A stretch of DNA of 64,000 bases from an uncultured Gammaproteobacteria bacterium (lineage in GTDB: Bacteria > Patescibacteriota > Microgenomatia > CAZETR01 > Amesbacteraceae), in assembly GCA_964356225.1 (NCBI GenBank), contig CAYHGA010000001.1:104220-168219 (forward strand). The letters are read 5' to 3'. The notes beneath the pieces were generated by a model. The model ran no database searches. It was not told the DNA's origin and saw only the letters and a program-made list of their open reading frames with translations. Numbering within the stretch: position 1 is the stretch's first letter; each line of letters starts with the position of its first letter. A program made the position numbers and the translations under genes. Positions 1 to 64,000 of this stretch are shown piece after piece.

Positions 1-86
1 ACACAATCTCTTTTCCAATAAATGCCGGCCAATTTTCTTGGCCTGCTCTACACTCTCGCAAGTAATGTAAACCAAAATCATGTCAG

Positions 87-941
87 TCATAATTTTTTTA
101 TCCATTCTAATATAACTTCTGAAAATTCTGCCTCTTTGCCATCGTAGGTGTGGTTGGCGCCGGGGATTATTTTTGTAGTGAATGATTTACAATTTGTGGC
201 CATTGTTTTTAAGTCGTCTAGGTCTTTTTGGGCCGATTTGACGAACGAGTCGTCATTTTCTCCATAGATGGCGAGGACGGGCTGATGGATTGCTGAAATT
301 TCAGGGAGAATATCTGCTGGCCCGGATTTAGTAAATAGATCTACCGTTGTTTGAGAACTCAAATAATACCAGTTATAAATCTTGTGAGAAACAATTTTCA
401 AAGGATTACCTTGCGAAATATTTTTGTTGGCTTCTTCCAAAATCTCTGTAGGATTTGTTTCATATCTTTCGAATAATCCAACCATGTCTGCCGGAGAGGC
501 AAGAACGACCCCAACTACATTGGCTGGTGATTTCTTAGACATATAGTGAATAACCTTTGGTCCTCCTAGGCTATGTCCGGCTAGAATAATTTTTGAATAT
601 CCCAAATCAATCGCTGATTTAATCCAGGCGTCGATGTCAAAAACGCTTTCCTCGAACCTTTCATATGTTGTGCCAATCCGACGATATCTTTTTTGTTCGT
701 CTGAGATGGGCTGGTCTGCAACAATGAAGTCACTTATGTGGCCACTTCCTCTGTTGTGTCCGTAGAGAAAATTTATGTCGTTTTGTTGCAGAACTTTTCC
801 AAGGACATTTGCAAACTGGTTTTCTAAAATTGTCCCAGCCATTCCGTGGACAAAGACAACACACAAATCCTTTTCGCTTGAAGAATAGTAGGCTCCAGGG
901 AGAATCAGTTTGTCTTCGGTTGTGGTATAGATGAGATCCAT
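87..941 (-). CDS. alpha/beta-fold hydrolase
   Basis: 284 aa ORF. A GHSLGG nucleophile-elbow (GXSXG) motif follows an HGMAG oxyanion region. No close gene-level identification. Confidence 0.55.
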   Translation of the reverse strand: MDLIYTTTEDKLILPGAYYSSSEKDLCVVFVHGMAGTILENQFANVLGKVLQQNDINFLYGHNRGSGHISDFIVADQPISDEQKRYRRIGTTYERFEESVFDIDAWIKSAIDLGYSKIILAGHSLGGPKVIHYMSKKSPANVVGVVLASPADMVGLFERYETNPTEILEEANKNISQGNPLKIVSHKIYNWYYLSSQTTVDLFTKSGPADILPEISAIHQPVLAIYGENDDSFVKSAQKDLDDLKTMATNCKSFTTKIIPGANHTYDGKEAEFSEVILEWIKKL

Positions 942-942
942 A

Positions 943-1875
943 TTATTCTTCTAACTCCTTTACTTCTTCCAATTCACCGAGAGATTTAGTTTGGGAAAGT
1001 TTTTGGCCCATGAGAGTGAAGGATTGGTTGACGCTGCTCATGGTGTTGTAGGAATTGGTGACGTGGCGGCCGAGAGTGCCGAGATTTTCTTCCACTTTAG
1101 AGTAATCTTTTTGAATAGCGCGCAGGAGCTGGAAAACCTGGCGAGATTTGGTTTCCAGCTCTTTGCCCTGAAAAGATTGCAAAAGAACCTGGAGATGGGC
1201 GTATAAAGTATTTGGGGAAACCGGGTAAACACGAGAGTTGCGGGCGGCGACGCTTAATTCGCGGATATTGACGACTTCGTAATAAACTGATTCCGAAGGA
1301 ATATACATGAGAGCAAAATCCATGGTACCTTCGTCCGGGAGAATGTATTTTTTGGAAATATCGGTGATATGTTTTTTGACGTCCGCGATGAAGTCTTTTT
1401 TGGCGCCGTCTTCGCCTTTGACCATGCGGTTGAAATTTTCCATGGGGAATTTGGAGTCTATACACAGCAGGCCGGCGTCGGTTTTGAGAACTGCATCCAC
1501 AATACCTCCGGTTTTGAAACGGTATTGGAGATGGAAAGCGTTTTTGGGGAAAGTCTGGCCGATCATTTCCTTAAGAACTTCTTCACCGATGCCGCCCCGC
1601 AATTTAGGCGACTGTAAAAATTCCTGGAGGGATTTTATGCCCCGGCCGACTTCGGACATCTCTCCGAGGCTTTTATGGACGTCGGAAATTACTCTAGCGG
1701 CATTGTCTAGTCTGTCGTTAAGTTGCGAAGAAGTAGATTTAAGCCAATCAGTGAGAATGGGGTCGGCGGTAGGCTTTTGATTTAACCATTGGCGGAGTAA
1801 AAATAAAGTGATAGTAAAACCCGCTATAATTACTGCAATGACGAGAAGAAAAAGACCCATATTGAGTCTAATCAT
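943..1875 (-). CDS. rmuC: DNA recombination protein RmuC family
   Basis: N-terminal TM helix (MGLFLLVIAVIIAGF) followed by a long coiled-coil region. The C-terminal region (YILPDEGTMDFALMYIPSESVYYE, KFPMENF) is typical of RmuC. The track ORF extends upstream to 2130 with no plausible N-terminus, so I trimmed the start to the Met preceding the TM helix. Confidence 0.55.
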   Translation of the reverse strand: MIRLNMGLFLLVIAVIIAGFTITLFLLRQWLNQKPTADPILTDWLKSTSSQLNDRLDNAARVISDVHKSLGEMSEVGRGIKSLQEFLQSPKLRGGIGEEVLKEMIGQTFPKNAFHLQYRFKTGGIVDAVLKTDAGLLCIDSKFPMENFNRMVKGEDGAKKDFIADVKKHITDISKKYILPDEGTMDFALMYIPSESVYYEVVNIRELSVAARNSRVYPVSPNTLYAHLQVLLQSFQGKELETKSRQVFQLLRAIQKDYSKVEENLGTLGRHVTNSYNTMSSVNQSFTLMGQKLSQTKSLGELEEVKELEE

Positions 1876-2151
1876 AGCACTTCTGACCTGGATTGGGGTA
1901 GGGTTTATTGTTTGGAAACTTCCGCCCACCTGGTGGAGCGAGCTGTTGGTCGTCAGTCTTTTGTCGCTGGCGTTGATTTTGACGGTGGCATGGGGAATCG
2001 GAAAAAGAAAGCTGGGAGTGATGCTAGCGTTAGCAATAGTGGGACTGATTTTAATGCAGAGGTTTAGAATCTTGGAATGGACGACAATGGGACTGTGGCT
2101 GGTGGTAGTGGGGTTGATCTCTTTGGTCAATTAAAGTAGAATCCGAAACTG

Positions 2152-2511
2152 ATGCAAGTGTCTAAGAAAAAGGTTAATTCAGTTTTGGAAAAGCAGTTGT
2201 TCGCAATGCTGTGGCAATTAGTGGTGGATTTGAAGAATCCAAAAGAGGCGGAGGTTGTTTTATCTGATTTACTATCCACTACAGAGATTGCAACGGTGGC
2301 CAAAAGACTAGCGGTGGCGTATTGGCTGTCTAAAAAACGCAGCTATGAAAACATAAAACAGAATTTGAAAGTGTCTTCAGCTACAGTGGCGGAGGTGCAA
2401 AAAAATATGAAAAAGCCAGGATGGAAATTGGCGATGGTTAAAGTTACAGCTGATGAATGGGCTAATGTGTGGGAAGCGAAGATAAAGAAGTTAATAGTTC
2501 ATAGTTCATAG
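2152..2511 (+). CDS. TrpR/YerC-like helix-turn-helix protein
   Basis: 119 aa. The segment LSDLLSTTEIATVAKRLAVAYWLSKKRSYENIKQNLKVSSATVAEV matches the TrpR-related YerC/YecD pattern (LLTPxEixaLaqRlqva, SYreIaeetGvStATIsRV). Confidence 0.45.
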   Translation: MQVSKKKVNSVLEKQLFAMLWQLVVDLKNPKEAEVVLSDLLSTTEIATVAKRLAVAYWLSKKRSYENIKQNLKVSSATVAEVQKNMKKPGWKLAMVKVTADEWANVWEAKIKKLIVHSS

Positions 2512-3711
2512 TAAAAACACCCCATTTAGATAAATAACTTTTGAAGACCCATTGGACAAATATGCAGTAACGGTGCGGCGGGTGGTAGAAATAATATCGG
2601 TGTGGACTACAGAATCATTAAATCCCCAGCTGGTCCATTGGGATTTGGTGATTTTGGCAGGATTGCCGGTATACGAATCCTGGTAGGCCCGACCCAGAGC
2701 AATGTGAGTATTGCCGAAGGGACCGGAAATATTTTCATCGAAAAGGGTCTCGGCCATGAATTTATTAATCCGGGATAATCTTTTGTCGGTTAAAGAAAAT
2801 TCGCCGATTTTATCGGCATTGGGATTTTTTAACATGGCTTGAAGAACAGAATAATTTTTGGTGGCTAAACTTTTGACGACCAAGCCGTTTTGAAAATCTA
2901 ATTTAATGCTTTCAATTAAGCTGCCATATCTATAGAGGGGTTGATCAAATTCAATATGACCTTGGGTCCCCCGCCAGTCGGGGGAAATAAAAACTTCGAA
3001 GCTGGGAATATTGCGGCCTGACCCGCCTAACCATTTACGGTTGGGGCCAATCTTGACCCAGAGATCAATTGTGTCTGCCTGGATATGCAGTTTGTCGATC
3101 TTTAAGGAATTTAATTTTTTGAGAATTTGGGAATTTTGGGCAAAGACCTCCTTCCACTTTTTAATAGGATCCTGTTCGTCCAGAAAGCAGGCTTTAATAA
3201 TTTGGTCCCAATACCCTTTTTGGGAGAGTCCAGCCTCTTTGGCCATGACGGGAGTGCCATAAAGGGCCAGCGTCCAGGTGTACTTTCCGGCATTTTCTTT
3301 AGTATCTAACCATTCGATGTATGGTTTGGCGGAGGCACTTTTGGACATGATTTTGGCGGGATCTATGCCTTCAAGTTCGTGTTTATTGGTTTCGGAAATG
3401 ATAGAAATGGAGTGGTCGATCTGGTCAGCCAGTCCTTTGAGGTATTTGCGGGGAAAAAATTTCAGTTGGTCTGACGTGGCGAGTTCGAAAAATTCTCGAG
3501 AAATATCGTCTGCTATATAATTTGAGATGACGTGGCCACCGGAACGGAGAATCTGATTACGGACTTCTATATATAGAGGTTTGGCGGATTCGGAAACATT
3601 CAGACGAATAACGTCACCCTTTTTGATGCCTTTTCCGGAATTAAGAGCGAAGTTGACCAGGACTTGGGCGTATTTTTCGAGAATGGCTTTCGGGGGCGTG
3701 AAGTTTGTCAT
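2506..3711 (-). CDS. M29 family aminopeptidase (AmpS/PepS-like)
   Basis: The N-terminus MTNFTPPKAILEKYAQVLVNFALNSGKGIKKGDVIRLNV resembles M29 aminopeptidase starts. Length is about 400 aa. Start set to the internal Met so the gene does not overlap the metG start. Confidence 0.65.
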   Translation of the reverse strand: MTNFTPPKAILEKYAQVLVNFALNSGKGIKKGDVIRLNVSESAKPLYIEVRNQILRSGGHVISNYIADDISREFFELATSDQLKFFPRKYLKGLADQIDHSISIISETNKHELEGIDPAKIMSKSASAKPYIEWLDTKENAGKYTWTLALYGTPVMAKEAGLSQKGYWDQIIKACFLDEQDPIKKWKEVFAQNSQILKKLNSLKIDKLHIQADTIDLWVKIGPNRKWLGGSGRNIPSFEVFISPDWRGTQGHIEFDQPLYRYGSLIESIKLDFQNGLVVKSLATKNYSVLQAMLKNPNADKIGEFSLTDKRLSRINKFMAETLFDENISGPFGNTHIALGRAYQDSYTGNPAKITKSQWTSWGFNDSVVHTDIISTTRRTVTAYLSNGSSKVIYLNGVFLL

Positions 3712-3739
3712 GGGCGGGACTATAGCATAAAATACGCAT

Positions 3740-5173
3740 ATGGACAAAAAGTTTTACATTACTGCAGCTATTCCGTATGTCAATGCTAAACCGCATATTG
3801 GGCACGTTCTGGAATTTGTGCAAACGGATACTGTTGCACGGTACCACAAATTGCTAGGTGAAGAAGTGCTGGCATTGTCCGGCGGGGATGAAAATGCCTT
3901 GAAAAATGTGCAGGCGGCGGAGAAGGCCGGGGAGCCAATTAAAGAATTTATTGACAGAAATACGCAGCTTTTTTATGAACTGACAAAAAAACTGAATGTG
4001 CAATTTAACGTGTGGCAAAAAGGCAGCGACCAAAAAACACATTTTCCTTCCAGCCAGAAATTATGGAAACTGTGCAAGAAAGATATCTATACGAAAAAAT
4101 ATAAAGGCTTGTACTGCGTAGGGTGTGAGACGTTTTATGAGAAAGAAGAATTAAATGAAAACGGAGAATGTTTTGAGCATCCCGGGAAAAAATTAGACGA
4201 GGTGGAAGAAGAAAATTATTTTTTCCGGTTGTCCAAGTATCAAGAACAATTAATGAAACTTATTGAATCCGGTGGGTTGGAAATTGTTCCTGAAGAGAGA
4301 AAAAACGAAGTATTGGCTTTTTTGAAAGGCGGTTTGCAAGATATCAGCATTTCCAGATCAAACGAAAGGGCTAAAAATTGGGGAGTGCCAGTGCCGGGAG
4401 ACGACAAGCAGAGAATTTATGTGTGGTTTGATGCTTTAAATATTTACCAGTCGGGAATTGGGTTTGGGTGGGATGAAGAAAAATATACTAAATGGTGGCC
4501 GGCAGATGTACATGTGATAGGTAAAGGAATTATCCGCTTCCACGCAGTATACTGGCCTGCGTTTTTACTTTCCGCCGGACTGAAGCTACCCAAAAAAATC
4601 TTCGTACATGGATATTACACAGTGAATGGACAAAAAATGTCCAAAACACTGGGAAACGTGTATGATCCCCTACCGCTTTTAGAGAAATACGGAGCCGACC
4701 CACTGCGATATTATTGCCTAGCCAAAACTCCGCCGTTTACGGACGGGGATTTTTCAGAAGAAAAATTCATCGAGGCTTATAATTCGGATCTTGCTAATGG
4801 ATTAGGAAATTTGGTGGCCAGGGTGGCGAAACTTGCGGAGCGGGTGAATATTCAATATTCAATATTCAATATCCAATATCCAGATAATAGATTTAAAGAT
4901 ATTAAAAACTTGTTGGATAAATTTAGATTTGATGAAGCGTTAAAAACGATTTGGGGATGGATTTCTGAATTGGATCAACAAATTGAGAAAGACCAGCCGT
5001 GGAAATTGGAGGGGAAGGATCTGGAACAAATTCTGGCGGGCTACCGGGAGAATATTTTGAAAATTGCGACTGCATTACAACCATTCTTACCCCAGACGGC
5101 TGAAAAAGTGCTTAAACAGTTTTCGGGGCCGGAGATTAAAAGTGAATCTCCTTTGTTTCCGAGAATCAAATGA
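3740..5173 (+). CDS. metG: methionyl-tRNA synthetase (short form)
   Basis: Class I HIGH motif (AKPHIGHVLEF) and KMSKS motif (KMSKTLGNV). Overall MetRS architecture including the CxxC zinc knuckle region (CVGCETF). Confidence 0.85.
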   Translation: MDKKFYITAAIPYVNAKPHIGHVLEFVQTDTVARYHKLLGEEVLALSGGDENALKNVQAAEKAGEPIKEFIDRNTQLFYELTKKLNVQFNVWQKGSDQKTHFPSSQKLWKLCKKDIYTKKYKGLYCVGCETFYEKEELNENGECFEHPGKKLDEVEEENYFFRLSKYQEQLMKLIESGGLEIVPEERKNEVLAFLKGGLQDISISRSNERAKNWGVPVPGDDKQRIYVWFDALNIYQSGIGFGWDEEKYTKWWPADVHVIGKGIIRFHAVYWPAFLLSAGLKLPKKIFVHGYYTVNGQKMSKTLGNVYDPLPLLEKYGADPLRYYCLAKTPPFTDGDFSEEKFIEAYNSDLANGLGNLVARVAKLAERVNIQYSIFNIQYPDNRFKDIKNLLDKFRFDEALKTIWGWISELDQQIEKDQPWKLEGKDLEQILAGYRENILKIATALQPFLPQTAEKVLKQFSGPEIKSESPLFPRIK

Positions 5174-5940
5174 TTGACGCCCACTGCCATTTGCAGGAGT
5201 TTGAGGATATACAGGCAATCGTAAGCAGCGCAGGCAAGGCAGGCATTGCGGGCATGATTTGTTGTGGAGCTGATCTGGAAAGTTCAAAAAAAGCTATCGA
5301 AATAGCTGAAAAGTTTGAGCAAGTCTATGCGACTGTTGGATGTCATCCTGACCAAATTTTTAATTTTAAATTTTTAATATCGAGCCCCCTCTCGCGCTTC
5401 GCGAATAATCAATTTTTAAAATTGGCAAAATCTAAAAAAGTCGTGGCTATTGGAGAGTGCGGGCTGGATTTTTTACCAGAGACAAGAAAAGAAGAGAAAA
5501 GTGCTCAGAGAGAATTGCTGAAATTTAATATTGATTTGGCGAAAAAGGCGAGGTTGCCATTAGTGGTGCATTGTAGGAACGCCTTCGCAGATATATTTGA
5601 GATAGTGGATTATGACAAGGTGCAAATGCATTGCTTTACGGGGAATATGGAACAAATGCAGGAATGTGTGAGGCGGGGATGGTATATAAGTTTCGGGGGA
5701 ATTGTGACTTTTAAAAGCAGTCAGGAATTACGAGAGGTGGCGAAGGCGGTGCCGGAGGATAAATTGCTGGTTGAGACAGACGCGCCATATTTGGCTCCAG
5801 AGCCGGTGCGGGGTTCGCGAAACATGCCTACAAATGTTAAAATTGTGGCGGCCAAAATAGCTGAAGTGCGAGGTACTTCAATTAATCAAATTGAAGAAGT
5901 TACTACCGAGAACGCCCGGTTATTTTTTGGATTGAGATGA
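5170..5940 (+). CDS. tatD: TatD family hydrolase
   Basis: MIDAHCHL start, AIGECGLD motif, and HCRNA / ETDAPYL motifs, all typical of TatD DNases. The start overlaps the metG stop (ATGA). Confidence 0.8.
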   Translation: MIDAHCHLQEFEDIQAIVSSAGKAGIAGMICCGADLESSKKAIEIAEKFEQVYATVGCHPDQIFNFKFLISSPLSRFANNQFLKLAKSKKVVAIGECGLDFLPETRKEEKSAQRELLKFNIDLAKKARLPLVVHCRNAFADIFEIVDYDKVQMHCFTGNMEQMQECVRRGWYISFGGIVTFKSSQELREVAKAVPEDKLLVETDAPYLAPEPVRGSRNMPTNVKIVAAKIAEVRGTSINQIEEVTTENARLFFGLR

Positions 5941-7397
5941 CCAAAAGGAGATTATTAGAAATCGTGCCGGGGTTTTTGAGCTGGAACATTATTTTATTTT
6001 TGTTTTGGGGCGGATATTTTTTTCCGGAAATTACTGCGTACTCCATTCTATTATTCGAGGTCTTTTGGGTATACAAGGGAATTTCGCTGGTAGCCGCCGC
6101 CGGTGTGTCTTATATTAAAATCCAGGCGGCGGAAAAATTGAACTGGATGGAAGAGGTGAAAGGGTTCGGAGACTTTAAAAAGGTGAGACACATTGTGCTT
6201 GTGATGGTGGCCAATGAACCCGTAGAAGTCTATAAGAGGACTCTCGAGGCTTTGGCACAACAAACCTTTCCTTTAAGACAATTAGCGGTGGTGATGGCCA
6301 CTGAAGAAAGGTTTCCTAACGGGGCTGTGGAATGTGAAGAGTTAAGAAAAACCTTAGGAAAAAAATTTGGAGACTATATTGTCTCGGTTCATCCCGCAGA
6401 TATCGCGGGAGAAATTAAGGGCAAATCTTCAAACGAGGCTTGGGCCGCCCGGGAAGCCAAAAGGGTTCTGGTAGATAAGAAAAAGTATGACATTAAATAC
6501 ATCACAATTACTTCAAACGACGCAGATGCGATTTTACACCGTCAATACTTCGCGTATTTAACTTTTAAGTTTCTGGACGATCCCAATAGGTATCTGAAAT
6601 TCTGGCAACCGGCAATCGTTTTCTATAACAATATTTGGAGACTGCCGGCCCCCAGCCGGGTGGTAAATACTTTTTCGAATATTTGGCAAGTGGGCTTGCT
6701 GTCCCGTAAAGACCGATTGGTTAATTTTTCCAATTATTCGGCGTCGCTGTCTATGATAGACAAGGTGGGGTACTGGGATACGGACGTGATCCCGGAAGAC
6801 TATAGAATATTTTTTAAAGCCTTTTTCAAATTAGATGGGCAAGTGGAAGTGGAACCGATCTTTTTGCCGTCTTCGGCTGACGCGGCAGAGTCGACTTCTA
6901 TCTGGAAAACATTTATAAACGACTACGAACAGAAAAAAAGATGGGCGTGGGGAGTTTCTGATCTGCCGTTGTTTATCCGCTGGTACCTGAAGGAGCCCAA
7001 GGTTTCATTTTTTAACAAATCTATCCGCATCTTTAGATTACTGGAAGATCATATTATGTGGCCGGTGTATTGGTTTTTTATCACCATGGGGGTAACTATC
7101 TCAACACTGGTTAATCCTAATTTCAGCAGGACATCAATAGGATATATGCTACCAAAGTTTTCATCCACCATTTTGTCAGTTACGACTATTTTTCTTTTGT
7201 TTCTGCTAATTTTTGAGTTTAGGTTGCGGCCAAAACCTGCGAAAAAGAAATTTTTGAGAATGTTAGTGGCCCCGTTAGAATTAATATGGATGCCGGTGGT
7301 AGGATTTTTCTTCGGGGCCTTGCCTGGATTGGACGCCCATACAAGGCTTATGCTTGGGCGCTATCTTGAATACCGGGTCACGGAAAAGGTAGGATAA
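5937..7397 (+). CDS. membrane glycosyltransferase, family 2-like
   Basis: N-terminal TM helices. GT-A-like core (HIVLVMVANEP...ALAQQTFP, TSNDADAIL as a DxD-like motif). C-terminal multi-TM region. Translationally coupled to tatD. Confidence 0.55.
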   Translation: MTKRRLLEIVPGFLSWNIILFLFWGGYFFPEITAYSILLFEVFWVYKGISLVAAAGVSYIKIQAAEKLNWMEEVKGFGDFKKVRHIVLVMVANEPVEVYKRTLEALAQQTFPLRQLAVVMATEERFPNGAVECEELRKTLGKKFGDYIVSVHPADIAGEIKGKSSNEAWAAREAKRVLVDKKKYDIKYITITSNDADAILHRQYFAYLTFKFLDDPNRYLKFWQPAIVFYNNIWRLPAPSRVVNTFSNIWQVGLLSRKDRLVNFSNYSASLSMIDKVGYWDTDVIPEDYRIFFKAFFKLDGQVEVEPIFLPSSADAAESTSIWKTFINDYEQKKRWAWGVSDLPLFIRWYLKEPKVSFFNKSIRIFRLLEDHIMWPVYWFFITMGVTISTLVNPNFSRTSIGYMLPKFSSTILSVTTIFLLFLLIFEFRLRPKPAKKKFLRMLVAPLELIWMPVVGFFFGALPGLDAHTRLMLGRYLEYRVTEKVG

Positions 7398-7401
7398 GGT
7401 T

Positions 7402-8805
7402 ATGCGCAGGTGGTTGGTGGTACATGAGGCAATATTGATGATTTTGGCAGGAGTGGTTTTTTTGCGAATCCCCAGCCTGTTTGAGCCGTATTGGTATGGA
7501 GACGAAGGAATATATCTGACGATCGGGCGGGCGATGCGACACGGGGTGGAACTATATAAAGGAATTCACGACAACAAGCCGCCTTTGATATATACACTGG
7601 CGGCGGTAGCTGACGGGAAGCAATTTTGGTTTAAATTTATTCTGCTGCTGTGGGGTGTGGCTACAGTGGCCGTATTTTGGAATGTATCCCGATACAAGAT
7701 CTGGCCAACGGTGATTTTTGCTGCACTGACTACTTTACCGTTACTGGAAGGCAACATCGCCAATGCAGAATTGTTTTTCTTGTTGTTGACGGTAAGCGCG
7801 TTTGGCCTGGTGTGGAAAAATGACAGCCTGAAAAATATATTCGGAGCGGGGGTTCTGTATGGGATGGCGGGATTGTTTAAAACGCCAGGACTTTTGGAGG
7901 TAGCGGTATGGCCTACTATATGGCTAGTTACCCGGGACCGGGGATGGTTTAAAAAATCGTTTTGGATGGGGGTGGGGGCAGTCATACCGACGGGGCTAGC
8001 CGTTGTCTATTTTTTGGGACGAGGGACACTTCCAGAATTTATGACGGCAGTGGGAATTAAAATGATCCCCTATTTGTCTAGCTGGAATGTGGGGTTACCC
8101 ATTATTGGATCACTCTCGGGGAGGGCCATGTTATTGGTTGGTTGGTTAGGTGTTTTATGGTTAGTGGGAAGAAAAGTACCGAGAACGGTAGTAATTATGG
8201 GAGTGTGGTGGGGGATAGCGCTGTTTTCGGCTTTGCTTTCCGGCCGGCCGTATCCACATTACCTGCTGCAGTTGGTGCCGGTGGTGAGTCTGGTGGCGGG
8301 GGCCGTAGTTTGGGAAGAGAAGAGGGGGAAAATTTTGTGGCTAACAATGGTGGTGACAACAGTTGCGGCTGTGAGCTTATTTAAATTTTATGCGTACCCG
8401 GTGGTGAGCTACTACCAAAATTGGGGCAAGTGGGTAGTGGGGGGGCAGAGCTATGAAACATACACACAATGGTTTAATCCCCAAGTGAAAAACAATTATG
8501 AGATAGCGAAACTGGTAATGGCGGGGAGCCGAGAGAATGAGAAAATTTTTGTGTGGGGAGATCAGCCCATGATTTACGCATTGGCACGCAGGCTACCGGC
8601 AACTAAATACACGGTGGCATATCATGTTAAAGAGTTTGGGGCAGAAAAAGAGACTATAGAAAAATTGCAGCAGACTCCGCCGCGGTATGTAGTGTTGTGG
8701 GGAAACGGAGAAGATCTTCCGGGCTTGACGGAACTATTGAGGCAAGATTACATCCGGGAACAAAAAGAGGGAGAAGCCCAAATATATAGTCTATGGAAAA
8801 TCTGA
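7402..8805 (+). CDS. GT-C glycosyltransferase of PMT/ArnT (GT39/GT83) type
   Basis: Polytopic protein whose first loop has the characteristic YWYGDEGIYLTIGRAM motif of ArnT/PMT-like polyprenyl-phosphate-sugar-dependent transferases. About 10 TM helices, then a soluble C-terminal domain. Confidence 0.6.
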   Translation: MRRWLVVHEAILMILAGVVFLRIPSLFEPYWYGDEGIYLTIGRAMRHGVELYKGIHDNKPPLIYTLAAVADGKQFWFKFILLLWGVATVAVFWNVSRYKIWPTVIFAALTTLPLLEGNIANAELFFLLLTVSAFGLVWKNDSLKNIFGAGVLYGMAGLFKTPGLLEVAVWPTIWLVTRDRGWFKKSFWMGVGAVIPTGLAVVYFLGRGTLPEFMTAVGIKMIPYLSSWNVGLPIIGSLSGRAMLLVGWLGVLWLVGRKVPRTVVIMGVWWGIALFSALLSGRPYPHYLLQLVPVVSLVAGAVVWEEKRGKILWLTMVVTTVAAVSLFKFYAYPVVSYYQNWGKWVVGGQSYETYTQWFNPQVKNNYEIAKLVMAGSRENEKIFVWGDQPMIYALARRLPATKYTVAYHVKEFGAEKETIEKLQQTPPRYVVLWGNGEDLPGLTELLRQDYIREQKEGEAQIYSLWKI

Positions 8806-9128
8806 AGAAAAAATTGGGGCTGTGGAATTGGCGGGTGGTGGCTGCCGGAATAGTGGTGGGGTGGGGACTGACGGTTATATATTGGAAGAGCTTGCCACCA
8901 GAAGTGCCGCTGTTATATAGCCGGCCCTGGGGGCAGGACCAGCTGGTCAGCCCTTATTTTTTGGTAATTCCGCCGATATTTTCGGCCGGGGTGGGGATAC
9001 TTTTGGGCTGGGTAGCTAATAAGTCAGAGGAAGAAAAACTGCTGCCGATTATCATTTTGGTATCGAGCATGGTAGTGCAGATAATTACTGTTTTGGGGTT
9101 AGTGAGAATTGTAATGCTGGTTGTATGA
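8793..9128 (+). CDS. small membrane protein (2-3 TM), function unknown
   Basis: 111 aa hydrophobic ORF. It is translationally coupled between the GT-C gene and the WecA-like gene. Confidence 0.35.
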   Translation: MENLKKKLGLWNWRVVAAGIVVGWGLTVIYWKSLPPEVPLLYSRPWGQDQLVSPYFLVIPPIFSAGVGILLGWVANKSEEEKLLPIIILVSSMVVQIITVLGLVRIVMLVV

Positions 9129-10186
9129 TTGCCTTCCTGATGGCGGCTGCTATTTCCTGGATAGTAACCAGGTGGGTAGTTCAGAATGGCAAAATTTTAG
9201 GAATCATTGACGATCCCAAACAGCACAAACATCCCAAGGTGGTGCACGAGCGTCCCGTACCGCGAGGTGGGGGGATACCCATTTTTGCGGCCCTGATGAC
9301 TATTCTGGTATTTTCCGGCGGAAGTAAACAAATCTGGGGGGTAATTATTGGCGCAGCGATCTTGGCTATAGTGGGTTTCCTGGACGACAGGTATGAGGAA
9401 AAAATATCGCCGTATGTCCGGTTGGGAGTAAATATCCTGGCGGCTCTAGTGGTTATCGGATCCGGAATTGGCATTGCCTATATTACTAGCCCTTGGGGAG
9501 GAGTGATCGATTTATCGTGGCCAAGATGGTGCCTGGGAACACACTGTGTGTGGATTTGGGCAGATGTGTTCGCCTTGATATGGCTGGTGGCGATGCAAAA
9601 TATTGTGGGTTGGAGCAGCGGCGTGGACGGGCAGTTGCCGGGGTTTGTAATAATTGCGGCTATTACTATTGCCCTTTTGGGGTGGAAATTTAACGCGGAT
9701 TTCGGGCAGTGGCCGGTGATTATACTGGCGGCGGTAGTAGCCGGAGCCTACGCGGGATTTTTGCCGTGGAATTGGTATCCACAAAAAATTATGCCGGGGT
9801 ATGGAGGAAAAAGTCTAGCGGGGTTTCTTTTGGGAGTACTGGCCATTATGTCCGGGGCTAAAGTAGGAGCGATGATGCTGGTGCTAGGAATTCCCTTTAT
9901 CGACGCCGCTCTAGTCATAATTAAGCGGTTGCGGGAAGGACGAAGTCCGGTGTGGGGGGGGGACGAACACCTGCACCATTACTTGCTGAAACGGGGGTGG
10001 GGAAAAAGAAGGATCGCCTTGTTCTATTGGATGGCTGCGGCATTAATGGCAGTGGCCGTTTTGCGATTGAATAGTGAATGGAAGTACTTTACAATGGCCA
10101 CAGCTATCCTAGTAATTGGGGGAGTGATTTTATGGTTGCAAGGATTTTTGACTTATTCAAAACGGCCCGACCCCGACAGTGGGTGA
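9125..10186 (+). CDS. polyprenyl-phosphate N-acetylhexosamine-1-phosphate transferase (MraY/WecA family, GT4)
   Basis: Multi-TM protein carrying the DDxxE/D motif (FLDDRYEEK) and overall MraY/WecA topology, with a VWGGDEHLHHY-like C-terminal loop. Confidence 0.65.
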   Translation: MIAFLMAAAISWIVTRWVVQNGKILGIIDDPKQHKHPKVVHERPVPRGGGIPIFAALMTILVFSGGSKQIWGVIIGAAILAIVGFLDDRYEEKISPYVRLGVNILAALVVIGSGIGIAYITSPWGGVIDLSWPRWCLGTHCVWIWADVFALIWLVAMQNIVGWSSGVDGQLPGFVIIAAITIALLGWKFNADFGQWPVIILAAVVAGAYAGFLPWNWYPQKIMPGYGGKSLAGFLLGVLAIMSGAKVGAMMLVLGIPFIDAALVIIKRLREGRSPVWGGDEHLHHYLLKRGWGKRRIALFYWMAAALMAVAVLRLNSEWKYFTMATAILVIGGVILWLQGFLTYSKRPDPDSG

Positions 10187-11076
10187 AGAACTTAACGTTG
10201 TACGCGGGGCTAATTTTTACGGGAAACGTGGCTTCCAGTCTTTTGTGGTGGAGCAATTTTTGGATGGTAACTGAGGCGATATTGGCTTTTACGCTGGTGG
10301 CGATTTCAGTTTACTTTTTGAATGATCTGGTGGACATTAAGGGTGATCAGGCACACCCATTTAAAAAATTTCGGCCGGTGGCAATGGGGAGAATTTCCAA
10401 ATCGACGGCGATGGTGGTATTTCTAGCGGCGGGGGCAGTGGGTTTGGGATGGGCCAGGTCCCTATCTCCCCTTTTTTTCCTGATTGTTTTAGGGTATTGG
10501 GCGCTGCAGATTTTATATTCGCTAGTACTGAAAAACATGGAAGTGGTCGATGTGTTTGTTATCGCTTTGGGTTTCTTTTTGCGGGTGCTGGCGGGAGCGA
10601 TTGTAATTAACGCCCATCTGTCCATTTGGTTTTTGCTATGCGTAATTTCTGTGTCACTCTTTTTGGCAGCGGGAAAACGCCGGGCAGAGTTGGCTATTCT
10701 CACGGAGAAAAATGCTGCGGCCCACCGTAAAGTGATGGGGAAATATACAACAGATATCCTGGACCAATACGTAGGGATGTTTGCTACATCTTCTTATCTT
10801 TCCTGGGCGCTGTATACCTTTAATTTTTACGAGCAGGCACCGTCACTTGTACCGTCGTCTTTGATATTGCTGTCACGAACTTTAACTATAAATAAATGGC
10901 TGATGGCAACAATCCCGGTGGTGATTTTTGGCATTATGCGCTATATCCGCATCATATATGACGGAGCGCGGGCGGAAACTCCAGAGAAAGTGATCTTGTC
11001 TGATTTGCCACTACTAATGTCAGTGGCGATATGGGGAGCGATGGTGGTAGCGGTGTTATATTTGGGACCAATCTAA
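10132..11076 (+). CDS. UbiA-family prenyltransferase, decaprenyl-phosphate phosphoribosyltransferase (DPPR synthase)-like
   Basis: The RPRQWVKNLTLYAGLIFTG motif is diagnostic of the DPPR-synthase branch of the UbiA superfamily. The NDLVDIKGDQAHP region serves as its Asp-rich motif. 8-9 TM helices. Start chosen at MVARIF, which overlaps the upstream gene by about 55 bp. Confidence 0.6.
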   Translation: MVARIFDLFKTARPRQWVKNLTLYAGLIFTGNVASSLLWWSNFWMVTEAILAFTLVAISVYFLNDLVDIKGDQAHPFKKFRPVAMGRISKSTAMVVFLAAGAVGLGWARSLSPLFFLIVLGYWALQILYSLVLKNMEVVDVFVIALGFFLRVLAGAIVINAHLSIWFLLCVISVSLFLAAGKRRAELAILTEKNAAAHRKVMGKYTTDILDQYVGMFATSSYLSWALYTFNFYEQAPSLVPSSLILLSRTLTINKWLMATIPVVIFGIMRYIRIIYDGARAETPEKVILSDLPLLMSVAIWGAMVVAVLYLGPI

Positions 11077-11079
11077 AGA

Positions 11080-11928
11080 TTATTCAAACTTGTCGGCGTA
11101 CTGGGCTGAAATCCAACCGGAGGAAGTGGCGTTAAGATCGACCTTGATGCGATACCAACTGGGAATTTTTTCCAAGAGCGGATACTTTTCTCCGGGCTTG
11201 ACTCGACCTATCTCTTTGGCGCCGGTATTGGGTTCCTGGCGGACCCGCAAGAATCCGGTGGGCGTGTCTTTGATCTCTACGTATGGTTTTTTCAAAGTGG
11301 CGGAGGCGGTGCCTTCTGGTGTGGGAGAGGGAGATGGTGTAGATAGGCTGGCTAGTTTGACGTTGACGTTGAGCTTGTAACCTAAGACCGCTTTGGCGGA
11401 AACGGTGCGGGTGGTAAAACCGGGGGCTGAAACATTAATCTGGTGGTCGCCGGCGGGGATAGAAGGAATAAGAAGCGGAGAAAATCCTTGGGGCTGACCA
11501 TCAAGAGTAACTGAAGCGGAATCCGGACTGGAGGTAATGACGGCCAGACTTGCCACCCGCCTGCCGGCAGGCAGGGATTGGGGTTCAAGGTTGACCACTT
11601 CGCCTGAAGAAGTGAGATCGGAGCCACTAAAATCCCGTTTGACCACGGTATAAGTATTGGCGGTGAGGCGAACTTTGGTTTGGTATGAGGTCAGAGATAA
11701 GGAGGTTGAAGTGGGAATCAGTTTAAGAGTTATTTCGCCAGGCATAAAAATTTTCTCCAGGGGTGCCTGGCCTAGCTGGACATTGTCTACATAAACTAAG
11801 GAGGTGGGAGTAGATTCGACACGCAGGCCAGCGTTGGGCTTCTTGCTCTGGAAGTAGCTAAAAACACCAAAGCCGATGGCGCCGGCCCCGGCCAGGATTA
11901 AAATTATGGCAATGATTTTCTTTCCCAC
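11080..11928 (-). CDS. membrane-anchored surface protein, PEGA/SH3b-like C-terminus
   Basis: N-terminal TM anchor (IIAIILILAGAGAIGFGVF), beta-rich Ser/Thr-rich ectodomain. The C-terminal IPSWYRIKVDLNATSSGWISAQY resembles bacterial SH3 domains. Confidence 0.35.
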   Translation of the reverse strand: MGKKIIAIILILAGAGAIGFGVFSYFQSKKPNAGLRVESTPTSLVYVDNVQLGQAPLEKIFMPGEITLKLIPTSTSLSLTSYQTKVRLTANTYTVVKRDFSGSDLTSSGEVVNLEPQSLPAGRRVASLAVITSSPDSASVTLDGQPQGFSPLLIPSIPAGDHQINVSAPGFTTRTVSAKAVLGYKLNVNVKLASLSTPSPSPTPEGTASATLKKPYVEIKDTPTGFLRVRQEPNTGAKEIGRVKPGEKYPLLEKIPSWYRIKVDLNATSSGWISAQYADKFE

Positions 11929-11970
11929 GCGTAAATAATACCATAACTGATGGTAAAATTAGGCAGTTTT

Positions 11971-12044
11971 GATCCGGTGGTGAAGTAGTCTAACACGACG
12001 GTCCGCAAAACCGTTATCCGCGGGTGCGAATCCCGCCCGGATCT
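11971..12044 (+). tRNA. tRNA-Cys (anticodon GCA)
   Basis: Manual fold. Acceptor GATCCGG/CCGGATC, anticodon stem ACGGT/ACCGT with loop CCGCAAA, T-arm GCGGG-TGCGAAT-CCCGC, discriminator T. The D-stem is short. Confidence 0.55.
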
Positions 12045-12080
12045 CAAATAATATATACTTCGTGCTTTCTTCGGTTCGAG

Positions 12081-12109
12081 TTGACATAGGGCATTCTATA
12101 GGTTATACT
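12081..12109 (+). promoter_or_regulatory. sigma70-like promoter: TTGACA-N17-TATACT
   Basis: A perfect -35 hexamer and a near-consensus -10 hexamer with a 17-nt spacer, about 60 bp upstream of the M23 peptidase start. Confidence 0.45.
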
Positions 12110-12169
12110 GCAAAGCAGTTCTCCCCAGTATATGAGGGAGAATTTTTTTTGGGCTAAAGGCCCACTAAT

Positions 12170-12760
12170 ATGTGGAAGAAGCTGACAAATTGGGCGACAG
12201 GCGTGCTGGCAAAGATGAGTCGGCTGGCTAGACCGTGGGCGGCCCACAAGGGCTTGAAGCGAAGTTTGGGGCTGGCGATAGCAGTTTTGGCTATAATTGC
12301 GGCCGTTTGGGGACCTTTTCCGTCTTCGGCTGAGGGGACTGGAGGGAAACTGGAATTGGCCGTTTTACCTGAAGGGGAAGTGGAAGTGCAAACCGTGGAG
12401 GCGGCGCATGTGCCTGTAGAGGATTACCGCGTGTCTCAAGGTTACTGGTGGTTGCATCCGGGGATGGATTTGGCAGCTAAGATGGGCGAACCGGTGTATG
12501 CGGTAGCGGCCGGCAAAGTGGAATATGTGGGCCGGGATAGATTTGGCTATGGAAATCACGTGATTATCAACCACGGAGAATACCAATCTTTGTATGGTCA
12601 TTTGTCTAAAATTGAAGTGGTGGAGGGCCAAGAAGTGACTAAAGACACGAAAATTGGATTAGTGGGTTCTACCGGACATTCTACAGGGCCACATTTGCAT
12701 TTGGAAATCCGGGAGGGAAACAAAACCGTCAATCCCCGCTCCGTGCTGGAGATTAAGTAA
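12170..12760 (+). CDS. M23 family metallopeptidase (LytM domain)
   Basis: Signal/TM segment. HPGMDLAA (HxxxD), GNHVIINHG and GPHLHLEIRE (HxH) motifs are typical of the M23 family. Confidence 0.75.
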   Translation: MWKKLTNWATGVLAKMSRLARPWAAHKGLKRSLGLAIAVLAIIAAVWGPFPSSAEGTGGKLELAVLPEGEVEVQTVEAAHVPVEDYRVSQGYWWLHPGMDLAAKMGEPVYAVAAGKVEYVGRDRFGYGNHVIINHGEYQSLYGHLSKIEVVEGQEVTKDTKIGLVGSTGHSTGPHLHLEIREGNKTVNPRSVLEIK

Positions 12761-12910
12761 AACGGCAACTTTTTGTTATTCTTAAGGTCTTTTCTCCATG
12801 AGCCGCTTCAAAAAGTAATTTATCCCCTGGTACAACTCCCAACAGCGTTCTAGCCTCTCTAGGAATGGTGACTCTTCCCTTGGAAGTAAGAATCTACGTT
12901 CTTGTCGTGT

Positions 12911-13471
12911 TCATGTTGTAGCTTTTATTTTATCAAGTAATTGAGGAAATTGGGTATAGCCGGATTCGGCGTTGAAATGACCAGCGTTGGGGACAAGAAT
13001 AAACTCTGCTGAAAGCCGGTCGGCAAAGTCGCGAGCGATATCTAACGGCACATAAGGATCGTTGTCACTAGCAAAACAAACAAATTTTTGGCAATTTTTC
13101 TTGACTTTGTCCCAATCTGCTCCCAAGTCATCAAAGGGGTCGTTTAAAGTTGGGAATGGTTCTTCTGTTACTGGAAGATGCCTAACAAAACCGGCCACGA
13201 AAAAACAGGCACAAATGGGTGATGTGCGGGTCTGGATGTATTGGCAGACGGCTAAGGGCGAACGACTGTGGGCAACAAAGATGAGATCTGTGCCAGCCAA
13301 ATTCTCTACTAAATCGGCAATGACTTTAACCCAATTTTGGGGAGTTTGGCCCTCAGGGGTAGGAAGCTGGGGACGAATGGTTGTATGGCCCAGTTTTTCT
13401 AACTCCCCGACCAACCAAGGAAACCAGTTTTCATTTGGAGACCCTAAGGTACCGTGAAGGATAACAAATTT
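12911..13471 (-). CDS. alpha/beta hydrolase, YdeN/RBBP9-like serine hydrolase
   Basis: MKFVILHGTLGSPNENWFPWL start. Nucleophile elbow in FVAHSRSPL. About 186 aa, typical of this family. Confidence 0.5.
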   Translation of the reverse strand, partial: KFVILHGTLGSPNENWFPWLVGELEKLGHTTIRPQLPTPEGQTPQNWVKVIADLVENLAGTDLIFVAHSRSPLAVCQYIQTRTSPICACFFVAGFVRHLPVTEEPFPTLNDPFDDLGADWDKVKKNCQKFVCFASDNDPYVPLDIARDFADRLSAEFILVPNAGHFNAESGYTQFPQLLDKIKATT

Positions 13472-14067
13472 CATTCTTGAGGCAATTTTAGCACTGCGGA
13501 TTTGGCAGAAGTCAAATCGATCCATTTCTCAACATAAATTCCAAGAGTTTGAGCTACTTTGATATTCTCGTCTGAGTCATCGAAATAAATGCATTCTTCC
13601 GGTTTGAGATGATTTTCGGATAAAATAAGTTGCAAGGCTTCTATCGATGGTTTGACAAGACCGGTTTCCCAGGAAAAATAGGCTTTATCCACGCATTGAA
13701 AAATTTGGGGAAAATTCTTTCTGTAAAATTCCGTTCTTTCTTTGAAATTATTAGAGAGAATAAAAACTTTAATCCCCTTGTTTCGAAGACACACAGCATA
13801 TTCGACCAATTCGGGCACTAGATGTTCTCCGGAAAACCAGAAGTCAAAAAATTGCTGTTCGGTTAGGGGAACTTGCCATTGATCTAAGTACGGTTTCCAA
13901 AGAGAGAAAGCTGCTGGGGCATCTGGCTGTCTAACAACAACCATTATTTCTTTGAGAGCGGGAAGAAATAAATCTTTGGCTACGTCAAACTTTTCTTCAA
14001 ATCTGCTACTCAGCGGTTCACTTAGCAGAAAAACGCCATTGAGGTCGAAGATGACGGCTTTAAACAT
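13471..14067 (-). CDS. HAD superfamily hydrolase
   Basis: Motif I at the N-terminus (MFKAVIFDLNGVF). The C-terminal YFDDSDENI is motif IV. Confidence 0.6.
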   Translation of the reverse strand: MFKAVIFDLNGVFLLSEPLSSRFEEKFDVAKDLFLPALKEIMVVVRQPDAPAAFSLWKPYLDQWQVPLTEQQFFDFWFSGEHLVPELVEYAVCLRNKGIKVFILSNNFKERTEFYRKNFPQIFQCVDKAYFSWETGLVKPSIEALQLILSENHLKPEECIYFDDSDENIKVAQTLGIYVEKWIDLTSAKSAVLKLPQE

Positions 14068-14130
14068 GAGATAATTTTAGCACGATGGGTTTGGTATCAA
14101 ACTAGATCAAAAAGGCGTGGCCTTTCGAGG

Positions 14131-14409
14131 CTAGGCGAGGCGGGCGCGGTGGGTAAGAATGTTGGCCCAAGTGAAGGCGGTTTCTGCCCAATCCGGGTCG
14201 CTGGGAGGAGTGGATTTAAGGCGGGAATAGTCTTTAATAAAACTCTCATAAGTAGAGGTAAAACCGGGATTAAACCCGTGAAGTTGGTCGAGATAGTTTT
14301 GAGTATCGGCTAAAAATTGGGGAATGCGGTCAGTTTTGGCTTCGTGACTCCATCTGCCCAAACGCCCTAAATTGACGGCGATGTTTAAGACTAAATCCCG
14401 AGCGGTCAT
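14131..14409 (-). CDS. hypothetical protein
   Basis: 92 aa ORF coupled to the upstream ORF by an ATGA overlap. No recognisable motif. Confidence 0.3.
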   Translation of the reverse strand: MTARDLVLNIAVNLGRLGRWSHEAKTDRIPQFLADTQNYLDQLHGFNPGFTSTYESFIKDYSRLKSTPPSDPDWAETAFTWANILTHRARLA

Positions 14410-14735
14410 AGAGGTAAGAATTTCTTGATGATTACTTCGATCTTCTGGCGCAAGGTGAGGTCAAGAACTTCCCGGCTGGAGTTTTGGGGAGGGCGGATGT
14501 TGATCATGGAATCAAAATCTGTTTCTTTGGATAAAGTATCAAATCCCCCGCCCCACAAATCCGCTTGATGGCTACCATTTGTTAATAACAATTGCTCGCC
14601 TTCGAAGTGGCGCAAGCCTCCGATGGTCACAACTTGACGGACGGTGTCTACCACGAACTTAATATAGCCATTTAAGTCTTGGGCTGCCTCCTTGATCTGA
14701 TCGGAAGTGGCCGGCTGTGTAAGCAAAATCACCAT
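14406..14735 (-). CDS. hypothetical protein
   Basis: 109 aa ORF with a compact hydrophilic fold. No family recognised. Confidence 0.3.
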   Translation of the reverse strand: MVILLTQPATSDQIKEAAQDLNGYIKFVVDTVRQVVTIGGLRHFEGEQLLLTNGSHQADLWGGGFDTLSKETDFDSMINIRPPQNSSREVLDLTLRQKIEVIIKKFLPL

Positions 14736-14760
14736 GAGACGATTTTAACACCAGGAGTGA

Positions 14761-16700
<1,940 letters not shown>

Positions 16701-16734
16701 AGATTGCTAGCAATATATACCAAATGAGGCTAAA

Positions 16735-16755
16735 GGTTGTCAAGGGGGAAGATGA
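16735..16755. repeat. direct repeat copy 1 (GTTGTCAAGRGGGAWGATGA) flanking the RelE cassette
   Basis: The sequence ggttgtcaagggggaagatga appears again at 17324-17346 as agttgtcaagagggatgatatgg. Its reverse complement carries a TTGACA -35 hexamer for the minus-strand groES promoter (TTGACA-N18-TATATA). Confidence 0.5.
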
Positions 16756-16759
16756 AAAA

Positions 16760-17032
16760 TTATTTCCGATAGACCTCGTCGTGGGTGCCAAGTTTGTAGA
16801 AATAAGCTTTTCCGGGCGGAGTCAGGGTATAAATTAAGCGGAGATTTGGACCTACGGATATGCTCCATGAATCATCTAGACTTCCTGCAAGCTTATGCAG
16901 CCTTAATCCCGGGTGCCGGGGATTTACCATAAAAATATCGAGTTGTTTATAAATTTTGTTGGCTAACTTAGCATCTCTGGCCACAAATTCTTTCAGTTTT
17001 TGCTTAACCTTTTCAGATAAAACTAATTCCAT
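16760..17032 (-). CDS. RelE/ParE-family type II toxin
   Basis: 90 aa. The C-terminal LHKLAGSLDDSWSISVGPNLRLIYTL...YFYKLGTHDEVY matches the RelE/ParE core. It is adjacent to a small upstream partner ORF. Confidence 0.5.
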   Translation of the reverse strand: MELVLSEKVKQKLKEFVARDAKLANKIYKQLDIFMVNPRHPGLRLHKLAGSLDDSWSISVGPNLRLIYTLTPPGKAYFYKLGTHDEVYRK

Positions 17033-17034
17033 TT

Positions 17035-17298
17035 TTAGAGAGAAGCGAAGAATTTCTTTAGGTCCTTTTGGGTACTGATGGTTGTGGCCTTGCCAATATT
17101 AGCCATGGCTTCTTTATAGGCCTCTTCTGTTCTAGTGGAAGCATGAAAGACAGGATATTCTTCTTTTTGGGCTTTTTCGACGATTAGGTGTTTGACTACT
17201 TGGGTTACGGGTAAACCCAGCCTGCTGGACTGACCTAGTAAGAAATCGTAGAGTTGACTGCTGAGACTCAGTCTTAACTGTATCTGGCCTGTGTTCAT
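17035..17298 (-). CDS. putative antitoxin partner of the RelE-like toxin
   Basis: 87 aa ORF lying 2 bp upstream of the toxin on the same strand. It has its own TTGACA/TACAAT-like promoter. Identified by gene order only. Confidence 0.4.
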   Translation of the reverse strand: MNTGQIQLRLSLSSQLYDFLLGQSSRLGLPVTQVVKHLIVEKAQKEEYPVFHASTRTEEAYKEAMANIGKATTISTQKDLKKFFASL

Positions 17299-17323
17299 AC
17301 TTACATTGTACTTACTTTAGCCT

Positions 17324-17346
17324 AGTTGTCAAGAGGGATGATATGG
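17324..17346. repeat. direct repeat copy 2 flanking the RelE cassette
   Basis: See copy 1. The sequence is agttgtcaagagggatgatatgg. Confidence 0.5.
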
Positions 17347-17365
17347 TTTATAAGAAAAGTTACAA

Positions 17366-17689
17366 ATGGCAAGAGAGTTTAATAGTCCCGAGGAAGCCCA
17401 ACTGGCTGCCGCGTGGGAAAAGGAATTTGAAAATGAGAAACGCAATGGGGGGGGAAATCTGTTGGTAGAGCTTTTAGTTTATTCCAGATTTTGGAGCAGA
17501 CGAGAGTTTGGTAAGAAGAGAAAAACGGCAATACTAGTTGAGCTTGTAGGCGAGCGTGGGAACGGAAGACGGTATACGCTTAAAAATGGGGAGTTACCAC
17601 GACAGTTGCAACAATTTGTTGAGTGGGAGTTAAAAACTGATGATTACGATAAGGTCGTGGAAAATTTAAGAAGAGTGGGAAAGAGATAA
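17366..17689 (+). CDS. hypothetical protein
   Basis: 107 aa basic protein with no recognisable motif. A TTGTCA-N17-TATAAG promoter-like element lies upstream. Confidence 0.3.
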   Translation: MAREFNSPEEAQLAAAWEKEFENEKRNGGGNLLVELLVYSRFWSRREFGKKRKTAILVELVGERGNGRRYTLKNGELPRQLQQFVEWELKTDDYDKVVENLRRVGKR

Positions 17690-17712
17690 AAGAGAGATTG
17701 ACCAGGAGGGAC

Positions 17713-18507
17713 TTATTGTTTGTGGGGGTGAAAGAAGGCGAAGCCGGGACCGACTTTTTCAGAGGTCATTTTGGGTTTCATATACAGATACTGTGGGACA
17801 AAAAATAAGAAATTGATTGGCCACAGTATCCAATTTTTAATTTTTAATTTTAAATTTTTAATCAAATTCAAATTTTTAATTTTTAGACTTTCCCGATATG
17901 CTACCGGCAAATATTTTTTGACCCAGGAGTTTTGAGTTAAAAATTGATTATGAATATCGGAGCGATCCCATAAGACTTTGGCTTGAAGAATTTCGTGAGC
18001 AATATACAAATTTTTAGTTTTTAATTTTAAGTTTTCAGTGTCTAGCCAGAGATTGTCGCAAATTTGGTTATTAGTTAATAGTTCATAGTTCATAGTAGAC
18101 GGATGACGCCGGATACCCAGAAGTTTTAAATAAATTACTACGAAAAAGCGGGTGAGCCAGAGAGTGTGGGGATAAGTCACTATCATTAAATCTATATCGT
18201 CGTTTTCCGGGCAATTGTTCATGGTCAAGGCACCGGTGACAAAAATTGCTGCGATAGGGGGAAATTTTTTTAGTTGCTCTCCTACTCTCTTGGCAATTAG
18301 CCATTTCTTCCTACTGAACCGCTCTCGTTGCTTACGGGTTTTCCAATTTTTAATTTTTAATTTACAATTTTTAATCAAATTCAAAATCTTAATTTTCGAA
18401 AACGAGGTGCTGTGTTGCCAATACCAGAGCTCGTCTGCGGTTAGAGGATAATCGTATTTGTCAAAATAGGAGAGGGTTTTACTTAGAGATGGGGGAAGCG
18501 AGGCCAT
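17713..18507 (-). CDS. nucleotidyltransferase-domain protein
   Basis: A GS...DIDLMIV minimal nucleotidyltransferase signature (VTGALTMNNCPENDDIDLMIV). Several TTTTTAA heptamer micro-repeats lie in frame, encoding K/I/N-rich stretches. Confidence 0.4.
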   Translation of the reverse strand: MASLPPSLSKTLSYFDKYDYPLTADELWYWQHSTSFSKIKILNLIKNCKLKIKNWKTRKQRERFSRKKWLIAKRVGEQLKKFPPIAAIFVTGALTMNNCPENDDIDLMIVTYPHTLWLTRFFVVIYLKLLGIRRHPSTMNYELLTNNQICDNLWLDTENLKLKTKNLYIAHEILQAKVLWDRSDIHNQFLTQNSWVKKYLPVAYRESLKIKNLNLIKNLKLKIKNWILWPINFLFFVPQYLYMKPKMTSEKVGPGFAFFHPHKQ

Positions 18508-19906
18508 ACTGGGATAATACCTGATTTATCCCGGTGCTTAAAGTTTTAACGGCTTCGGAGGGTGAGCGGCCCTGGTTGACTGAATTGACGGCGGTGGCAA
18601 AATGAGCCGAAAGACGGGTATTGATACCAGTGGGGCCGTCGAAGGTGTCACTGGCCAGATACCAGGAACGGGCGTATTGGGCTTGGGAGATGAAGGGGCC
18701 AGCTAATGGGTCAGAAGATAAAGATGAGGCCAGGTCTGTGCGACTGTAGGGCTCGCCGAAAGAACGCCCTGAAATTACAGCTTGCTGGTAGAGCTTGGCC
18801 AATGAATCTTTAGAGGACAAAAACTTTAAGAATTCCCAGGCGGCAGGGGCGGTGGGACTTTTTTTATTGACTCCCTCTACCCAATAACTGGCCCAAGTAA
18901 TGGGCTTTTCACCACGGGCGGGGTCAAGAGGAAGTTGAGGAACCGGATGAATTGAAAATTTAAGTTGGGGGTTGATAGCCTTGAGGTCGAAAGCCCGCCA
19001 GGAAGGGGCGAAGTAGATGGCCAGTTTACCAGTGGCGAAGCTTATGGTGGATGGGGGAAGAGTAGAATCCCAAGTGTGGTCAGAGCGGGTAAAGACGGTG
19101 TAATAAGATAGGGCATCTTCGGCTGATGAGCCGGCCGGAAGGTTGAGGTTGACGTTATTTTGGAGCATGAGGACGGCCAAAATATCCTGCCAATGGTCGA
19201 CGTTGTCAGTGGTGCCTAAGGCCGCTCCGGAAATGAGAATGCGGTCGCCGGTGGAACAGGTGCCGTCTGCAGAATCACAAACAGAAAGGGCTTTGGCGGC
19301 AGAACGTAAATCTTCCCAAGAAGCGGGGACAGACTGGCCAGACTTGGCCAATAAATCATCGTTCACAAACATAGCCAAGCCGTCAATTTCTAAAGGAACT
19401 GCCATATAATTTCCGGAGAGCCGGAGGTCGGATTTGGCTGTGGGATAAAAGGTGGACTCGAATTCGGAAGCCGAATAAACCGTGGGGGGGACGGGAGAAA
19501 GGTCGTTTTTAAACATAGGGATCCACGAATTATGAATACGGAAAATATCCGGACCTTTCGACATGCTGAGAGCTGTCTGCAGACGCTCACGGTACTCGCG
19601 GGGAGATTGAAAAACATAATTAATTTTAATTTTAGGATGGGCTGTTTGATATTCGTCGATTAAAGGTTTAATGATCGATTCTGATTCCCAAAGGCCCCAG
19701 TAAGTAAGTTCAACCTTTTGGGATTTCTTGCTCAGTTGGAGAAAAAACCTGGCTGCAAAAAGGCCGGCGACGATGAGTACTAAAATTACGATTATGGGTA
19801 TTATCTTTCCAGCAAGGGAGGATTTCTTGGGCGGGAGCGGGGAGGGGGTGGCAGGTGGAGGGACTAGTGGCTGGGAAGGAAGATCCATGAGTCCAGTATA
19901 ATACAA
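18479..19906 (-). CDS. extracellular solute-binding protein (ABC-type, family 1), membrane-anchored
   Basis: N-terminal TM anchor. The LTYWGLWESE...HPKIKINYV region is typical of sugar-binding SBPs. No adjacent permease. Confidence 0.5.
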   Translation of the reverse strand: MYYTGLMDLPSQPLVPPPATPSPLPPKKSSLAGKIIPIIVILVLIVAGLFAARFFLQLSKKSQKVELTYWGLWESESIIKPLIDEYQTAHPKIKINYVFQSPREYRERLQTALSMSKGPDIFRIHNSWIPMFKNDLSPVPPTVYSASEFESTFYPTAKSDLRLSGNYMAVPLEIDGLAMFVNDDLLAKSGQSVPASWEDLRSAAKALSVCDSADGTCSTGDRILISGAALGTTDNVDHWQDILAVLMLQNNVNLNLPAGSSAEDALSYYTVFTRSDHTWDSTLPPSTISFATGKLAIYFAPSWRAFDLKAINPQLKFSIHPVPQLPLDPARGEKPITWASYWVEGVNKKSPTAPAAWEFLKFLSSKDSLAKLYQQAVISGRSFGEPYSRTDLASSLSSDPLAGPFISQAQYARSWYLASDTFDGPTGINTRLSAHFATAVNSVNQGRSPSEAVKTLSTGINQVLSQYGLASPISK

Positions 19907-19908
19907 AT

Positions 19909-21459
19909 GTGCAATTTAAGCATTTAGCTATTTTGTCATTGATCGCTTTGGGGATTGGGGCGGGGGTGTATGTCAAAAGCAAGCAAGAGCAGGCAAGGCA
20001 AGTATTGCAGGCGTTGCGAGCAAGGCAAACAATAAGTTTATATTGGGGGACGAGCCGATGGGAGATTAAGACGGCTGATATTGGGGTAGAATATGACGCC
20101 CGGGCGGCGCTGACGCTGGACGAGAACCGGCTGACCGAAAGAATGGCCAGTATTTCGGCGCAAGTTAATATTCCGGCCCGGGAACCAGAAGTGAGCATAA
20201 AGTCCGGACAGGTTGAGGTATCTTTGGGGGAAAACGGGCAGGAGATGGATGAAAGAGAGTTGATGCAAAGAATCAGGCGGTTTTTGAATTTGCCAGAGGA
20301 AGCGGGAGTAGAGATGCCGGTAAGAAAATTGCTGCCCAAGATAACTGCGGAACAAGCTGGACAGTTGAAATTGCGGGCAGAAAAATTGGCGGGAAAAACT
20401 ATCATAGTGAAAAATAGTGAGGAAGAATGGAGGATTGGGGCAGAACAAATAATTACCTGGTTGGAAGTAGACGAATGGAAAAAAATGGACATTGAGGGAT
20501 GGGTGGCGACATTGGCAGCCGGCGTAGACCGTTTGCCTCAAAACGCGCATTTCCGATACATAAATGGGCGGGTGGAAGAATTCGCACCTGCTAAAAATGG
20601 AGTGGTGGTGAAGCAAGGGGAACTGGTTAGTTTGTTAGTTGGTTACCTAGTTAGTTTGGAGAATGATGGGCAAAAGGAAATTACAATTGACATCCCGTCT
20701 GTGGCGGCTGAACCGGCGATTAAAACAGGTGAGGTTAACACTTTAGGGATAAAAGAGTTGGTCGGGAGAGGAGAATCTAACTTTGCAGGATCCATTCCGA
20801 ACAGAATATTTAATATTAAAAAAGCGGCGGGGTATATGAATGGAATACTGGTGGGCCCTGGAGAAATTTTTTCATTTAATAAATATGTAGGAGATATTTC
20901 GGCGGCGGGGGGATATCGGCAAGCATATGTAATTAAAGAAGGGCGGACGGTATTGGGAGACGGGGGCGGGGTGTGCCAGGTATCGACGACCTTATTCCGG
21001 GCAATTTTGGCGGCCGGAGTACCGATAGAAGAACGGACGGCGCATGCATACCGGGTGCATTATTATGAGAAAGATAGCCAGCCGGGATTTGACGCTACTA
21101 TTTTTACTCCGGAAGTAGATTTAAAATTCAAAAACGACACTCCGGCATATATTTTAATTCAGACAACGGTAGACGAAGCGCGAAATAAGTTGACATTTGA
21201 ATTGTATGGGGCTGGCGACGGAAGAAAAGTGGAGATTTCGAAATCCAGAGTGTGGGACGTGACTCCCCCACCCCCGGCTCTGTATCAGGATGATCCAACT
21301 TTGTCCAAGGGAGTAGTAAAGCAGGTTGACTGGGCGGCATGGGGAGCTAAGGCGGCGTTTGACTGGAAAGTTACCCGCGGAGCGGACGTGCTGCAGGAAC
21401 GAACGTTTTATTCTAATTACAGACCATGGCAAGCAGTATTTTTAAAAGGAACGAAATAA
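19909..21459 (+). CDS. VanW family protein
   Basis: N-terminal TM anchor. The core GEIFSFNKYVGDISAAGGYRQAYVIKEGRTVLGDGGGVCQVSTTLFRAILAAG is the VanW signature. Confidence 0.7.
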   Translation: MQFKHLAILSLIALGIGAGVYVKSKQEQARQVLQALRARQTISLYWGTSRWEIKTADIGVEYDARAALTLDENRLTERMASISAQVNIPAREPEVSIKSGQVEVSLGENGQEMDERELMQRIRRFLNLPEEAGVEMPVRKLLPKITAEQAGQLKLRAEKLAGKTIIVKNSEEEWRIGAEQIITWLEVDEWKKMDIEGWVATLAAGVDRLPQNAHFRYINGRVEEFAPAKNGVVVKQGELVSLLVGYLVSLENDGQKEITIDIPSVAAEPAIKTGEVNTLGIKELVGRGESNFAGSIPNRIFNIKKAAGYMNGILVGPGEIFSFNKYVGDISAAGGYRQAYVIKEGRTVLGDGGGVCQVSTTLFRAILAAGVPIEERTAHAYRVHYYEKDSQPGFDATIFTPEVDLKFKNDTPAYILIQTTVDEARNKLTFELYGAGDGRKVEISKSRVWDVTPPPPALYQDDPTLSKGVVKQVDWAAWGAKAAFDWKVTRGADVLQERTFYSNYRPWQAVFLKGTK

Positions 21460-21863
21460 AAAAAATCGCCAGAGAAATATTGGCGATGCATCCAGATATA
21501 ATTGCTATGGAGGGGCCGCTGGGAGCGGGAAAGACGACACTTGCTAAAGCAATTGCGAAGGAGCTGGGGATCAAAGACGTGGTGGTGTCCCCTACTTTCG
21601 TACTCAGTGCTCAATACCCAGTACTCAGTACTCAGTTGGATCATATTGACGCGTGGAGAGTTGACAGTTTTGACGAGATTGAAAGGTTGGGGCTGGCCGA
21701 AATGATTAAAAACAATCACCTTGTAATTATTGAGTGGGCGGATAAATTTGCCGAAGAGATCAAGAGATTAAGTAATGAAGATACTAAGATTGTGTGGGTA
21801 AAAATAGAGTACGCCGACAGTGACGACGAAAGGAGGATAACTTATGAAAATATTGGCAATTGA
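21426..21863 (+). CDS. tsaE: tRNA threonylcarbamoyladenosine biosynthesis protein TsaE
   Basis: P-loop GPLGAGKTTLAK and a VVSPTFVL motif. Translationally coupled to tsaD. Confidence 0.75.
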   Translation: MASSIFKRNEIKKIAREILAMHPDIIAMEGPLGAGKTTLAKAIAKELGIKDVVVSPTFVLSAQYPVLSTQLDHIDAWRVDSFDEIERLGLAEMIKNNHLVIIEWADKFAEEIKRLSNEDTKIVWVKIEYADSDDERRITYENIGN

Positions 21864-22881
21864 GACGAGTTGTGATGAGACGTGTGCGGCCGTGGTTGAA
21901 GGCACAAAAATATTATCTAATGTGGTGTATTCACAAATTGATCTGCATAAAGAATTTGGAGGAGTAGTGCCTTCGGTGGCTAGAAGGGCCCACGAAGAGA
22001 GAATTGGCTTTGTTGTTGATAAAGCCCTCCGAACAGGGTTGCACCTTTCGCTGGCTGATGCCCGCAAAAGGAACAACCCTATTGATGCGGTAGCGGTGAC
22101 GGCGGGACCGGGGTTGGCGATTGCGTTAGAAGTAGGCATTAGACATGCCAAGGATTTGGCTAAGAAATTAGATAAACCACTGATTGCCGTTAATCATATT
22201 GAAGGACATGTGCTTAGCGGGTTAACACCGGAAGTAAAATTTCCTGCTCTGGCTTTGGTAGTTTCTGGAGGACACACGGAACTAATATGGGTTGAGAAAA
22301 ATGGGCAATATAAAATCGTGGCCAGAACGATGGATGACGCGTTGGGAGAAGCGCTGGATAAAGCGGCCAGGATGCTGGGGTTGGGATATCCGGGCGGGGC
22401 AGAACTAGAAAAAAGGGCTGCTTTGGGAAATCCTAAGAAATATCCCCTGCCTTTGCCTATGTCTCGCAGTAAGAAGTTAGCTTTTAGCTATTCGGGACTA
22501 AAAACGGCATTTTTTAGATTGGTAAATAGTGCTCAGTGCTCAGAAATAAGTACTCAGACGATTAATGACTTGGCGGCGGCGTTCCAAAAGAGAGCCTTTG
22601 AACATTTGCTGCGCGTGACCCGCGCAACGCTCAACTCTCAACCCACCATGCCCAATGATTTTCTGGTTGGCGGAGGGGTGGCGGCAAATACTAAGTTGAG
22701 AGAAGAGATTAAGAGATTAAGTGATGAAGTTGGGATAAATGTTTATTTTCCGGCGAAAGGATTGTATGGAGATAACGCGGCCATGATTGGGCTGGCGGCT
22801 GGCTTTAAAGCCCAGCGGGGGGAATTTGCTGACCCGGACAAAATTGACCGGCTTCCCCGTTGGAAAGTGGATGAGAAGTAA
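21844..22881 (+). CDS. tsaD: tRNA N6-adenosine threonylcarbamoyltransferase TsaD
   Basis: MKILAIETSCDETCAAVV start. HIEGH motif. Kae1/Gcp architecture. Confidence 0.9.
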   Translation: MKILAIETSCDETCAAVVEGTKILSNVVYSQIDLHKEFGGVVPSVARRAHEERIGFVVDKALRTGLHLSLADARKRNNPIDAVAVTAGPGLAIALEVGIRHAKDLAKKLDKPLIAVNHIEGHVLSGLTPEVKFPALALVVSGGHTELIWVEKNGQYKIVARTMDDALGEALDKAARMLGLGYPGGAELEKRAALGNPKKYPLPLPMSRSKKLAFSYSGLKTAFFRLVNSAQCSEISTQTINDLAAAFQKRAFEHLLRVTRATLNSQPTMPNDFLVGGGVAANTKLREEIKRLSDEVGINVYFPAKGLYGDNAAMIGLAAGFKAQRGEFADPDKIDRLPRWKVDEK

Positions 22882-22895
22882 AGTAAAATTGCCTC

Positions 22896-24860
22896 GTGGA
22901 CAAAAATTACGATCATCTGAAATATGAAAAGGAGATTTACAAGAGGTGGGAGGAAAGTGGGGCGTTTCAACCTACGGGAGAAGGAAAACCTTTCATTATT
23001 GTTATGCCGCCACCGAATGCGAATGATAATTTGCATATTGGCCACGCCAGATTTGTAGCTATTGAAGACATTTTGATCCGTTATCACAGAATGAAGGGTG
23101 ACTCTACACTATGGCTGCCGGGGGCGGACCACGCTGGAATCGAAACTCAATTTGTGTTTGAAAAAAAACTTAAGGAACAAGGCAAAAGTCGGTTTGATTA
23201 TGATCGGGAAACTTTATATCAAATGCTGTGGGACTATGTACAGAAAAATAAATCTAACATGGAAGACCAATTAAGAGCGTTAGGAGCCAGTTGTGATTGG
23301 AGCCGAAATAAATTTACCCTTGACCCAGACATTATAAAAATTGTTTATCAAACTTTCGAAAAATTGCAGAAAGATGGTTTGGTGTATAAAGGAGAAAGGC
23401 TAGTTAACTATTGTACGGTGTGCGGAACGGGATATTCGGAACTGGAAGTGGATCGGATAGAAAGAGTCGACCCGCTTTATTACATAAGATATGCCGAAGA
23501 TGTAGTTGTGGCAACGACTAGGCCGGAGCCGATTTGGGCTGACACCCATCTGGCAGTGAATCCTAAAGACAAAAAACATAAATATTTAATCGGTAAAAAA
23601 ATACTCAATCCCCTAACGGGTAAAGATATGGAAATTATCGGAGACGAGATGGTGGACCCAGACTTTGGAACCGGGATTGTAAAATTAACACCTGCTCATG
23701 ATTTTGCCGATTTCGAAGCGGCGCAAAGACATGGTTTGCCGTTAGTGCGGGCGATTGATGAAACAGGAAAAGATATCCGGACGGGAATGAGAGTTAAGAT
23801 GGCCCGCTTAAAAACGGTTGAAGAATTGAGAGAAAAAGGGGCCATTGAGAGAGTAGATGAAAATTATAAACATGTGATTGGGGTATGTTACCGGTGTAAA
23901 AATGTGATCGAACCGATGCCGAGCAAACAATGGTTTGTGAAAGTGGCCCCGTTGGTAAAACTGACGAAGGAAGCTGTGAAATCGGGCAAAACAAAATTCC
24001 CGGCAAAACGTTATGAGAAAATATATATGCATTGGCTGGAAAACTTAAGAGACTGGAATATTTCCAGACAAATTGTGTGGGGTATAAAAATTCCAATCGA
24101 GGGAGAAACGGACACTTTTGATACCTGGTTTTCTTCCGGCCAATGGCCCTTCGCTACTCTTATGGCAAATCAACCGGGAGATTTTGAAAAGTTTTACCCT
24201 ACAACAGTTGTGAATACGGGATATGACATACTCCCCTTCTGGGTAATGCGGATGATGATGTTGGGATTGTACGTCACCGGTGAAGTTCCATTTGAAACGG
24301 TTTTAATTCATGGATTAGTTAGGGATAAAGAGGGACAAAAGATTTCCAAGTCTAAAGGAAACGTGATTGATCCGATCACCATGACGGATAGGTACGGGGC
24401 GGATGCGTTGAGAATGGCCCTGGTGTGGGGAGCGAATGTGGATAATGATATTTCTTTGTCTGAAAATAATGTCCGGGGAATGAGAAATTTGGCTAATAAA
24501 ATTTGGAATGCGGCACGCTTTGTTCAACAAAGCGAATTCAAAAGTCAAAAATCAAAAGTCAAAATTGATATTGAATTAAACAAGATAACGAAACTTGTGA
24601 CGAATCATCTAGAAAAGTTTAGGTTAAATCAGGCTGCGGAATTAATTTACGACAAGTTTTGGCATTGGTACTGCGATGAAATTATTGAGAAGGCCAAAAA
24701 TGGAAAAGTGAGAAAAGAAGACTTGAGATATGGGTTGGAAGTCTTTCTGAAACTACTGCACCCGTTTATGCCGTTTGTGACGGAGGCGGTGTGGCGGGAG
24801 TTGGGGTTTCGGGAGCAGCTGATTCTTCAGCCTTGGCCGGGGCTTCAGCCTCGGGAGTAG
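22896..24860 (+). CDS. valS: valyl-tRNA synthetase (C-terminally short form)
   Basis: PPPNANDNLHIGHARFVAIEDILIRYHRMKGDSTLWLPGADHAGIETQ is ValRS-type HIGH context. KISKSKGNVIDP is the KMSKS motif. The anticodon-domain motif LHPFMPFVTEAVWREL is present. Only 654 aa, with no C-terminal coiled coil. Confidence 0.75.
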   Translation: MDKNYDHLKYEKEIYKRWEESGAFQPTGEGKPFIIVMPPPNANDNLHIGHARFVAIEDILIRYHRMKGDSTLWLPGADHAGIETQFVFEKKLKEQGKSRFDYDRETLYQMLWDYVQKNKSNMEDQLRALGASCDWSRNKFTLDPDIIKIVYQTFEKLQKDGLVYKGERLVNYCTVCGTGYSELEVDRIERVDPLYYIRYAEDVVVATTRPEPIWADTHLAVNPKDKKHKYLIGKKILNPLTGKDMEIIGDEMVDPDFGTGIVKLTPAHDFADFEAAQRHGLPLVRAIDETGKDIRTGMRVKMARLKTVEELREKGAIERVDENYKHVIGVCYRCKNVIEPMPSKQWFVKVAPLVKLTKEAVKSGKTKFPAKRYEKIYMHWLENLRDWNISRQIVWGIKIPIEGETDTFDTWFSSGQWPFATLMANQPGDFEKFYPTTVVNTGYDILPFWVMRMMMLGLYVTGEVPFETVLIHGLVRDKEGQKISKSKGNVIDPITMTDRYGADALRMALVWGANVDNDISLSENNVRGMRNLANKIWNAARFVQQSEFKSQKSKVKIDIELNKITKLVTNHLEKFRLNQAAELIYDKFWHWYCDEIIEKAKNGKVRKEDLRYGLEVFLKLLHPFMPFVTEAVWRELGFREQLILQPWPGLQPRE

Positions 24861-25455
24861 GAGCTGCGGCGGGAACTTCTTTGGGTTCTTCTTTAGCCAG
24901 AGGTTCAATCTTTACAACAATGGCTTCGGGGTCGGACTTGACGGTCAGTTTGTCAGACAACTGGATATCCTTGATCTGGAGAGTATCTCCTTCTGCGGCC
25001 AAGGATTCGATAGATATTTCAACTGATTCTGGCATATCCGCAGGTAAGGCTTCGATTTCTAGTTCGCTAAGCTGTTGAACCAAAATCCCCTGTTTCTCTT
25101 TTTCAGCCGGAGCCTCTCCGATGAGCTTTATAACTACCGGAGCGGTAGTTTTTTCTTTGAGGTTAACCTGGTGAAAATCGACGTGAAGAATTTGGTCTGT
25201 GACGGGATGAAGGGCTACGTCGTGAACCATGACGGGGCGGTTTTCTTTTTCTCCCTCAACTGTTAAGTAAATGAGGGTGGACTCCCCTACTTCTTTATAG
25301 AGCTTGGTGAAATCAACCGTCTTTATTTGAAGAGAGAGAGATTTTAAATCCTTGCCAAAAACGTTTGCGGGGATAAATCCCTGAGTACGCAGGGACTTGA
25401 TCTTGCGACCAGTTATCTTACGAGGTTCGACTTTTAGGGTGTGTTTAGTTGACAT
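24766..25455 (-). CDS. rplY: 50S ribosomal protein L25 / general stress protein Ctc
   Basis: MSTKHTLKVEPRKITGRKIKSLRTQGFIPANVFGKD N-terminus. The low-complexity AP/E-rich tail overlaps the valS 3' end. Confidence 0.8.
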   Translation of the reverse strand: MSTKHTLKVEPRKITGRKIKSLRTQGFIPANVFGKDLKSLSLQIKTVDFTKLYKEVGESTLIYLTVEGEKENRPVMVHDVALHPVTDQILHVDFHQVNLKEKTTAPVVIKLIGEAPAEKEKQGILVQQLSELEIEALPADMPESVEISIESLAAEGDTLQIKDIQLSDKLTVKSDPEAIVVKIEPLAKEEPKEVPAAAPTPEAEAPAKAEESAAPETPTPATPPPSQTA

Positions 25456-27526
25456 TTAGTACTCCTTGGGCAAAGTCTACGTCGAAATGCAAATAGTGCG
25501 ACAGGCGTTCATTATACTGGAGCCGGCCGGCAGAGGCAAGGGCGGGTGTGGTGATGGTAGTGGCAAACCACCATTTGGGATAAGTAACCGTGACTGAAAG
25601 TGGATATGGCAACTGGCCGGGTTGATTGGGAATATCCAGTTGATAGTGAAAACGAGAAGGGGCGACGAGCGGCTGGTGCCAACGAACAACAAGTTGGGCG
25701 ATGGTGGCGGGTGGAGTGTCAACGAGAACCCCCAATACTGTCAGGCCGTGCTCTGTGGTAACGTGATAAGCGGCAACAGGTTGGTCATTAATTGTAACTG
25801 CGTCAGGTAGGGACTGGGGGGAGAGATATAAGCGAATATAATTTTTGTTGTGCCCGGAAGGCCAATTAGTTTGGGAAGAGGTGTGGGTAAAATTAGCTTG
25901 GTATTGAAAGTCCGCCCTGGAGGTATTAAGTTGAATTGCCAGCTGGGCTGTGGGTTGAATAGAAACATTAGTTTTGTTGATGCCAACGTTACTACTGACA
26001 GCATAGAAATATAATTCCAAACAAGGGAGCGAGGAACGGCAAGGGGGAGGTGCGACTCCCCCATCCCACACAGTAGAGGTGATAAAGGTTTGACGGGATT
26101 CAAGAGAGTTGATCATTACTCCAATTGCGGTAGACAGTTGGCTTAAATTTAGGGAGCGAAGCTGGTCGAAGAAATGTTGATAAAAAATAGTTAGAAAATC
26201 CGGGTGGGCTAGATATTGAGAAAAAAAGTTTTGTTTAGTAACTGTGAGATTAAGCTCTGAAAGCCGGAGAGGGCCGACTTCGGAAAGGAGTTCAACCAAA
26301 GTTCCCAAGTGAACACTGGCAACCCGATCCGGAGTAAGAGAGAGCTCTTTGTTAACAAACCAAATTGCGCGGGCAGCGGAAGAAGGAAAATCCGGATCCC
26401 AATTTGAGTCACGGAGAAACCAGGTTGACTCCCCCATTGCTCTGGCCAGGTCTGCGGGGGGAGAAATTTGACCACGCAGTTGGCTGTCGGTGGCAGCGGT
26501 GTCGTAAATTTGAATGTTAGTTAGACGACCACTGTCTATATTTAGGAGCGCGAAGTGACTGAGGAACCCACCTGTGGAACGTAATTCAGTGGGATCTTGC
26601 AGTAATAAAAGAACGGTGCTTTTACCATTTAACGACAAAAGGTCCGGCAATGAAGAGACGAGGGGAGAAATTTTTTGGGTAAAAATCCGGGCGGTGTTTA
26701 CACGGGCCAGAAGAGGACCCAGACGAGGAAGTGATTGGAGACTAGCCTGAAGAAAGGCCAGGGAGTCTGTGAGACGAGACAACGTAAAAGCCAATTCAGC
26801 TACGTCTGAAGACGGGGGTTGGCCATGACCAAAAAACGATTGGAGATATGGAAGTGAACGAGAGGCGAATTGGTTGGCAAGAATTAAGGTGTCAGATAAT
26901 TGATGAGAGACAACTAAATACGGTGAAATTTGTGGAGACAAGCGTAAAAGTCCGGATGATAATTTTGCACAAGTAAGCGATGTGGAGAAATTTCCGCGCA
27001 GGAATTGAGACGCCGAGCAGCGGAGAAGGCTGTAGAGAACAAGGGGGTACAAGAGAATAAGAACAAAGGCTAAGAGGGGAACGGTCGACCTGGCTTTGGC
27101 GATGTGTTTGGGCGGGGGCTGATAGTAAGGAAGAAAAGAGCGGATAACTTCCGCAGCCGCGGACGAATCGTCTAAGCCGGCAGGAATTTCTAGAATCCGG
27201 TAGTCTAAATGAAAGTTGCGGCTAAATTGAGTGACTAAGGAAACGGCTCCTTCTTGAAGTGGGGTTGTATTTTGATTTACGACGAGAAGAAGTTTTGCTT
27301 GTTGCTGTAGTGTTTGATCTAGGTGGGCATGAAGATGGCCAAGAGGTGTGGAGCTGGTTAGATAAATAATTATATTGGCTGGTTTTGTATCTTGGGTGGA
27401 GATTGTCTCGATCTCTGGCAGTGTCTGTAACTGGGAAATGATTTCCGCAGACAGAGGGAGATGGGGGTGGGTAACCAGAATCCGGGTACGGGCAGATGTT
27501 TGTTCGATTAATAGTCTAAGTGACAT
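25445..27526 (-). CDS. large membrane-anchored extracytoplasmic protein, function unknown
   Basis: 693 aa with a single TM segment (LLAFVLILLYPLVLYSLL) and a long extracellular region. No catalytic motif recognised. Confidence 0.35.
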   Translation of the reverse strand: MSLRLLIEQTSARTRILVTHPHLPLSAEIISQLQTLPEIETISTQDTKPANIIIYLTSSTPLGHLHAHLDQTLQQQAKLLLVVNQNTTPLQEGAVSLVTQFSRNFHLDYRILEIPAGLDDSSAAAEVIRSFLPYYQPPPKHIAKARSTVPLLAFVLILLYPLVLYSLLRCSASQFLRGNFSTSLTCAKLSSGLLRLSPQISPYLVVSHQLSDTLILANQFASRSLPYLQSFFGHGQPPSSDVAELAFTLSRLTDSLAFLQASLQSLPRLGPLLARVNTARIFTQKISPLVSSLPDLLSLNGKSTVLLLLQDPTELRSTGGFLSHFALLNIDSGRLTNIQIYDTAATDSQLRGQISPPADLARAMGESTWFLRDSNWDPDFPSSAARAIWFVNKELSLTPDRVASVHLGTLVELLSEVGPLRLSELNLTVTKQNFFSQYLAHPDFLTIFYQHFFDQLRSLNLSQLSTAIGVMINSLESRQTFITSTVWDGGVAPPPCRSSLPCLELYFYAVSSNVGINKTNVSIQPTAQLAIQLNTSRADFQYQANFTHTSSQTNWPSGHNKNYIRLYLSPQSLPDAVTINDQPVAAYHVTTEHGLTVLGVLVDTPPATIAQLVVRWHQPLVAPSRFHYQLDIPNQPGQLPYPLSVTVTYPKWWFATTITTPALASAGRLQYNERLSHYLHFDVDFAQGVLNVN

Positions 27527-27775
27527 ATGACTAATTCTAATTATTGATTTTCAAATCATATTTATCAATGACCCTTTGCGGAAAACCTATAGCTAATTTG
27601 GGAGTATAACAATGCGGAGTACATACAATTGTTCACGTGCGTGGTTGATAATTTATTTATGCTTGGTTGTTTGTACTTTTTGTATGTACATAAAAAACGT
27701 GAAACCTCCGCACGCGCCGAATTTTAAATTTTTAATTTTTAATTTTAAGTTCTGTCCTGTAGTTTTGAAGAGAAG

Positions 27776-28183
27776 TTATGAGATTTTATCAAGAGTCTGG
27801 TTGACAAGATGGTCGGCGGCGGAATTTTGCTCCCGAGGTATGTATGTAAAATTTTTAATTTTTAATTTATAATTTTTAATTAATTCTTTAATTTCTAAAT
27901 TTTTAATTTTTAGACCTGGGTCTTTGATTTTGAATAGGCCTTTAAGCTGGCTAACAACAAGCTGAGAATCTAGATAATAGTTCACGGTTATTGGTTCATG
28001 GTTCATGGCAGACAACCACTTAAGAGACTCGATGACGGCTTGGTATTCGGCCTGGTTGTTGGTAGCAATTCCTAAATAAAAACCTTGTTGGTGAATTAGG
28101 CGGCCAGAATCATCTGTGGCTACAAAGGCGCAAGCGGCTGGTCCGGGATTACCTCTGGCTCCCCCATCGGTATGAATAAGCAT
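27776..28183 (-). CDS. rnhA: ribonuclease H (type 1, RNase HI-like)
   Basis: IHTDGGARGNPGPAACAFV start, NNQAEYQAVIESL motif, and a C-terminal YIPREQNSAADHL motif. Confidence 0.75.
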   Translation of the reverse strand: MLIHTDGGARGNPGPAACAFVATDDSGRLIHQQGFYLGIATNNQAEYQAVIESLKWLSAMNHEPITVNYYLDSQLVVSQLKGLFKIKDPGLKIKNLEIKELIKNYKLKIKNFTYIPREQNSAADHLVNQTLDKIS

Positions 28184-29321
28184 AGGCCATAAGTATAACT
28201 AATAATAAAATGTTTTGGTGAAGAGTGAGCCAGTAGTGATCGGCGGCGCCGGTGATCGCGATCACGGCGGCCGCAGTTATTAGTTCATAGTTCATAGTTC
28301 GTAGCCATTTTTTACTATGAACCAATAACCAATAACCAATAACTGCCGTGGCGGGAAGGCCGAGCTCGGATGCGATGAGAAGATAAATATTATGAACGGG
28401 CTGATATAAATAGTTATTAGTTATTAGTTCATGGTTCATAGTAGCCGGAATAAAGTTGCCTAGACCGACTCCCAGAATGGGATACTTTTGAACTAATACT
28501 AGTGAATTATGAATTAACGAGAAACGACCGGGGAGAGATTCTATAGAACCTGTGATAGAAACTAGAAAATAGATACTGGAAAACAGGAGGAGCAAACCAG
28601 TGACAATTTTTAATTTTAAGTTTTTAATATCGACTTCGTCGCGCTTCGCGAGTAATAAAATCCAAATGCCTAAAATTAAAATTTCCAAAACGATGGCTGT
28701 GCGGGAGAAAGTAAGCGGGATCGTTAAAAAGGCGGCGAGAAGGGCTGGAGTGATCCGGCGATTTAATGAATAAAGTATTAAGCCAGCGACCAACAAGAAG
28801 CCGGCCAGGGCGTTGGGGTGGGGGGATGTAGCATAGGGGCGCATAAGCAAGTGACCAAAAAAGGAAATTTTGGCGATGAGAAGAGTGGAGACGGAGAGAG
28901 GTCGTTCTCCGAGCCAATACCAAAATCCACCTACAGATCTCTGAAGAATAAATTGCCACCAGGCGAGGATGCTTGTCCACAAAGTGGACAGCGCAAGTGC
29001 ATAGTTCATAGTTCGTCGTTCATAGTAGCTGATCAAATATTTAAAGAGCCAGAAGTATTCGAGGACACGGAGCCACTTATAGATAGTTAATAAAGGAAAC
29101 GAAGAGATTAAGAGATTAAGGACGACGAAGATGATTACCGGAAGAGGGACGCGGACGCGGAGACGAGAAGTAAGAAATAATCCAATGATAATTAGGTCGG
29201 TGAGATAAAGAGTGGGGGAGAGATAGTCGACGCGAATGCCGTTAATAAGTGACCAGGACGGCCAAAAATGAAAAGCGATTTGGGAGGGGAGAAGTAGAAA
29301 TAATAATATTAAAAAGATCAC
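28149..29321 (-). CDS. O-antigen ligase/polymerase-like polytopic membrane protein
   Basis: About 10-12 TM helices with a large periplasmic loop and Wzy_C-like organisation. The call is by topology only. Confidence 0.45.
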   Translation of the reverse strand: MIFLILLFLLLPSQIAFHFWPSWSLINGIRVDYLSPTLYLTDLIIIGLFLTSRLRVRVPLPVIIFVVLNLLISSFPLLTIYKWLRVLEYFWLFKYLISYYERRTMNYALALSTLWTSILAWWQFILQRSVGGFWYWLGERPLSVSTLLIAKISFFGHLLMRPYATSPHPNALAGFLLVAGLILYSLNRRITPALLAAFLTIPLTFSRTAIVLEILILGIWILLLAKRDEVDIKNLKLKIVTGLLLLFSSIYFLVSITGSIESLPGRFSLIHNSLVLVQKYPILGVGLGNFIPATMNHELITNNYLYQPVHNIYLLIASELGLPATAVIGYWLLVHSKKWLRTMNYELITAAAVIAITGAADHYWLTLHQNILLLVILMAYAYSYRWGSQR

Positions 29322-29773
29322 TCCTTTGGAGAGATAACTACGGTTCTAAAACGGCCCTCGCCTTGGGACCCGGTGGTAACTTGGGGGTGGTCGGTGAGAT
29401 AGACATGGATAATGCGGCGTTCGTTGGAAGGGAGGGGGGGGAGGGCTTCTGGTTGATGAGTGGTTACTACCCGACCAACAACGGTGTCTGCCATGGCGTG
29501 AAGGGCCTGCTGGCGGCGTTCCCGATAGTCATTGACGTTTATAGAAATACTGGTCCATTCGGAAGCTTGAGAGTGGAGGTGTTGGGATAGGAGCAACTGC
29601 AAAGAGGAGATGGTGTCCCCGTGATAGCCAACAAGAATGGCCGGGTCAGAAGTATTAATAGTTATTTGATAAATTTTGTTTTCGGGGTCAAAAACTACCG
29701 TGGCCTCGTAAGGAGAAGCGTAACCTAATTGGGTGAGAAATTGAGATAATAATTCCCGAATTTTATCTTCCAT
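29318..29773 (-). CDS. Jag/KhpB RNA-binding protein (KH + R3H)
   Basis: Jag_N-like start. The R3H region is ERRIIHVYL. It sits in the conserved position after yidC. Confidence 0.7.
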   Translation of the reverse strand: MEDKIRELLSQFLTQLGYASPYEATVVFDPENKIYQITINTSDPAILVGYHGDTISSLQLLLSQHLHSQASEWTSISINVNDYRERRQQALHAMADTVVGRVVTTHQPEALPPLPSNERRIIHVYLTDHPQVTTGSQGEGRFRTVVISPKE

Positions 29774-30572
29774 GGATTTTTTTTATGAAAGGAGTTAACC
29801 CGCCCCACCCAGAGGCAAAATATTGCTGGACCACAGAAACGGCAGAAAAAATTAACCAGTAAAGAACCAGGCCGAATTGAAATTGATAGCCAAAGAGAAT
29901 AGTCATTAAAGGAAACATATATAACATTTGGGTTTGGGTGGCGGCCATAATATCGTCGGTGTCTTCGGGGGTTTTGGATGCAACCTTAGCCGTTACTTTG
30001 GCTTCCGGCATCATCATTTTGGAACTGGCAAATTGGATGAGGGCGGATGCAAGCACAAAAATCCCAGGGAGAGGAACGGGGAGACCAGGGAGGCGGATAA
30101 GGTCGGGCTTGGTTAGCTCAAGACCATAAAATGATGTGGAAAGATGAAAGTCGGAGGGGAGTTTGTTAATCGAATAAAGAATGGGGTTAAGATGGTCGAC
30201 TAATGATTGGCCGTTGGGTTTAAGGACGGTATTAAAAGCATTGAAAAGGGCGATAAGGACCAAAATCTGAATTATTTGGGGAAGGCAGCCGGCGGCGGGA
30301 TTAAGCCCGTTCTTTTTGTACAATTCGGCTTGGGCGGCCACTAAGCCCTGTTTATTGTCTTTGAATTTTGTTTTAAGTGCAGCCAATTCCGGAGCCAGAT
30401 CCTGCATTTTTTTGCTGGATTTAAGCGAGGGGATAACTAAGGGAGTCATAACCAGGCGCAAACCAATAGTGAGAAGAATAATGGACCAGCCCAGGTCGCC
30501 GGTAAGACGGGCCAATCCGATTAAGGCATTAAGTAGGGGGTGAAACAATAATAAATTCCAAAGATTAGCCAT
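29763..30572 (-). CDS. yidC: membrane protein insertase YidC (short form)
   Basis: MANLWNLLLFHPLLNALI...GWSIILLTIGLRLVMTPL start. 5-TM 60 kDa-IMP core. Confidence 0.85.
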   Translation of the reverse strand: MANLWNLLLFHPLLNALIGLARLTGDLGWSIILLTIGLRLVMTPLVIPSLKSSKKMQDLAPELAALKTKFKDNKQGLVAAQAELYKKNGLNPAAGCLPQIIQILVLIALFNAFNTVLKPNGQSLVDHLNPILYSINKLPSDFHLSTSFYGLELTKPDLIRLPGLPVPLPGIFVLASALIQFASSKMMMPEAKVTAKVASKTPEDTDDIMAATQTQMLYMFPLMTILFGYQFQFGLVLYWLIFSAVSVVQQYFASGWGGLTPFIKKIHGR

Positions 30573-30753
30573 GACTGAATGGGTGACAGTGTAAAATGCG
30601 CCAGCTACCCATCAAAACGCCTCTCAGGATACCATATTTATCTATAGCTTGGTAGGTGTATTCGCTGCAGGTGGGGTGGAAACGGCAAGAAGAGTGCAGG
30701 CTAGTGGGAAAGTTTTGATACCAGCGAATTAAGCGCAGTACTAATTTCTTCAT
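30565..30753 (-). CDS. yidD: membrane protein insertion efficiency factor YidD
   Basis: 62 aa. Carries CRFHPTCSEYT...HCHPF motifs. Confidence 0.8.
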   Translation of the reverse strand: MKKLVLRLIRWYQNFPTSLHSSCRFHPTCSEYTYQAIDKYGILRGVLMGSWRILHCHPFSHG

Positions 30754-31012
30754 GGCTTAATTTTAGCATCGTGCTCTTCGGGAAGAGGATAATGTCGAAA
30801 GAAATTTTCGGGAAACAAGAATAAATTTGGCGGCGGAGCCGGTTACGAATTACGGCGGATTTAGAAAGTTTGGCAGAGGTTACTATAGCGACGCGACCGG
30901 GAACGCGGGGAGTATAGAGAGTTGAGAAATGGGGGAAAAATAAAGACTTACCAAGTTTTTTGGTTTGTAAAAAGTCTAGGCGGGCCAGGCGGAGTGATTT
31001 AGGAAGCATCAA
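30701..31012 (-). CDS. rnpA: ribonuclease P protein component
   Basis: LPKSLRLARLDFLQTKKLGKS plus the RNR motif (VIRNRLRRQI). It precedes yidD. Confidence 0.75.
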   Translation of the reverse strand: MMLPKSLRLARLDFLQTKKLGKSLFFPHFSTLYTPRVPGRVAIVTSAKLSKSAVIRNRLRRQIYSCFPKISFDIILFPKSTMLKLSHEEISTALNSLVSKLSH

Positions 31013-31021
31013 ACGATTTTA

Positions 31022-31930
31022 CTATACTCCATACTTTCTTTGTCTTTTCCTTTCTGTTTCTCTTATTGCGTTCACCCTTCCATAGAACCCTCCTTGAGGG
31101 TCTCTTCCTTCATGTTGGGCCAGGGAGTCAGGTTTGGGAGCCATTGAATGGACGACCCCCATTTGAACCACCTTGTCTATCACCCCAAACCTTTTCTCAA
31201 CTTGGGGAACAATGTTTCCTTCCATTCCTCCACAAAGTACAAGCCAGAAGCCGTCAATGTCTTGGGCGGCTGGTTTATCGCCTCTTTGTTTTAAACGAGC
31301 TGGAAATTCTCTGGTAAAAGCTTTACCTCCGGATGAATCCGAGGGAACGAGCTGGTTAAATATATTTAACGACGGACTAAATCTATGGTCGGGTTTAATT
31401 GTGTTTTGACCTTGCTTCAAGGAACCACCCTCCCTCAAATTGTCGATTGCTGTTACCAAAATGTCGGGAAGCCGGGGGTCGATTTCTTTTCCCTGCCGTT
31501 TTAATTCTCGGGCAGAGAGCATAAGTTTAGCAATAATTAGGGATTGTAATTCCAGTAGTAGTATTTTGCCGTTAGGGGCAGTTTTTTCGGAATTTCCCGT
31601 AAGGACCACTAAAAGTGAGGCCATTTGAACCACCTTGGTCCGGTCACTGTTTGAAGAGGGGGTCTCACCGGGATATCCAACTGGTCCCATCAGAGCCAGA
31701 AACTCCCGCGATTGTTTGTATTTTTGGTCTAAGTTGGAAGAATAATCTGGAGACGGGATTTGTACGGCCCCATTTTCGAGGACAAGTTTTGTAAAGTAAC
31801 GGCTTTCTCCTAGTTTCAGAGTCCTATTTTTGATATTGGGACTTTTTAACTTATCGTCCAAAAAAGATTCTAGCGGAGGTTTTATTGATCCTCCATCAAA
31901 CCCTTGCTCCATTGTCGAGTCTGCGCTCAT
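31022..31930 (-). CDS. hypothetical protein (302 aa, soluble), inserted between rpmH and rnpA
   Basis: Long ORF with no recognisable motif. It interrupts the otherwise universally adjacent rpmH-rnpA pair. Confidence 0.35.
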   Translation of the reverse strand: MSADSTMEQGFDGGSIKPPLESFLDDKLKSPNIKNRTLKLGESRYFTKLVLENGAVQIPSPDYSSNLDQKYKQSREFLALMGPVGYPGETPSSNSDRTKVVQMASLLVVLTGNSEKTAPNGKILLLELQSLIIAKLMLSARELKRQGKEIDPRLPDILVTAIDNLREGGSLKQGQNTIKPDHRFSPSLNIFNQLVPSDSSGGKAFTREFPARLKQRGDKPAAQDIDGFWLVLCGGMEGNIVPQVEKRFGVIDKVVQMGVVHSMAPKPDSLAQHEGRDPQGGFYGRVNAIRETERKRQRKYGV

Positions 31931-31951
31931 GTTTTGTTTATGGTACTAAAA

Positions 31952-32485
31952 CTAGTGGTGTTTAACAAGAGGAATCAATATTTTTTCTGCTTGCCATGCT
32001 TTAACCACCCGAGCGTTAAATTTTAGTGCTCCCGTTTGATCTCCACGACTAAGGGCTTCGTTTCTAGCACGAACGGCTTGTTCTTTTAATTGGTGGGTTT
32101 TCCCTAAAGCGTAAGTCTTATCGTTGGGACAACTTATTAGAGCATAATACGTTCTAAGAAACTCGTGCTTTCTTTGTTTGAGAGAACGTTGTTGTGACAA
32201 CTCCACCGCTGCTGTGGGGTGTAATCTATGAAGATTTGACAAAAGGGTTTCTGTTAATAAATCTGCTAGTGGTAAATTTGTTGTTTTTAAGTTCTCAACT
32301 GTTTGTTGAGCGGTTAAAATAAGTCTAGTTGCTTTTGCACTAGTTAACGTCGGGGCTTCTCGCTTTGCGTCGTGGGCGATCCCCACATCTTGTAGGGCGG
32401 TTGATAGTCTGATTATTTGTTTGTTGATCGGACCAAGGGATTCCTGTGCTTCTGTTTGTGGGGGGGTGTTTTCAGACATATACAA
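31952..32485 (-). CDS. hypothetical alpha-helical protein (177 aa), inserted between rpmH and rnpA
   Basis: ORF ending 3 bp after the rpmH stop. Predicted helical. No motif. Confidence 0.35.
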   Translation of the reverse strand: MYMSENTPPQTEAQESLGPINKQIIRLSTALQDVGIAHDAKREAPTLTSAKATRLILTAQQTVENLKTTNLPLADLLTETLLSNLHRLHPTAAVELSQQRSLKQRKHEFLRTYYALISCPNDKTYALGKTHQLKEQAVRARNEALSRGDQTGALKFNARVVKAWQAEKILIPLVKHH

Positions 32486-32487
32486 AA

Positions 32488-32628
32488 TTAGACTGTTAAC
32501 TTTCGGCGGCCGGCGAGGCGGCGGCGTTTGAGAACGTTGCGGCCGGTGCGGGTGGACATACGGGATCTAAACCCATGTTTGCGAATTCTTTTCAACTTTT
32601 TGGGCTGCCAGGTGCGTTTAGTGGCCAT
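32488..32628 (-). CDS. rpmH: 50S ribosomal protein L34
   Basis: Hand translation of the minus strand gives [46 protein letters not shown], a canonical L34. It is below the 60-aa cutoff and so absent from the ORF track. Confidence 0.85.
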
Positions 32629-32665
32629 GCGTGAAATTATATCACAAAGAGGTACTTGACGAATT

Positions 32666-32674
32666 GTGGATAAG
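32666..32674 (-). promoter_or_regulatory. perfect DnaA box (TTATCCACA) in the rpmH-dnaA spacer
   Basis: The plus strand reads tgtggataa. It lies 20 bp upstream of the dnaA start, suggesting an autoregulated dnaA promoter. Confidence 0.5.
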
Positions 32675-32693
32675 TTGTTAAATCAGGGATGTA

Positions 32694-34055
32694 ATGGACA
32701 GAGATGTAAAAAGAATTTGGAAAGCCGTATTAGAAGGAATGAAAGTGATGGTGTCTGCGGGGACTTTTAATACTGTAGTCCGACAAACGGAGCTGGTGGC
32801 AATAACGGAGAGCGGTAACCGGTGGATATGTGATGTGGCCTGCTCTTCAGGAATGACGAAAACTCTTTTGGAACAGCGCTTCCGGGGACAACTGGCAGAA
32901 GAGTTGAAAAGAGTGACAGAGAAAGATTGCGAGATACGATTTACAATCAACGCGCAACGCGCAAGGCTCAATACTCAAGAAGAAAACTTGCCTTTATTTA
33001 CGGAAAGAGATACTAACGCAGAAGTGCGGCGGGCCAGATTAAGGCCGGATTTTACTTTTGACAATTATGCTGTGTCGGGATCGAATCAAATGGCGCATGC
33101 GGCGGCGATGGCCGTGGCCCGCAAGCCGGGAACGGCTTACAACCCGCTATTTATCTATGGCGGTGTGGGGGTAGGAAAAACCCATTTAATGCAGGCGGTG
33201 GGACACGCGGTGATTGAAAGGGGGGAGGGGCCGGTGCTGTTTTGTACAGGGGAAGAGTTTACCAATGACTTAGTGATGGGCATCCGGAACAAAGATACGG
33301 ACCGGGTGCGGGGCAAATACCGAAAAGTGAAGGCCTTGTTGATTGACGACGTGCAATTTATTGCCGGTAAAGCTTCCGTGCAGGAAGAATTTTTCCATAC
33401 TTTCAATTCTATTGGCCGGGAGGGGGGGCAGGTGGTGATGACGTCGGATAAACCGCCGGGGGAAATCGCCAAATTGGAGGAGAGATTGCGCAGCCGGTTT
33501 GGAGCAGGAATGATTGTGGATGTGGGGCCGGCGGATTTTGAACTGCGAACGGCGATTCTGTTAATTAAAGCGAAACAAAAAGGAAAAGAGCTGGCGATGG
33601 ACGTGGCTCAAGTCATTGCAACACACATCGAGGGAGTGCGGGAGCTGGAGGGGTTCCTGATGAGAGTTGCTTCTGAAGCAGAGTTTAAAAAGGAGCCGGT
33701 GTCGGTAGAAATGGTAGAGCGGTTGCTAAAAATTGGCAGGCCGGCTGATGGACGATCTAAAATTGTGACCCCAAACGAGGTCATCAACCTAGTAGCTGAA
33801 TATTTCGGGGTAGGGGTGCAACAATTAAAAGGAGAGAGAAGAACCCAAACGATTGTCTGGCCGAGACAAATATTGATGCATTTGCTACGGACGGACTTAA
33901 AACTGCCCCTGGAAGAGGTGGGGCGCTTGATTGGGGGAAGGGACCATACAACGGTCATGCATGCTGATAAGAAAGTGTTGACAGCGATGCGGGAAGACGC
34001 CTTTGTCCACAACCAAATTGGGGATATCAAGAAAAAATTGTTGACAAGCCAATGA
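32694..34055 (+). CDS. dnaA: chromosomal replication initiator DnaA
   Basis: Walker A GGVGVGKTHLMQAVG. AAA+ core and a C-terminal DNA-binding HTH region. Confidence 0.95.
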   Translation: MDRDVKRIWKAVLEGMKVMVSAGTFNTVVRQTELVAITESGNRWICDVACSSGMTKTLLEQRFRGQLAEELKRVTEKDCEIRFTINAQRARLNTQEENLPLFTERDTNAEVRRARLRPDFTFDNYAVSGSNQMAHAAAMAVARKPGTAYNPLFIYGGVGVGKTHLMQAVGHAVIERGEGPVLFCTGEEFTNDLVMGIRNKDTDRVRGKYRKVKALLIDDVQFIAGKASVQEEFFHTFNSIGREGGQVVMTSDKPPGEIAKLEERLRSRFGAGMIVDVGPADFELRTAILLIKAKQKGKELAMDVAQVIATHIEGVRELEGFLMRVASEAEFKKEPVSVEMVERLLKIGRPADGRSKIVTPNEVINLVAEYFGVGVQQLKGERRTQTIVWPRQILMHLLRTDLKLPLEEVGRLIGGRDHTTVMHADKKVLTAMREDAFVHNQIGDIKKKLLTSQ

Positions 34056-34210
34056 CAATTGTATACAACTGGAGACGCTTATGCACTTGAAGTCAGATAT
34101 ACAGAAGTTGTCCACAAACTTATACACAAAACAATCCCCCGGCTGGCAGGTGGCTATTATCAACATATCCACAAGACCTACTACGGTTACTACTAGTTAG
34201 TAAAAGAAAA
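34056..34210. promoter_or_regulatory. candidate oriC (DnaA-box cluster plus AT-rich stretch) between dnaA and dnaN
   Basis: Same-orientation DnaA-box variants: TTGTCCACA (34108-34116), TTATACACA (34120-34128), TTATCAACA (34157-34165) and TATCCACA (34166-34173). An AT-rich run lies just before dnaN. Confidence 0.5.
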
Positions 34211-35317
34211 ATGCATGCAACTGTTTTACAGCAAGATCTAAATAAAGGGCTGGGGATAACCGGACGGGTGGTGGCCTCCCGAGGGCAAATGCCGATTTTG
34301 GCAAACATTCTGATTGAGGCGACTAAAGACGGAATAACGCTGGCGGCGACGAATTTAGAAATTGGTTTGAGGGTGGAGGTGGGAGGAAAAGTAATGGAAC
34401 CGGGGTCGATAACTATTCCGGGGAGGAACTTGGGAGAACTAGTGGGATCTCTTTCAGGGGAGAGTTTAGATTTACAAACCGAGGGGGAAAAATTAAAAAT
34501 TAAGTCTGGAAAGTCAGCGGGGGTGTTGGTGGGGATTGCTGCGAGCGAATTCCCGCCAATGCCGAGAGCGGGACAGGGGGGAAAAGGAGAGGGAGTAAAA
34601 ATTGACAAGAACATAATATTGGAAATAGCGAGCCAGGTGGCGTTTGCGGCGGCCGTGGACGAGAGCAGGCCGGTGCTTACTGGTTGTCGGTTTTCGGTGG
34701 TCGGTGATCGGTTAGTGGTGGTGGCGACGGATGGATTTCGCTTATCGCGAAAAATCCTCAATGCTCAATCCTCAATGCTCAAAGATAATTTGATTTTGCC
34801 GGCGAGGACGATACTGGAGCTGGCGAGAGTAGTAGGGGACGCGGGGGAAGTAACAATGGAGAACGTAAAAGAAAATAACCAGACGATTTTTAGCTGTGAT
34901 GGTGTGCAGTTAATATCAAGGGTGTTGGAAGGAAATTTTCCGGAAGTAGATAAAATAATTCCCCAGAGTTTTAAAACAGAGATTGGAGTGGACAGAGAAG
35001 AGCTACGGTCCTCTCTAAGAGTGGCGGGGATTTTTGCCAGAGAAAACAGCAATATTGTCAAGTTCATCGTTCATGGTTCACGGTTCATAGTAAAAGCTCA
35101 GGCGGGGCAGGTGGGGGAAAACGAGAGTGAGATGGAGATTGAAAAGGAGGGGGAGGACGGGGAGATTGCGTTTAACTACAAATTTGTGCAGGATTTTTTG
35201 GAGAGTGTAACAGAAGAAAGAGTAAAACTAAAAATAAACGACAGTTTATCACCGGGGGTGTGGGCGGGAGAAAAGGACAAGAGTTTGATTCATTTGATAA
35301 TGCCGGTGAGAGTTTAA
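34211..35317 (+). CDS. dnaN: DNA polymerase III beta sliding clamp
   Basis: MHATVLQQDLNKGL...MPILANILIEA start. Three-domain length of 368 aa. Confidence 0.9.
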   Translation: MHATVLQQDLNKGLGITGRVVASRGQMPILANILIEATKDGITLAATNLEIGLRVEVGGKVMEPGSITIPGRNLGELVGSLSGESLDLQTEGEKLKIKSGKSAGVLVGIAASEFPPMPRAGQGGKGEGVKIDKNIILEIASQVAFAAAVDESRPVLTGCRFSVVGDRLVVVATDGFRLSRKILNAQSSMLKDNLILPARTILELARVVGDAGEVTMENVKENNQTIFSCDGVQLISRVLEGNFPEVDKIIPQSFKTEIGVDREELRSSLRVAGIFARENSNIVKFIVHGSRFIVKAQAGQVGENESEMEIEKEGEDGEIAFNYKFVQDFLESVTEERVKLKINDSLSPGVWAGEKDKSLIHLIMPVRV

Positions 35318-35796
35318 TATACATTTGGCGCGGAGGTAAATTCGGTGGGCTCAAATTCATAGTTGATAGGCGCCTCTAAAGGCAGACCGCTAAAGGGTTT
35401 AACCATGACAGACATTTGATACTTTGTGTTGTAGATCCAATCTGACTTGGGGATAACGTGTAAAAGGGAGCGGTCTTTAGCGTCGATTTCGACAGAGATT
35501 TTAGTTTTCGGTTGAATATCGACCATGGCTGTACCGATCCTTAGTTCTTGGTTGAAAACGAAGGTAATAGCTGTATTGCGGAAAGCGACAGGCGATTTAC
35601 CCGGGAGAGGAAAGACGCTAACCAGTTCGAGTTTAATTGGCGCGGGGGTGGGGAAAACATTAACATTCTCAGATGGTTTTTTGGATTTAGATAACAAATA
35701 AACCATTGAAACGACAGAGATTGCCAGCAATACCAAAAACATACGGGCCCCCCTGTTTTTTAATAGATCGGACATTGCTTCTTGTTTTACTGGCAT
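35314..35796 (-). CDS. small membrane-anchored beta-rich protein (first gene of the T4SS-like cluster)
   Basis: N-terminal TM helix (MFLVLLAISVVSMVYLL) and a beta-rich ectodomain. ATGA-type coupling to the upstream giant gene. Confidence 0.35.
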   Translation of the reverse strand: MPVKQEAMSDLLKNRGARMFLVLLAISVVSMVYLLSKSKKPSENVNVFPTPAPIKLELVSVFPLPGKSPVAFRNTAITFVFNQELRIGTAMVDIQPKTKISVEIDAKDRSLLHVIPKSDWIYNTKYQMSVMVKPFSGLPLEAPINYEFEPTEFTSAPNVY

Positions 35797-38045
35797 AAGT
35801 AATTTTCAGGTTTTACAAAAAGGCCACTAACCTGCATTTCTAAGTGCAGATGGGTATTGCCTCCTTGATTATATAATTTTCCAACGGGCTTGCCAGAGTC
35901 GAGTGATTTCGTAAAATCAACTGTTGTTTGATCCATGTGCGTAAACGTTATGACATGTTTTCCAGTCTGGTCCCGATATAAGTAACTGAATCCGGAGCCT
36001 GGATTTGGAAACGACGTAGTGGGGTTCCAGGTGGTTGGGTTGCCATCAACTGACGGCGCGTAAACCCAAGCGTTGTCTCCTGGAAAAAGATCGGCGGCGT
36101 ATCCATAAAAAGGACACTTGGAAGAGGGGTGGGTTTGCTGACATTTGTTTCCGGTATTGCTGTTGGGAGCCTGACAGCCGATTAAAGTTTGCGGCAGGGG
36201 ATATGTGCAATCTTGGTGGGCGACATTGTTCCAATAATAGTTTGATCCGTGGCCGCCAGCGATGTCGTTTTCGTGCGAAGAATCGTATGATTTTTGTTTA
36301 TATACGCCATTCAAAATGGGACAAGAAATATTACGGGGGGCGTCTTGGGGTGGTTGGTTGTTTGTGGAAAACGGATTAGGGGGGACGACGAGGGCGGAGG
36401 AGTTGATGATGAAGAGAATTAGGGCGATGCCGATGGGAATACTTATGATAATGATGATTATGGGGGCGGCGATTTCGGTGGCCACAAGTCCGACCATGGC
36501 GGTGGAAGCGGTGGCAATGGCGTTACCGGTCTTGGTAAGAGCCCCGGCAACTCCGCCGGATCCTTGAATAGCAGCGCCGGCGACAGCCCCCGTAAGTCCG
36601 AGTGCGGAAGTGCCAATAAGACCCAGCCCGCCGATGACTCCACCGACTATTCCCGCCAGTCCCAGGAAAATAGCCGGAAGATATTCTTTGATGAGGATCT
36701 TGGCTTTCGACCAGAGAGTTTTGACGGCTTCGATGGCAAGGGGAATAAGAAGGGAAAGACCTAGTGTTTCCGGAGCCAAAGCGGCTCCGGCGGCGGCTTC
36801 GGCCCCGACAGCGGCAGCTTCGGTGGCAGCGGCGGTGGCGGCTTTGGTTCCTAAGGAAGTGAGAACTTTTTTACCGACTTCGGAGGCGGCGAATTTTTCC
36901 CAGGCGGCAGAGGCCACTTTGTCTTGAATTTTGTTTTTGCCGAAACCGACGAGACAATTGAACCAACCAGATTGATCTGGGGATAGAGGTTGGCCGGGGA
37001 CATGGTCCGATTGAGATGAATAAAACTGGAGCGGGCGGGTGAAATAAACAGTGCGGTAGTTGAGATATTCAATTACTTGATTTGAAAAGTAGATTTGAAC
37101 TCCGGAAACGCGCTGGGAATGCTGCGGGGGAGAGTCTGAGAGCCGGTGAGGTGTGAAAGAGGCAATGGTATTGATAAGGGGGACGAAGTGGGTGGCAAAT
37201 TGGGAAGCGAGGGACAGGGCCTGCGGGGTGGGATAACCGGCCTTGAGAAATTGGTTGTGAAGAGACAGGGTTAGGGGGGGGGTGGTAGGGGAGGGAGCTT
37301 GAATTTGGGAAATGCTGGATGCAGCAGTTTGGGGAATATTGAGAGGTTTACCAATGGCTTCTGAAGCTAGAGTTAGACGCTCAAGGAGTTGTTGGATTTG
37401 GGGGACCGTAACCTGGGGGGTGGCGATTTTGAGAACAGTGACGGCGGCGGCGGCCGGCTGGGGAAGAACTTGAATGGTTTGAAGATAAATATTTTCAATG
37501 ACGGGGTGGGAAACTTCGGGAATAAGGGGAGCTAAAATTTCAGGGAGAACAATGCTGGCAAGTTTTTCGATGGTGCCGACGGGTTCAAGAATAAGGCTGG
37601 GGGCAATATCGGGGATAGATTTTTCCAGCCCGGGAACATTTTGGGAAAGTTTTTTTAGAAGATCCAGGTGTTTTTGATAACTTTCCGCCCCAATTTTTTT
37701 TATGGCTTCGTCTTGACGGGCAAGACGCTCCTGATCTCTTTTTTCTTCTAAAAGCCTGACGTTTTCCTGGAGGTTGTCTATGGCCATGTTACTGGTGGCG
37801 TCGAGGTTGAGGGTACGAATTACATCAATGAGGGAAACAATACGGTCAAGCAGGTCTGGGTTGTTTTTTATTTGGTTGATGATGTTTTCGGCCGCGGCCC
37901 CCTTTTTTTGACGAATGGTGCTTTCGTATGCAGTCCACAGGCTGGTTTCGGTTTGGGCCAGAAACTGATAATCGTGGGGATGGAGACCGACGAGGCGAAG
38001 GGTTTCTTGAAGAACGGCGGCTTGTTTTTGAGCGAGATCGGCCAT
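35787..38045 (-). CDS. large membrane protein with C-terminal M23-like peptidase domain (T4SS-associated cell-wall hydrolase candidate)
   Basis: Helical/coiled-coil N-terminal half. Central Gly/Ala-rich multi-TM block. The C-terminus carries HENDIAGGHG and GNTHLHLEMQ motifs, which are LytM-like HxxxD and HxH. Confidence 0.45.
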   Translation of the reverse strand: MADLAQKQAAVLQETLRLVGLHPHDYQFLAQTETSLWTAYESTIRQKKGAAAENIINQIKNNPDLLDRIVSLIDVIRTLNLDATSNMAIDNLQENVRLLEEKRDQERLARQDEAIKKIGAESYQKHLDLLKKLSQNVPGLEKSIPDIAPSLILEPVGTIEKLASIVLPEILAPLIPEVSHPVIENIYLQTIQVLPQPAAAAVTVLKIATPQVTVPQIQQLLERLTLASEAIGKPLNIPQTAASSISQIQAPSPTTPPLTLSLHNQFLKAGYPTPQALSLASQFATHFVPLINTIASFTPHRLSDSPPQHSQRVSGVQIYFSNQVIEYLNYRTVYFTRPLQFYSSQSDHVPGQPLSPDQSGWFNCLVGFGKNKIQDKVASAAWEKFAASEVGKKVLTSLGTKAATAAATEAAAVGAEAAAGAALAPETLGLSLLIPLAIEAVKTLWSKAKILIKEYLPAIFLGLAGIVGGVIGGLGLIGTSALGLTGAVAGAAIQGSGGVAGALTKTGNAIATASTAMVGLVATEIAAPIIIIIISIPIGIALILFIINSSALVVPPNPFSTNNQPPQDAPRNISCPILNGVYKQKSYDSSHENDIAGGHGSNYYWNNVAHQDCTYPLPQTLIGCQAPNSNTGNKCQQTHPSSKCPFYGYAADLFPGDNAWVYAPSVDGNPTTWNPTTSFPNPGSGFSYLYRDQTGKHVITFTHMDQTTVDFTKSLDSGKPVGKLYNQGGNTHLHLEMQVSGLFVKPENYLCQ

Positions 38046-38048
38046 AGA

Positions 38049-40424
38049 CTAGGGGGTGGTTTCAGGAACTAGACGAACTTTCTCTTCTTTTTGAGCACTG
38101 AGTATTTCTGAAGGCTTGGTGGTAATGAGCTTGTGTTCGTCGGGAGAGGCGACGACGCGGATGGCGACGTGATTATTGCCGGCAAAAAACAGACCTTCGC
38201 CCACCTCGCTACTTAATAGTAAATGCTTCTCCCCCTCGGAAAGATAGAAGACCTGGGCGACTTTGTCGATGGCGGCGGGGGATTGTTTCATGAGAACTTG
38301 GATACTGGAATTGGTGACGATGGCCTTGCCGTAATCCGTGCTCAAGAAATCTTCCACGTCCTGGGTAATAGTGGTCAGCCCCAGGAAATACTTGCGGGCG
38401 CGTTTAGCAATGCCGTATAAAAAGGCGGCGGAGTCGGGGGAGCGCATCAGATACCAGGCTTCATCGACAATTAGCAGTCTCTTTTTTAAATCCCGGCGCA
38501 TTTTGGTCCAAATATAATCCAAAATAATAAAAATGGCGATGGGCTTGAGGGAGTCTTCCAAATCGCGGACGGAAAAAACAGTGAAAGGATTTTTGAGATT
38601 GACGTTGCTGGGCTGGTCGATGATGCCGCGGAAGCTGCCTTTGACGAATTTTTCAATGCGGTCGGCCAGGGCCCCGGCCTGGGGTTCTTCCATACCCACC
38701 AGGGCTTTGTAGAGGTCCTCCATGAGGGGTGGAGGGAGTTTTTGGGTTTGGGGATCTGGGGTGATGCCTTTCATTTTGTAGGTGGCAACCAGGGCCCGGT
38801 CCAAAATAGCTTCTTCGGCGGGAGACAAGACGCCCATAATGACCTTAAACAGGGAATGCAGAGAGAGAATTTTTAAGTTTAGTTCGTTTTCATCGGAAGT
38901 GTCGGTGAGGGCAGAGAGGTCGAAGGGGTTGAGGCGGCAGGGAGAATTGAAAGAAAAGTTGATATATTCGCCGCCGACGGCGTCGGAAAGAGTTTTGTAT
39001 TCGTTTTCAGGGTCGATGATAATAATTTCGGTGCCAAACATGAGGGAGCGGAGGATTTCCAGCTTGACCAGGTAGCTTTTTCCGGCGCCAGCTTTGGCAA
39101 AGACAACGGTGTTGGCGTTTTCTAAACTGAACCTGTCAAAAATTACTAAACTGCCGTTGTGCTCGTTGAGTCCATACAGCACGCCTTCGTTGCTGGTGAG
39201 TTCAGAGGAGGTAAAAGGAAAAGTAGTAGCCAGAGAAGTGGTGTCCATGTTGCGGGTGACCATGAGGTGGTCAATACAGGCAGGGAGAGTGGTTTTGAAA
39301 CCGTCGGCCTGTTGGAGAAGGGCGGGGGCGGTGGTGATAAGCAAAGAACCTAAGGTGCTGGAAACCTGTTTGGTGACCTGATTAAGTTCGCTCTCGGATT
39401 TGGCAGGAATGGTGACATACAACCCAAACTGAAAGAAGCGTTCGGCACCTTTGACCAATTGGTCTTGGAGGGAGAGGGCGTCTTCGAGTTTGGCTTGGGT
39501 GCTGGGGTCGACCACCCGGCCACGCTGCAAGTCGGTGGAGATTTCGGCCTCCATTTCGGCAATTTTCCTGCGCAGATCATCGAGAGTGGATTTGCTTTCT
39601 ACGGGGTAGACGAACATAGAGATATTTAAAGAGTGGTCAAAATTAATGAGGGGAGCCAGCCAGTTGGCGGTGACAAAACGGGGATAGCCGGCCACAAAAA
39701 GGGAGCGGAAATACCAGTCGTCGATTTTGAGGGTGTTGAAATCAACTGTAATTACTTGAGGAGCGATGGAGGAGGCGGCTGTGACTTTGGTTTCAACCTG
39801 GGAGCGGTGATAGGAGCTAAAGAAAAACTGAATAAGTTCGGGGGAAGTAAGCTGGCGGGCGCGGAGGCCGATGCGAGCCAACAATCTGGCAAGATGATCA
39901 CGCTTAGGAGAGAGAGCCAGGGCGGCGCGGGCCAGGATTTCGGCTTGGGGTTTGGGCGGAGTTGGGGACTTTTTATTGATAGAAATCAGGGATTTGAAAT
40001 TAGAGGAGATACCAAGCTCCAGAGAAGAGAAGGGAATGGCCACGTAGAACTTTTTGTCCAGGACGTTGCCCTGGCGGACGACGGTTTTAATAAAGTCGCG
40101 ATATTTGGCAAGCTGGTCATGTAAAAGAGAGTTGGCAGTTTTTCCCAGCTGCAGATCCAGGAGGGAAAGATAATCAGAAATATCCTTTTGTTTGGAGGAA
40201 ACGACGATTTGAATGGAAAAAGTGAGAGAGTTAAGAAGCTGGGCGTAGGCATAGATGGTGGCGTCCTGCTCTTTTTCGGACAATAAGCCGAAGTTAAGGG
40301 CGGAAACTTCTAACACTAAGCAAGCGGAGCCGTCTTTGAGAACGACTAAATCTTGAGCGATATCCTGGACGTCAAGATGGTCTTGGGTTGTGGATTTGAT
40401 AATGTGATTAGTTAGTTGGTTCAT
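38049..40424 (-). CDS. VirB4/TrbE/CagE-family type IV secretion ATPase
   Basis: 791 aa. Walker A VVFAKAGAGKSYLV and Walker B LLIVDEAWYLM. The overall VirB4 architecture has a long N-terminal domain. Confidence 0.8.
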   Translation of the reverse strand: MNQLTNHIIKSTTQDHLDVQDIAQDLVVLKDGSACLVLEVSALNFGLLSEKEQDATIYAYAQLLNSLTFSIQIVVSSKQKDISDYLSLLDLQLGKTANSLLHDQLAKYRDFIKTVVRQGNVLDKKFYVAIPFSSLELGISSNFKSLISINKKSPTPPKPQAEILARAALALSPKRDHLARLLARIGLRARQLTSPELIQFFFSSYHRSQVETKVTAASSIAPQVITVDFNTLKIDDWYFRSLFVAGYPRFVTANWLAPLINFDHSLNISMFVYPVESKSTLDDLRRKIAEMEAEISTDLQRGRVVDPSTQAKLEDALSLQDQLVKGAERFFQFGLYVTIPAKSESELNQVTKQVSSTLGSLLITTAPALLQQADGFKTTLPACIDHLMVTRNMDTTSLATTFPFTSSELTSNEGVLYGLNEHNGSLVIFDRFSLENANTVVFAKAGAGKSYLVKLEILRSLMFGTEIIIIDPENEYKTLSDAVGGEYINFSFNSPCRLNPFDLSALTDTSDENELNLKILSLHSLFKVIMGVLSPAEEAILDRALVATYKMKGITPDPQTQKLPPPLMEDLYKALVGMEEPQAGALADRIEKFVKGSFRGIIDQPSNVNLKNPFTVFSVRDLEDSLKPIAIFIILDYIWTKMRRDLKKRLLIVDEAWYLMRSPDSAAFLYGIAKRARKYFLGLTTITQDVEDFLSTDYGKAIVTNSSIQVLMKQSPAAIDKVAQVFYLSEGEKHLLLSSEVGEGLFFAGNNHVAIRVVASPDEHKLITTKPSEILSAQKEEKVRLVPETTP

Positions 40425-40783
40425 GGTTCATTGTTCATGGTTAACGATTTCTTTAGGGCACTAATCATTTTGGATAGGGATTCTAGTTTAGTGTAATAGA
40501 TGCTTAAGTTTTGAGGGTTAATGTATCCTTGGCTTTTTGCAATTGTTAATATGGCGACACATTCATAACATGAACCACGGGACAGGTCCAAGAAATGACG
40601 AAAGTCGTTGATTTTTCTACTGCTTCCTTCGGCGATGTTTAGAGCAATAGATACAACAGCTCTTCTTAATTGGTCGGTTAGGCCATAGGTTTCTTGTTTG
40701 GGCCATGAATTTGTAATGCTGTAAATCTCTGAAGCAATGCTTAATGCTTCTTGATAGACACGCAATTCTTCAAATTTGAACAT
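40421..40783 (-). CDS. four-helix-bundle protein (23S rRNA IVS-protein family)
   Basis: 120 aa. The sequence FEELRVYQEALSIASEIY...YGLTDQLRRAVVSIALNIAEGSSR...FLDLSRGSCYECVAIL matches the family consensus. An ATGA overlap couples it to virB4. Confidence 0.7.
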   Translation of the reverse strand: MFKFEELRVYQEALSIASEIYSITNSWPKQETYGLTDQLRRAVVSIALNIAEGSSRKINDFRHFLDLSRGSCYECVAILTIAKSQGYINPQNLSIYYTKLESLSKMISALKKSLTMNNEP

Positions 40784-40792
40784 TTCTATGAA

Positions 40793-41623
40793 CTATGAAC
40801 TAACTAACCGTGAACTTTCAAGTTGGGCTTTGATGACTATGGGGGAAATAATTTTATTTTCGGCTTGGAGAGTGAGGGGGGAAAATTGTAGGCCCTCCTT
40901 CTCGGCTATTAGAGTGTAGGTTCCTTGGGGTAGTGGGGTAGCAGTCATAAACTGGCCGAGTTTGTTGGAGCGGAGAGCCCGGACAGGAACACCTGCGGCA
41001 TCGGATAATTCTAAAATTACTCCTTCTAAGTACGATCCGGCGGAATCAAGAACTTGGCCAGTGAGAAGGTTGGGGTAGTCGGGAGAGGGAATTGAGTTAT
41101 TGGTTACTTGGTTACTTGGTTCATGGTTCATAGCGGCCGGAGGTTTGATGACTGGTGTTTGGTATTCAGTATTCAATATTCGGTGTTCGGTTGAGGGTTG
41201 AATGGCCGAGAAGGCCAGGTTGGGGTGGGAGAAGATTTGGGAGAAACGAGCAAAAAGCTGGCCTTCGATTACGTCAAGAGTAGTTTTTTTAGTTATTTGG
41301 TTAGTTGGTTCATGGTTCATGGTAGCCGGGGGTTGGGAAGTTTCGGACCAGTGAAATTCTGTGGGAGAGTAGATGGCTTTGATAAAAGCCATGATCCATT
41401 GGGAAAAAGGGCGGCCGGAGACGGGAACAAAAGCCAACATGATACCCATTAAAACCGACAGGGCCATGACGGGCCATTTAATGAAAAAAGGGAGGGGAAG
41501 GCGGTATAAAACCGCAGCAACGGCAATGCCGCCGGCTAATTGGAAAAATTGCTTGAGGGTCATGTCACCCACGAGGTGAAATTCGTATGAAGAAATATTT
41601 TGTGGTACAGGGTGCTGATCCAT
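40793..41623 (-). CDS. membrane protein with C-terminal carboxypeptidase-regulatory-like beta domain
   Basis: Two or three N-terminal TM helices. Two in-frame ATGAACCATGAACC-type micro-repeat patches (MNHEPTNQ, MNHEPSNQ). The C-terminal Ig-like GQVLDSAGSYLEGVILELSDAAGVPV region. Confidence 0.35.
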   Translation of the reverse strand: MDQHPVPQNISSYEFHLVGDMTLKQFFQLAGGIAVAAVLYRLPLPFFIKWPVMALSVLMGIMLAFVPVSGRPFSQWIMAFIKAIYSPTEFHWSETSQPPATMNHEPTNQITKKTTLDVIEGQLFARFSQIFSHPNLAFSAIQPSTEHRILNTEYQTPVIKPPAAMNHEPSNQVTNNSIPSPDYPNLLTGQVLDSAGSYLEGVILELSDAAGVPVRALRSNKLGQFMTATPLPQGTYTLIAEKEGLQFSPLTLQAENKIISPIVIKAQLESSRLVSS

Positions 41624-41656
41624 TTTAAACAGTGCTCAGATAAAAGAGAAAAGTGC

Positions 41657-41899
41657 TCAGGATTTTAACCCTAAGTTTTTGATAGTTGTTGTAAGTAACT
41701 TGATGACTTCTTTTTTACTGTTTCTTCCGTATCCTTCGGCGATATTTGCACCAATTGAACTAGAGGATCTTAATATTTGTTTGTATAAAACTTCAGACGT
41801 TTTGTTACCAGGAAGATGGCTAAAAAGAAGAACTATTTCTTTTGTCCCCTGTTTGGCTTTCTGAAAATAGATGAGATTATGATGATCAAAGTAACTCAT
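41657..41899 (-). pseudogene. C-terminally truncated second four-helix-bundle protein (remnant)
   Basis: EVLYKQILRSSSSIGANIAEGYGRNSKKEVIKLL matches the family core, but the ORF stops about 35 aa early. Confidence 0.35.
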
Positions 41900-41986
41900 A
41901 GGCAGGCTAAATCTATACTGAGTACTTCTCTCTGAGCACTGAGTACTAGTCAATAGTACCCCGTGAAGTCTTTTGTGCAAGTTGCG

Positions 41987-42004
41987 GGCTTTTTCACACA
42001 AAAG
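41987..42004. repeat. 18-bp direct repeat GGCTTTTTCACACAAAAG, copy 1, upstream of mntA
   Basis: An identical 18-mer recurs at 42884-42901 immediately after the hepT stop. Both copies lie upstream of a TTGTAG...TATAAT-like promoter. Confidence 0.55.
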
Positions 42005-42031
42005 TTTTGTAGCCGATGGTATAATTTTATT

Positions 42032-42463
42032 ATGGTTAAGTTGGACATCAATAGAAAAGGGCTGGAAAAAATTTGTCGCAAATACGGCGTGATTGCGGTG
42101 TATGTGCATGGGTCGCAAGTTAAGGGTTATGCCGCACCGGATTCAGATACTGACGTGGCGGTGGTAGTGAGAGATAGAAATAAGTTGGAACGAGGACATT
42201 TCGGTAGCTATAACGTTGTAAATGAAATGGAAGGAGTGTTGAGTATAAAAAACCCCGACGTGAGAGTAGTTGACAAAGACAGTTCGCCAGTGTTTCTATT
42301 CGAGATTATTTCTGATGGAAAAATCGTTTATCAGGAGAACGAAAGTTCTAGGCTTGGATTTGAAGAGAGAGTTTTGCGAACTTATTATGATGCTGAATAT
42401 ATGAGAGAAGTTTATGGAGATTATTTATACAGAGATATTAAAGCGAGGGCCTATGCCAATTAA
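42032..42463 (+). CDS. mntA: MntA-type minimal nucleotidyltransferase (antitoxin of a HepT/MntA module)
   Basis: The NTase signature is YVHGSQVKGYAAPDSDTDVAVVV. It is followed by an overlapping HEPN gene. Confidence 0.6.
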   Translation: MVKLDINRKGLEKICRKYGVIAVYVHGSQVKGYAAPDSDTDVAVVVRDRNKLERGHFGSYNVVNEMEGVLSIKNPDVRVVDKDSSPVFLFEIISDGKIVYQENESSRLGFEERVLRTYYDAEYMREVYGDYLYRDIKARAYAN

Positions 42464-42884
42464 AGAAGAGGTGGTTCGGGAAAAATTAATCAAAATCCGA
42501 AAAATGGTAGACAGGATTGGAAACATGGATTTTACGGAAGAGGAATTTGACGAAGACGTAGATGTGCAAGATTTACTGGTTTTTCGTCTAGAGCAAGCGG
42601 TGGAACAGGCGATTGATATTGCTACTCATCTGGTTTCTGCCAAAGGTCTACCAAGGCCAGGAACTTTAAAAGAATTATTTGGAGCGTTGGGTAAAGCCAA
42701 AATGTTACCTGAAGAAATCACTAAGGCCATGACTAAAGCCGTAGGTTTCAGGAATATTGCGGTACATGAATACGACGATGTTAAATTTGATATTAAAAAG
42801 GTCTACAGAGATTATAAAGATGATGTCCGGGACTTGAAGAAATTTTGTGCAGAAGTGGTGAGGCTTTTGGAAAAAGAGAGGTAG
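42453..42884 (+). CDS. hepT: HepT-type HEPN toxin (DUF86)
   Basis: The C-terminal R-x4-6-H HEPN motif is FRNIAVHEY. The start overlaps the mntA end. About 143 aa. Confidence 0.6.
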   Translation: MPIKEEVVREKLIKIRKMVDRIGNMDFTEEEFDEDVDVQDLLVFRLEQAVEQAIDIATHLVSAKGLPRPGTLKELFGALGKAKMLPEEITKAMTKAVGFRNIAVHEYDDVKFDIKKVYRDYKDDVRDLKKFCAEVVRLLEKER

Positions 42885-42901
42885 GCTTTTTCACACAAAA
42901 G
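42884..42901. repeat. 18-bp direct repeat GGCTTTTTCACACAAAAG, copy 2
   Basis: See copy 1. It lies 26 bp upstream of the 827-aa ORF. Confidence 0.55.
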
Positions 42902-42926
42902 GGAGTGGATGTTGTAGAATTGTGGT

Positions 42927-45410
42927 ATGGCAGATCCTCCAACTGAGACCCCACATCCGGAAGCGGACGGTATCGATCCTGGGGTGTTGGCGTTTGCTCG
43001 GATGTTAATGGCGGCTGGCCAGTCTGGGGTTGGGGGCGAGTTTAGTGGCCCAGTTGATCCGTTGCACCCAGAAAAAGGGATGGCTAGGTATAGGATGTCG
43101 GAGCTGGAAATGGACTTATATAACGAAAAGGACTCGGATAAATTGAAGGCTGCAATAAGAAGGGGAATAGATATTTTGGATGGGATTCCAGACGCATTAC
43201 ACACGGGAGATACTCCTTTGATTATGAGCAGTTTTATTAATCCGCAAGTTAAACCACTTCAAAATACTGATTACGGTTTGTGGGTGGTTATTCATAGCAG
43301 AGTAGCAAAAGCTGCCGCTGACTTGAGAACTAGAGCTGAAAGGGCGGGGGTGAAGGTGGAGCATGAAACCGCAGAACTGATGAGGCAGGATATGGAGACG
43401 GCAAAGGCAGAAAAAGAAGATCCGCGGTATAAAGATCCGCTAATTTGGTTGTACTTGAAGAGGAAAGAGGAGAGTGTGGCTAGGGCGGCGGACGTCGAAC
43501 AAATTAGTGTGCAGAAGTATGAGGAAAAACATCCAGAAACTCTGGATCCGGAGATTGCTTTAATTAGAGAAGGAATTTGGGCAGAGTTTCAGGCGAGAGA
43601 ACGGCTACACAACGCGTGGGTGGACCGGATGACCACGACTGGTTCAAGTGGTAACCAACGGGGGGAAGCCGCGAGTTTATTTGTGGACCCGAACCACACC
43701 GACATTAAAGGTTCAGACTGGATCTTGTTATTTAGGGACCCGGTTCAAACAGAACATGAAGATGAGGCGATGAGGGCAATGGTAGATGTGGCGTTGGGTC
43801 AAGAGATGTTGTGGAAAAATAAAAAAACTCCCGGAGATTTAAGTGTGGACAAGAAAGAAATGTGGCAGGTGATGCTTGAAAGGCGGATACAAAAAAACCC
43901 AGATGTTTTAAAAGATTTAAAAGAATTATTGAAAAGGCCAGGATTTGAAAGTAAGACCTTACAACAAACAAAAGAGGCTTTGAAGCAAAAGATAAGTTTG
44001 TATGGAGATTTGAAAAAAGCGTATGACAGGGAGCTAGAAGCTGTTTCAAAAAAGATGGACCCAAGACACGGAAAACTGGCGGAAGCGATGGTACAAATGG
44101 CCGGGACTACGCCTAGCAAGTGGACTACCTTGGGACAGGGTGAAAGCAATTTGTTTGTGAGTGACGTCCCGGAATTTGATTTGGGTGAAAGAACGGGAAC
44201 TTGGATGCCGAGAATGGAAACGACTCTGGCAGAATATACCAGGCTGTACAAATATTTTGAGTGGAAGAATCCGTATCCAGACAACTTTAAGACATCAGAA
44301 GTGTTTGGGGAGTGGTTTAACTACGTGCTTTCTAGGGCGAAAGGAGACGTGCGAGCGGTGTATTTGGCCTGGAGAAAGTTTCAGTTGTGGGAGGTCGTCT
44401 CGAGGCCAGAGATCGGGTCTGTGAGCGACGAAGAAAGAGGGCCCAATATAGGGGACCCGACGATGGTGGGCGATATTGCGGCGTGGCATTATGGTTTTGA
44501 AAAAAAAAGGGAAAAAGAGTTTGGCCGGATCTTACGGTCTGACGGGACACATAAGGACTTGAGAGGTGAGAGTGGAGTAGTGGGGTCGCAGACGAGATAT
44601 GCAGCAGGACCGCCGGTGACAATTGACCACATTAATGTGTTGGGAGTGCCGTTTTTGGATCATGCCACAGGAACTATGAAGGGAAAACAAGGGAAGAGAA
44701 GTTTGTGGGAACTGTGGTACGAGAAAGGGACGGGATTAAAAGATTTACCCTGGATGGACATAGAAGATCCTAAGGACTGGGTGGGCGTGGACCAGGAGGT
44801 GGCACCCCACAGCTTTAATGGATGGTTATATCAGAGGTTTAATGCGGCGACAGTCATGGGATGGTTGACAAAGTGGTCGGTAACGGTGCCAGATCTGCTG
44901 AAAGTGGGCGATGATGGAAAGTTGGTTATGGAGAAGGTGGTTAAGGCGTTTGATAAGACATTTGGAGATATGGAACACGATGCGTTTAAGAGAGCTAAAA
45001 AAAGATTAGAAGAAGGGGATAGGTGGAATCAATTTGAGCCGTTTACGGTTGAGAATATGGAAAATCCCAAGCTAAGAGGAAAAATCGACCCAAGGGCGAT
45101 TGCAGTAATGGGATGGATAACCCAAAGACACCCTGACGGGTCGGGGAGAACTTCGGGGGATGATAGTAATAGACCCCTCCCAGAATATTTAAGATTTGTT
45201 CCGGGTGATTCGGAAAAGAACAACATTGGTAGAGGGTTGTCTTCAGCTTTTCAAGACTCAACAGTTGATTTACTCAGAGCCTGTTTATTTCACGGGTTTC
45301 TGGATAAAAATACCGTGGTTGAATTGATTAAATATTGTCATCTGGGAGAGGGAGCTGAAATGGAGGAGGCGAGGAATATTTACAAGAGCTTGGGTGTGGT
45401 GAAAAAATAA
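42927..45410 (+). CDS. large soluble protein of unknown function (827 aa) inside the T4SS-like cluster
   Basis: Long uninterrupted ORF with no TM segment, Walker motif or HUH motif that I can see. Charged and helical. Confidence 0.4.
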   Translation: MADPPTETPHPEADGIDPGVLAFARMLMAAGQSGVGGEFSGPVDPLHPEKGMARYRMSELEMDLYNEKDSDKLKAAIRRGIDILDGIPDALHTGDTPLIMSSFINPQVKPLQNTDYGLWVVIHSRVAKAAADLRTRAERAGVKVEHETAELMRQDMETAKAEKEDPRYKDPLIWLYLKRKEESVARAADVEQISVQKYEEKHPETLDPEIALIREGIWAEFQARERLHNAWVDRMTTTGSSGNQRGEAASLFVDPNHTDIKGSDWILLFRDPVQTEHEDEAMRAMVDVALGQEMLWKNKKTPGDLSVDKKEMWQVMLERRIQKNPDVLKDLKELLKRPGFESKTLQQTKEALKQKISLYGDLKKAYDRELEAVSKKMDPRHGKLAEAMVQMAGTTPSKWTTLGQGESNLFVSDVPEFDLGERTGTWMPRMETTLAEYTRLYKYFEWKNPYPDNFKTSEVFGEWFNYVLSRAKGDVRAVYLAWRKFQLWEVVSRPEIGSVSDEERGPNIGDPTMVGDIAAWHYGFEKKREKEFGRILRSDGTHKDLRGESGVVGSQTRYAAGPPVTIDHINVLGVPFLDHATGTMKGKQGKRSLWELWYEKGTGLKDLPWMDIEDPKDWVGVDQEVAPHSFNGWLYQRFNAATVMGWLTKWSVTVPDLLKVGDDGKLVMEKVVKAFDKTFGDMEHDAFKRAKKRLEEGDRWNQFEPFTVENMENPKLRGKIDPRAIAVMGWITQRHPDGSGRTSGDDSNRPLPEYLRFVPGDSEKNNIGRGLSSAFQDSTVDLLRACLFHGFLDKNTVVELIKYCHLGEGAEMEEARNIYKSLGVVKK

Positions 45411-45420
45411 TTTAGGAATT

Positions 45421-47211
45421 TTATCCCCTTCTTATTTTTCCGCTTAGACTGTCCACAAAGTCTGAATAGCCTTTGCCGAGTCTGCCGGCAGGGATAAACA
45501 CGCCAGGTTTGGATGGGTCTGGAATCATTAACCCAGAGCGAATACCTATTTGGGTACCTACATATGATGCTCCAGTACCGGCGCCCTCTCTGAATGGCAT
45601 GGTGGCTTCTCCGAATGCTGCCCCATACTTAAAGGCGGGAATCTTGAGGGCGTCACGGATCATATCTGCAATCTTGGGGGTGAGAGAAAAAATTACGAAT
45701 CCCGTGCCTAGAGATATTAAAACACTAATTTCTCCTGAACCGCCCATATAGGGGAGAGATAGATTTATTCCACCTAAGTCCCAAAAAGACTTAAGCCCAA
45801 GCATATTGTTTAAAAAAATATTTCCTGACAAGATATTTTGGAGCAGGAACATAATGGGTACGACCGCAAAAACAGAAGCGTTGGCGATTAAATTTCGGAG
45901 CCATGGCCCGAATCCCTGTTGGCCAGGAACGAGATCAAGCATGATTTGGAGGGGGGCTATAACTATTTGAAGGACGATCATTACATAGGCCTTGATAAGC
46001 ATCCAGAGTATTTTCCAGAGAATGATCAAGAAATATATAAAAATTATTGCAATGATGACGGCCCCCAACAATAGACTGCCCCCGGCCGTGAAACCAGCTA
46101 GGGCTATGGAAAATATACCTACTATTAACAAGGAAAAGAACAGGGTGGGAAGGGTTTGAACTGCTGCATAGAGAGCAAAGGGAATGTTGGTAGTAATGTT
46201 TATAGTTCCAGGGAGATTGGTTGTCAGTTGATTTAGACCAAGCATGCCAATAAAGGCCACAATAATCACATAAACAAGGTCAATGACAAAGCCGGCGATG
46301 GCGAAGGAGAAAGTGACTAAAAGCATAGTGATGATGAGCTTGGGGATCATGGTTTGGAGAGAGACGACGGTTTGGGGATTGATTTTGACCCGGAACATAA
46401 TTAGGAAACCAGAGGCGACTAGAAGGATAACCATGACCAGATAGGCCATGTTGCGGGAAGCGGTCCAGAGAGCGCGGACGGCGGAGCCGGAATTGCCGCC
46501 CAAACCACTGAAGCCGTATCCACCGGACTGGGCATAGGCGGGCTGGACGCCAGTGCCAAGGTCAAATAGGCGGGTGGCCATATATTTGATTTCGCCGATA
46601 CCAGAGGCGGGAGGGTTAGAGTAGAGAGCAGAAATGCCGCCGGCGAAAAGACCGGCGGGGCCGAGCTTGGCATAATCTTGGATGGTGGGGAGTTGGCCAG
46701 AGACAGCATCCTTGATAACTTTTTCAATGGCAGTAATAAAATCGAAAAAATCTGTAGCCGTATGAATATTGGCAGCGGGGTTTAACATAGTGGCGATGCT
46801 ATTGATGATCCAGTTAATTTGAGCGTAGGTGTAACGTTCGCCAAAGATATCCGATTCGTTGGTAGGATCTAAAACTTTTTTGGAAAATTGAGAGGGGTTT
46901 TGACTATACCATGGTCCGTCGGTCTGGTTCTCAAAAAGTTTAGAAATTGCCTGGCAAGTTTGTAATGACATCCCTGGGGGAAGAACGGCACAAAAATCGG
47001 CGGAGGCGGGAGGTGGAGCGGTGGAACAGTCGGAAGCTGGAGAACAGCAAGCAAGGGGATTGCTCGTGCCACACGTGACACCGCCGGAAATTGAACAAGT
47101 TCCCCCCGTGACATTAATCGTTCCACAGGCGGCAAAAGTGGGGGTAGCGGATGAGAGCAGGAGAGTAAAAGAGTAGAAGAGTGTAAGTAAAAACAGGGCA
47201 GATTTTTTCAT
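45421..47211 (-). CDS. TrbL/VirB6-like polytopic membrane protein with Cys-rich secreted N-terminal module
   Basis: Signal peptide, then CGT...C..SGG..CG..NPLACCSP..DCS, then at least 6 TM helices with Gly-rich loops. Confidence 0.45.
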   Translation of the reverse strand: MKKSALFLLTLFYSFTLLLSSATPTFAACGTINVTGGTCSISGGVTCGTSNPLACCSPASDCSTAPPPASADFCAVLPPGMSLQTCQAISKLFENQTDGPWYSQNPSQFSKKVLDPTNESDIFGERYTYAQINWIINSIATMLNPAANIHTATDFFDFITAIEKVIKDAVSGQLPTIQDYAKLGPAGLFAGGISALYSNPPASGIGEIKYMATRLFDLGTGVQPAYAQSGGYGFSGLGGNSGSAVRALWTASRNMAYLVMVILLVASGFLIMFRVKINPQTVVSLQTMIPKLIITMLLVTFSFAIAGFVIDLVYVIIVAFIGMLGLNQLTTNLPGTINITTNIPFALYAAVQTLPTLFFSLLIVGIFSIALAGFTAGGSLLLGAVIIAIIFIYFLIILWKILWMLIKAYVMIVLQIVIAPLQIMLDLVPGQQGFGPWLRNLIANASVFAVVPIMFLLQNILSGNIFLNNMLGLKSFWDLGGINLSLPYMGGSGEISVLISLGTGFVIFSLTPKIADMIRDALKIPAFKYGAAFGEATMPFREGAGTGASYVGTQIGIRSGLMIPDPSKPGVFIPAGRLGKGYSDFVDSLSGKIRRG

Positions 47212-47242
47212 TGATATTACTTTAGCATAAATTTATCGAATA

Positions 47243-49162
47243 TTATTGGGCCAGACTGGCGGATTTGATGATGAGCTGGAGGGGGGCGGTGTTTTTTTTG
47301 ACAACCGAGCTGTATACCTGATCACCCAATCCTTCCACTTGTTGATCGTTGGCAGGATCACGGAAGACGGACATGGTATATTCGCCGGCGGTGTCTTCCA
47401 GAGATGAGAAAGGAATGTTTTGAAATAACTGTTTCCACCAATCACCATTTTTAACATAAACGGGGGTGCCCTTGTTGGGATCGAAATCGTCTAGACGTTT
47501 TTTGAAGACGGCAGGGTCGGAACAGGGTTTGGCAGACGTACCCAGAGCGTCATTGCAGCCTACAATTGTGTTGTGAACGTCCTGTTGTCTGGATTCGATG
47601 ACGACGTTTTTGAGAGTGGTGGCCAAGTCGAAAGGGAGAAGTTTGCGCAGGGGGCCGGAATAGTTGACTACGCGGCTGATAGCGGCGGGGTTATTGGAAT
47701 CAATGGGCAGCTGGTCGCCGATTTGGGGAGTGCCGGTGAGGTACCAGGACAAATATTCGTTGACTTTTTGGGCGTCGGTGAGGGTGGTGTCCTGGGTGTT
47801 ACTTAAAACGCCTAAATTGGCGTGAGAGAGATCGACGGTAACGTCAAAAGCTGACGAGCGCCAGCAGGTGACGGTTCCACCATTTTGGAGCATGTTTTTG
47901 AAGTCTCTTTTTTCTTGGTCCGATGTTCCGAATTCGCTGGGATAACAAACGGTATGAGCAAAACCCTTTGTTGTTCTCCTTTCGTATAACCCGTTTTTGC
48001 CATAGGGATCAAAGCGTTCAATTGCCGATGGCGTCAGCGATGTGCCACAAGCAAAAGTATTAAATTTCTTTTCGGAAGTAAGCGGAGCTTCGGGAACGGA
48101 GCGGGAGATTAGGGGATCGCAAGGAGAGCCGGGATATGGGCGCAGAGGATGATATTCAGGGTCGGCAGGATTACCACTACAGGGATAATATTTGAGGGGG
48201 TTAAACCCTTCTTCTAATGGGCCTTTTTTCTGGGGGAGAGGAGGACCAGTGGGAATTTCATCAAACTTATAACCAACTTCACCAAGATAAAAGGGCTTAC
48301 CAAGCTGATTAGATTGATCTTGGGCTTGGGACGCAAGGGACTTTTCCGAGGGATTATAGTAGTGAGCAGAAGTAAGGTCAATGGACGAAGAATTATTACT
48401 GTTTTTAAAGTCACCATTGCCTGGGCTGTCGCCTAAAGTAGTATTTTCGTTCGATTTTTGGCCGATACTGACTTTGGCATCGGAATCGATACGTTTTATT
48501 TGTTGGGCAACATCGTTAGCCCAAAGTTTGTAAGGTCCACGACAAGCGTCAATACCACTACAATGCGGCTCGTTGGCGAGTTCATAGCCAAAGAGCGACG
48601 GATTTCCTTTCAATTTACTAACGACGGATTTTATATATGGAAGATAAGCCGTTTTATAGTCGGAAAGATACCAAGATGTGGGATCGGATCTGATATCACC
48701 AGGGAGAATATCCCCACTACTGTTACTGTAATCTGCGAGAACGACGATGGTTTTGACACCATATTTTTCGGCAGAGTCCAATACTAATTTTGGGTCTCCC
48801 CGGTCGGGACTGCCCCAAACGCGGACAACGGAAACTCCACACTCCTTTGATAAATAAGAAAATGTGTCGTCTGTTTGAGTAGGATGATTGGCCAAACTAT
48901 GAATGTTAACACCGATGAATTTGCCGGAATATTTATCGGCGGCTTGTTTGAGAATGCCACAAACAGGACTTCCTTTGTAAAATGAATAGGGATCGTTTTC
49001 GAAATACTTGTCTTTTGGGCCGGAGTATTGCCAGACAAGAAAACCGGCAGCACCGGAGCCAAACCACTGGTCGAGGTCAGATTGTAAATCGTCGAGTGGA
49101 CCGGCCAAAACGGCGGGAGCCGTAATTAAAATTATGCACAAAAATAGTAAAAGTTTTTTCAT
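47243..49162 (-). CDS. secreted glycoside hydrolase family 5 enzyme
   Basis: Signal peptide MKKLLLFLCIILITAPAVLA. GH5 acid/base motif ELANEPHC and nucleotide-side nucleophile motif YLGEVGY. A long extra C-terminal domain follows. Confidence 0.55.
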   Translation of the reverse strand: MKKLLLFLCIILITAPAVLAGPLDDLQSDLDQWFGSGAAGFLVWQYSGPKDKYFENDPYSFYKGSPVCGILKQAADKYSGKFIGVNIHSLANHPTQTDDTFSYLSKECGVSVVRVWGSPDRGDPKLVLDSAEKYGVKTIVVLADYSNSSGDILPGDIRSDPTSWYLSDYKTAYLPYIKSVVSKLKGNPSLFGYELANEPHCSGIDACRGPYKLWANDVAQQIKRIDSDAKVSIGQKSNENTTLGDSPGNGDFKNSNNSSSIDLTSAHYYNPSEKSLASQAQDQSNQLGKPFYLGEVGYKFDEIPTGPPLPQKKGPLEEGFNPLKYYPCSGNPADPEYHPLRPYPGSPCDPLISRSVPEAPLTSEKKFNTFACGTSLTPSAIERFDPYGKNGLYERRTTKGFAHTVCYPSEFGTSDQEKRDFKNMLQNGGTVTCWRSSAFDVTVDLSHANLGVLSNTQDTTLTDAQKVNEYLSWYLTGTPQIGDQLPIDSNNPAAISRVVNYSGPLRKLLPFDLATTLKNVVIESRQQDVHNTIVGCNDALGTSAKPCSDPAVFKKRLDDFDPNKGTPVYVKNGDWWKQLFQNIPFSSLEDTAGEYTMSVFRDPANDQQVEGLGDQVYSSVVKKNTAPLQLIIKSASLAQ

Positions 49163-51330
49163 GGTGAAACGACACATGAGGCGATATTCAAAACGCTTTG
49201 TTGATAACAAGTGGAAGGATTGGCGACACAAGATGGCCGGGGTGGATATTTGGGGTCGGGATGTTTGGGATCTTCACAATAACCAAGGTATTGTCTGGCG
49301 GCTGTAACAATGTCTGAATTATTCCAATAGCAAGAGGTAGAAGGACCTTGGTTAGTATTGAGCACATAACCAATACATTCAGGAATAGAGTAGCTGGCGG
49401 CTCCACCACGTTCTTGACCAATTTTTTTAGCTGCTGCAAAAGTGGAGTCTAATAGATTACAAATATTGGGGGTACGACCATCGGACACTCCTGCTTCAAC
49501 GACAGCATTGGAATACGAGGACCACGTGCTAGGCAAGAATTGCCAGGGACCTTTAGCGCCGGAACTGCTAATATTACTACCATCACAATTAGTTACTTGA
49601 CAGTTTGGGCCACTGACAGCAAGAACTTTGGATTCATCCCAACCCCATGAAGGGTTAAGGCCTCCCTCATTATAAAATACGCCAACTAGAACAGAGACGG
49701 GAACTTTATAGAATGAGGCAGCTGATTCAAAAATATTTTTCATTGATAATGAAGGAAAAGATATCGAGCAAGTTTGGCATGTAGGGTCGATAATTGGCAG
49801 GGTGGGGAGTGTTGGAGTGCAGGCATTTTGATTGTTGGGAGGAGTAGTAGAAAAACCCAGGGGCCGGAGGGTTTTTTGCAGGCCCTGCAGGAAATATTCA
49901 TACAGACTGCCTAGATGGGGAATATAGATAGTGGGCGTGGCAGAGCCATTTCCGGCCTGAATATTTACTCTGCTACCTTCCTGGTTTACTCCGGTTGCCT
50001 CAGCTAAAAAACTAGCCTGGGAAGGGATTTCCTTAAACTCTTTGGGTAAATTCTTGGGAAAGATTCTTTTTAAGACCGATTGTGATCCTACTACCAGCGA
50101 ATCGTAAATATATTCTATAAGGGGAGTTTTGGTATACACCACGGCCCGGCCCTTGGTAGGATAATCGTTACCAGCGCGGGTGGCGCATTTGTAATAAACA
50201 TCCTCAGTTCCGATTAAGTTAGGGACGACCGTGACTTGCGGAGTCAAAGAATAATAACCATTCCCCTCATATTCCGAACAACATTTGGTGCCGGACCGCC
50301 GTTCTGTCTCGGATATATTGTAATTGTCTTCTTTACATCCGTCCGGGTGGGGAGCGGTTTCATAGGTATATTTTTGGGTATAAGTCAGACTGGATACAAT
50401 TGTGGGGCCCAGGAGATCGTCTCCGGGGTTGGCGCGGGTATCGGCGATACTGCAAAAACCGGAGGCTTTGTAAGGAAGATTGGGGTCGTTGAAAGAATAG
50501 AGAGGATCGGGAGCGGGGGCATTTACTTTCAAGGAAGAATTATTTTTGTCAGACACGTATTGGGTGTCGTCGTCCAGCCCTTGATGAAGCTGAATGCGGG
50601 TGGTAACGGCGGCGGGATTATCAAGAGAAGCTGATTGGGGAGCGGGGGGCTCGGCGTTTTTATTGAATGAGCCGGGAGCGGGATTGAAAATAGACTGGAG
50701 GAGAGTGGACAGGGCGGAGATATTTCTGAGCTGAGGAAACCAGAGGCGGGATTCGCCGGCGCCACTCCTGGCGATATTGGTGCAGAAGCCATATGGAGGG
50801 GTAACTGAAGGAAGAGAGGGAGAGCAATCATTGGGTTTGGGGGGAATTCCTGTTTGACTGCAAGAGTTTTTTGAACCACAACAAAAGACATTGTCGGAAC
50901 AAACTTTGACAGTGTTTATACCAGGAGAACCAAAAGTTAGTCCGTTAAAGGTGAACGGGCCGGAAGTCTGGGTTTCGATTTGGCCTTTGATGGGGGGGGT
51001 GGGGAGGGAGCTGGCCCCTTGGGCAAAATTGGCACCGTAACAGACCCAAAAATTTTGATTGCCGTCGATACCATACGCGCACCAGGGAATAATTTCGGGG
51101 GAAGTGCCGCAAATAGGGGATTTGAGAGTGTCGTAGGCCAAAGTTTCTTCTTTGGTGTCGCAGTACATTTGGATTCCCTGAAACTGGGCCGGAAATGGGG
51201 ATGTGCCGGTTTTTTGACAACGGCAGAGATCTTTTTGAGGATCATTACACCAGCAAGCCGCCCCCGCCGGAGGCGGGGCGGCAGAGCCCAGAAGGAAGAG
51301 AAAAGTGCTCAGGGCAAGAAATTTCTTCAC
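49159..51330 (-). CDS. secreted Cys-rich protein with C-terminal lytic transglycosylase (SLT-like) domain
   Basis: Signal peptide. N-terminal CWCNDPQKDLCRCQ. The C-terminal FYNEGGLNPS...SSGAKGPWQFLPSTW resembles the SLT E...S...GxMQ..P.TW motifs. Confidence 0.45.
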   Translation of the reverse strand: MKKFLALSTFLFLLGSAAPPPAGAACWCNDPQKDLCRCQKTGTSPFPAQFQGIQMYCDTKEETLAYDTLKSPICGTSPEIIPWCAYGIDGNQNFWVCYGANFAQGASSLPTPPIKGQIETQTSGPFTFNGLTFGSPGINTVKVCSDNVFCCGSKNSCSQTGIPPKPNDCSPSLPSVTPPYGFCTNIARSGAGESRLWFPQLRNISALSTLLQSIFNPAPGSFNKNAEPPAPQSASLDNPAAVTTRIQLHQGLDDDTQYVSDKNNSSLKVNAPAPDPLYSFNDPNLPYKASGFCSIADTRANPGDDLLGPTIVSSLTYTQKYTYETAPHPDGCKEDNYNISETERRSGTKCCSEYEGNGYYSLTPQVTVVPNLIGTEDVYYKCATRAGNDYPTKGRAVVYTKTPLIEYIYDSLVVGSQSVLKRIFPKNLPKEFKEIPSQASFLAEATGVNQEGSRVNIQAGNGSATPTIYIPHLGSLYEYFLQGLQKTLRPLGFSTTPPNNQNACTPTLPTLPIIDPTCQTCSISFPSLSMKNIFESAASFYKVPVSVLVGVFYNEGGLNPSWGWDESKVLAVSGPNCQVTNCDGSNISSSGAKGPWQFLPSTWSSYSNAVVEAGVSDGRTPNICNLLDSTFAAAKKIGQERGGAASYSIPECIGYVLNTNQGPSTSCYWNNSDIVTAARQYLGYCEDPKHPDPKYPPRPSCVANPSTCYQQSVLNIASCVVSP

Positions 51331-51339
51331 CAGTTTATT

Positions 51340-51627
51340 CTAGCAGACGGGGCCGGGGAGGCAGATGGAGAACATGGAGAAATTCAGTCCAAGGAAATTC
51401 CCCAGTAAGTTTAAGATAATCCAGGCAGATAAAACCAAGACCAGGCCACCGATGGCGTAGGTGAGAGTTTTTTGAGCTTTGGCGGCGCCTTCTTTGTCTC
51501 CACCGGCAGTTAAAAACCCAAAACCGCCCACAATCAACATTACTAAGACCGCAATTCCGGCTAAGGTCAAAGCACCGGAGACCACGGATGAAAAGACGGT
51601 TTCGAGATTTTGAATAGTGGCGGGCAT
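51340..51627 (-). CDS. pilin-like small 2-TM protein (VirB2/TrbC-like candidate), paralog 8 (promoter-distal; the array is minus-strand)
   Basis: 95 aa, two TM helices. The family motif is AGGDKEGAAKAQKTLTYAIGGLVLVLSAWII. Confidence 0.5.
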   Translation of the reverse strand: MPATIQNLETVFSSVVSGALTLAGIAVLVMLIVGGFGFLTAGGDKEGAAKAQKTLTYAIGGLVLVLSAWIILNLLGNFLGLNFSMFSICLPGPVC

Positions 51628-51704
51628 GTTTTTATTTTAACACTTCTCATCAAAACCAAATTGTCCCGCTTGCGGCGGGACAATTTAACGTCAACCCTAA
51701 GCAA

Positions 51705-52118
51705 CTATTGGGTAGTAATTGAGGGAATTACGAGGTTTAGAATACTGATGCCGAATATGCTATCGATAAGGAACGCAATGGCGTAGGTAGAAAAGACAAT
51801 CGCAAGGCCCAATAGGGCGGCCGTAATACGCTTGCGAGCTTTTTCGGTCCCTTCTTTGTCGCCGCCGGCCATAATCCATTGGACTCCTCCTATTAAGAGA
51901 AAGAAGAAGGCGACTAAACCTGCGCCCATTAGCACAAGGTTAATGCTGAGGCGAAGGATGTTTTGGGCATTAAACGTTCCCTCAGTGCCGATTGTCTGCC
52001 CTATTCCAGACTTAGGGATTAAGTCTATATTTTCTGCAAGGGCTGTGGTTGGTGATACGGTGAGCATTGTTGCTAGAGCAGAACCGTATTTGATGGCGTT
52101 TTTAATTTTGTTTGTCAA
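51705..52118 (-). CDS. pilin-like small 2-TM protein, paralog 7
   Basis: 137 aa. Contains MAGGDKEGTEKARKRITAALLGLAIVFSTYAI. Confidence 0.5.
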   Translation of the reverse strand: MTNKIKNAIKYGSALATMLTVSPTTALAENIDLIPKSGIGQTIGTEGTFNAQNILRLSINLVLMGAGLVAFFFLLIGGVQWIMAGGDKEGTEKARKRITAALLGLAIVFSTYAIAFLIDSIFGISILNLVIPSITTQ

Positions 52119-52133
52119 AGATGCTCACCTCCT

Positions 52134-52472
52134 TTACTGGATGACAGGAATTGTAAATTTAGTAATAGAAACACCAAATAATGTTTCAACTAAGTAGATT
52201 ATAGCAAAGATGGAGAAGACAATTGCAAGACCTATTAAAGCAGCGGTGAGACGTTTGGAGGCGGATTGGGTGCGTTCTTTGTCTCCTCCGGCGGTGATAT
52301 ATTCTATTCCGCCCCAGAGGAGCATAAAAAAGAAAATAATGCCGGCGGCTCCCAAAGCTAGAGTAATAAAATTGGTGAGAAAGAGCTGGAGGATGTCGAT
52401 GCCGGAACTATAACCAACGCTAGTATTGATTGCGGGGTTTTTAATGACGAAACCTTGGGCAAGTATTCTCAT
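52134..52472 (-). CDS. pilin-like small 2-TM protein, paralog 6
   Basis: 112 aa. Contains TAGGDKERTQSASKRLTAALIGLAIVFSIFAI. Confidence 0.5.
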   Translation of the reverse strand: MRILAQGFVIKNPAINTSVGYSSGIDILQLFLTNFITLALGAAGIIFFFMLLWGGIEYITAGGDKERTQSASKRLTAALIGLAIVFSIFAIIYLVETLFGVSITKFTIPVIQ

Positions 52473-52909
52473 CTTCGTGGAGTGCCACCGCCTCCAGTAC
52501 TACCGGGAATGTTACAAGTAAAGGTTGTGGTTCCGATGGTATTGGAAAAAAGGTCTCCAAATGGACAAAGGATGTTTATTCCGAAGATTAATCCTATGAT
52601 TCCAATTAGGGCGTAGGAAAATACGACTACAAACAGTCCTAAAATAGCATTCACGATTCTTTTTTGGGCGTTTTGCAGGGCTTGTTTTTCTCCTCCACCC
52701 GCTAACCACTGAAAGGCTCCGGCAAATATTTGAATGATAAACCAGACTCCGGCCGCAACAGTGAGAACACCGATTCCCGTGGAAAGAGTGGAGACAAAAA
52801 GGGCAAAGGGCTCTGTTCCTCCTTTGGTCAGGGTCTTGGTAAAATCTCCCAGGGGCCCCACGCCCTCAAAAGTTCCTAAAGGAGCGTCGGCTAAGAATTT
52901 CATGGGCAT
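52469..52909 (-). CDS. pilin-like small 2-TM protein, paralog 5
   Basis: 146 aa. Contains LAGGGEKQALQNAQKRIVNAILGLFVVVFSYAL. Confidence 0.5.
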   Translation of the reverse strand: MPMKFLADAPLGTFEGVGPLGDFTKTLTKGGTEPFALFVSTLSTGIGVLTVAAGVWFIIQIFAGAFQWLAGGGEKQALQNAQKRIVNAILGLFVVVFSYALIGIIGLIFGINILCPFGDLFSNTIGTTTFTCNIPGSTGGGGTPRR

Positions 52910-53256
52910 GATCCGGGCCCGTAAATAACGGGGGAGATAATGGCGGTGGCATCGCCAAAAATTAAATAGCCAAAGATTCCTGCAAGAACAAATGAGCCGG
53001 CGACAAAAGTCAGACCGAGGAGAGATTGGGTGAACTTGCCAAAAGCCTTACCCATGGCTTTGGCATCGTCACCGGCGGACATAAATCCGTAACCGGCGGC
53101 AATGAAATTCCAAAAAGCATATAGGCCGGCCAGGACGATGACCGTTTTAAGCAGGCCATTGCTTAGAGTAATCAATCCAGATCCACATTCACTACCTTTT
53201 AGGGGTGAATTTAATGTTGCAAACGGGTCATAAATTTTACCGAATGGGGAAATCAT
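52900..53256 (-). CDS. pilin-like small 2-TM protein, paralog 4
   Basis: 118 aa. Contains MSAGDDAKAMGKAFGKFTQSLLGLTFVAGSFVL. Confidence 0.5.
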   Translation of the reverse strand: MISPFGKIYDPFATLNSPLKGSECGSGLITLSNGLLKTVIVLAGLYAFWNFIAAGYGFMSAGDDAKAMGKAFGKFTQSLLGLTFVAGSFVLAGIFGYLIFGDATAIISPVIYGPGSCP

Positions 53257-53597
53257 AGTCTTATGTTAAAAAAGTCGATGCCGGTAATGACCCCGACTGC
53301 TTGGAGTATAAAATAAGCGGAGATGACAAGCAAGAATCCGATAACGGAAAATGTGATAGTATTTTTTGCTTGAGCTGCGGCTTTGGCGTCATCTCTGCCG
53401 GCTGACGAAATCATGGAAAATCCGGCGCCAAGCAGTAAAAACAAAAATATGACTCCGGCGCCAATGAGAGCGTTGGGGAGAAGGGAAGTGATAAGAGTAC
53501 CGAGATTGGCGTTGGTCCCGCCCGCAATGCCTGCGGCTTGAGGGGAATTTGTAAAAAACTGTTCATTAATGTCTACTTGGGATAATAATTTGGTCAT
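53253..53597 (-). CDS. pilin-like small 2-TM protein, paralog 3
   Basis: 114 aa. Contains SSAGRDDAKAAAQAKNTITFSVIGFLLVISAYFI. Confidence 0.5.
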   Translation of the reverse strand: MTKLLSQVDINEQFFTNSPQAAGIAGGTNANLGTLITSLLPNALIGAGVIFLFLLLGAGFSMISSAGRDDAKAAAQAKNTITFSVIGFLLVISAYFILQAVGVITGIDFFNIRL

Positions 53598-53899
53598 AAG
53601 ATTTCGATGCCAAAGATGGTTTGTATAACCTGAATTATAAAGTAAGCGGAAATGACAACTAATAAACCAATAAGAGCATTGACAAGTTCTTTAGAGGCGC
53701 TCTGGATTTTGTTTTGATCACCGGCGTTGGTGAGGTAGGTGTATCCGGCGGAAATAAGACGAACGAAGAAAAATAAACCGGAGAGGGCGATGGCAAAAGT
53801 AAGAATGCGGGCTACATAATATCCAAGAAACACATCTGGGGTAAGAAGATTTAGGGGACCAGGTTGGTTAATGCCAGTGATTTGGGCGAGTTGTTTCAT
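53594..53899 (-). CDS. pilin-like small 2-TM protein, paralog 2
   Basis: 101 aa. Contains TNAGDQNKIQSASKELVNALIGLLVVISAYFI. Confidence 0.5.
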   Translation of the reverse strand: MKQLAQITGINQPGPLNLLTPDVFLGYYVARILTFAIALSGLFFFVRLISAGYTYLTNAGDQNKIQSASKELVNALIGLLVVISAYFIIQVIQTIFGIEIL

Positions 53900-54639
53900 A
53901 GGTTGAGACCAGGATTTCCTACGAAGCCGGGTAAATTAAGGATTTTTACTCCAATAAAGTTTAACAGAACGAGGCTTAATGCAATAATGATGAGGCCGGC
54001 GAGGGCGGACATGAGCAGTTCGCGGGCGGCTTGAACCTTTTTCGGGTCGCCACTGGCGGTGGTCATTTGAAAGCCGGCTAAGACGATCATCAAAAAGGCA
54101 ATACCTCCGCCAACCCCTACTCCCCAACCTAAGAGTTGGGAAACCAGCTGTTTGGGATCTCCGGCCATCAAACAACCAATGGCAGTAGAGACTCCAAGAT
54201 TATCTGTGCCACAAAGAGCGCTTGAGCTGGCTGCGGGGGGATTGATGAGAGAAACACACACTCCGCTGCTGCAATTTCCGAAACTGCAGGTGTTTCCGGG
54301 ACAACAAGTTTGTCCTACATTACCGCAAGCTGCACAGTGAATTGTATTGTCGCAGTTCAGGTTGTTGAAGCAGCGAAAACCGCCAGTATATGAACCGCAA
54401 CAAGGATCTCCGACTTTATCACAAGTAGTGGGGGGGGTAGTGGGGGCTGGGATTTTACAATGGATTGTACTATCGCACTCGCTTGCTGGTGGATTGCAAT
54501 ACAAAATACTAGTTATAGAACCACAACAGGCATCGCCTACAGCGCTGCAGTTGGTGGCGAGGGAGGGGGACGGCCGGAGGCCGGAATAAACACCAATAAG
54601 TACCAAGGCCGAAATAAATATTAATAATTTACCGTTCAC
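53896..54639 (-). CDS. pilin-like protein with N-terminal triple Cys-rich module, paralog 1
   Basis: 247 aa with a signal peptide. It has three repeats of GDxCCGS...C.N...C..TIHC, then the family 2-TM core (TASGDPKKVQAARELLMSALAGLIIIALSL). Confidence 0.5.
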   Translation of the reverse strand: MNGKLLIFISALVLIGVYSGLRPSPSLATNCSAVGDACCGSITSILYCNPPASECDSTIHCKIPAPTTPPTTCDKVGDPCCGSYTGGFRCFNNLNCDNTIHCAACGNVGQTCCPGNTCSFGNCSSGVCVSLINPPAASSSALCGTDNLGVSTAIGCLMAGDPKQLVSQLLGWGVGVGGGIAFLMIVLAGFQMTTASGDPKKVQAARELLMSALAGLIIIALSLVLLNFIGVKILNLPGFVGNPGLNL

Positions 54640-54649
54640 CGTCTCAAGT

Positions 54650-55210
54650 TTAGCACAATTTTTGCAGCCAGAGTTTTTTCAGGCGGGAGAATTGATGGGG
54701 GTTGAGATTGAGTTCGGGGACGGAGGTTTGAGAGTTGAAAAGGCTTATCACACCGGTGGGGATTTGAGACCAGTCAAGAGATGGAAGTAAGAGGAGGCTG
54801 ATAATGTCAATTAAGTCTTTGTGGCCTTTGCCGCTGCCTTGACGGGCGCGGTAAGCGGTGAGCTTGAGGGCGATGAGAGTTTCAGGCGGGGGGACGGTGA
54901 AACCGTCAACAATGACGGTCCGGTCAATGTCGGGGCCCAGCTGGGAGTAGTGGGGAACGTAAACGTCAATTTGGACTTCGTCCCGGGCGATCTCGTATTT
55001 TTTGAGGCGCTCGTTTTTGGTTAGGGGAAAGTCGTAGCGAAGTTTTTCTAAAGTATCGAATTTGACTAACAAATCAATGTCTTTGGATTTGAGCTGGTGG
55101 GTGTAGAGCCAGACTGCCCAGCCGCCAATTAGAATAAATTGGTATTTTTTGGCCAGCTGTTGTAAAAGTTCCCAGCTCTTGGTGGTGACTTGGTCACGGT
55201 AATAGTTCAT
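54650..55210 (-). CDS. AbiEii/AbiGii-like nucleotidyltransferase (putative type IV TA toxin)
   Basis: FILIGGWAVWLYTHQLKSKDIDLLV matches the GG...R.S.DIDL NTase pattern of AbiEii toxins. It overlaps the upstream wHTH gene by 17 bp. Confidence 0.4.
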   Translation of the reverse strand: MNYYRDQVTTKSWELLQQLAKKYQFILIGGWAVWLYTHQLKSKDIDLLVKFDTLEKLRYDFPLTKNERLKKYEIARDEVQIDVYVPHYSQLGPDIDRTVIVDGFTVPPPETLIALKLTAYRARQGSGKGHKDLIDIISLLLLPSLDWSQIPTGVISLFNSQTSVPELNLNPHQFSRLKKLWLQKLC

Positions 55211-55796
55211 CGATTTTAGACTTGACTAAAGTAACAAAATCTTTGGCGTACCAATCGGACAGGCCCCAGAGGTCGACGAAGAGTTGAGATAGAGAAATGG
55301 ATTCCTTCGGAAAGAGAGATTTGAGGAAAGGGTTGGCCTGGAGAACAAAGAGATTTGGGGGGCCAGGGAGGGTTTCGGGAGCGAAGCGGTCAATGACGGA
55401 TTGGGGTTGTGGGTGGTAACAATAGACTTTGTCGTAATCGGTCGGGGGTTCGCCGAAGCGCTCGCGGACCGCGGAGTAGGCGGTAGTGAGGGAGCCGTCG
55501 GGCAGACGCCCCTCGATTTCCATTACCGGTAGATTAACGCGGATTTGGGCGACCAGATCGGCGGACAAACGACGATGATTGGCCCAGTGGTAAAGGATCT
55601 TGTGGAAGTCAGTGATTTCGAACCCGCGTTTGTGGACGCGGACGGCGCCTAGTTCACGCAGGGGTTTGAGGGCGAGATTGGCGGTGGAAGAGGAAAGGTG
55701 AAAATGGCTGGCTAAGTCCTGCTGGCGGAAAGCCGAGAGACGGCTATCCAGGTAGGAGTCAAGGAGATGGCGCCAGATGAATTCGATTTTCTTCAT
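55194..55796 (-). CDS. AbiEi-like winged-HTH protein (putative cognate antitoxin/regulator)
   Basis: The N-terminal wHTH is FRQQDLASHFHLSSSTANLALKPLRELGAV. It is co-oriented and overlapping with the NTase gene. Confidence 0.35.
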   Translation of the reverse strand: MKKIEFIWRHLLDSYLDSRLSAFRQQDLASHFHLSSSTANLALKPLRELGAVRVHKRGFEITDFHKILYHWANHRRLSADLVAQIRVNLPVMEIEGRLPDGSLTTAYSAVRERFGEPPTDYDKVYCYHPQPQSVIDRFAPETLPGPPNLFVLQANPFLKSLFPKESISLSQLFVDLWGLSDWYAKDFVTLVKSKIDELLP

Positions 55797-55865
55797 ATAA
55801 ATATCGGTTGAATTCGATAATACTCGAATCCGGGGAATTTGTCAAGATGATGGTAAGATAAAAAG

Positions 55866-57620
55866 GTGAAGAAGTTCATAGTTATTAGTTCATGGTTCAT
55901 GGTAATTTTGGTGGCGGCGACGGAGGTAAAAGCGGACGAGTGTGATAATCCGGGGAGTTTGACGGATTCAGTGCAAATTTCTCAATGTATAGGGAAATTT
56001 AGCGGGATTGCGGATGCAATTTCCAGAGCTAATTCAACAAATCAGAGTGAATTAAATTCGCTCAATGCGCAAATCGCAAAGCTCAAAGCGCAAATAACCA
56101 ATATGAATCTGCAGATTCAGAAATTGCAGGCAGATGTGTTTGAGAGGCAGGTAAAGATTGGGGTGAGGGAGACACTATTGGCGGCGCGGGTAAAGCAGGA
56201 TTATTTGCGTAAACGGGACCAGACGGTGCTGATGACGTTGTTTGCAGCGGATACTGCCCAAGAACTGTTTGCCGATCTGGCTTATAGAGAAAAGTTGGCT
56301 AGGGACGATCGGGAGGTCATTTCGTCTGTTTTGGCCGAAATTACAACGCTCAATGCTCAAAGCTCAATGCTCAATAGCCAAAAGAGTAATTTAGATGCGT
56401 TAAAGAAACGGGTGGATGATCAAGCCACGTGGCTGGCGGGGGAGGTGGCCAAGGCAAACGCTTATGTATCTGATTTATCGGGGAAAATTGCCTCGCTGAC
56501 GGCGCGACAAAACGAATTATTGGCAGCCAAGACGGGAACATATCAAACATCTGTGGGAGATGTGCCTTTGGCTGACGATGCCAACGCCCGACCCACTTTT
56601 GATCCTGGGTTTAGGCCTGCTTTTGCTGCTTTTTCCTTTGGGGTGCCCCATTTTAAAGGTATGAGCCAGTATGGGGCGTTTGGGAGAGCTAAAAACGGCC
56701 AGAGTGCGGAGACTATTTTGCACGCTTATTACGGAGATGTGGAGATTAAGAAAGATTATGACGCAGGTAGGCTGATAAGCGTTGCCGGCTATGGGCGGAT
56801 GGATATTGAAACGTATGTAAAAAGAATTTACGAAATGCCCAGTTCCTGGGGAGATGAGGGAGGAATTGAGGCTTTGAAAGCACAATCCGTAGCGGCGAGA
56901 TCGTACGCTCTAGCGTGGACCAGGGAGGGAACGGGAGGAGCAATTTGTACAACCGAAGCTTGTCAGGTTTATAAAAATGCCAACAAGGGAGGAAAATGGG
57001 AGGAAGCGGTTAACGCAACCAGGGGATGGGTACTGATGAAAGGCGGAAAGATAATTAGTGCCTGGTATGCTTCAACTTCGGGAGGGTATCAGGAATCTTA
57101 TAACGCATTGGCATATTTGCAAGACGGAAGCAGCTATAGTACGCCGGGTTTTTGGGATACTACTTCCGACTGGACCAGGTGGGCGGATGGGGCGTGGGAG
57201 GTTAAAGGAGGCAGCCCCTGGTTTTATAAAGGCTGGTATAAAGGTCGATCGGGAACCGCCTGTGGAAGAAGTCATCCTTGGTTGTCTGAAAACGAGTTTG
57301 CAGATATTGTGAATGCGGCGTTGGTATATAGCAATGGTGGGGATGCCAGTGGAATTTTTCCTACCGATGGATGTTTGGGCCAAACGGGATGGGATAAAGC
57401 CAGAATGGCTGTGGAGGCCGATAAATATGGAGGTCGGGTGAGTAGTGTGAGTAGTGTGCGGGTGGACCACGGCAACAATGGGGTGACCAACAAAGTAATT
57501 CTGTCTACCAATAGAGGAAACGTAGAAATTTCGGGAACGAATTTTTACAAAGTATTTAATTTGCGGGCGCCGGGGGCAATTCATCTGACCAGTGGATTAT
57601 TTAATGTGGAGAAGAAGTGA
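55866..57620 (+). CDS. SpoIID/LytB domain protein with N-terminal coiled coil
   Basis: Signal anchor and a long coiled coil. The C-terminal AQSVAARSYALAWTREGTGGAICTTEACQVYK matches the SpoIID motifs (AQAVAARTYAl ... CdTthCQvY). Confidence 0.6.
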   Translation: MKKFIVISSWFMVILVAATEVKADECDNPGSLTDSVQISQCIGKFSGIADAISRANSTNQSELNSLNAQIAKLKAQITNMNLQIQKLQADVFERQVKIGVRETLLAARVKQDYLRKRDQTVLMTLFAADTAQELFADLAYREKLARDDREVISSVLAEITTLNAQSSMLNSQKSNLDALKKRVDDQATWLAGEVAKANAYVSDLSGKIASLTARQNELLAAKTGTYQTSVGDVPLADDANARPTFDPGFRPAFAAFSFGVPHFKGMSQYGAFGRAKNGQSAETILHAYYGDVEIKKDYDAGRLISVAGYGRMDIETYVKRIYEMPSSWGDEGGIEALKAQSVAARSYALAWTREGTGGAICTTEACQVYKNANKGGKWEEAVNATRGWVLMKGGKIISAWYASTSGGYQESYNALAYLQDGSSYSTPGFWDTTSDWTRWADGAWEVKGGSPWFYKGWYKGRSGTACGRSHPWLSENEFADIVNAALVYSNGGDASGIFPTDGCLGQTGWDKARMAVEADKYGGRVSSVSSVRVDHGNNGVTNKVILSTNRGNVEISGTNFYKVFNLRAPGAIHLTSGLFNVEKK

Positions 57621-57632
57621 TACAATTTAGCT

Positions 57633-58289
57633 ATGGTGGAGGTGTATAAAGCAGGAGGGCAGGGCGAGAAGATGGGAGTAAGGGCTTGGTGGAAGGAGTT
57701 GGTGGACGAGGTGCTGGCCAAAGTGGGAGAAGAGCCCAGGAGGGCGCTGTTGGGGGCGTTTTGCGTACGGCCGGATCAGAGATTTATGACTCAGCAGGAG
57801 GATGAGGAGATTGTGTTGCTACTGCGAGCGCATCCGATTACTAATATAGGATGGGTGCTGATCGTGATTTTGACATTGATACTACCGGGGGTTATTTTGG
57901 GAACAGGAGTGTTTGCGGCGGTACCGGGAAAATTCGTATTAGTGGGTAAACTGGTGTGGTACCTGGTGACATTAATGTACGCCATGGAGCGATTTTTATT
58001 TTGGTATTACTCGATATTTATTGTGACTAACGAGCGGTTGGTGGATATAGATTTTTATAATCTTATGCATCGGGTGGTGACATATGCAAATTTAAACCAT
58101 ATCGAAGAGCCGGCTTCGGTCGTGGGGGGCTTTATCCGTTCGTTGTTTCAATATGGCAATGTTTGGGTAACCACTGCTTCGGAAAAACCCACGGTCGAAG
58201 CATTAAGAGTACCTTATCCGGATAAAGTGGTAGATATCATTAGCAGGCTCTCGGAAGAGCTGGAGAAGCGAAGGGAGAGGGGTGAATAG
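57633..58289 (+). CDS. membrane protein with bacterial PH (YdbS/T-like) domain
   Basis: A two-TM hairpin is followed by FIVTNERLVDIDF, which is characteristic of the bPH_2 family. Confidence 0.35.
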   Translation: MVEVYKAGGQGEKMGVRAWWKELVDEVLAKVGEEPRRALLGAFCVRPDQRFMTQQEDEEIVLLLRAHPITNIGWVLIVILTLILPGVILGTGVFAAVPGKFVLVGKLVWYLVTLMYAMERFLFWYYSIFIVTNERLVDIDFYNLMHRVVTYANLNHIEEPASVVGGFIRSLFQYGNVWVTTASEKPTVEALRVPYPDKVVDIISRLSEELEKRRERGE

Positions 58290-58521
58290 TTCAGAGTTCA
58301 TAGTTAATAGTTTGGAGAAAATTACCCTGTTTGGGATGGTGAAGTGGATGTTTGTGGCGGGATTGGTGATGTATGTAGCTTTCTCGGTAATAATTGTAAG
58401 GCAGGTGGGAGTGATGACGGAGGCGATAGAGGATGATATAAACGGGATAATTTCGTTGTTTGCCTGGGTGCATCTGCTCTTGGCTATCGCATTGGTAGTT
58501 TTGGCCATTGCGGTGCTGTAA
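58282..58521 (+). CDS. small membrane protein
   Basis: 79 aa, two hydrophobic helices. Coupled to the flanking genes. Confidence 0.25.
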   Translation: MNSSEFIVNSLEKITLFGMVKWMFVAGLVMYVAFSVIIVRQVGVMTEAIEDDINGIISLFAWVHLLLAIALVVLAIAVL

Positions 58522-58526
58522 CCTAA

Positions 58527-60368
58527 ATGGAAGTATTTATTGGCAAAATAGTGGGAAGGATTAGCCAGAAACGGTGGGCGCAGGTGTACGATTTTGCGCA
58601 CGAAACCCGGGGAAGATTAATAGTGGCGGCCAGTTTGGCGGAAAGAGAAGGAAAAACGGAGATGGAAATGGTGGAAATGGGCCGGGAATTGCTGGCCCGG
58701 ATACACGAAATATACTTTGGCAGCTTGGAAGAAGAGGCGATGAAAAATCTGAAATTGGCAATGGAGACGGTAGAGACCGAGTTTGAGGGGGCAGAAATGG
58801 CGGCGTTGGCGGTGGCGGGCGAGGCGTTATATGTGATGGTGAATGCGGGCGGGGCGTGGGCGAAGGTGGGGGGAAAAGAAGGATGGGTGATGAACCCGAA
58901 TGACAAATCACAAATGACAAATGACAAAACAAAAGTGTTGAGCAGCTGGGCGAAAGACCAGGAGACGATAGTTTTTGGGAACGGCCGGTTTTGGGAAGAG
59001 TTGCCGCTGGGTACAGTAAGAGCGGCGGTGGAAAATGGGGATATGGAGGCGGCGGTAGAAACATTGGGGGCGGTGGTGCATGGGGGAGAAAAAGGAGAAG
59101 GAGCGGCGGGAGTAATTGTAAAAATATCCAAGGTTCAAAGTTCAATGCCCAATAAAGCTCCAGAACCGGAACTGCCCAAAAAAATAAAAAGACCCTTTAA
59201 ATTGCCGGAGATTAAGCTGCCGAAGATAAAGTGGCCCAGTTTGCCAAACCGGGGGCCGGTGTATGTGGTGAGGGGGAATAAAGAATTGAACCGGAAGAGG
59301 ACAATGTGGGCGGGGATAGGGTTTTTGGTGGTGCTGGTACTTTTGGTTAGCGGTTGGATGTGGAGTGAGCGGAACAAGGCTATTAAGCAGAGTGTCCAGA
59401 ACAAGCAGATTGAGACTATCCAGGAAAAATTTAATGAGGCCAAAGCAGTAGTGACGCTGAATCCAGCCAGAAGTAGGGAATTGTTGAAAGAAGTAGAGCC
59501 GGAAGTGCAAAAATTTAAAGGGACAAAAAAAATTGACCAGAGAATGACAGCAATATTAGGAGAATGGGATGGAGTATGGAATCAGGCGATGGGAACTAAG
59601 CCGGTGAATCCGGAGTTGATAATAGACTTAGGGCTTGTGAGGGAAGGGATGACAGGAGAAAAGCTAGAGATGAGAGATGGGAAACTAGAGGTGCTGGACA
59701 CTCAAGGTGGGAGGCTAGTGGAAGTTGATGCGGAGAAGAAAAGCGCTGAAGTGGTAGCGGGGAAAGGAGATTTGGGTGAAGTCAGGCTAATGGCTACATA
59801 TCCGGGGAAAACCACGATCCTTTCGGAGAAAGGGATAATCGAATGTCAAATGTCAAATGTCAAATGTCAAATCGTTGTAAAAGCGGATGATGAGTGGGGA
59901 GAGATTGTGGATATGGGGATGTGGGGGGGAAATATTTATCTGCTGTCTAAAACGGGGATATGGAAGCTCCAGGGAGGAGAGAGCGGATATGGAACCAAAC
60001 AAGCGTGGTTAGCTAAGGCGGAAGACACAACCAGTCTAAGTCTAAGTCAAAGTATGGCGATTGATGGAAGTGTTTGGGTGACAGCCGGAGGAAAAATACT
60101 GAAATATACAAGAGGGGTGAAAGAGAATTTTGAAATAAGCGGGGTGGAGGGGATGAGCGGAGACGTGATATATACGGATGATGAGACGGAAAAATTATAT
60201 GTGTTGGATGCGGCAAATGGGCGGGTGGTGGTATTGGCTAAAACAGGAGAGTATGAGAGTCAATATATGAGTGAAGAAATGAAGAAAGCGACAGGGCTGG
60301 TGGTGGACGGGAAGGCGGGAAAGATATATTTATTGGCGGGGAGCAAGGTTTATGAAATTAATAAATGA
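58527..60368 (+). CDS. hypothetical membrane-anchored protein with C-terminal beta-rich domain
   Basis: 613 aa with a single TM (GIGFLVVLVLLVSGWMW) mid-protein. Tandem heptamer repeats (AATGACA, GTCAAAT, AGTCTA) lie in frame. Confidence 0.35.
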   Translation: MEVFIGKIVGRISQKRWAQVYDFAHETRGRLIVAASLAEREGKTEMEMVEMGRELLARIHEIYFGSLEEEAMKNLKLAMETVETEFEGAEMAALAVAGEALYVMVNAGGAWAKVGGKEGWVMNPNDKSQMTNDKTKVLSSWAKDQETIVFGNGRFWEELPLGTVRAAVENGDMEAAVETLGAVVHGGEKGEGAAGVIVKISKVQSSMPNKAPEPELPKKIKRPFKLPEIKLPKIKWPSLPNRGPVYVVRGNKELNRKRTMWAGIGFLVVLVLLVSGWMWSERNKAIKQSVQNKQIETIQEKFNEAKAVVTLNPARSRELLKEVEPEVQKFKGTKKIDQRMTAILGEWDGVWNQAMGTKPVNPELIIDLGLVREGMTGEKLEMRDGKLEVLDTQGGRLVEVDAEKKSAEVVAGKGDLGEVRLMATYPGKTTILSEKGIIECQMSNVKCQIVVKADDEWGEIVDMGMWGGNIYLLSKTGIWKLQGGESGYGTKQAWLAKAEDTTSLSLSQSMAIDGSVWVTAGGKILKYTRGVKENFEISGVEGMSGDVIYTDDETEKLYVLDAANGRVVVLAKTGEYESQYMSEEMKKATGLVVDGKAGKIYLLAGSKVYEINK

Positions 60369-60795
60369 CAAAGCGAAGTTTAATTATGAATTGGGGGAAA
60401 GGGTTGAGACGGGGATAGTGCTGACAGGGCCGGAAGTAAAGTCGGTGAAATTGGGGCAAATAGATATGTCGAGCGCGCACGTTCGAATTCAAAATTCAAA
60501 ATTCAAAAGTCAAAATGAAGTTGCGGTAGTTGGTTTGCATATTTATCCTTATAAACACGCGGACAATACTAATTACGATCCGCAAAGGAGCAGAAAATTA
60601 TTGCTGCATCAGAGAGAGATTTTGAGGCTTTTAAGTAAAATGAGACAGGGCCGGTTGATGCTGGTGCCGACGGCGATGTATACCAAAGAAGGCAAAATAA
60701 AGCTGGAAATAGCTTTAGCGAGAGGGAAGAAGAAATATGAGAAAAGAGAAGTGATTAAGAAAAGAGATATAGAGCGGGAAAGCAGGAGAGTATAA
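60352..60795 (+). CDS. smpB: SsrA-binding protein SmpB
   Basis: NDKAKFNYELGERVETGIVLTGPEVKS and IYPYKH...KLLLHQREI are canonical SmpB motifs. Confidence 0.85.
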   Translation: MKLINDKAKFNYELGERVETGIVLTGPEVKSVKLGQIDMSSAHVRIQNSKFKSQNEVAVVGLHIYPYKHADNTNYDPQRSRKLLLHQREILRLLSKMRQGRLMLVPTAMYTKEGKIKLEIALARGKKKYEKREVIKKRDIERESRRV

Positions 60796-60799
60796 ATTG

Positions 60800-61134
60800 T
60801 GGAGGTGGCGGGAATTGAACCCGCGTCCGAAAAAGTTCTTCTAAAGCATCTACAAGCATAGTCTCGGAAAAGCGCCGGACCGCTTGGATTAGTTGATCTT
60901 TCTCCGATGTTGGTTAATCCTAACCTATCGGAGGCATCTCGATTTAATTACACCCTAGCCGGATTCTCGAGATAAATCCGGAAAGAATGCTCACTTTAGC
61001 TTAAGCAAAAGCGTACGCGAAGCGAGAAGTGTCGTATTGATTGACACTTAAGTTTCGAACCTGTTTTACGAGCCTGGTTCAAGCTCGGCTTGCAGCTTTT
61101 CAAAGTACATTTCCCGTCGAATCCTGTCACCCCC
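60800..61134 (-). ncRNA. ssrA: tmRNA (ssrA)
   Basis: The minus-strand 5' end GGGGGUGACAGGAUUCGACGGGAAA matches the tmRNA 5' consensus. The 3' end is a T-arm plus acceptor (CGCGGGTTCAATTCCCGCCACCTCCA). A G3·U70 wobble is kept in the acceptor. The internal ORF ...NQYDTSRFAYAFA* is a plausible tag peptide. Confidence 0.75.
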
Positions 61135-61176
61135 AACTGCCCTGTAGTATAGCATATTTTGGGGTATATTTAAAGA

Positions 61177-61848
61177 ATGTGGCTGTTAGATTTTTTGTGG
61201 CCCAAAAAATGTGTGAATTGTGGGAGATTTGGGAGCTACGTATGTGATTCTTGTAAGGTTGGATTGTGGGAAGAGGAGCAGATTTGCCCGATTTGCACGA
61301 GAAATTCCAGATACGGTTTGCCGCATAAATATTGCCATAAATCCTGGGGATTAGACGGGCTGGTATGTTTGTGGAGCTATGACGGAATAGCGAAGAAAAT
61401 AATTAAGAAAGCCAAGTACAAGTATTTTTATGATGTGCTGGGAGAACTAATAAATTTGCCGGAAGGTGAGGAGTATTTTTACTTTAGGAAGTTCTTGGAA
61501 AATAAGCCGGGGGTGGTGCCGGTGCCGTTGCATGAGAAGAGATATAGGGAGAGGGGGTTTAATCAGGCTGATGTAATCGGCCAGGCATTCGCTACGCGTC
61601 ATAAATTGGCATGCAATAGCCATTTGTTGTTAAGGACTAGAGATACTGGACATCAGGCTGGACGCGAACGCCCCGAAAGGTTGATGGCAGTTAAAGATGC
61701 TTTTCAACTAAAGACTAAAGATCAGTTGCCAAGGACTATTTTATTGGTGGACGACGTGTGGACGACGGGGGCCACCATGTGCGAATGCTGCCGGGTCCTT
61801 AAAATGGCCGGGGTAAAAAATGTGTGGGGGCTAGTTCTAGCCAGATAA
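61177..61848 (+). CDS. comF: ComF family protein (phosphoribosyltransferase domain)
   Basis: N-terminal CxxC...CxxC zinc finger (CVNCGR...CDSC, CPIC). C-terminal PRTase motif LLVDDVWTTGAT. Confidence 0.75.
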   Translation: MWLLDFLWPKKCVNCGRFGSYVCDSCKVGLWEEEQICPICTRNSRYGLPHKYCHKSWGLDGLVCLWSYDGIAKKIIKKAKYKYFYDVLGELINLPEGEEYFYFRKFLENKPGVVPVPLHEKRYRERGFNQADVIGQAFATRHKLACNSHLLLRTRDTGHQAGRERPERLMAVKDAFQLKTKDQLPRTILLVDDVWTTGATMCECCRVLKMAGVKNVWGLVLAR

Positions 61849-61911
61849 AATTTTTAATTTTCAATTTTAAATTTTTAATCAATATCAAATGTTATAGAAT
61901 TTAAATTTCAA

Positions 61912-62877
61912 ATGAATCTTTGGCAAAAACTTGCTAAATCTAAAAAACCATTTTTGGCGTTGGCGCCGATGGAGGAGGTAACGGATACGGTGTTTCGGCA
62001 AATAATCAGCAAGATCAGCAAACCAAATGTGATGTTTACGGAGTTTGCGAATGTAGAAGGACTAATGTCAGTGGGAAGAGATGAAGTGATTAAGAGATTA
62101 AGATATGAAGAAATAGAGCGGCCGATGGTGGCCCAGATTTGGGGGAAAGATCCCAAGAACTTTTGCGAAGCGACTAAGTTGATTAAGAGATTAAGATTTG
62201 ATGGGGTAGACATCAACATGGGGTGTCCGGAGAAGGATGTGGTCAAAAATGGTTGTTGTATAGCCCTTATAAATAATCGGAGCTTGGCAAAGGAGATAAT
62301 TGATGCTGTAAAAAGAGGAGTGGGAAAATTACCAGTGAGTGTAAAAACGAGAATTGGGTTGGATAAAATAGTAACGGAAGACTGGTGCGGATTTTTACTG
62401 GAGCAGAAAATAGATGCCTTGACGATGCATGGGCGGACGGCCAAGGAGAAATCGGATGTGCCGGCGCACTGGGAGGAAATTGCAAAAGTCGTTAGTCTAA
62501 GAGACAAGTCTAAGTCTAAGACGATAATAATTGGCAACGGAGATATACGCAGCGCTCAGGAAGCAGTGCTCAGTGCTCAGAAGTACGGAGTTGATGGAGT
62601 GATGATTGGGAGGGGAGTGTTTGAGAATATTGCCTGCTTCAGTGCTAAGGGCCAAGTGCTAAGTGCTCAGGAGAATATTAATTTACTGCGGGAGCATCTG
62701 GAGTTGTGGGGGAAAACATGGGGGGAGACTAAGAACTTTGCCATTATGAAAAAATTTGTGAAGGTGTATATCAAGGGATGGGAAGGAGCGGGAGAGCTGA
62801 GGGCCAGACTGTTTGAAACTAACTCTTTGGCAGAGATGGCAGAACTGGCGGAGGAGGTGGGATTCGAACCCACGTGA
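61912..62877 (+). CDS. dus: tRNA-dihydrouridine synthase
   Basis: LAPMEEVTDTVFRQI, INMGCPEKDVVKNGCC and TMHGRT are Dus family motifs. Several in-frame heptamer/octamer micro-repeats. The 3' end overlaps a minus-strand tRNA. Confidence 0.8.
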   Translation: MNLWQKLAKSKKPFLALAPMEEVTDTVFRQIISKISKPNVMFTEFANVEGLMSVGRDEVIKRLRYEEIERPMVAQIWGKDPKNFCEATKLIKRLRFDGVDINMGCPEKDVVKNGCCIALINNRSLAKEIIDAVKRGVGKLPVSVKTRIGLDKIVTEDWCGFLLEQKIDALTMHGRTAKEKSDVPAHWEEIAKVVSLRDKSKSKTIIIGNGDIRSAQEAVLSAQKYGVDGVMIGRGVFENIACFSAKGQVLSAQENINLLREHLELWGKTWGETKNFAIMKKFVKVYIKGWEGAGELRARLFETNSLAEMAELAEEVGFEPT

Positions 62878-62938
62878 GCCTTTTACGGCTCAGGAGTTTA
62901 GCAAACTCCCCGAATGGACCAGGCTATCGGACTCCTCC
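62846..62938 (-). tRNA. tRNA-Ser (anticodon GCU)
   Basis: Manual fold of the reverse complement. Acceptor GGAGGAG/CTCCTCC, anticodon stem GGAGT/ACTCC with loop TTGCTAA, long variable arm (GAGCC-GTAAAA-GGCTC), T-arm GTGGG-TTCGAAT-CCCAC, CCA encoded. Confidence 0.7.
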
Positions 62939-63300
62939 AGCTCCCCTATTTTACTTCCTTTTCCCTTTTTTCTCACGAATTGCGTCCGCCCAGTATACCA
63001 AGGCTATTACCAAAAGAATCACAGCCCCAAAAAGATAAAAACTATTCAACCCTACCATCACCCTCGCCCCCCTTCAGACATTCTAGAAAATCTCAGGCTC
63101 AACCATAAACTTGCCAAAGTCAAAATTCCACCCCTTGCTACACTATCTCCATTCAAAACCGACCCTCCAGCAAAAAATGGCACAACTACCGACCCCAGAA
63201 ACAAAACCGAAACATTCCCCATCCATTCAGACAGTCTTTCGTACATTCCACCAGTAAACATATTTTCAGTATAACACCAGAAGCGTATAATTAGCTTCAA

Positions 63301-63388
63301 GGAAGGGTCGCATAGCGGTCTAGTGCGTTGGTCTTGAAAACCAATGTGGGCTTCTTGCTCACCGTGGGTTCGAATCCCACCCCTTCCG
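63301..63388 (+). tRNA. tRNA-Ser (anticodon UGA)
   Basis: Acceptor GGAAGGG/CCCTTCC, anticodon stem TTGGT/ACCAA with loop CTTGAAA, long variable arm, T-arm GTGGG-TTCGAAT-CCCAC. Confidence 0.7.
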
Positions 63389-63409
63389 CAAAAATGGTAT
63401 ATTTGATGC

Positions 63410-63904
63410 ATGGAGCAAGTGCAACAGGAAAAGGAATTAGTGAAGTGGGTAGCCATGGAGCGGCCGTATAAACCACTGGACCGGCAGATGTTTGTGACAG
63501 GGGTAGTAGTGGCTATTCTGGTGGGGGTGATAATGCTTCTGGCGGGGGAATTTATGGCCATTCTGGTGCTGGCGGCGGTGATTTTTGCTTATTATGTGTG
63601 GTCTACGGTACTGCCTCAGCAAGTGGAACATAGGATCACTACCCGGGGAATTCGGACAAGCGGGCAACTGTATTCCTGGGGGGAGATGGCCAGGTGGTGG
63701 GTGGAGGAAAAATGGGGAAGTAAACTACTGGTAGTGGAGACCCCGGTTAGCTGGCCAAAACAATTACATCTGGTGCTGGGGGCGGAAGAGGCAGTTGTGA
63801 GAGGCGTGATGGAAAAATACTTGTTGATGGAAAAACCAACGGAGACGGGAATGGATAAAGTGGGAAGATGGATAGGGGAAAAGTTTCCTCTGCAGGCGAA
63901 GTAA
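63410..63904 (+). CDS. hypothetical membrane protein
   Basis: 164 aa with two TM helices near the N-terminus. Confidence 0.3.
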   Translation: MEQVQQEKELVKWVAMERPYKPLDRQMFVTGVVVAILVGVIMLLAGEFMAILVLAAVIFAYYVWSTVLPQQVEHRITTRGIRTSGQLYSWGEMARWWVEEKWGSKLLVVETPVSWPKQLHLVLGAEEAVVRGVMEKYLLMEKPTETGMDKVGRWIGEKFPLQAK

Positions 63905-63922
63905 GGTAAAATTGGCCTTGTT

Positions 63923-63994
63923 GCTCCCGTAGCTCAATGGATAGAGTAGGACTTTGCGGAAGTTCAGATGACCGTCCGATTCGGTCCGGGAGCA
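63923..63994 (+). tRNA. tRNA (manual fold gives anticodon GCG, Arg)
   Basis: Acceptor GCTCCCG/CGGGAGC, D-arm GCTC-AATGGATA-GAGT, anticodon stem GGACT/AGTTC with loop TTGCGGA. The T-arm GACCG-TCCGATT-CGGTC has an atypical T-loop. Discriminator A. Confidence 0.4.
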
Positions 63995-64000
63995 CAGATT

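Follow-up and report, generated by a model that had tools for sequence, protein, structure and literature searches.

The question raised by region 51340-54639 of the window (the whole 64,000-nucleotide stretch of contig CAYHGA010000001.1 that was analysed) is whether its eight co-directional ORFs, all located on the minus strand, encode genuine pilins and, if so, whether these are variable alternatives or fixed parts of one apparatus. The contig originates from Hainich groundwater, with Ca. Amesbacteria as the closest named relative. In agreement with the preliminary description, the region consists of eight consecutive small ORFs coding for proteins of 95-247 aa (Table 1). The translational coupling proposed for the entire array, however, holds for only five of the seven junctions (1/2 to 5/6, 4-nt ATGA overlaps), because the remaining two are gapped: pilins 6 and 7 are 15 nt apart, with a GGAGG sequence 9 nt upstream of the pilin 7 TTG codon, and pilins 7 and 8 are separated by 77 nt containing a hairpin. 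This stem-loop, which is absent from the related locus L012, where pilins 7 and 8 have no gap, may function as a partial terminator or a transcript stabiliser. Public gene calls start pilin 5 at ATG 52903 (144 aa), the longest ORF being 52469-52909 (146 aa), and pilin 7 at an internal ATG, giving 120 aa versus 137 aa from TTG. The N-terminus of the longer pilin 7 is signal-peptide-like, ending ..TALA before EN, and is kept in the orthologues of L007, L008, L011 and L012, where it ends ..ALAQ, ..VLAA or ..VFAG.

Table 1. Features of the pilin array and of the surrounding T4SS locus (window coordinates)
Feature	Position	Strand	Description	Match or score
dnaA	32694-34055	+		
dnaN	34211-35317	+		
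752-aa protein	35787..38045	-	2 TM, weak M23-peptidase-like C-terminus	PF01551 0.0032, below cut-off
VirB4/TraC-like T4SS ATPase	38049..40424	-	791 aa	PF19044 6e-31, AAA_10, DUF87, TraC_F_IV
PrgI (VirB3-like)	40793..41623	-	2 TM + C-terminal CarboxypepD_reg-like domain	PF12666 6.8e-09
827-aa soluble protein	42927..45410	+	family unassigned	
596-aa protein	45421..47211	-	signal peptide + ~5 TM helices	hydropathy
GH5 (cellulase-family) secreted protein	47243..49162	-	639 aa by public start	PF00150 3.7e-08
723-aa secreted protein	49159..51330	-	31 Cys; starts 9 nt after pilin 8	
pilin 8	51340..51627	-	95 aa	PF18895 3.2e-11, 43.6 bits
stem-loop then U-run	51657..51688	-	gap between pilins 7 and 8	MFE -24.7 kcal/mol, z = -3.4
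pilin 7	51705..52118	-	137 aa from TTG	PF18895 1.9e-05, 25.1 bits
pilin 6	52134..52472	-	112 aa, ATGA overlap	PF18895 5.5e-09, 36.4 bits
pilin 5	52469..52903	-	144 aa, ATGA overlap	PF18895 0.0023, 18.4 bits
pilin 4	52900..53256	-	118 aa, ATGA overlap	PF18895 0.18, 12.3 bits
pilin 3	53253..53597	-	114 aa, ATGA overlap	PF18895 2.6e-06, 27.9 bits
pilin 2	53594..53899	-	101 aa, ATGA overlap with pilin 1	PF18895 8.2e-07, 29.4 bits
pilin 1	53896..54639	-	247 aa, GTG start	PF18895 4.8e-11, 43 bits
AbiEii/DUF6036-like nucleotidyltransferase	54650-55210	-	part of TA-like pair 54650..55796	
HTH protein	55194-55796	-	part of TA-like pair 54650..55796	
sigma-70-like site	55817..55845	-	TTGACA-17-TATTAT; divergent SpoIID/array intergenic region	11/12

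All eight small membrane proteins with two helices are confirmed as genuine paralogues of the 'T4SS_pilin' (VirB2-like) family. A Pfam search matched all of them to PF18895 with E-values from 3e-11 to 0.18; the curated cut-off of 26.6 bits was passed by five copies, with copies 7, 5 and 4 lying below it. Pilin 8, for which 99 homologues were found, is the strongest match, and pilin 4, the most divergent paralogue, still has both TM helices and aligns in register. As had been anticipated, Kyte-Doolittle windows predicted two TM segments in every copy, copy 1 having an additional N-terminal signal helix. In the AlphaFold2 model of copy 8 (pLDDT 79) helices 4-39 and 44-78 are connected by a turn at AGGD. 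The alignment of the eight cores contains four invariant columns and yields the consensus TAGGDK...Q.A.K.LT.AL.GL, showing that the shared inter-helix motif is positional and not compositional, although the literal pattern originally given for it, [AST][AG]G[DG][DE][KQ], is too strict as written because just three of the eight copies match. Over 24 proteins, 77 Lys and Arg residues were counted in the loop versus 13 in the N-terminal and 12 in the C-terminal flank. Only 14 residues precede helix 1 of pilin 8, and its orthologue in L011 carries a cleavable-looking signal peptide ahead of the same mature N-terminus. Natural fusions join 2-17 pilin domains in one chain, each unit with an even number of TM helices; free polymerisation of such chains is hard to envisage unless they are cleaved.

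Among 65 aligned family members, all matched PF18895, 11 matched TrbC/VirB2 (PF04956), which is the second most frequent family, and three matched CagC. P0079, an orthologue of copy 8 with 52% identity, reaches 28.4 bits against TrbC, above the gathering score of 27.9 bits. None of the eight window proteins matched PF04956 at E<=1, and hhalign of the T4SS_pilin family against a five-member VirB2/TrbC alignment gave a probability below 1%. The VirB2/TrbC-type character suggested at the outset is nevertheless upheld by the PF18895 matches, the PF04956 cross-matches within the family and the PrgI/VirB3-like and VirB4 genes of the locus. Like VirB2/TrbC (PF04956; VirB2 of Agrobacterium, TrbC of RP4) and CagC of H. 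pylori, the array proteins are small, with two hydrophobic helices, a short basic turn and both termini predicted outside, and their genes adjoin VirB3/VirB4 homologues. Unlike in the VirB2/TrbC systems, however, most copies are devoid of the long cleavable signal peptide, the host is monoderm and without VirB5, VirB7, VirB9 and VirB10, and the single major pilin is replaced by eight distinct paralogues, one of which bears a large ectodomain. The likeness to Gram-positive conjugative pilin precursors, in turn, proved inapt, since Gram-positive T4SSs are generally without VirB2 homologues, Patescibacteria being a noted exception (PMC12857230).

The PrgI/VirB3-like, VirB4 and dnaA/dnaN genes all lie within 20 kb of the array, and a dnaA-proximal T4SS position is described for Patescibacteria in PMC12102498. 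The order SpoIID, array, large secreted proteins, multi-TM protein, PrgI, VirB4 is common to loci L008-L012. Neither a T4CP, a relaxase, VirB8 nor a clear VirB6 was recognised among the scanned ORFs of the window, which comprised all but a few shorter ones. The 596-aa protein, which is without Pfam or PDB match and conserved at the same position in L008-L012, could, judging solely by its topology and position, be a VirB6/PrgH-like channel subunit, while the 752-aa protein may be a cell-wall hydrolase of the T4SS. No family was assigned in searches to the 723-aa protein, the slot of which is filled by different large proteins in relatives; counterparts of the 827-aa protein in L008-L010 (753-916 aa) lie at the corresponding position on the same strand. 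The sigma-70-like site listed in Table 1, the best one of this intergenic region, is a candidate operon promoter, identified by a consensus match only (eight such sites were found vs 5.1 expected in shuffles). Since the TA-like pair is inserted between this promoter region and pilin 1, the designation of that copy as promoter-proximal needs a qualifier. L011, L012 and L007 have different TA pairs in this slot, which is empty in L008-L010.

It seems rather likely that the eight genes represent the pilin array of a chromosomal MPF-FATA-like T4SS of this Patescibacterium (Microgenomatia) and encode fixed subunits of a T4SS-associated filament or conduit. A single transcript would cover the array, the TA pair upstream of it and the genes of the secreted proteins downstream, and copies 1-6 would be translated via ATGA stop-start coupling. 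Once inserted in the cytoplasmic membrane, each hairpin would have its two termini on the outer face and its Lys/Arg-rich GGDK...K..K turn on the inner one; a signal peptide presumably serves copies 1 and 7, and the remaining ones have short N-tails. The VirB4 ATPase machinery may then extract the hairpins from the membrane to build one filament or conduit that crosses the envelope and leads to the host cell; in it, the eight copies would be non-redundant subunits and not alternatives. Copy 1 would combine a conserved assembly module with a disulfide-rich ectodomain probably contacting the host surface as an adhesin, and the other copies may make up either the shaft or an initiation complex, in the manner of major and minor pseudopilins. 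In type II secretion (GspG-H-I-J-K) and type IV pili, one abundant shaft subunit is accompanied by several low-abundance initiation/tip subunits. The analogy, which concerns divergent paralogues co-transcribed as one ordered, fixed set with a shared assembly module, is functional only: type IV pilins possess a single N-terminal helix, a prepilin-peptidase site and PilB/GspE ATPase assembly, their fold and machinery are unrelated to those of the array pilins, and homology is not claimed.

Alternatively, the hairpins could remain embedded in the membrane and form an invariant hetero-oligomeric component of the T4SS, for example a ring, a stalk base or a lipid-facing collar round the VirB6-like channel, in which case the term 'pilin' would be a misnomer. 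This arrangement, which we regard as doubtful, would agree with distinct subunits being constant in number and order, suggestive of a defined stoichiometry, with the even helix number of the fused units and with the weakness of the VirB2 similarity. VirB5 and VirB1 were not recognised in the searches of the window (see also PMC12102498), and a filament made of such proteins has not yet been seen in any Patescibacterium (PMC12857230, PMC11665869). However, the cross-matches tie the family to TrbC/VirB2/CagC, and the hairpin termini are predicted to face outward and bear additions, notably the long ectodomain of copy 1, which is what surface-exposed subunits would be expected to show. A pilus-like conduit has also been proposed for Patescibacteria and is favoured by reviewers of the field, as an opinion and not as data (PMC12857230).

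Evidence on whether the subunits of the proposed filament or conduit are fixed comes from 18 genomes (306 ordered pairs), between which the best match lay at the same array position in 79-100% of comparisons: 79% for pilin 2, the least conserved position, 88% for pilin 6, 91% for pilin 3, 94% for pilin 5, 99% for pilin 8 and 100% for pilins 4 and 7. Same-position orthologues share 46-65% identity (mean of 62% in the pilin 4 orthogroup) versus 33% between paralogues, and pilin 8 is always the terminal gene in the fetched relatives. Each of the eight positions corresponds to an ancient orthogroup of its own, and the order of the orthogroups is kept in the 18 genomes. Each copy is under purifying selection, with orthologue dN/dS of 0.06-0.24, which are rough values given the near-saturated dS. 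Nothing points to recent duplication or gene conversion: the repeat search revealed no long DNA repeats among the eight copies and the highest paralogue identity in the 18-genome comparison is 58%. Positional orthology and purifying selection argue against antigenic variation and for a fixed, non-redundant subunit set; together with co-expression they favour a heteromeric assembly.

Antigenic variation had been suggested by the preliminary description. In such a reading the copies would be interchangeable alternative major pilins, fast-diversifying for antigenic or host-range variation so as to escape recognition or suit different host strains, as proposed for the Bartonella Trw system (trwL) and the virB2 paralogues of Anaplasma phagocytophilum, where several VirB2-type genes likewise stand in a row in or near a T4SS locus. 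Those arrays are reportedly the products of amplification within particular lineages, with diversifying selection or concerted evolution acting on them, whereas the copies of the window are ancient and positionally orthologous, which largely refutes the suggestion, and are under purifying selection. They are also co-transcribed and mostly translationally coupled, and therefore expressed together, not switched. The low identity among the eight paralogues of the window (19-36%), the hypervariable copy 1 ectodomain and a copy number ranging from 4 to 10 between lineages would fit such a role, which seems very improbable all the same, the variation being concentrated in one domain of one copy. The analogy is drawn in PMC12102498, where the Bartonella/Anaplasma arrays are thought to serve immune evasion (antigenic variation) or varied host-surface interaction.

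That unrelated small two-TM proteins (holin-like, bacteriocin-immunity-like or spurious ORFs) resemble each other in hydrophobic composition alone is refuted: although weak sub-threshold Pfam matches to DctQ, Cyt_bd_oxida_II and TLC show how easily hairpins cross-match, and fold searches were non-specific, the motif and the invariant columns are in register, PF18895 E-values reach 3e-11, the eight-core profile matched 72,458 cluster representatives at E<=1e-3 (12,144 of them at E<=1e-10), orthologues are kept at every array position and the array consistently adjoins T4SS genes.

Pilin arrays, which the preliminary description had not identified as a known feature of CPR genomes, have already been published for this phylum, and the locus is therefore ordinary for its group. 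The published reports describe 441 VirB2 arrays of 2-11 genes with a mean identity of 25%, abundant in Microgenomatia (Quinonero-Coronel et al. 2025, PMC12102498), and an essential pilin series in the SEML1_0006-0019 region of Southlakia epibionticum ML1 (Wang et al. 2023, PMC10633639). The Patescibacterial arrays comprise tandem genes of the same PF18895 family near virB4, PrgI/VirB3 and dnaA, likewise with ~25% identity between copies and no relaxase or T4CP recognised nearby. No essential difference from them is apparent, the copy number being eight here versus six reported in Southlakia and about five in the fetched Saccharibacteria-titled loci. The excerpts of PMC12102498 and PMC10633639 contain neither the eight conserved orthogroups nor the hypervariable Cys-rich ectodomain of copy 1. 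The present analysis adds the positional orthogroups, the purifying selection on each copy, the hairpin/ectodomain contrast of pilin 1 and the commonest array size, which is eight: of 56 related loci, 20 have exactly eight domains, seven have 9-10 and 12 have five, many of the latter being titled Saccharibacteria.

In pilin 1, the hairpin is conserved, whereas the Cys-rich ectodomain is hypervariable. In line with the extension initially described for the first copy, its signal peptide (residues 1-28) is followed by three six-Cys repeats (residues 31-61, 73-102 and 105-128; DNA 54256-54549), a Cys143/Cys156 pair directly ahead of helix 1 and the PF18895 hairpin at residues ~160-235. The AF2 model has a pLDDT of 80-87 in the hairpin and 42-54 in the ectodomain. 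Among the orthologues, mean pairwise identity amounts to 21% in the ectodomain versus 61% in the hairpin, with ectodomains of 48-224 aa containing 6-24 Cys. The GTG start and the signal peptide are conserved in L012.

The minus strand between positions 51340 and 54639 carries eight consecutive ORFs, which in transcription order (copies or pilins 1 to 8) encode products of 247, 101, 114, 118, 146 (144), 112, 137 (120) and 95 aa. Stop and start codons overlap as ATGA at five junctions, 1/2 to 5/6. Hydropathy analysis revealed two hydrophobic segments in each of the eight products and an extra N-terminal signal helix on copy 1, confirming the array of paralogous two-helix proteins proposed in the preliminary description. 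Mutual identity of the proteins is 19–36%, and the alignment of their cores contains four invariant columns with the consensus ..AG..FF..L..GGF...TAGGDK...Q.A.K.LT.AL.GL..V.S.Y.I. Hence, the shared motif is positional and not merely compositional, although the literal regular expression originally written for the inter-helix loop matches only three of the eight copies.

The stem-loop at junction 7/8, which could cause transcript levels of copies 1–7 and copy 8 to differ, is absent from the related locus L012 (handles beginning with L denote related loci fetched from other genomes or contigs), where the genes of pilins 7 and 8 abut. Where array members lack a hydrophobic signal peptide, they often begin with M-x-x-L-[LI]-A-Q (14 of the 43 genes analysed), as is also seen in array genes of L008, L009, L010 and L012. 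This start resembles a signal-peptide cleavage region devoid of its hydrophobic core, and linkers of the fused poly-pilin P0106 contain ..AYAQ.. at the equivalent place; judging by this likeness, the element may be a candidate processing site.

Coordinates of the array, its elements and the surrounding features in the window and in related loci
Locus	Feature	Coordinates	Strand	Remarks
Window	VirB4/TraC-like ATPase	38049-40424	same as array	PF19044/AAA_10/DUF87; 11 kb from array
Window	PF05635 gene	40421-40783	-	flanks PrgI-like gene
Window	PrgI/VirB3-like protein	40793-41623	same as array	PF12666; 10 kb from array
Window	PF05635 gene	41657-42118	-	flanks PrgI-like gene
Window	HepT/MNT pair	~41963-42884		second toxin-antitoxin pair, within T4SS locus
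Window	752-aa protein			two TM helices; weak, sub-threshold M23 match; after VirB4, before dnaN and dnaA
Window	827-aa protein		opposite to array	between 596-aa protein and PrgI/VirB3-like gene
Window	596-aa protein		same as array	downstream of array; signal peptide, about five TM helices; no family match
Window	723-aa secreted protein and GH5 protein	47243-51330	same as array	slot 3' of last pilin; 31 Cys in the 723-aa protein
Window	Junction 7/8, stem-loop then U-run	51657-51688	-	77-nt spacer; -24.7 kcal/mol, z = -3.4
Window	Junction 6/7		-	15-nt spacer; TTG start with GGAGG 9 nt before
Window	M-x-x-L-[LI]-A-Q start, pilin 6	52452-52472	-
Window	M-x-x-L-[LI]-A-Q start, pilin 3	53577-53597	-
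Window	M-x-x-L-[LI]-A-Q start, pilin 2	53879-53899	-
Window	HTH + AbiEii-like NTase, toxin-antitoxin-type pair	54650-55796		SpoIID-to-first-pilin slot, upstream of copy 1
Window	Best promoter-like site upstream of copy 1	55817-55845		intergenic region common to divergent SpoIID gene
L007	ParE	6647-7186		SpoIID-to-first-pilin slot
L011	PIN pair	4988-5709		SpoIID-to-first-pilin slot
L012	Phd/ParE	3466-3999		SpoIID-to-first-pilin slot
L008	1482-aa GDSL-lipase-like protein	10284-14732		slot 3' of last pilin
L009	Slot 3' of last pilin	10357-12900
L011	Slot 3' of last pilin	8864-13801
L010	Uncalled pilin gene	7340-7810
L010	Uncalled pilin gene	9480-10010
L012	Copy 1	3990-4810		truncated in gene call by non-ATG start

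All eight array proteins match the Pfam family PF18895 (T4SS_pilin), which bears out their pilin-like identity. Five exceed the gathering score of 26.6 bits (copy 8, 43.6; copy 1, 43.0; copy 6, 36.4; copy 2, 29.4; copy 3, 27.9), and the three sub-threshold copies (copy 7, 25.1; copy 5, 18.4; copy 4, 12.3) align in register and fall within orthogroups that are conserved in these arrays. The two helices and short polar turn of PF18895 were recognised by hydropathy and in AlphaFold2 models: copy 8 (65 aligned sequences, pLDDT 79) was predicted to form a hairpin of helices 4–39 and 44–78 with the conserved AGGD at the turn, and copy 1 a hairpin of helices 161–193 and 198–233. Of 1.84 billion cluster representatives, a profile of the eight cores retrieved 72,458 at E<=1e-3, of which 12,144 also passed E<=1e-10, so by this search the family is very large. 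Its top matches are single chains with 2–17 T4SS_pilin domains (P0100, P0106, P0113, P0121), such as P0100, in which a signal peptide is followed by six hairpin units within 552 aa, and P0113, with 17 matched stretches in 1775 aa. The PDB matches to the eight-protein profile were rejected as spurious; they comprised designed beta-propeller 'Bagel' proteins aligned to the variable N-tails, plus a taste receptor.

The relation to VirB2/TrbC is less direct. None of the eight proteins matches PF04956 (TrbC/VirB2) at E<=1; of 65 family members, 11 match PF04956 and three match CagC, and P0079, a 52%-identical orthologue of copy 8, scores 28.4 bits against a PF04956 gathering score of 27.9. Comparison of the family alignments A3 or A2 with A6, an alignment of just five VirB2/TrbC sequences whose VirB2 entry was verified at 100%, by hhalign gave a collinear (N-tail/TM1/turn/TM2), non-significant alignment (probability 0.5–0.9%, E 0.06–0.11), and that of the family with VirB2 alone was not significant either. 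In addition, VirB2/TrbC proteins possess a cleavable signal peptide, whereas signal-peptide-like N-termini occur in the array only on copies 1 and 7. The array proteins are PF18895 members, to which a VirB2-like function is ascribed by inference and context.

Over 24 proteins, 77 Lys and Arg residues were counted in the inter-helix loops versus 13 and 12 in the flanks. By the positive-inside rule, the loop is therefore predicted to be cytoplasmic and both termini to lie outside. The signal peptides of copies 1 and 7 agree with this topology, and so does that of the copy-8 orthologue of L011, which precedes the mature N-terminus at which copy 8 of the window begins.

The VirB4 ATPase and the PrgI/VirB3-like protein are encoded together, an MPF-FATA-like pairing, and dnaA/dnaN adjoin the T4SS locus; the remainder of the window is occupied by housekeeping genes (aminoacyl-tRNA synthetases, GroEL, YidC, TsaD, SmpB, tmRNA, tRNAs). 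Of the further components of such systems, the 596- and 752-aa proteins are possible counterparts of the VirB6/PrgH-like polytopic channel protein and the cell-wall hydrolase, respectively, and no VirB8-like match was obtained. Scanning of the window ORFs, all but a few short ones, revealed neither a coupling protein (VirD4/TcpA) nor a relaxase, in line with their reported absence from most Patescibacterial T4SS loci (PMC12102498, PMC10633639). PDB and Pfam searches with the 723-, 827- and 596-aa neighbours returned no matches; a resemblance of the C-terminus of the 723-aa protein to lytic transglycosylases found no support in any tool and is not claimed.

In related loci the order SmpB, ~620-aa protein, DUF5657, ~215-aa protein, SpoIID, array, large secreted protein(s), ~590-aa multi-TM protein, opposite-strand ~750–900-aa protein, PrgI and VirB4 is conserved, also in loci whose copy-8 orthologue is no more than 44–62% identical. 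Between SpoIID and the first pilin gene, each close relative has its own toxin-antitoxin-type pair; in L008–L010 this slot is empty. The slot just 3' of the last pilin contains different large secreted proteins by genome, in the other relatives 730–914-aa proteins without family, and seems to be a variable position for hydrolases or effector-like proteins. L001, L008, L011 and L012 have genes of the PF05635 family ('23S rRNA-intervening sequence protein') in comparable positions.

The number of pilin genes was determined in 56 related loci by an HMM for PF18895-like domains applied to stop-to-stop ORFs. Eight copies were found in 20 loci, nine in four, ten in three, five in 12 (many of them titled Saccharibacteria) and four in seven. 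Public gene calls often skip array members or shorten copy 1, and only 2–4 of the nine array genes of L007 and of the eight of L008 are called. The array counts in the literature are thus likely to be minimum values.

Eighteen distinct genomes with eight copies gave 306 ordered comparisons, in which the best match lay at the same position in 100, 79, 91, 100, 94, 88, 100 and 99% of cases for positions 1 to 8, respectively. Same-position identity between genomes was 46–65%, versus 33% for paralogues within a genome. The comparison of dN/dS among paralogues proposed in the preliminary description was rejected as meaningless because synonymous sites are saturated at about 25% identity, and orthologues were used instead. 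Against two closer relatives all eight copies gave dN/dS of 0.06–0.24, with dS of 0.8–3 or saturated; by this estimate, obtained with dS near saturation, each copy is under purifying selection. A repeat search found no long DNA repeats between the array copies.

The Cys-rich extension of copy 1 noticed earlier was located as three six-Cys repeats (residues 31–61, 73–102 and 105–128) following the signal peptide, with an additional pair of Cys ahead of helix 1. Among aligned homologues, conservation is strong in the hairpin and in the TAIGC loop that precedes it (61% mean pairwise identity), whereas the ectodomain, from signal peptide to TAIGC loop, varies between 48 and 224 aa and between 6 and 24 Cys, with 21% identity. 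The orthologues in L010 and L011 showed no repeats. No Pfam match was obtained in the Cys-rich region, and its AlphaFold2 model (pLDDT 42–54) was too poor for a fold search. With eight fixed orthogroups, purifying selection on each of them and variability confined to the copy-1 ectodomain, copy 1 emerges as the candidate host-specificity determinant.

Most likely, the array provides eight VirB2-like subunits that are expressed together as a fixed set and are not redundant. These would insert in the membrane with their termini outside and be assembled by the VirB4 machinery into one T4SS-associated filament or conduit, in which copy 1 would join a variable, host-facing domain rich in disulfides to a conserved module for assembly. 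Eight fixed, ordered orthogroups, purifying selection and the restriction of variability to the copy-1 ectodomain argue for a multi-subunit assembly and against pilins that are interchangeable or vary antigenically, and the heteropolymeric assembly suggested in the preliminary description appears to fit the comparative data well. In a serious alternative, the hairpins would stay embedded in the membrane as a hetero-oligomeric part of the T4SS machine. This view is favoured by the natural single chains with multiple pilin domains, e.g. P0100, and by the fact that a pilus has never been observed: a 2025 review (PMC12857230) regards VirB2-like pilins as unique among monoderm T4SSs and speculates on a pilus-like conduit, noting that a pilus is not yet demonstrated for these systems. 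Antigenic variation, put forward at the outset and suggested by the Bartonella and Anaplasma arrays of the literature, fits poorly, because the copies are positional orthologues in 18 genomes, under purifying selection and without long repeats between them; lineage-specific amplification with diversifying selection or concerted evolution among copies, the pattern expected of arrays like Bartonella Trw and Anaplasma VirB2, was not seen here.

A fixed set of eight subunits also admits a bolder, rather doubtful extension. Eight ancient, individually conserved orthogroups might mean that the Microgenomatia T4SS builds a VirB2-type structure that has to be heteromeric, its subunits having defined roles: seven subunits would form the shaft or initiate it, the copy-1 ectodomain would be a host-recognition tip replacing VirB5, and poly-pilin fusions would represent the same assembly as one polypeptide. 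If true, the structure would be without precedent as a heteropolymeric pilus or stalk of conjugative type, and would moreover belong to a monoderm.

The array exemplifies a feature of Patescibacterial genomes that is already in the literature and is no new kind of system, sharing with published VirB2 arrays the tandem pilin genes, low identity and proximity to virB4/T4SS genes. According to Quinonero-Coronel et al. 2025 (PMC12102498), PF04956 and PF18895 searches across 3,035 genomes of Patescibacteria yielded 441 VirB2 arrays of 2–11 pilin genes in 383 assemblies, notably of Microgenomatia and Saccharimonadia, with a mean within-array identity of 25% and T4SS loci near dnaA, mostly without relaxase. 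What is added here is useful but modest: eight conserved orthogroups, purifying selection, a hypervariable copy-1 ectodomain and the undercount by gene callers. The T4SS is among the few machines shown to be essential to the epibiotic life of a cultivated Patescibacterium; according to Wang et al. 2023 (PMC10633639), the predicted pilin series of the Southlakia epibionticum T4SS cluster is essential, and PMC11665869 states that the role of the Patescibacterial T4SS is completely unknown. The pilin array is its oddest component, since Gram-positive-type T4SSs normally have no pilin. The comparative result narrows the models for the array, and the proposed role of copy 1 is testable in Saccharibacteria.

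The window is a natural sequence, as it is 99.98–100% identical to two public contigs; the identical array is present on 13, some of them from metagenome assemblies of Hainich groundwater (Hain_H52, 0.2 um). The host is a Patescibacterium, the closest named genome record being Ca. Amesbacteria GW2011_GWC2_45_19 (80% identity of copy 8), and more distant loci are titled Woesebacteria, Microgenomates, Saccharibacteria, Gracilibacteria or Parcubacteria. The record titles of many contigs that carry the Patescibacterial locus read 'uncultured Gammaproteobacteria bacterium', 'Nevskiaceae bacterium' or 'Candidatus Nanoarchaeia archaeon' (L014–L016, L018–L021, L023, L026, L060), which probably reflects mislabelled MAG taxonomy in the source records. 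Strand asymmetry is extreme over positions 1–64000 (G 18,252 versus C 11,298), with a GC skew of +0.235 on the plus strand, +0.30 in plus-strand genes and +0.20 in minus-strand genes. The cumulative skew climbs monotonically with no turn at dnaA/dnaN (32.7–35.3 kb), and the skew is 0.21–0.29 in the closest relatives (L007, L008, L012, L013) and 0.02–0.13 in more distant Microgenomatia.
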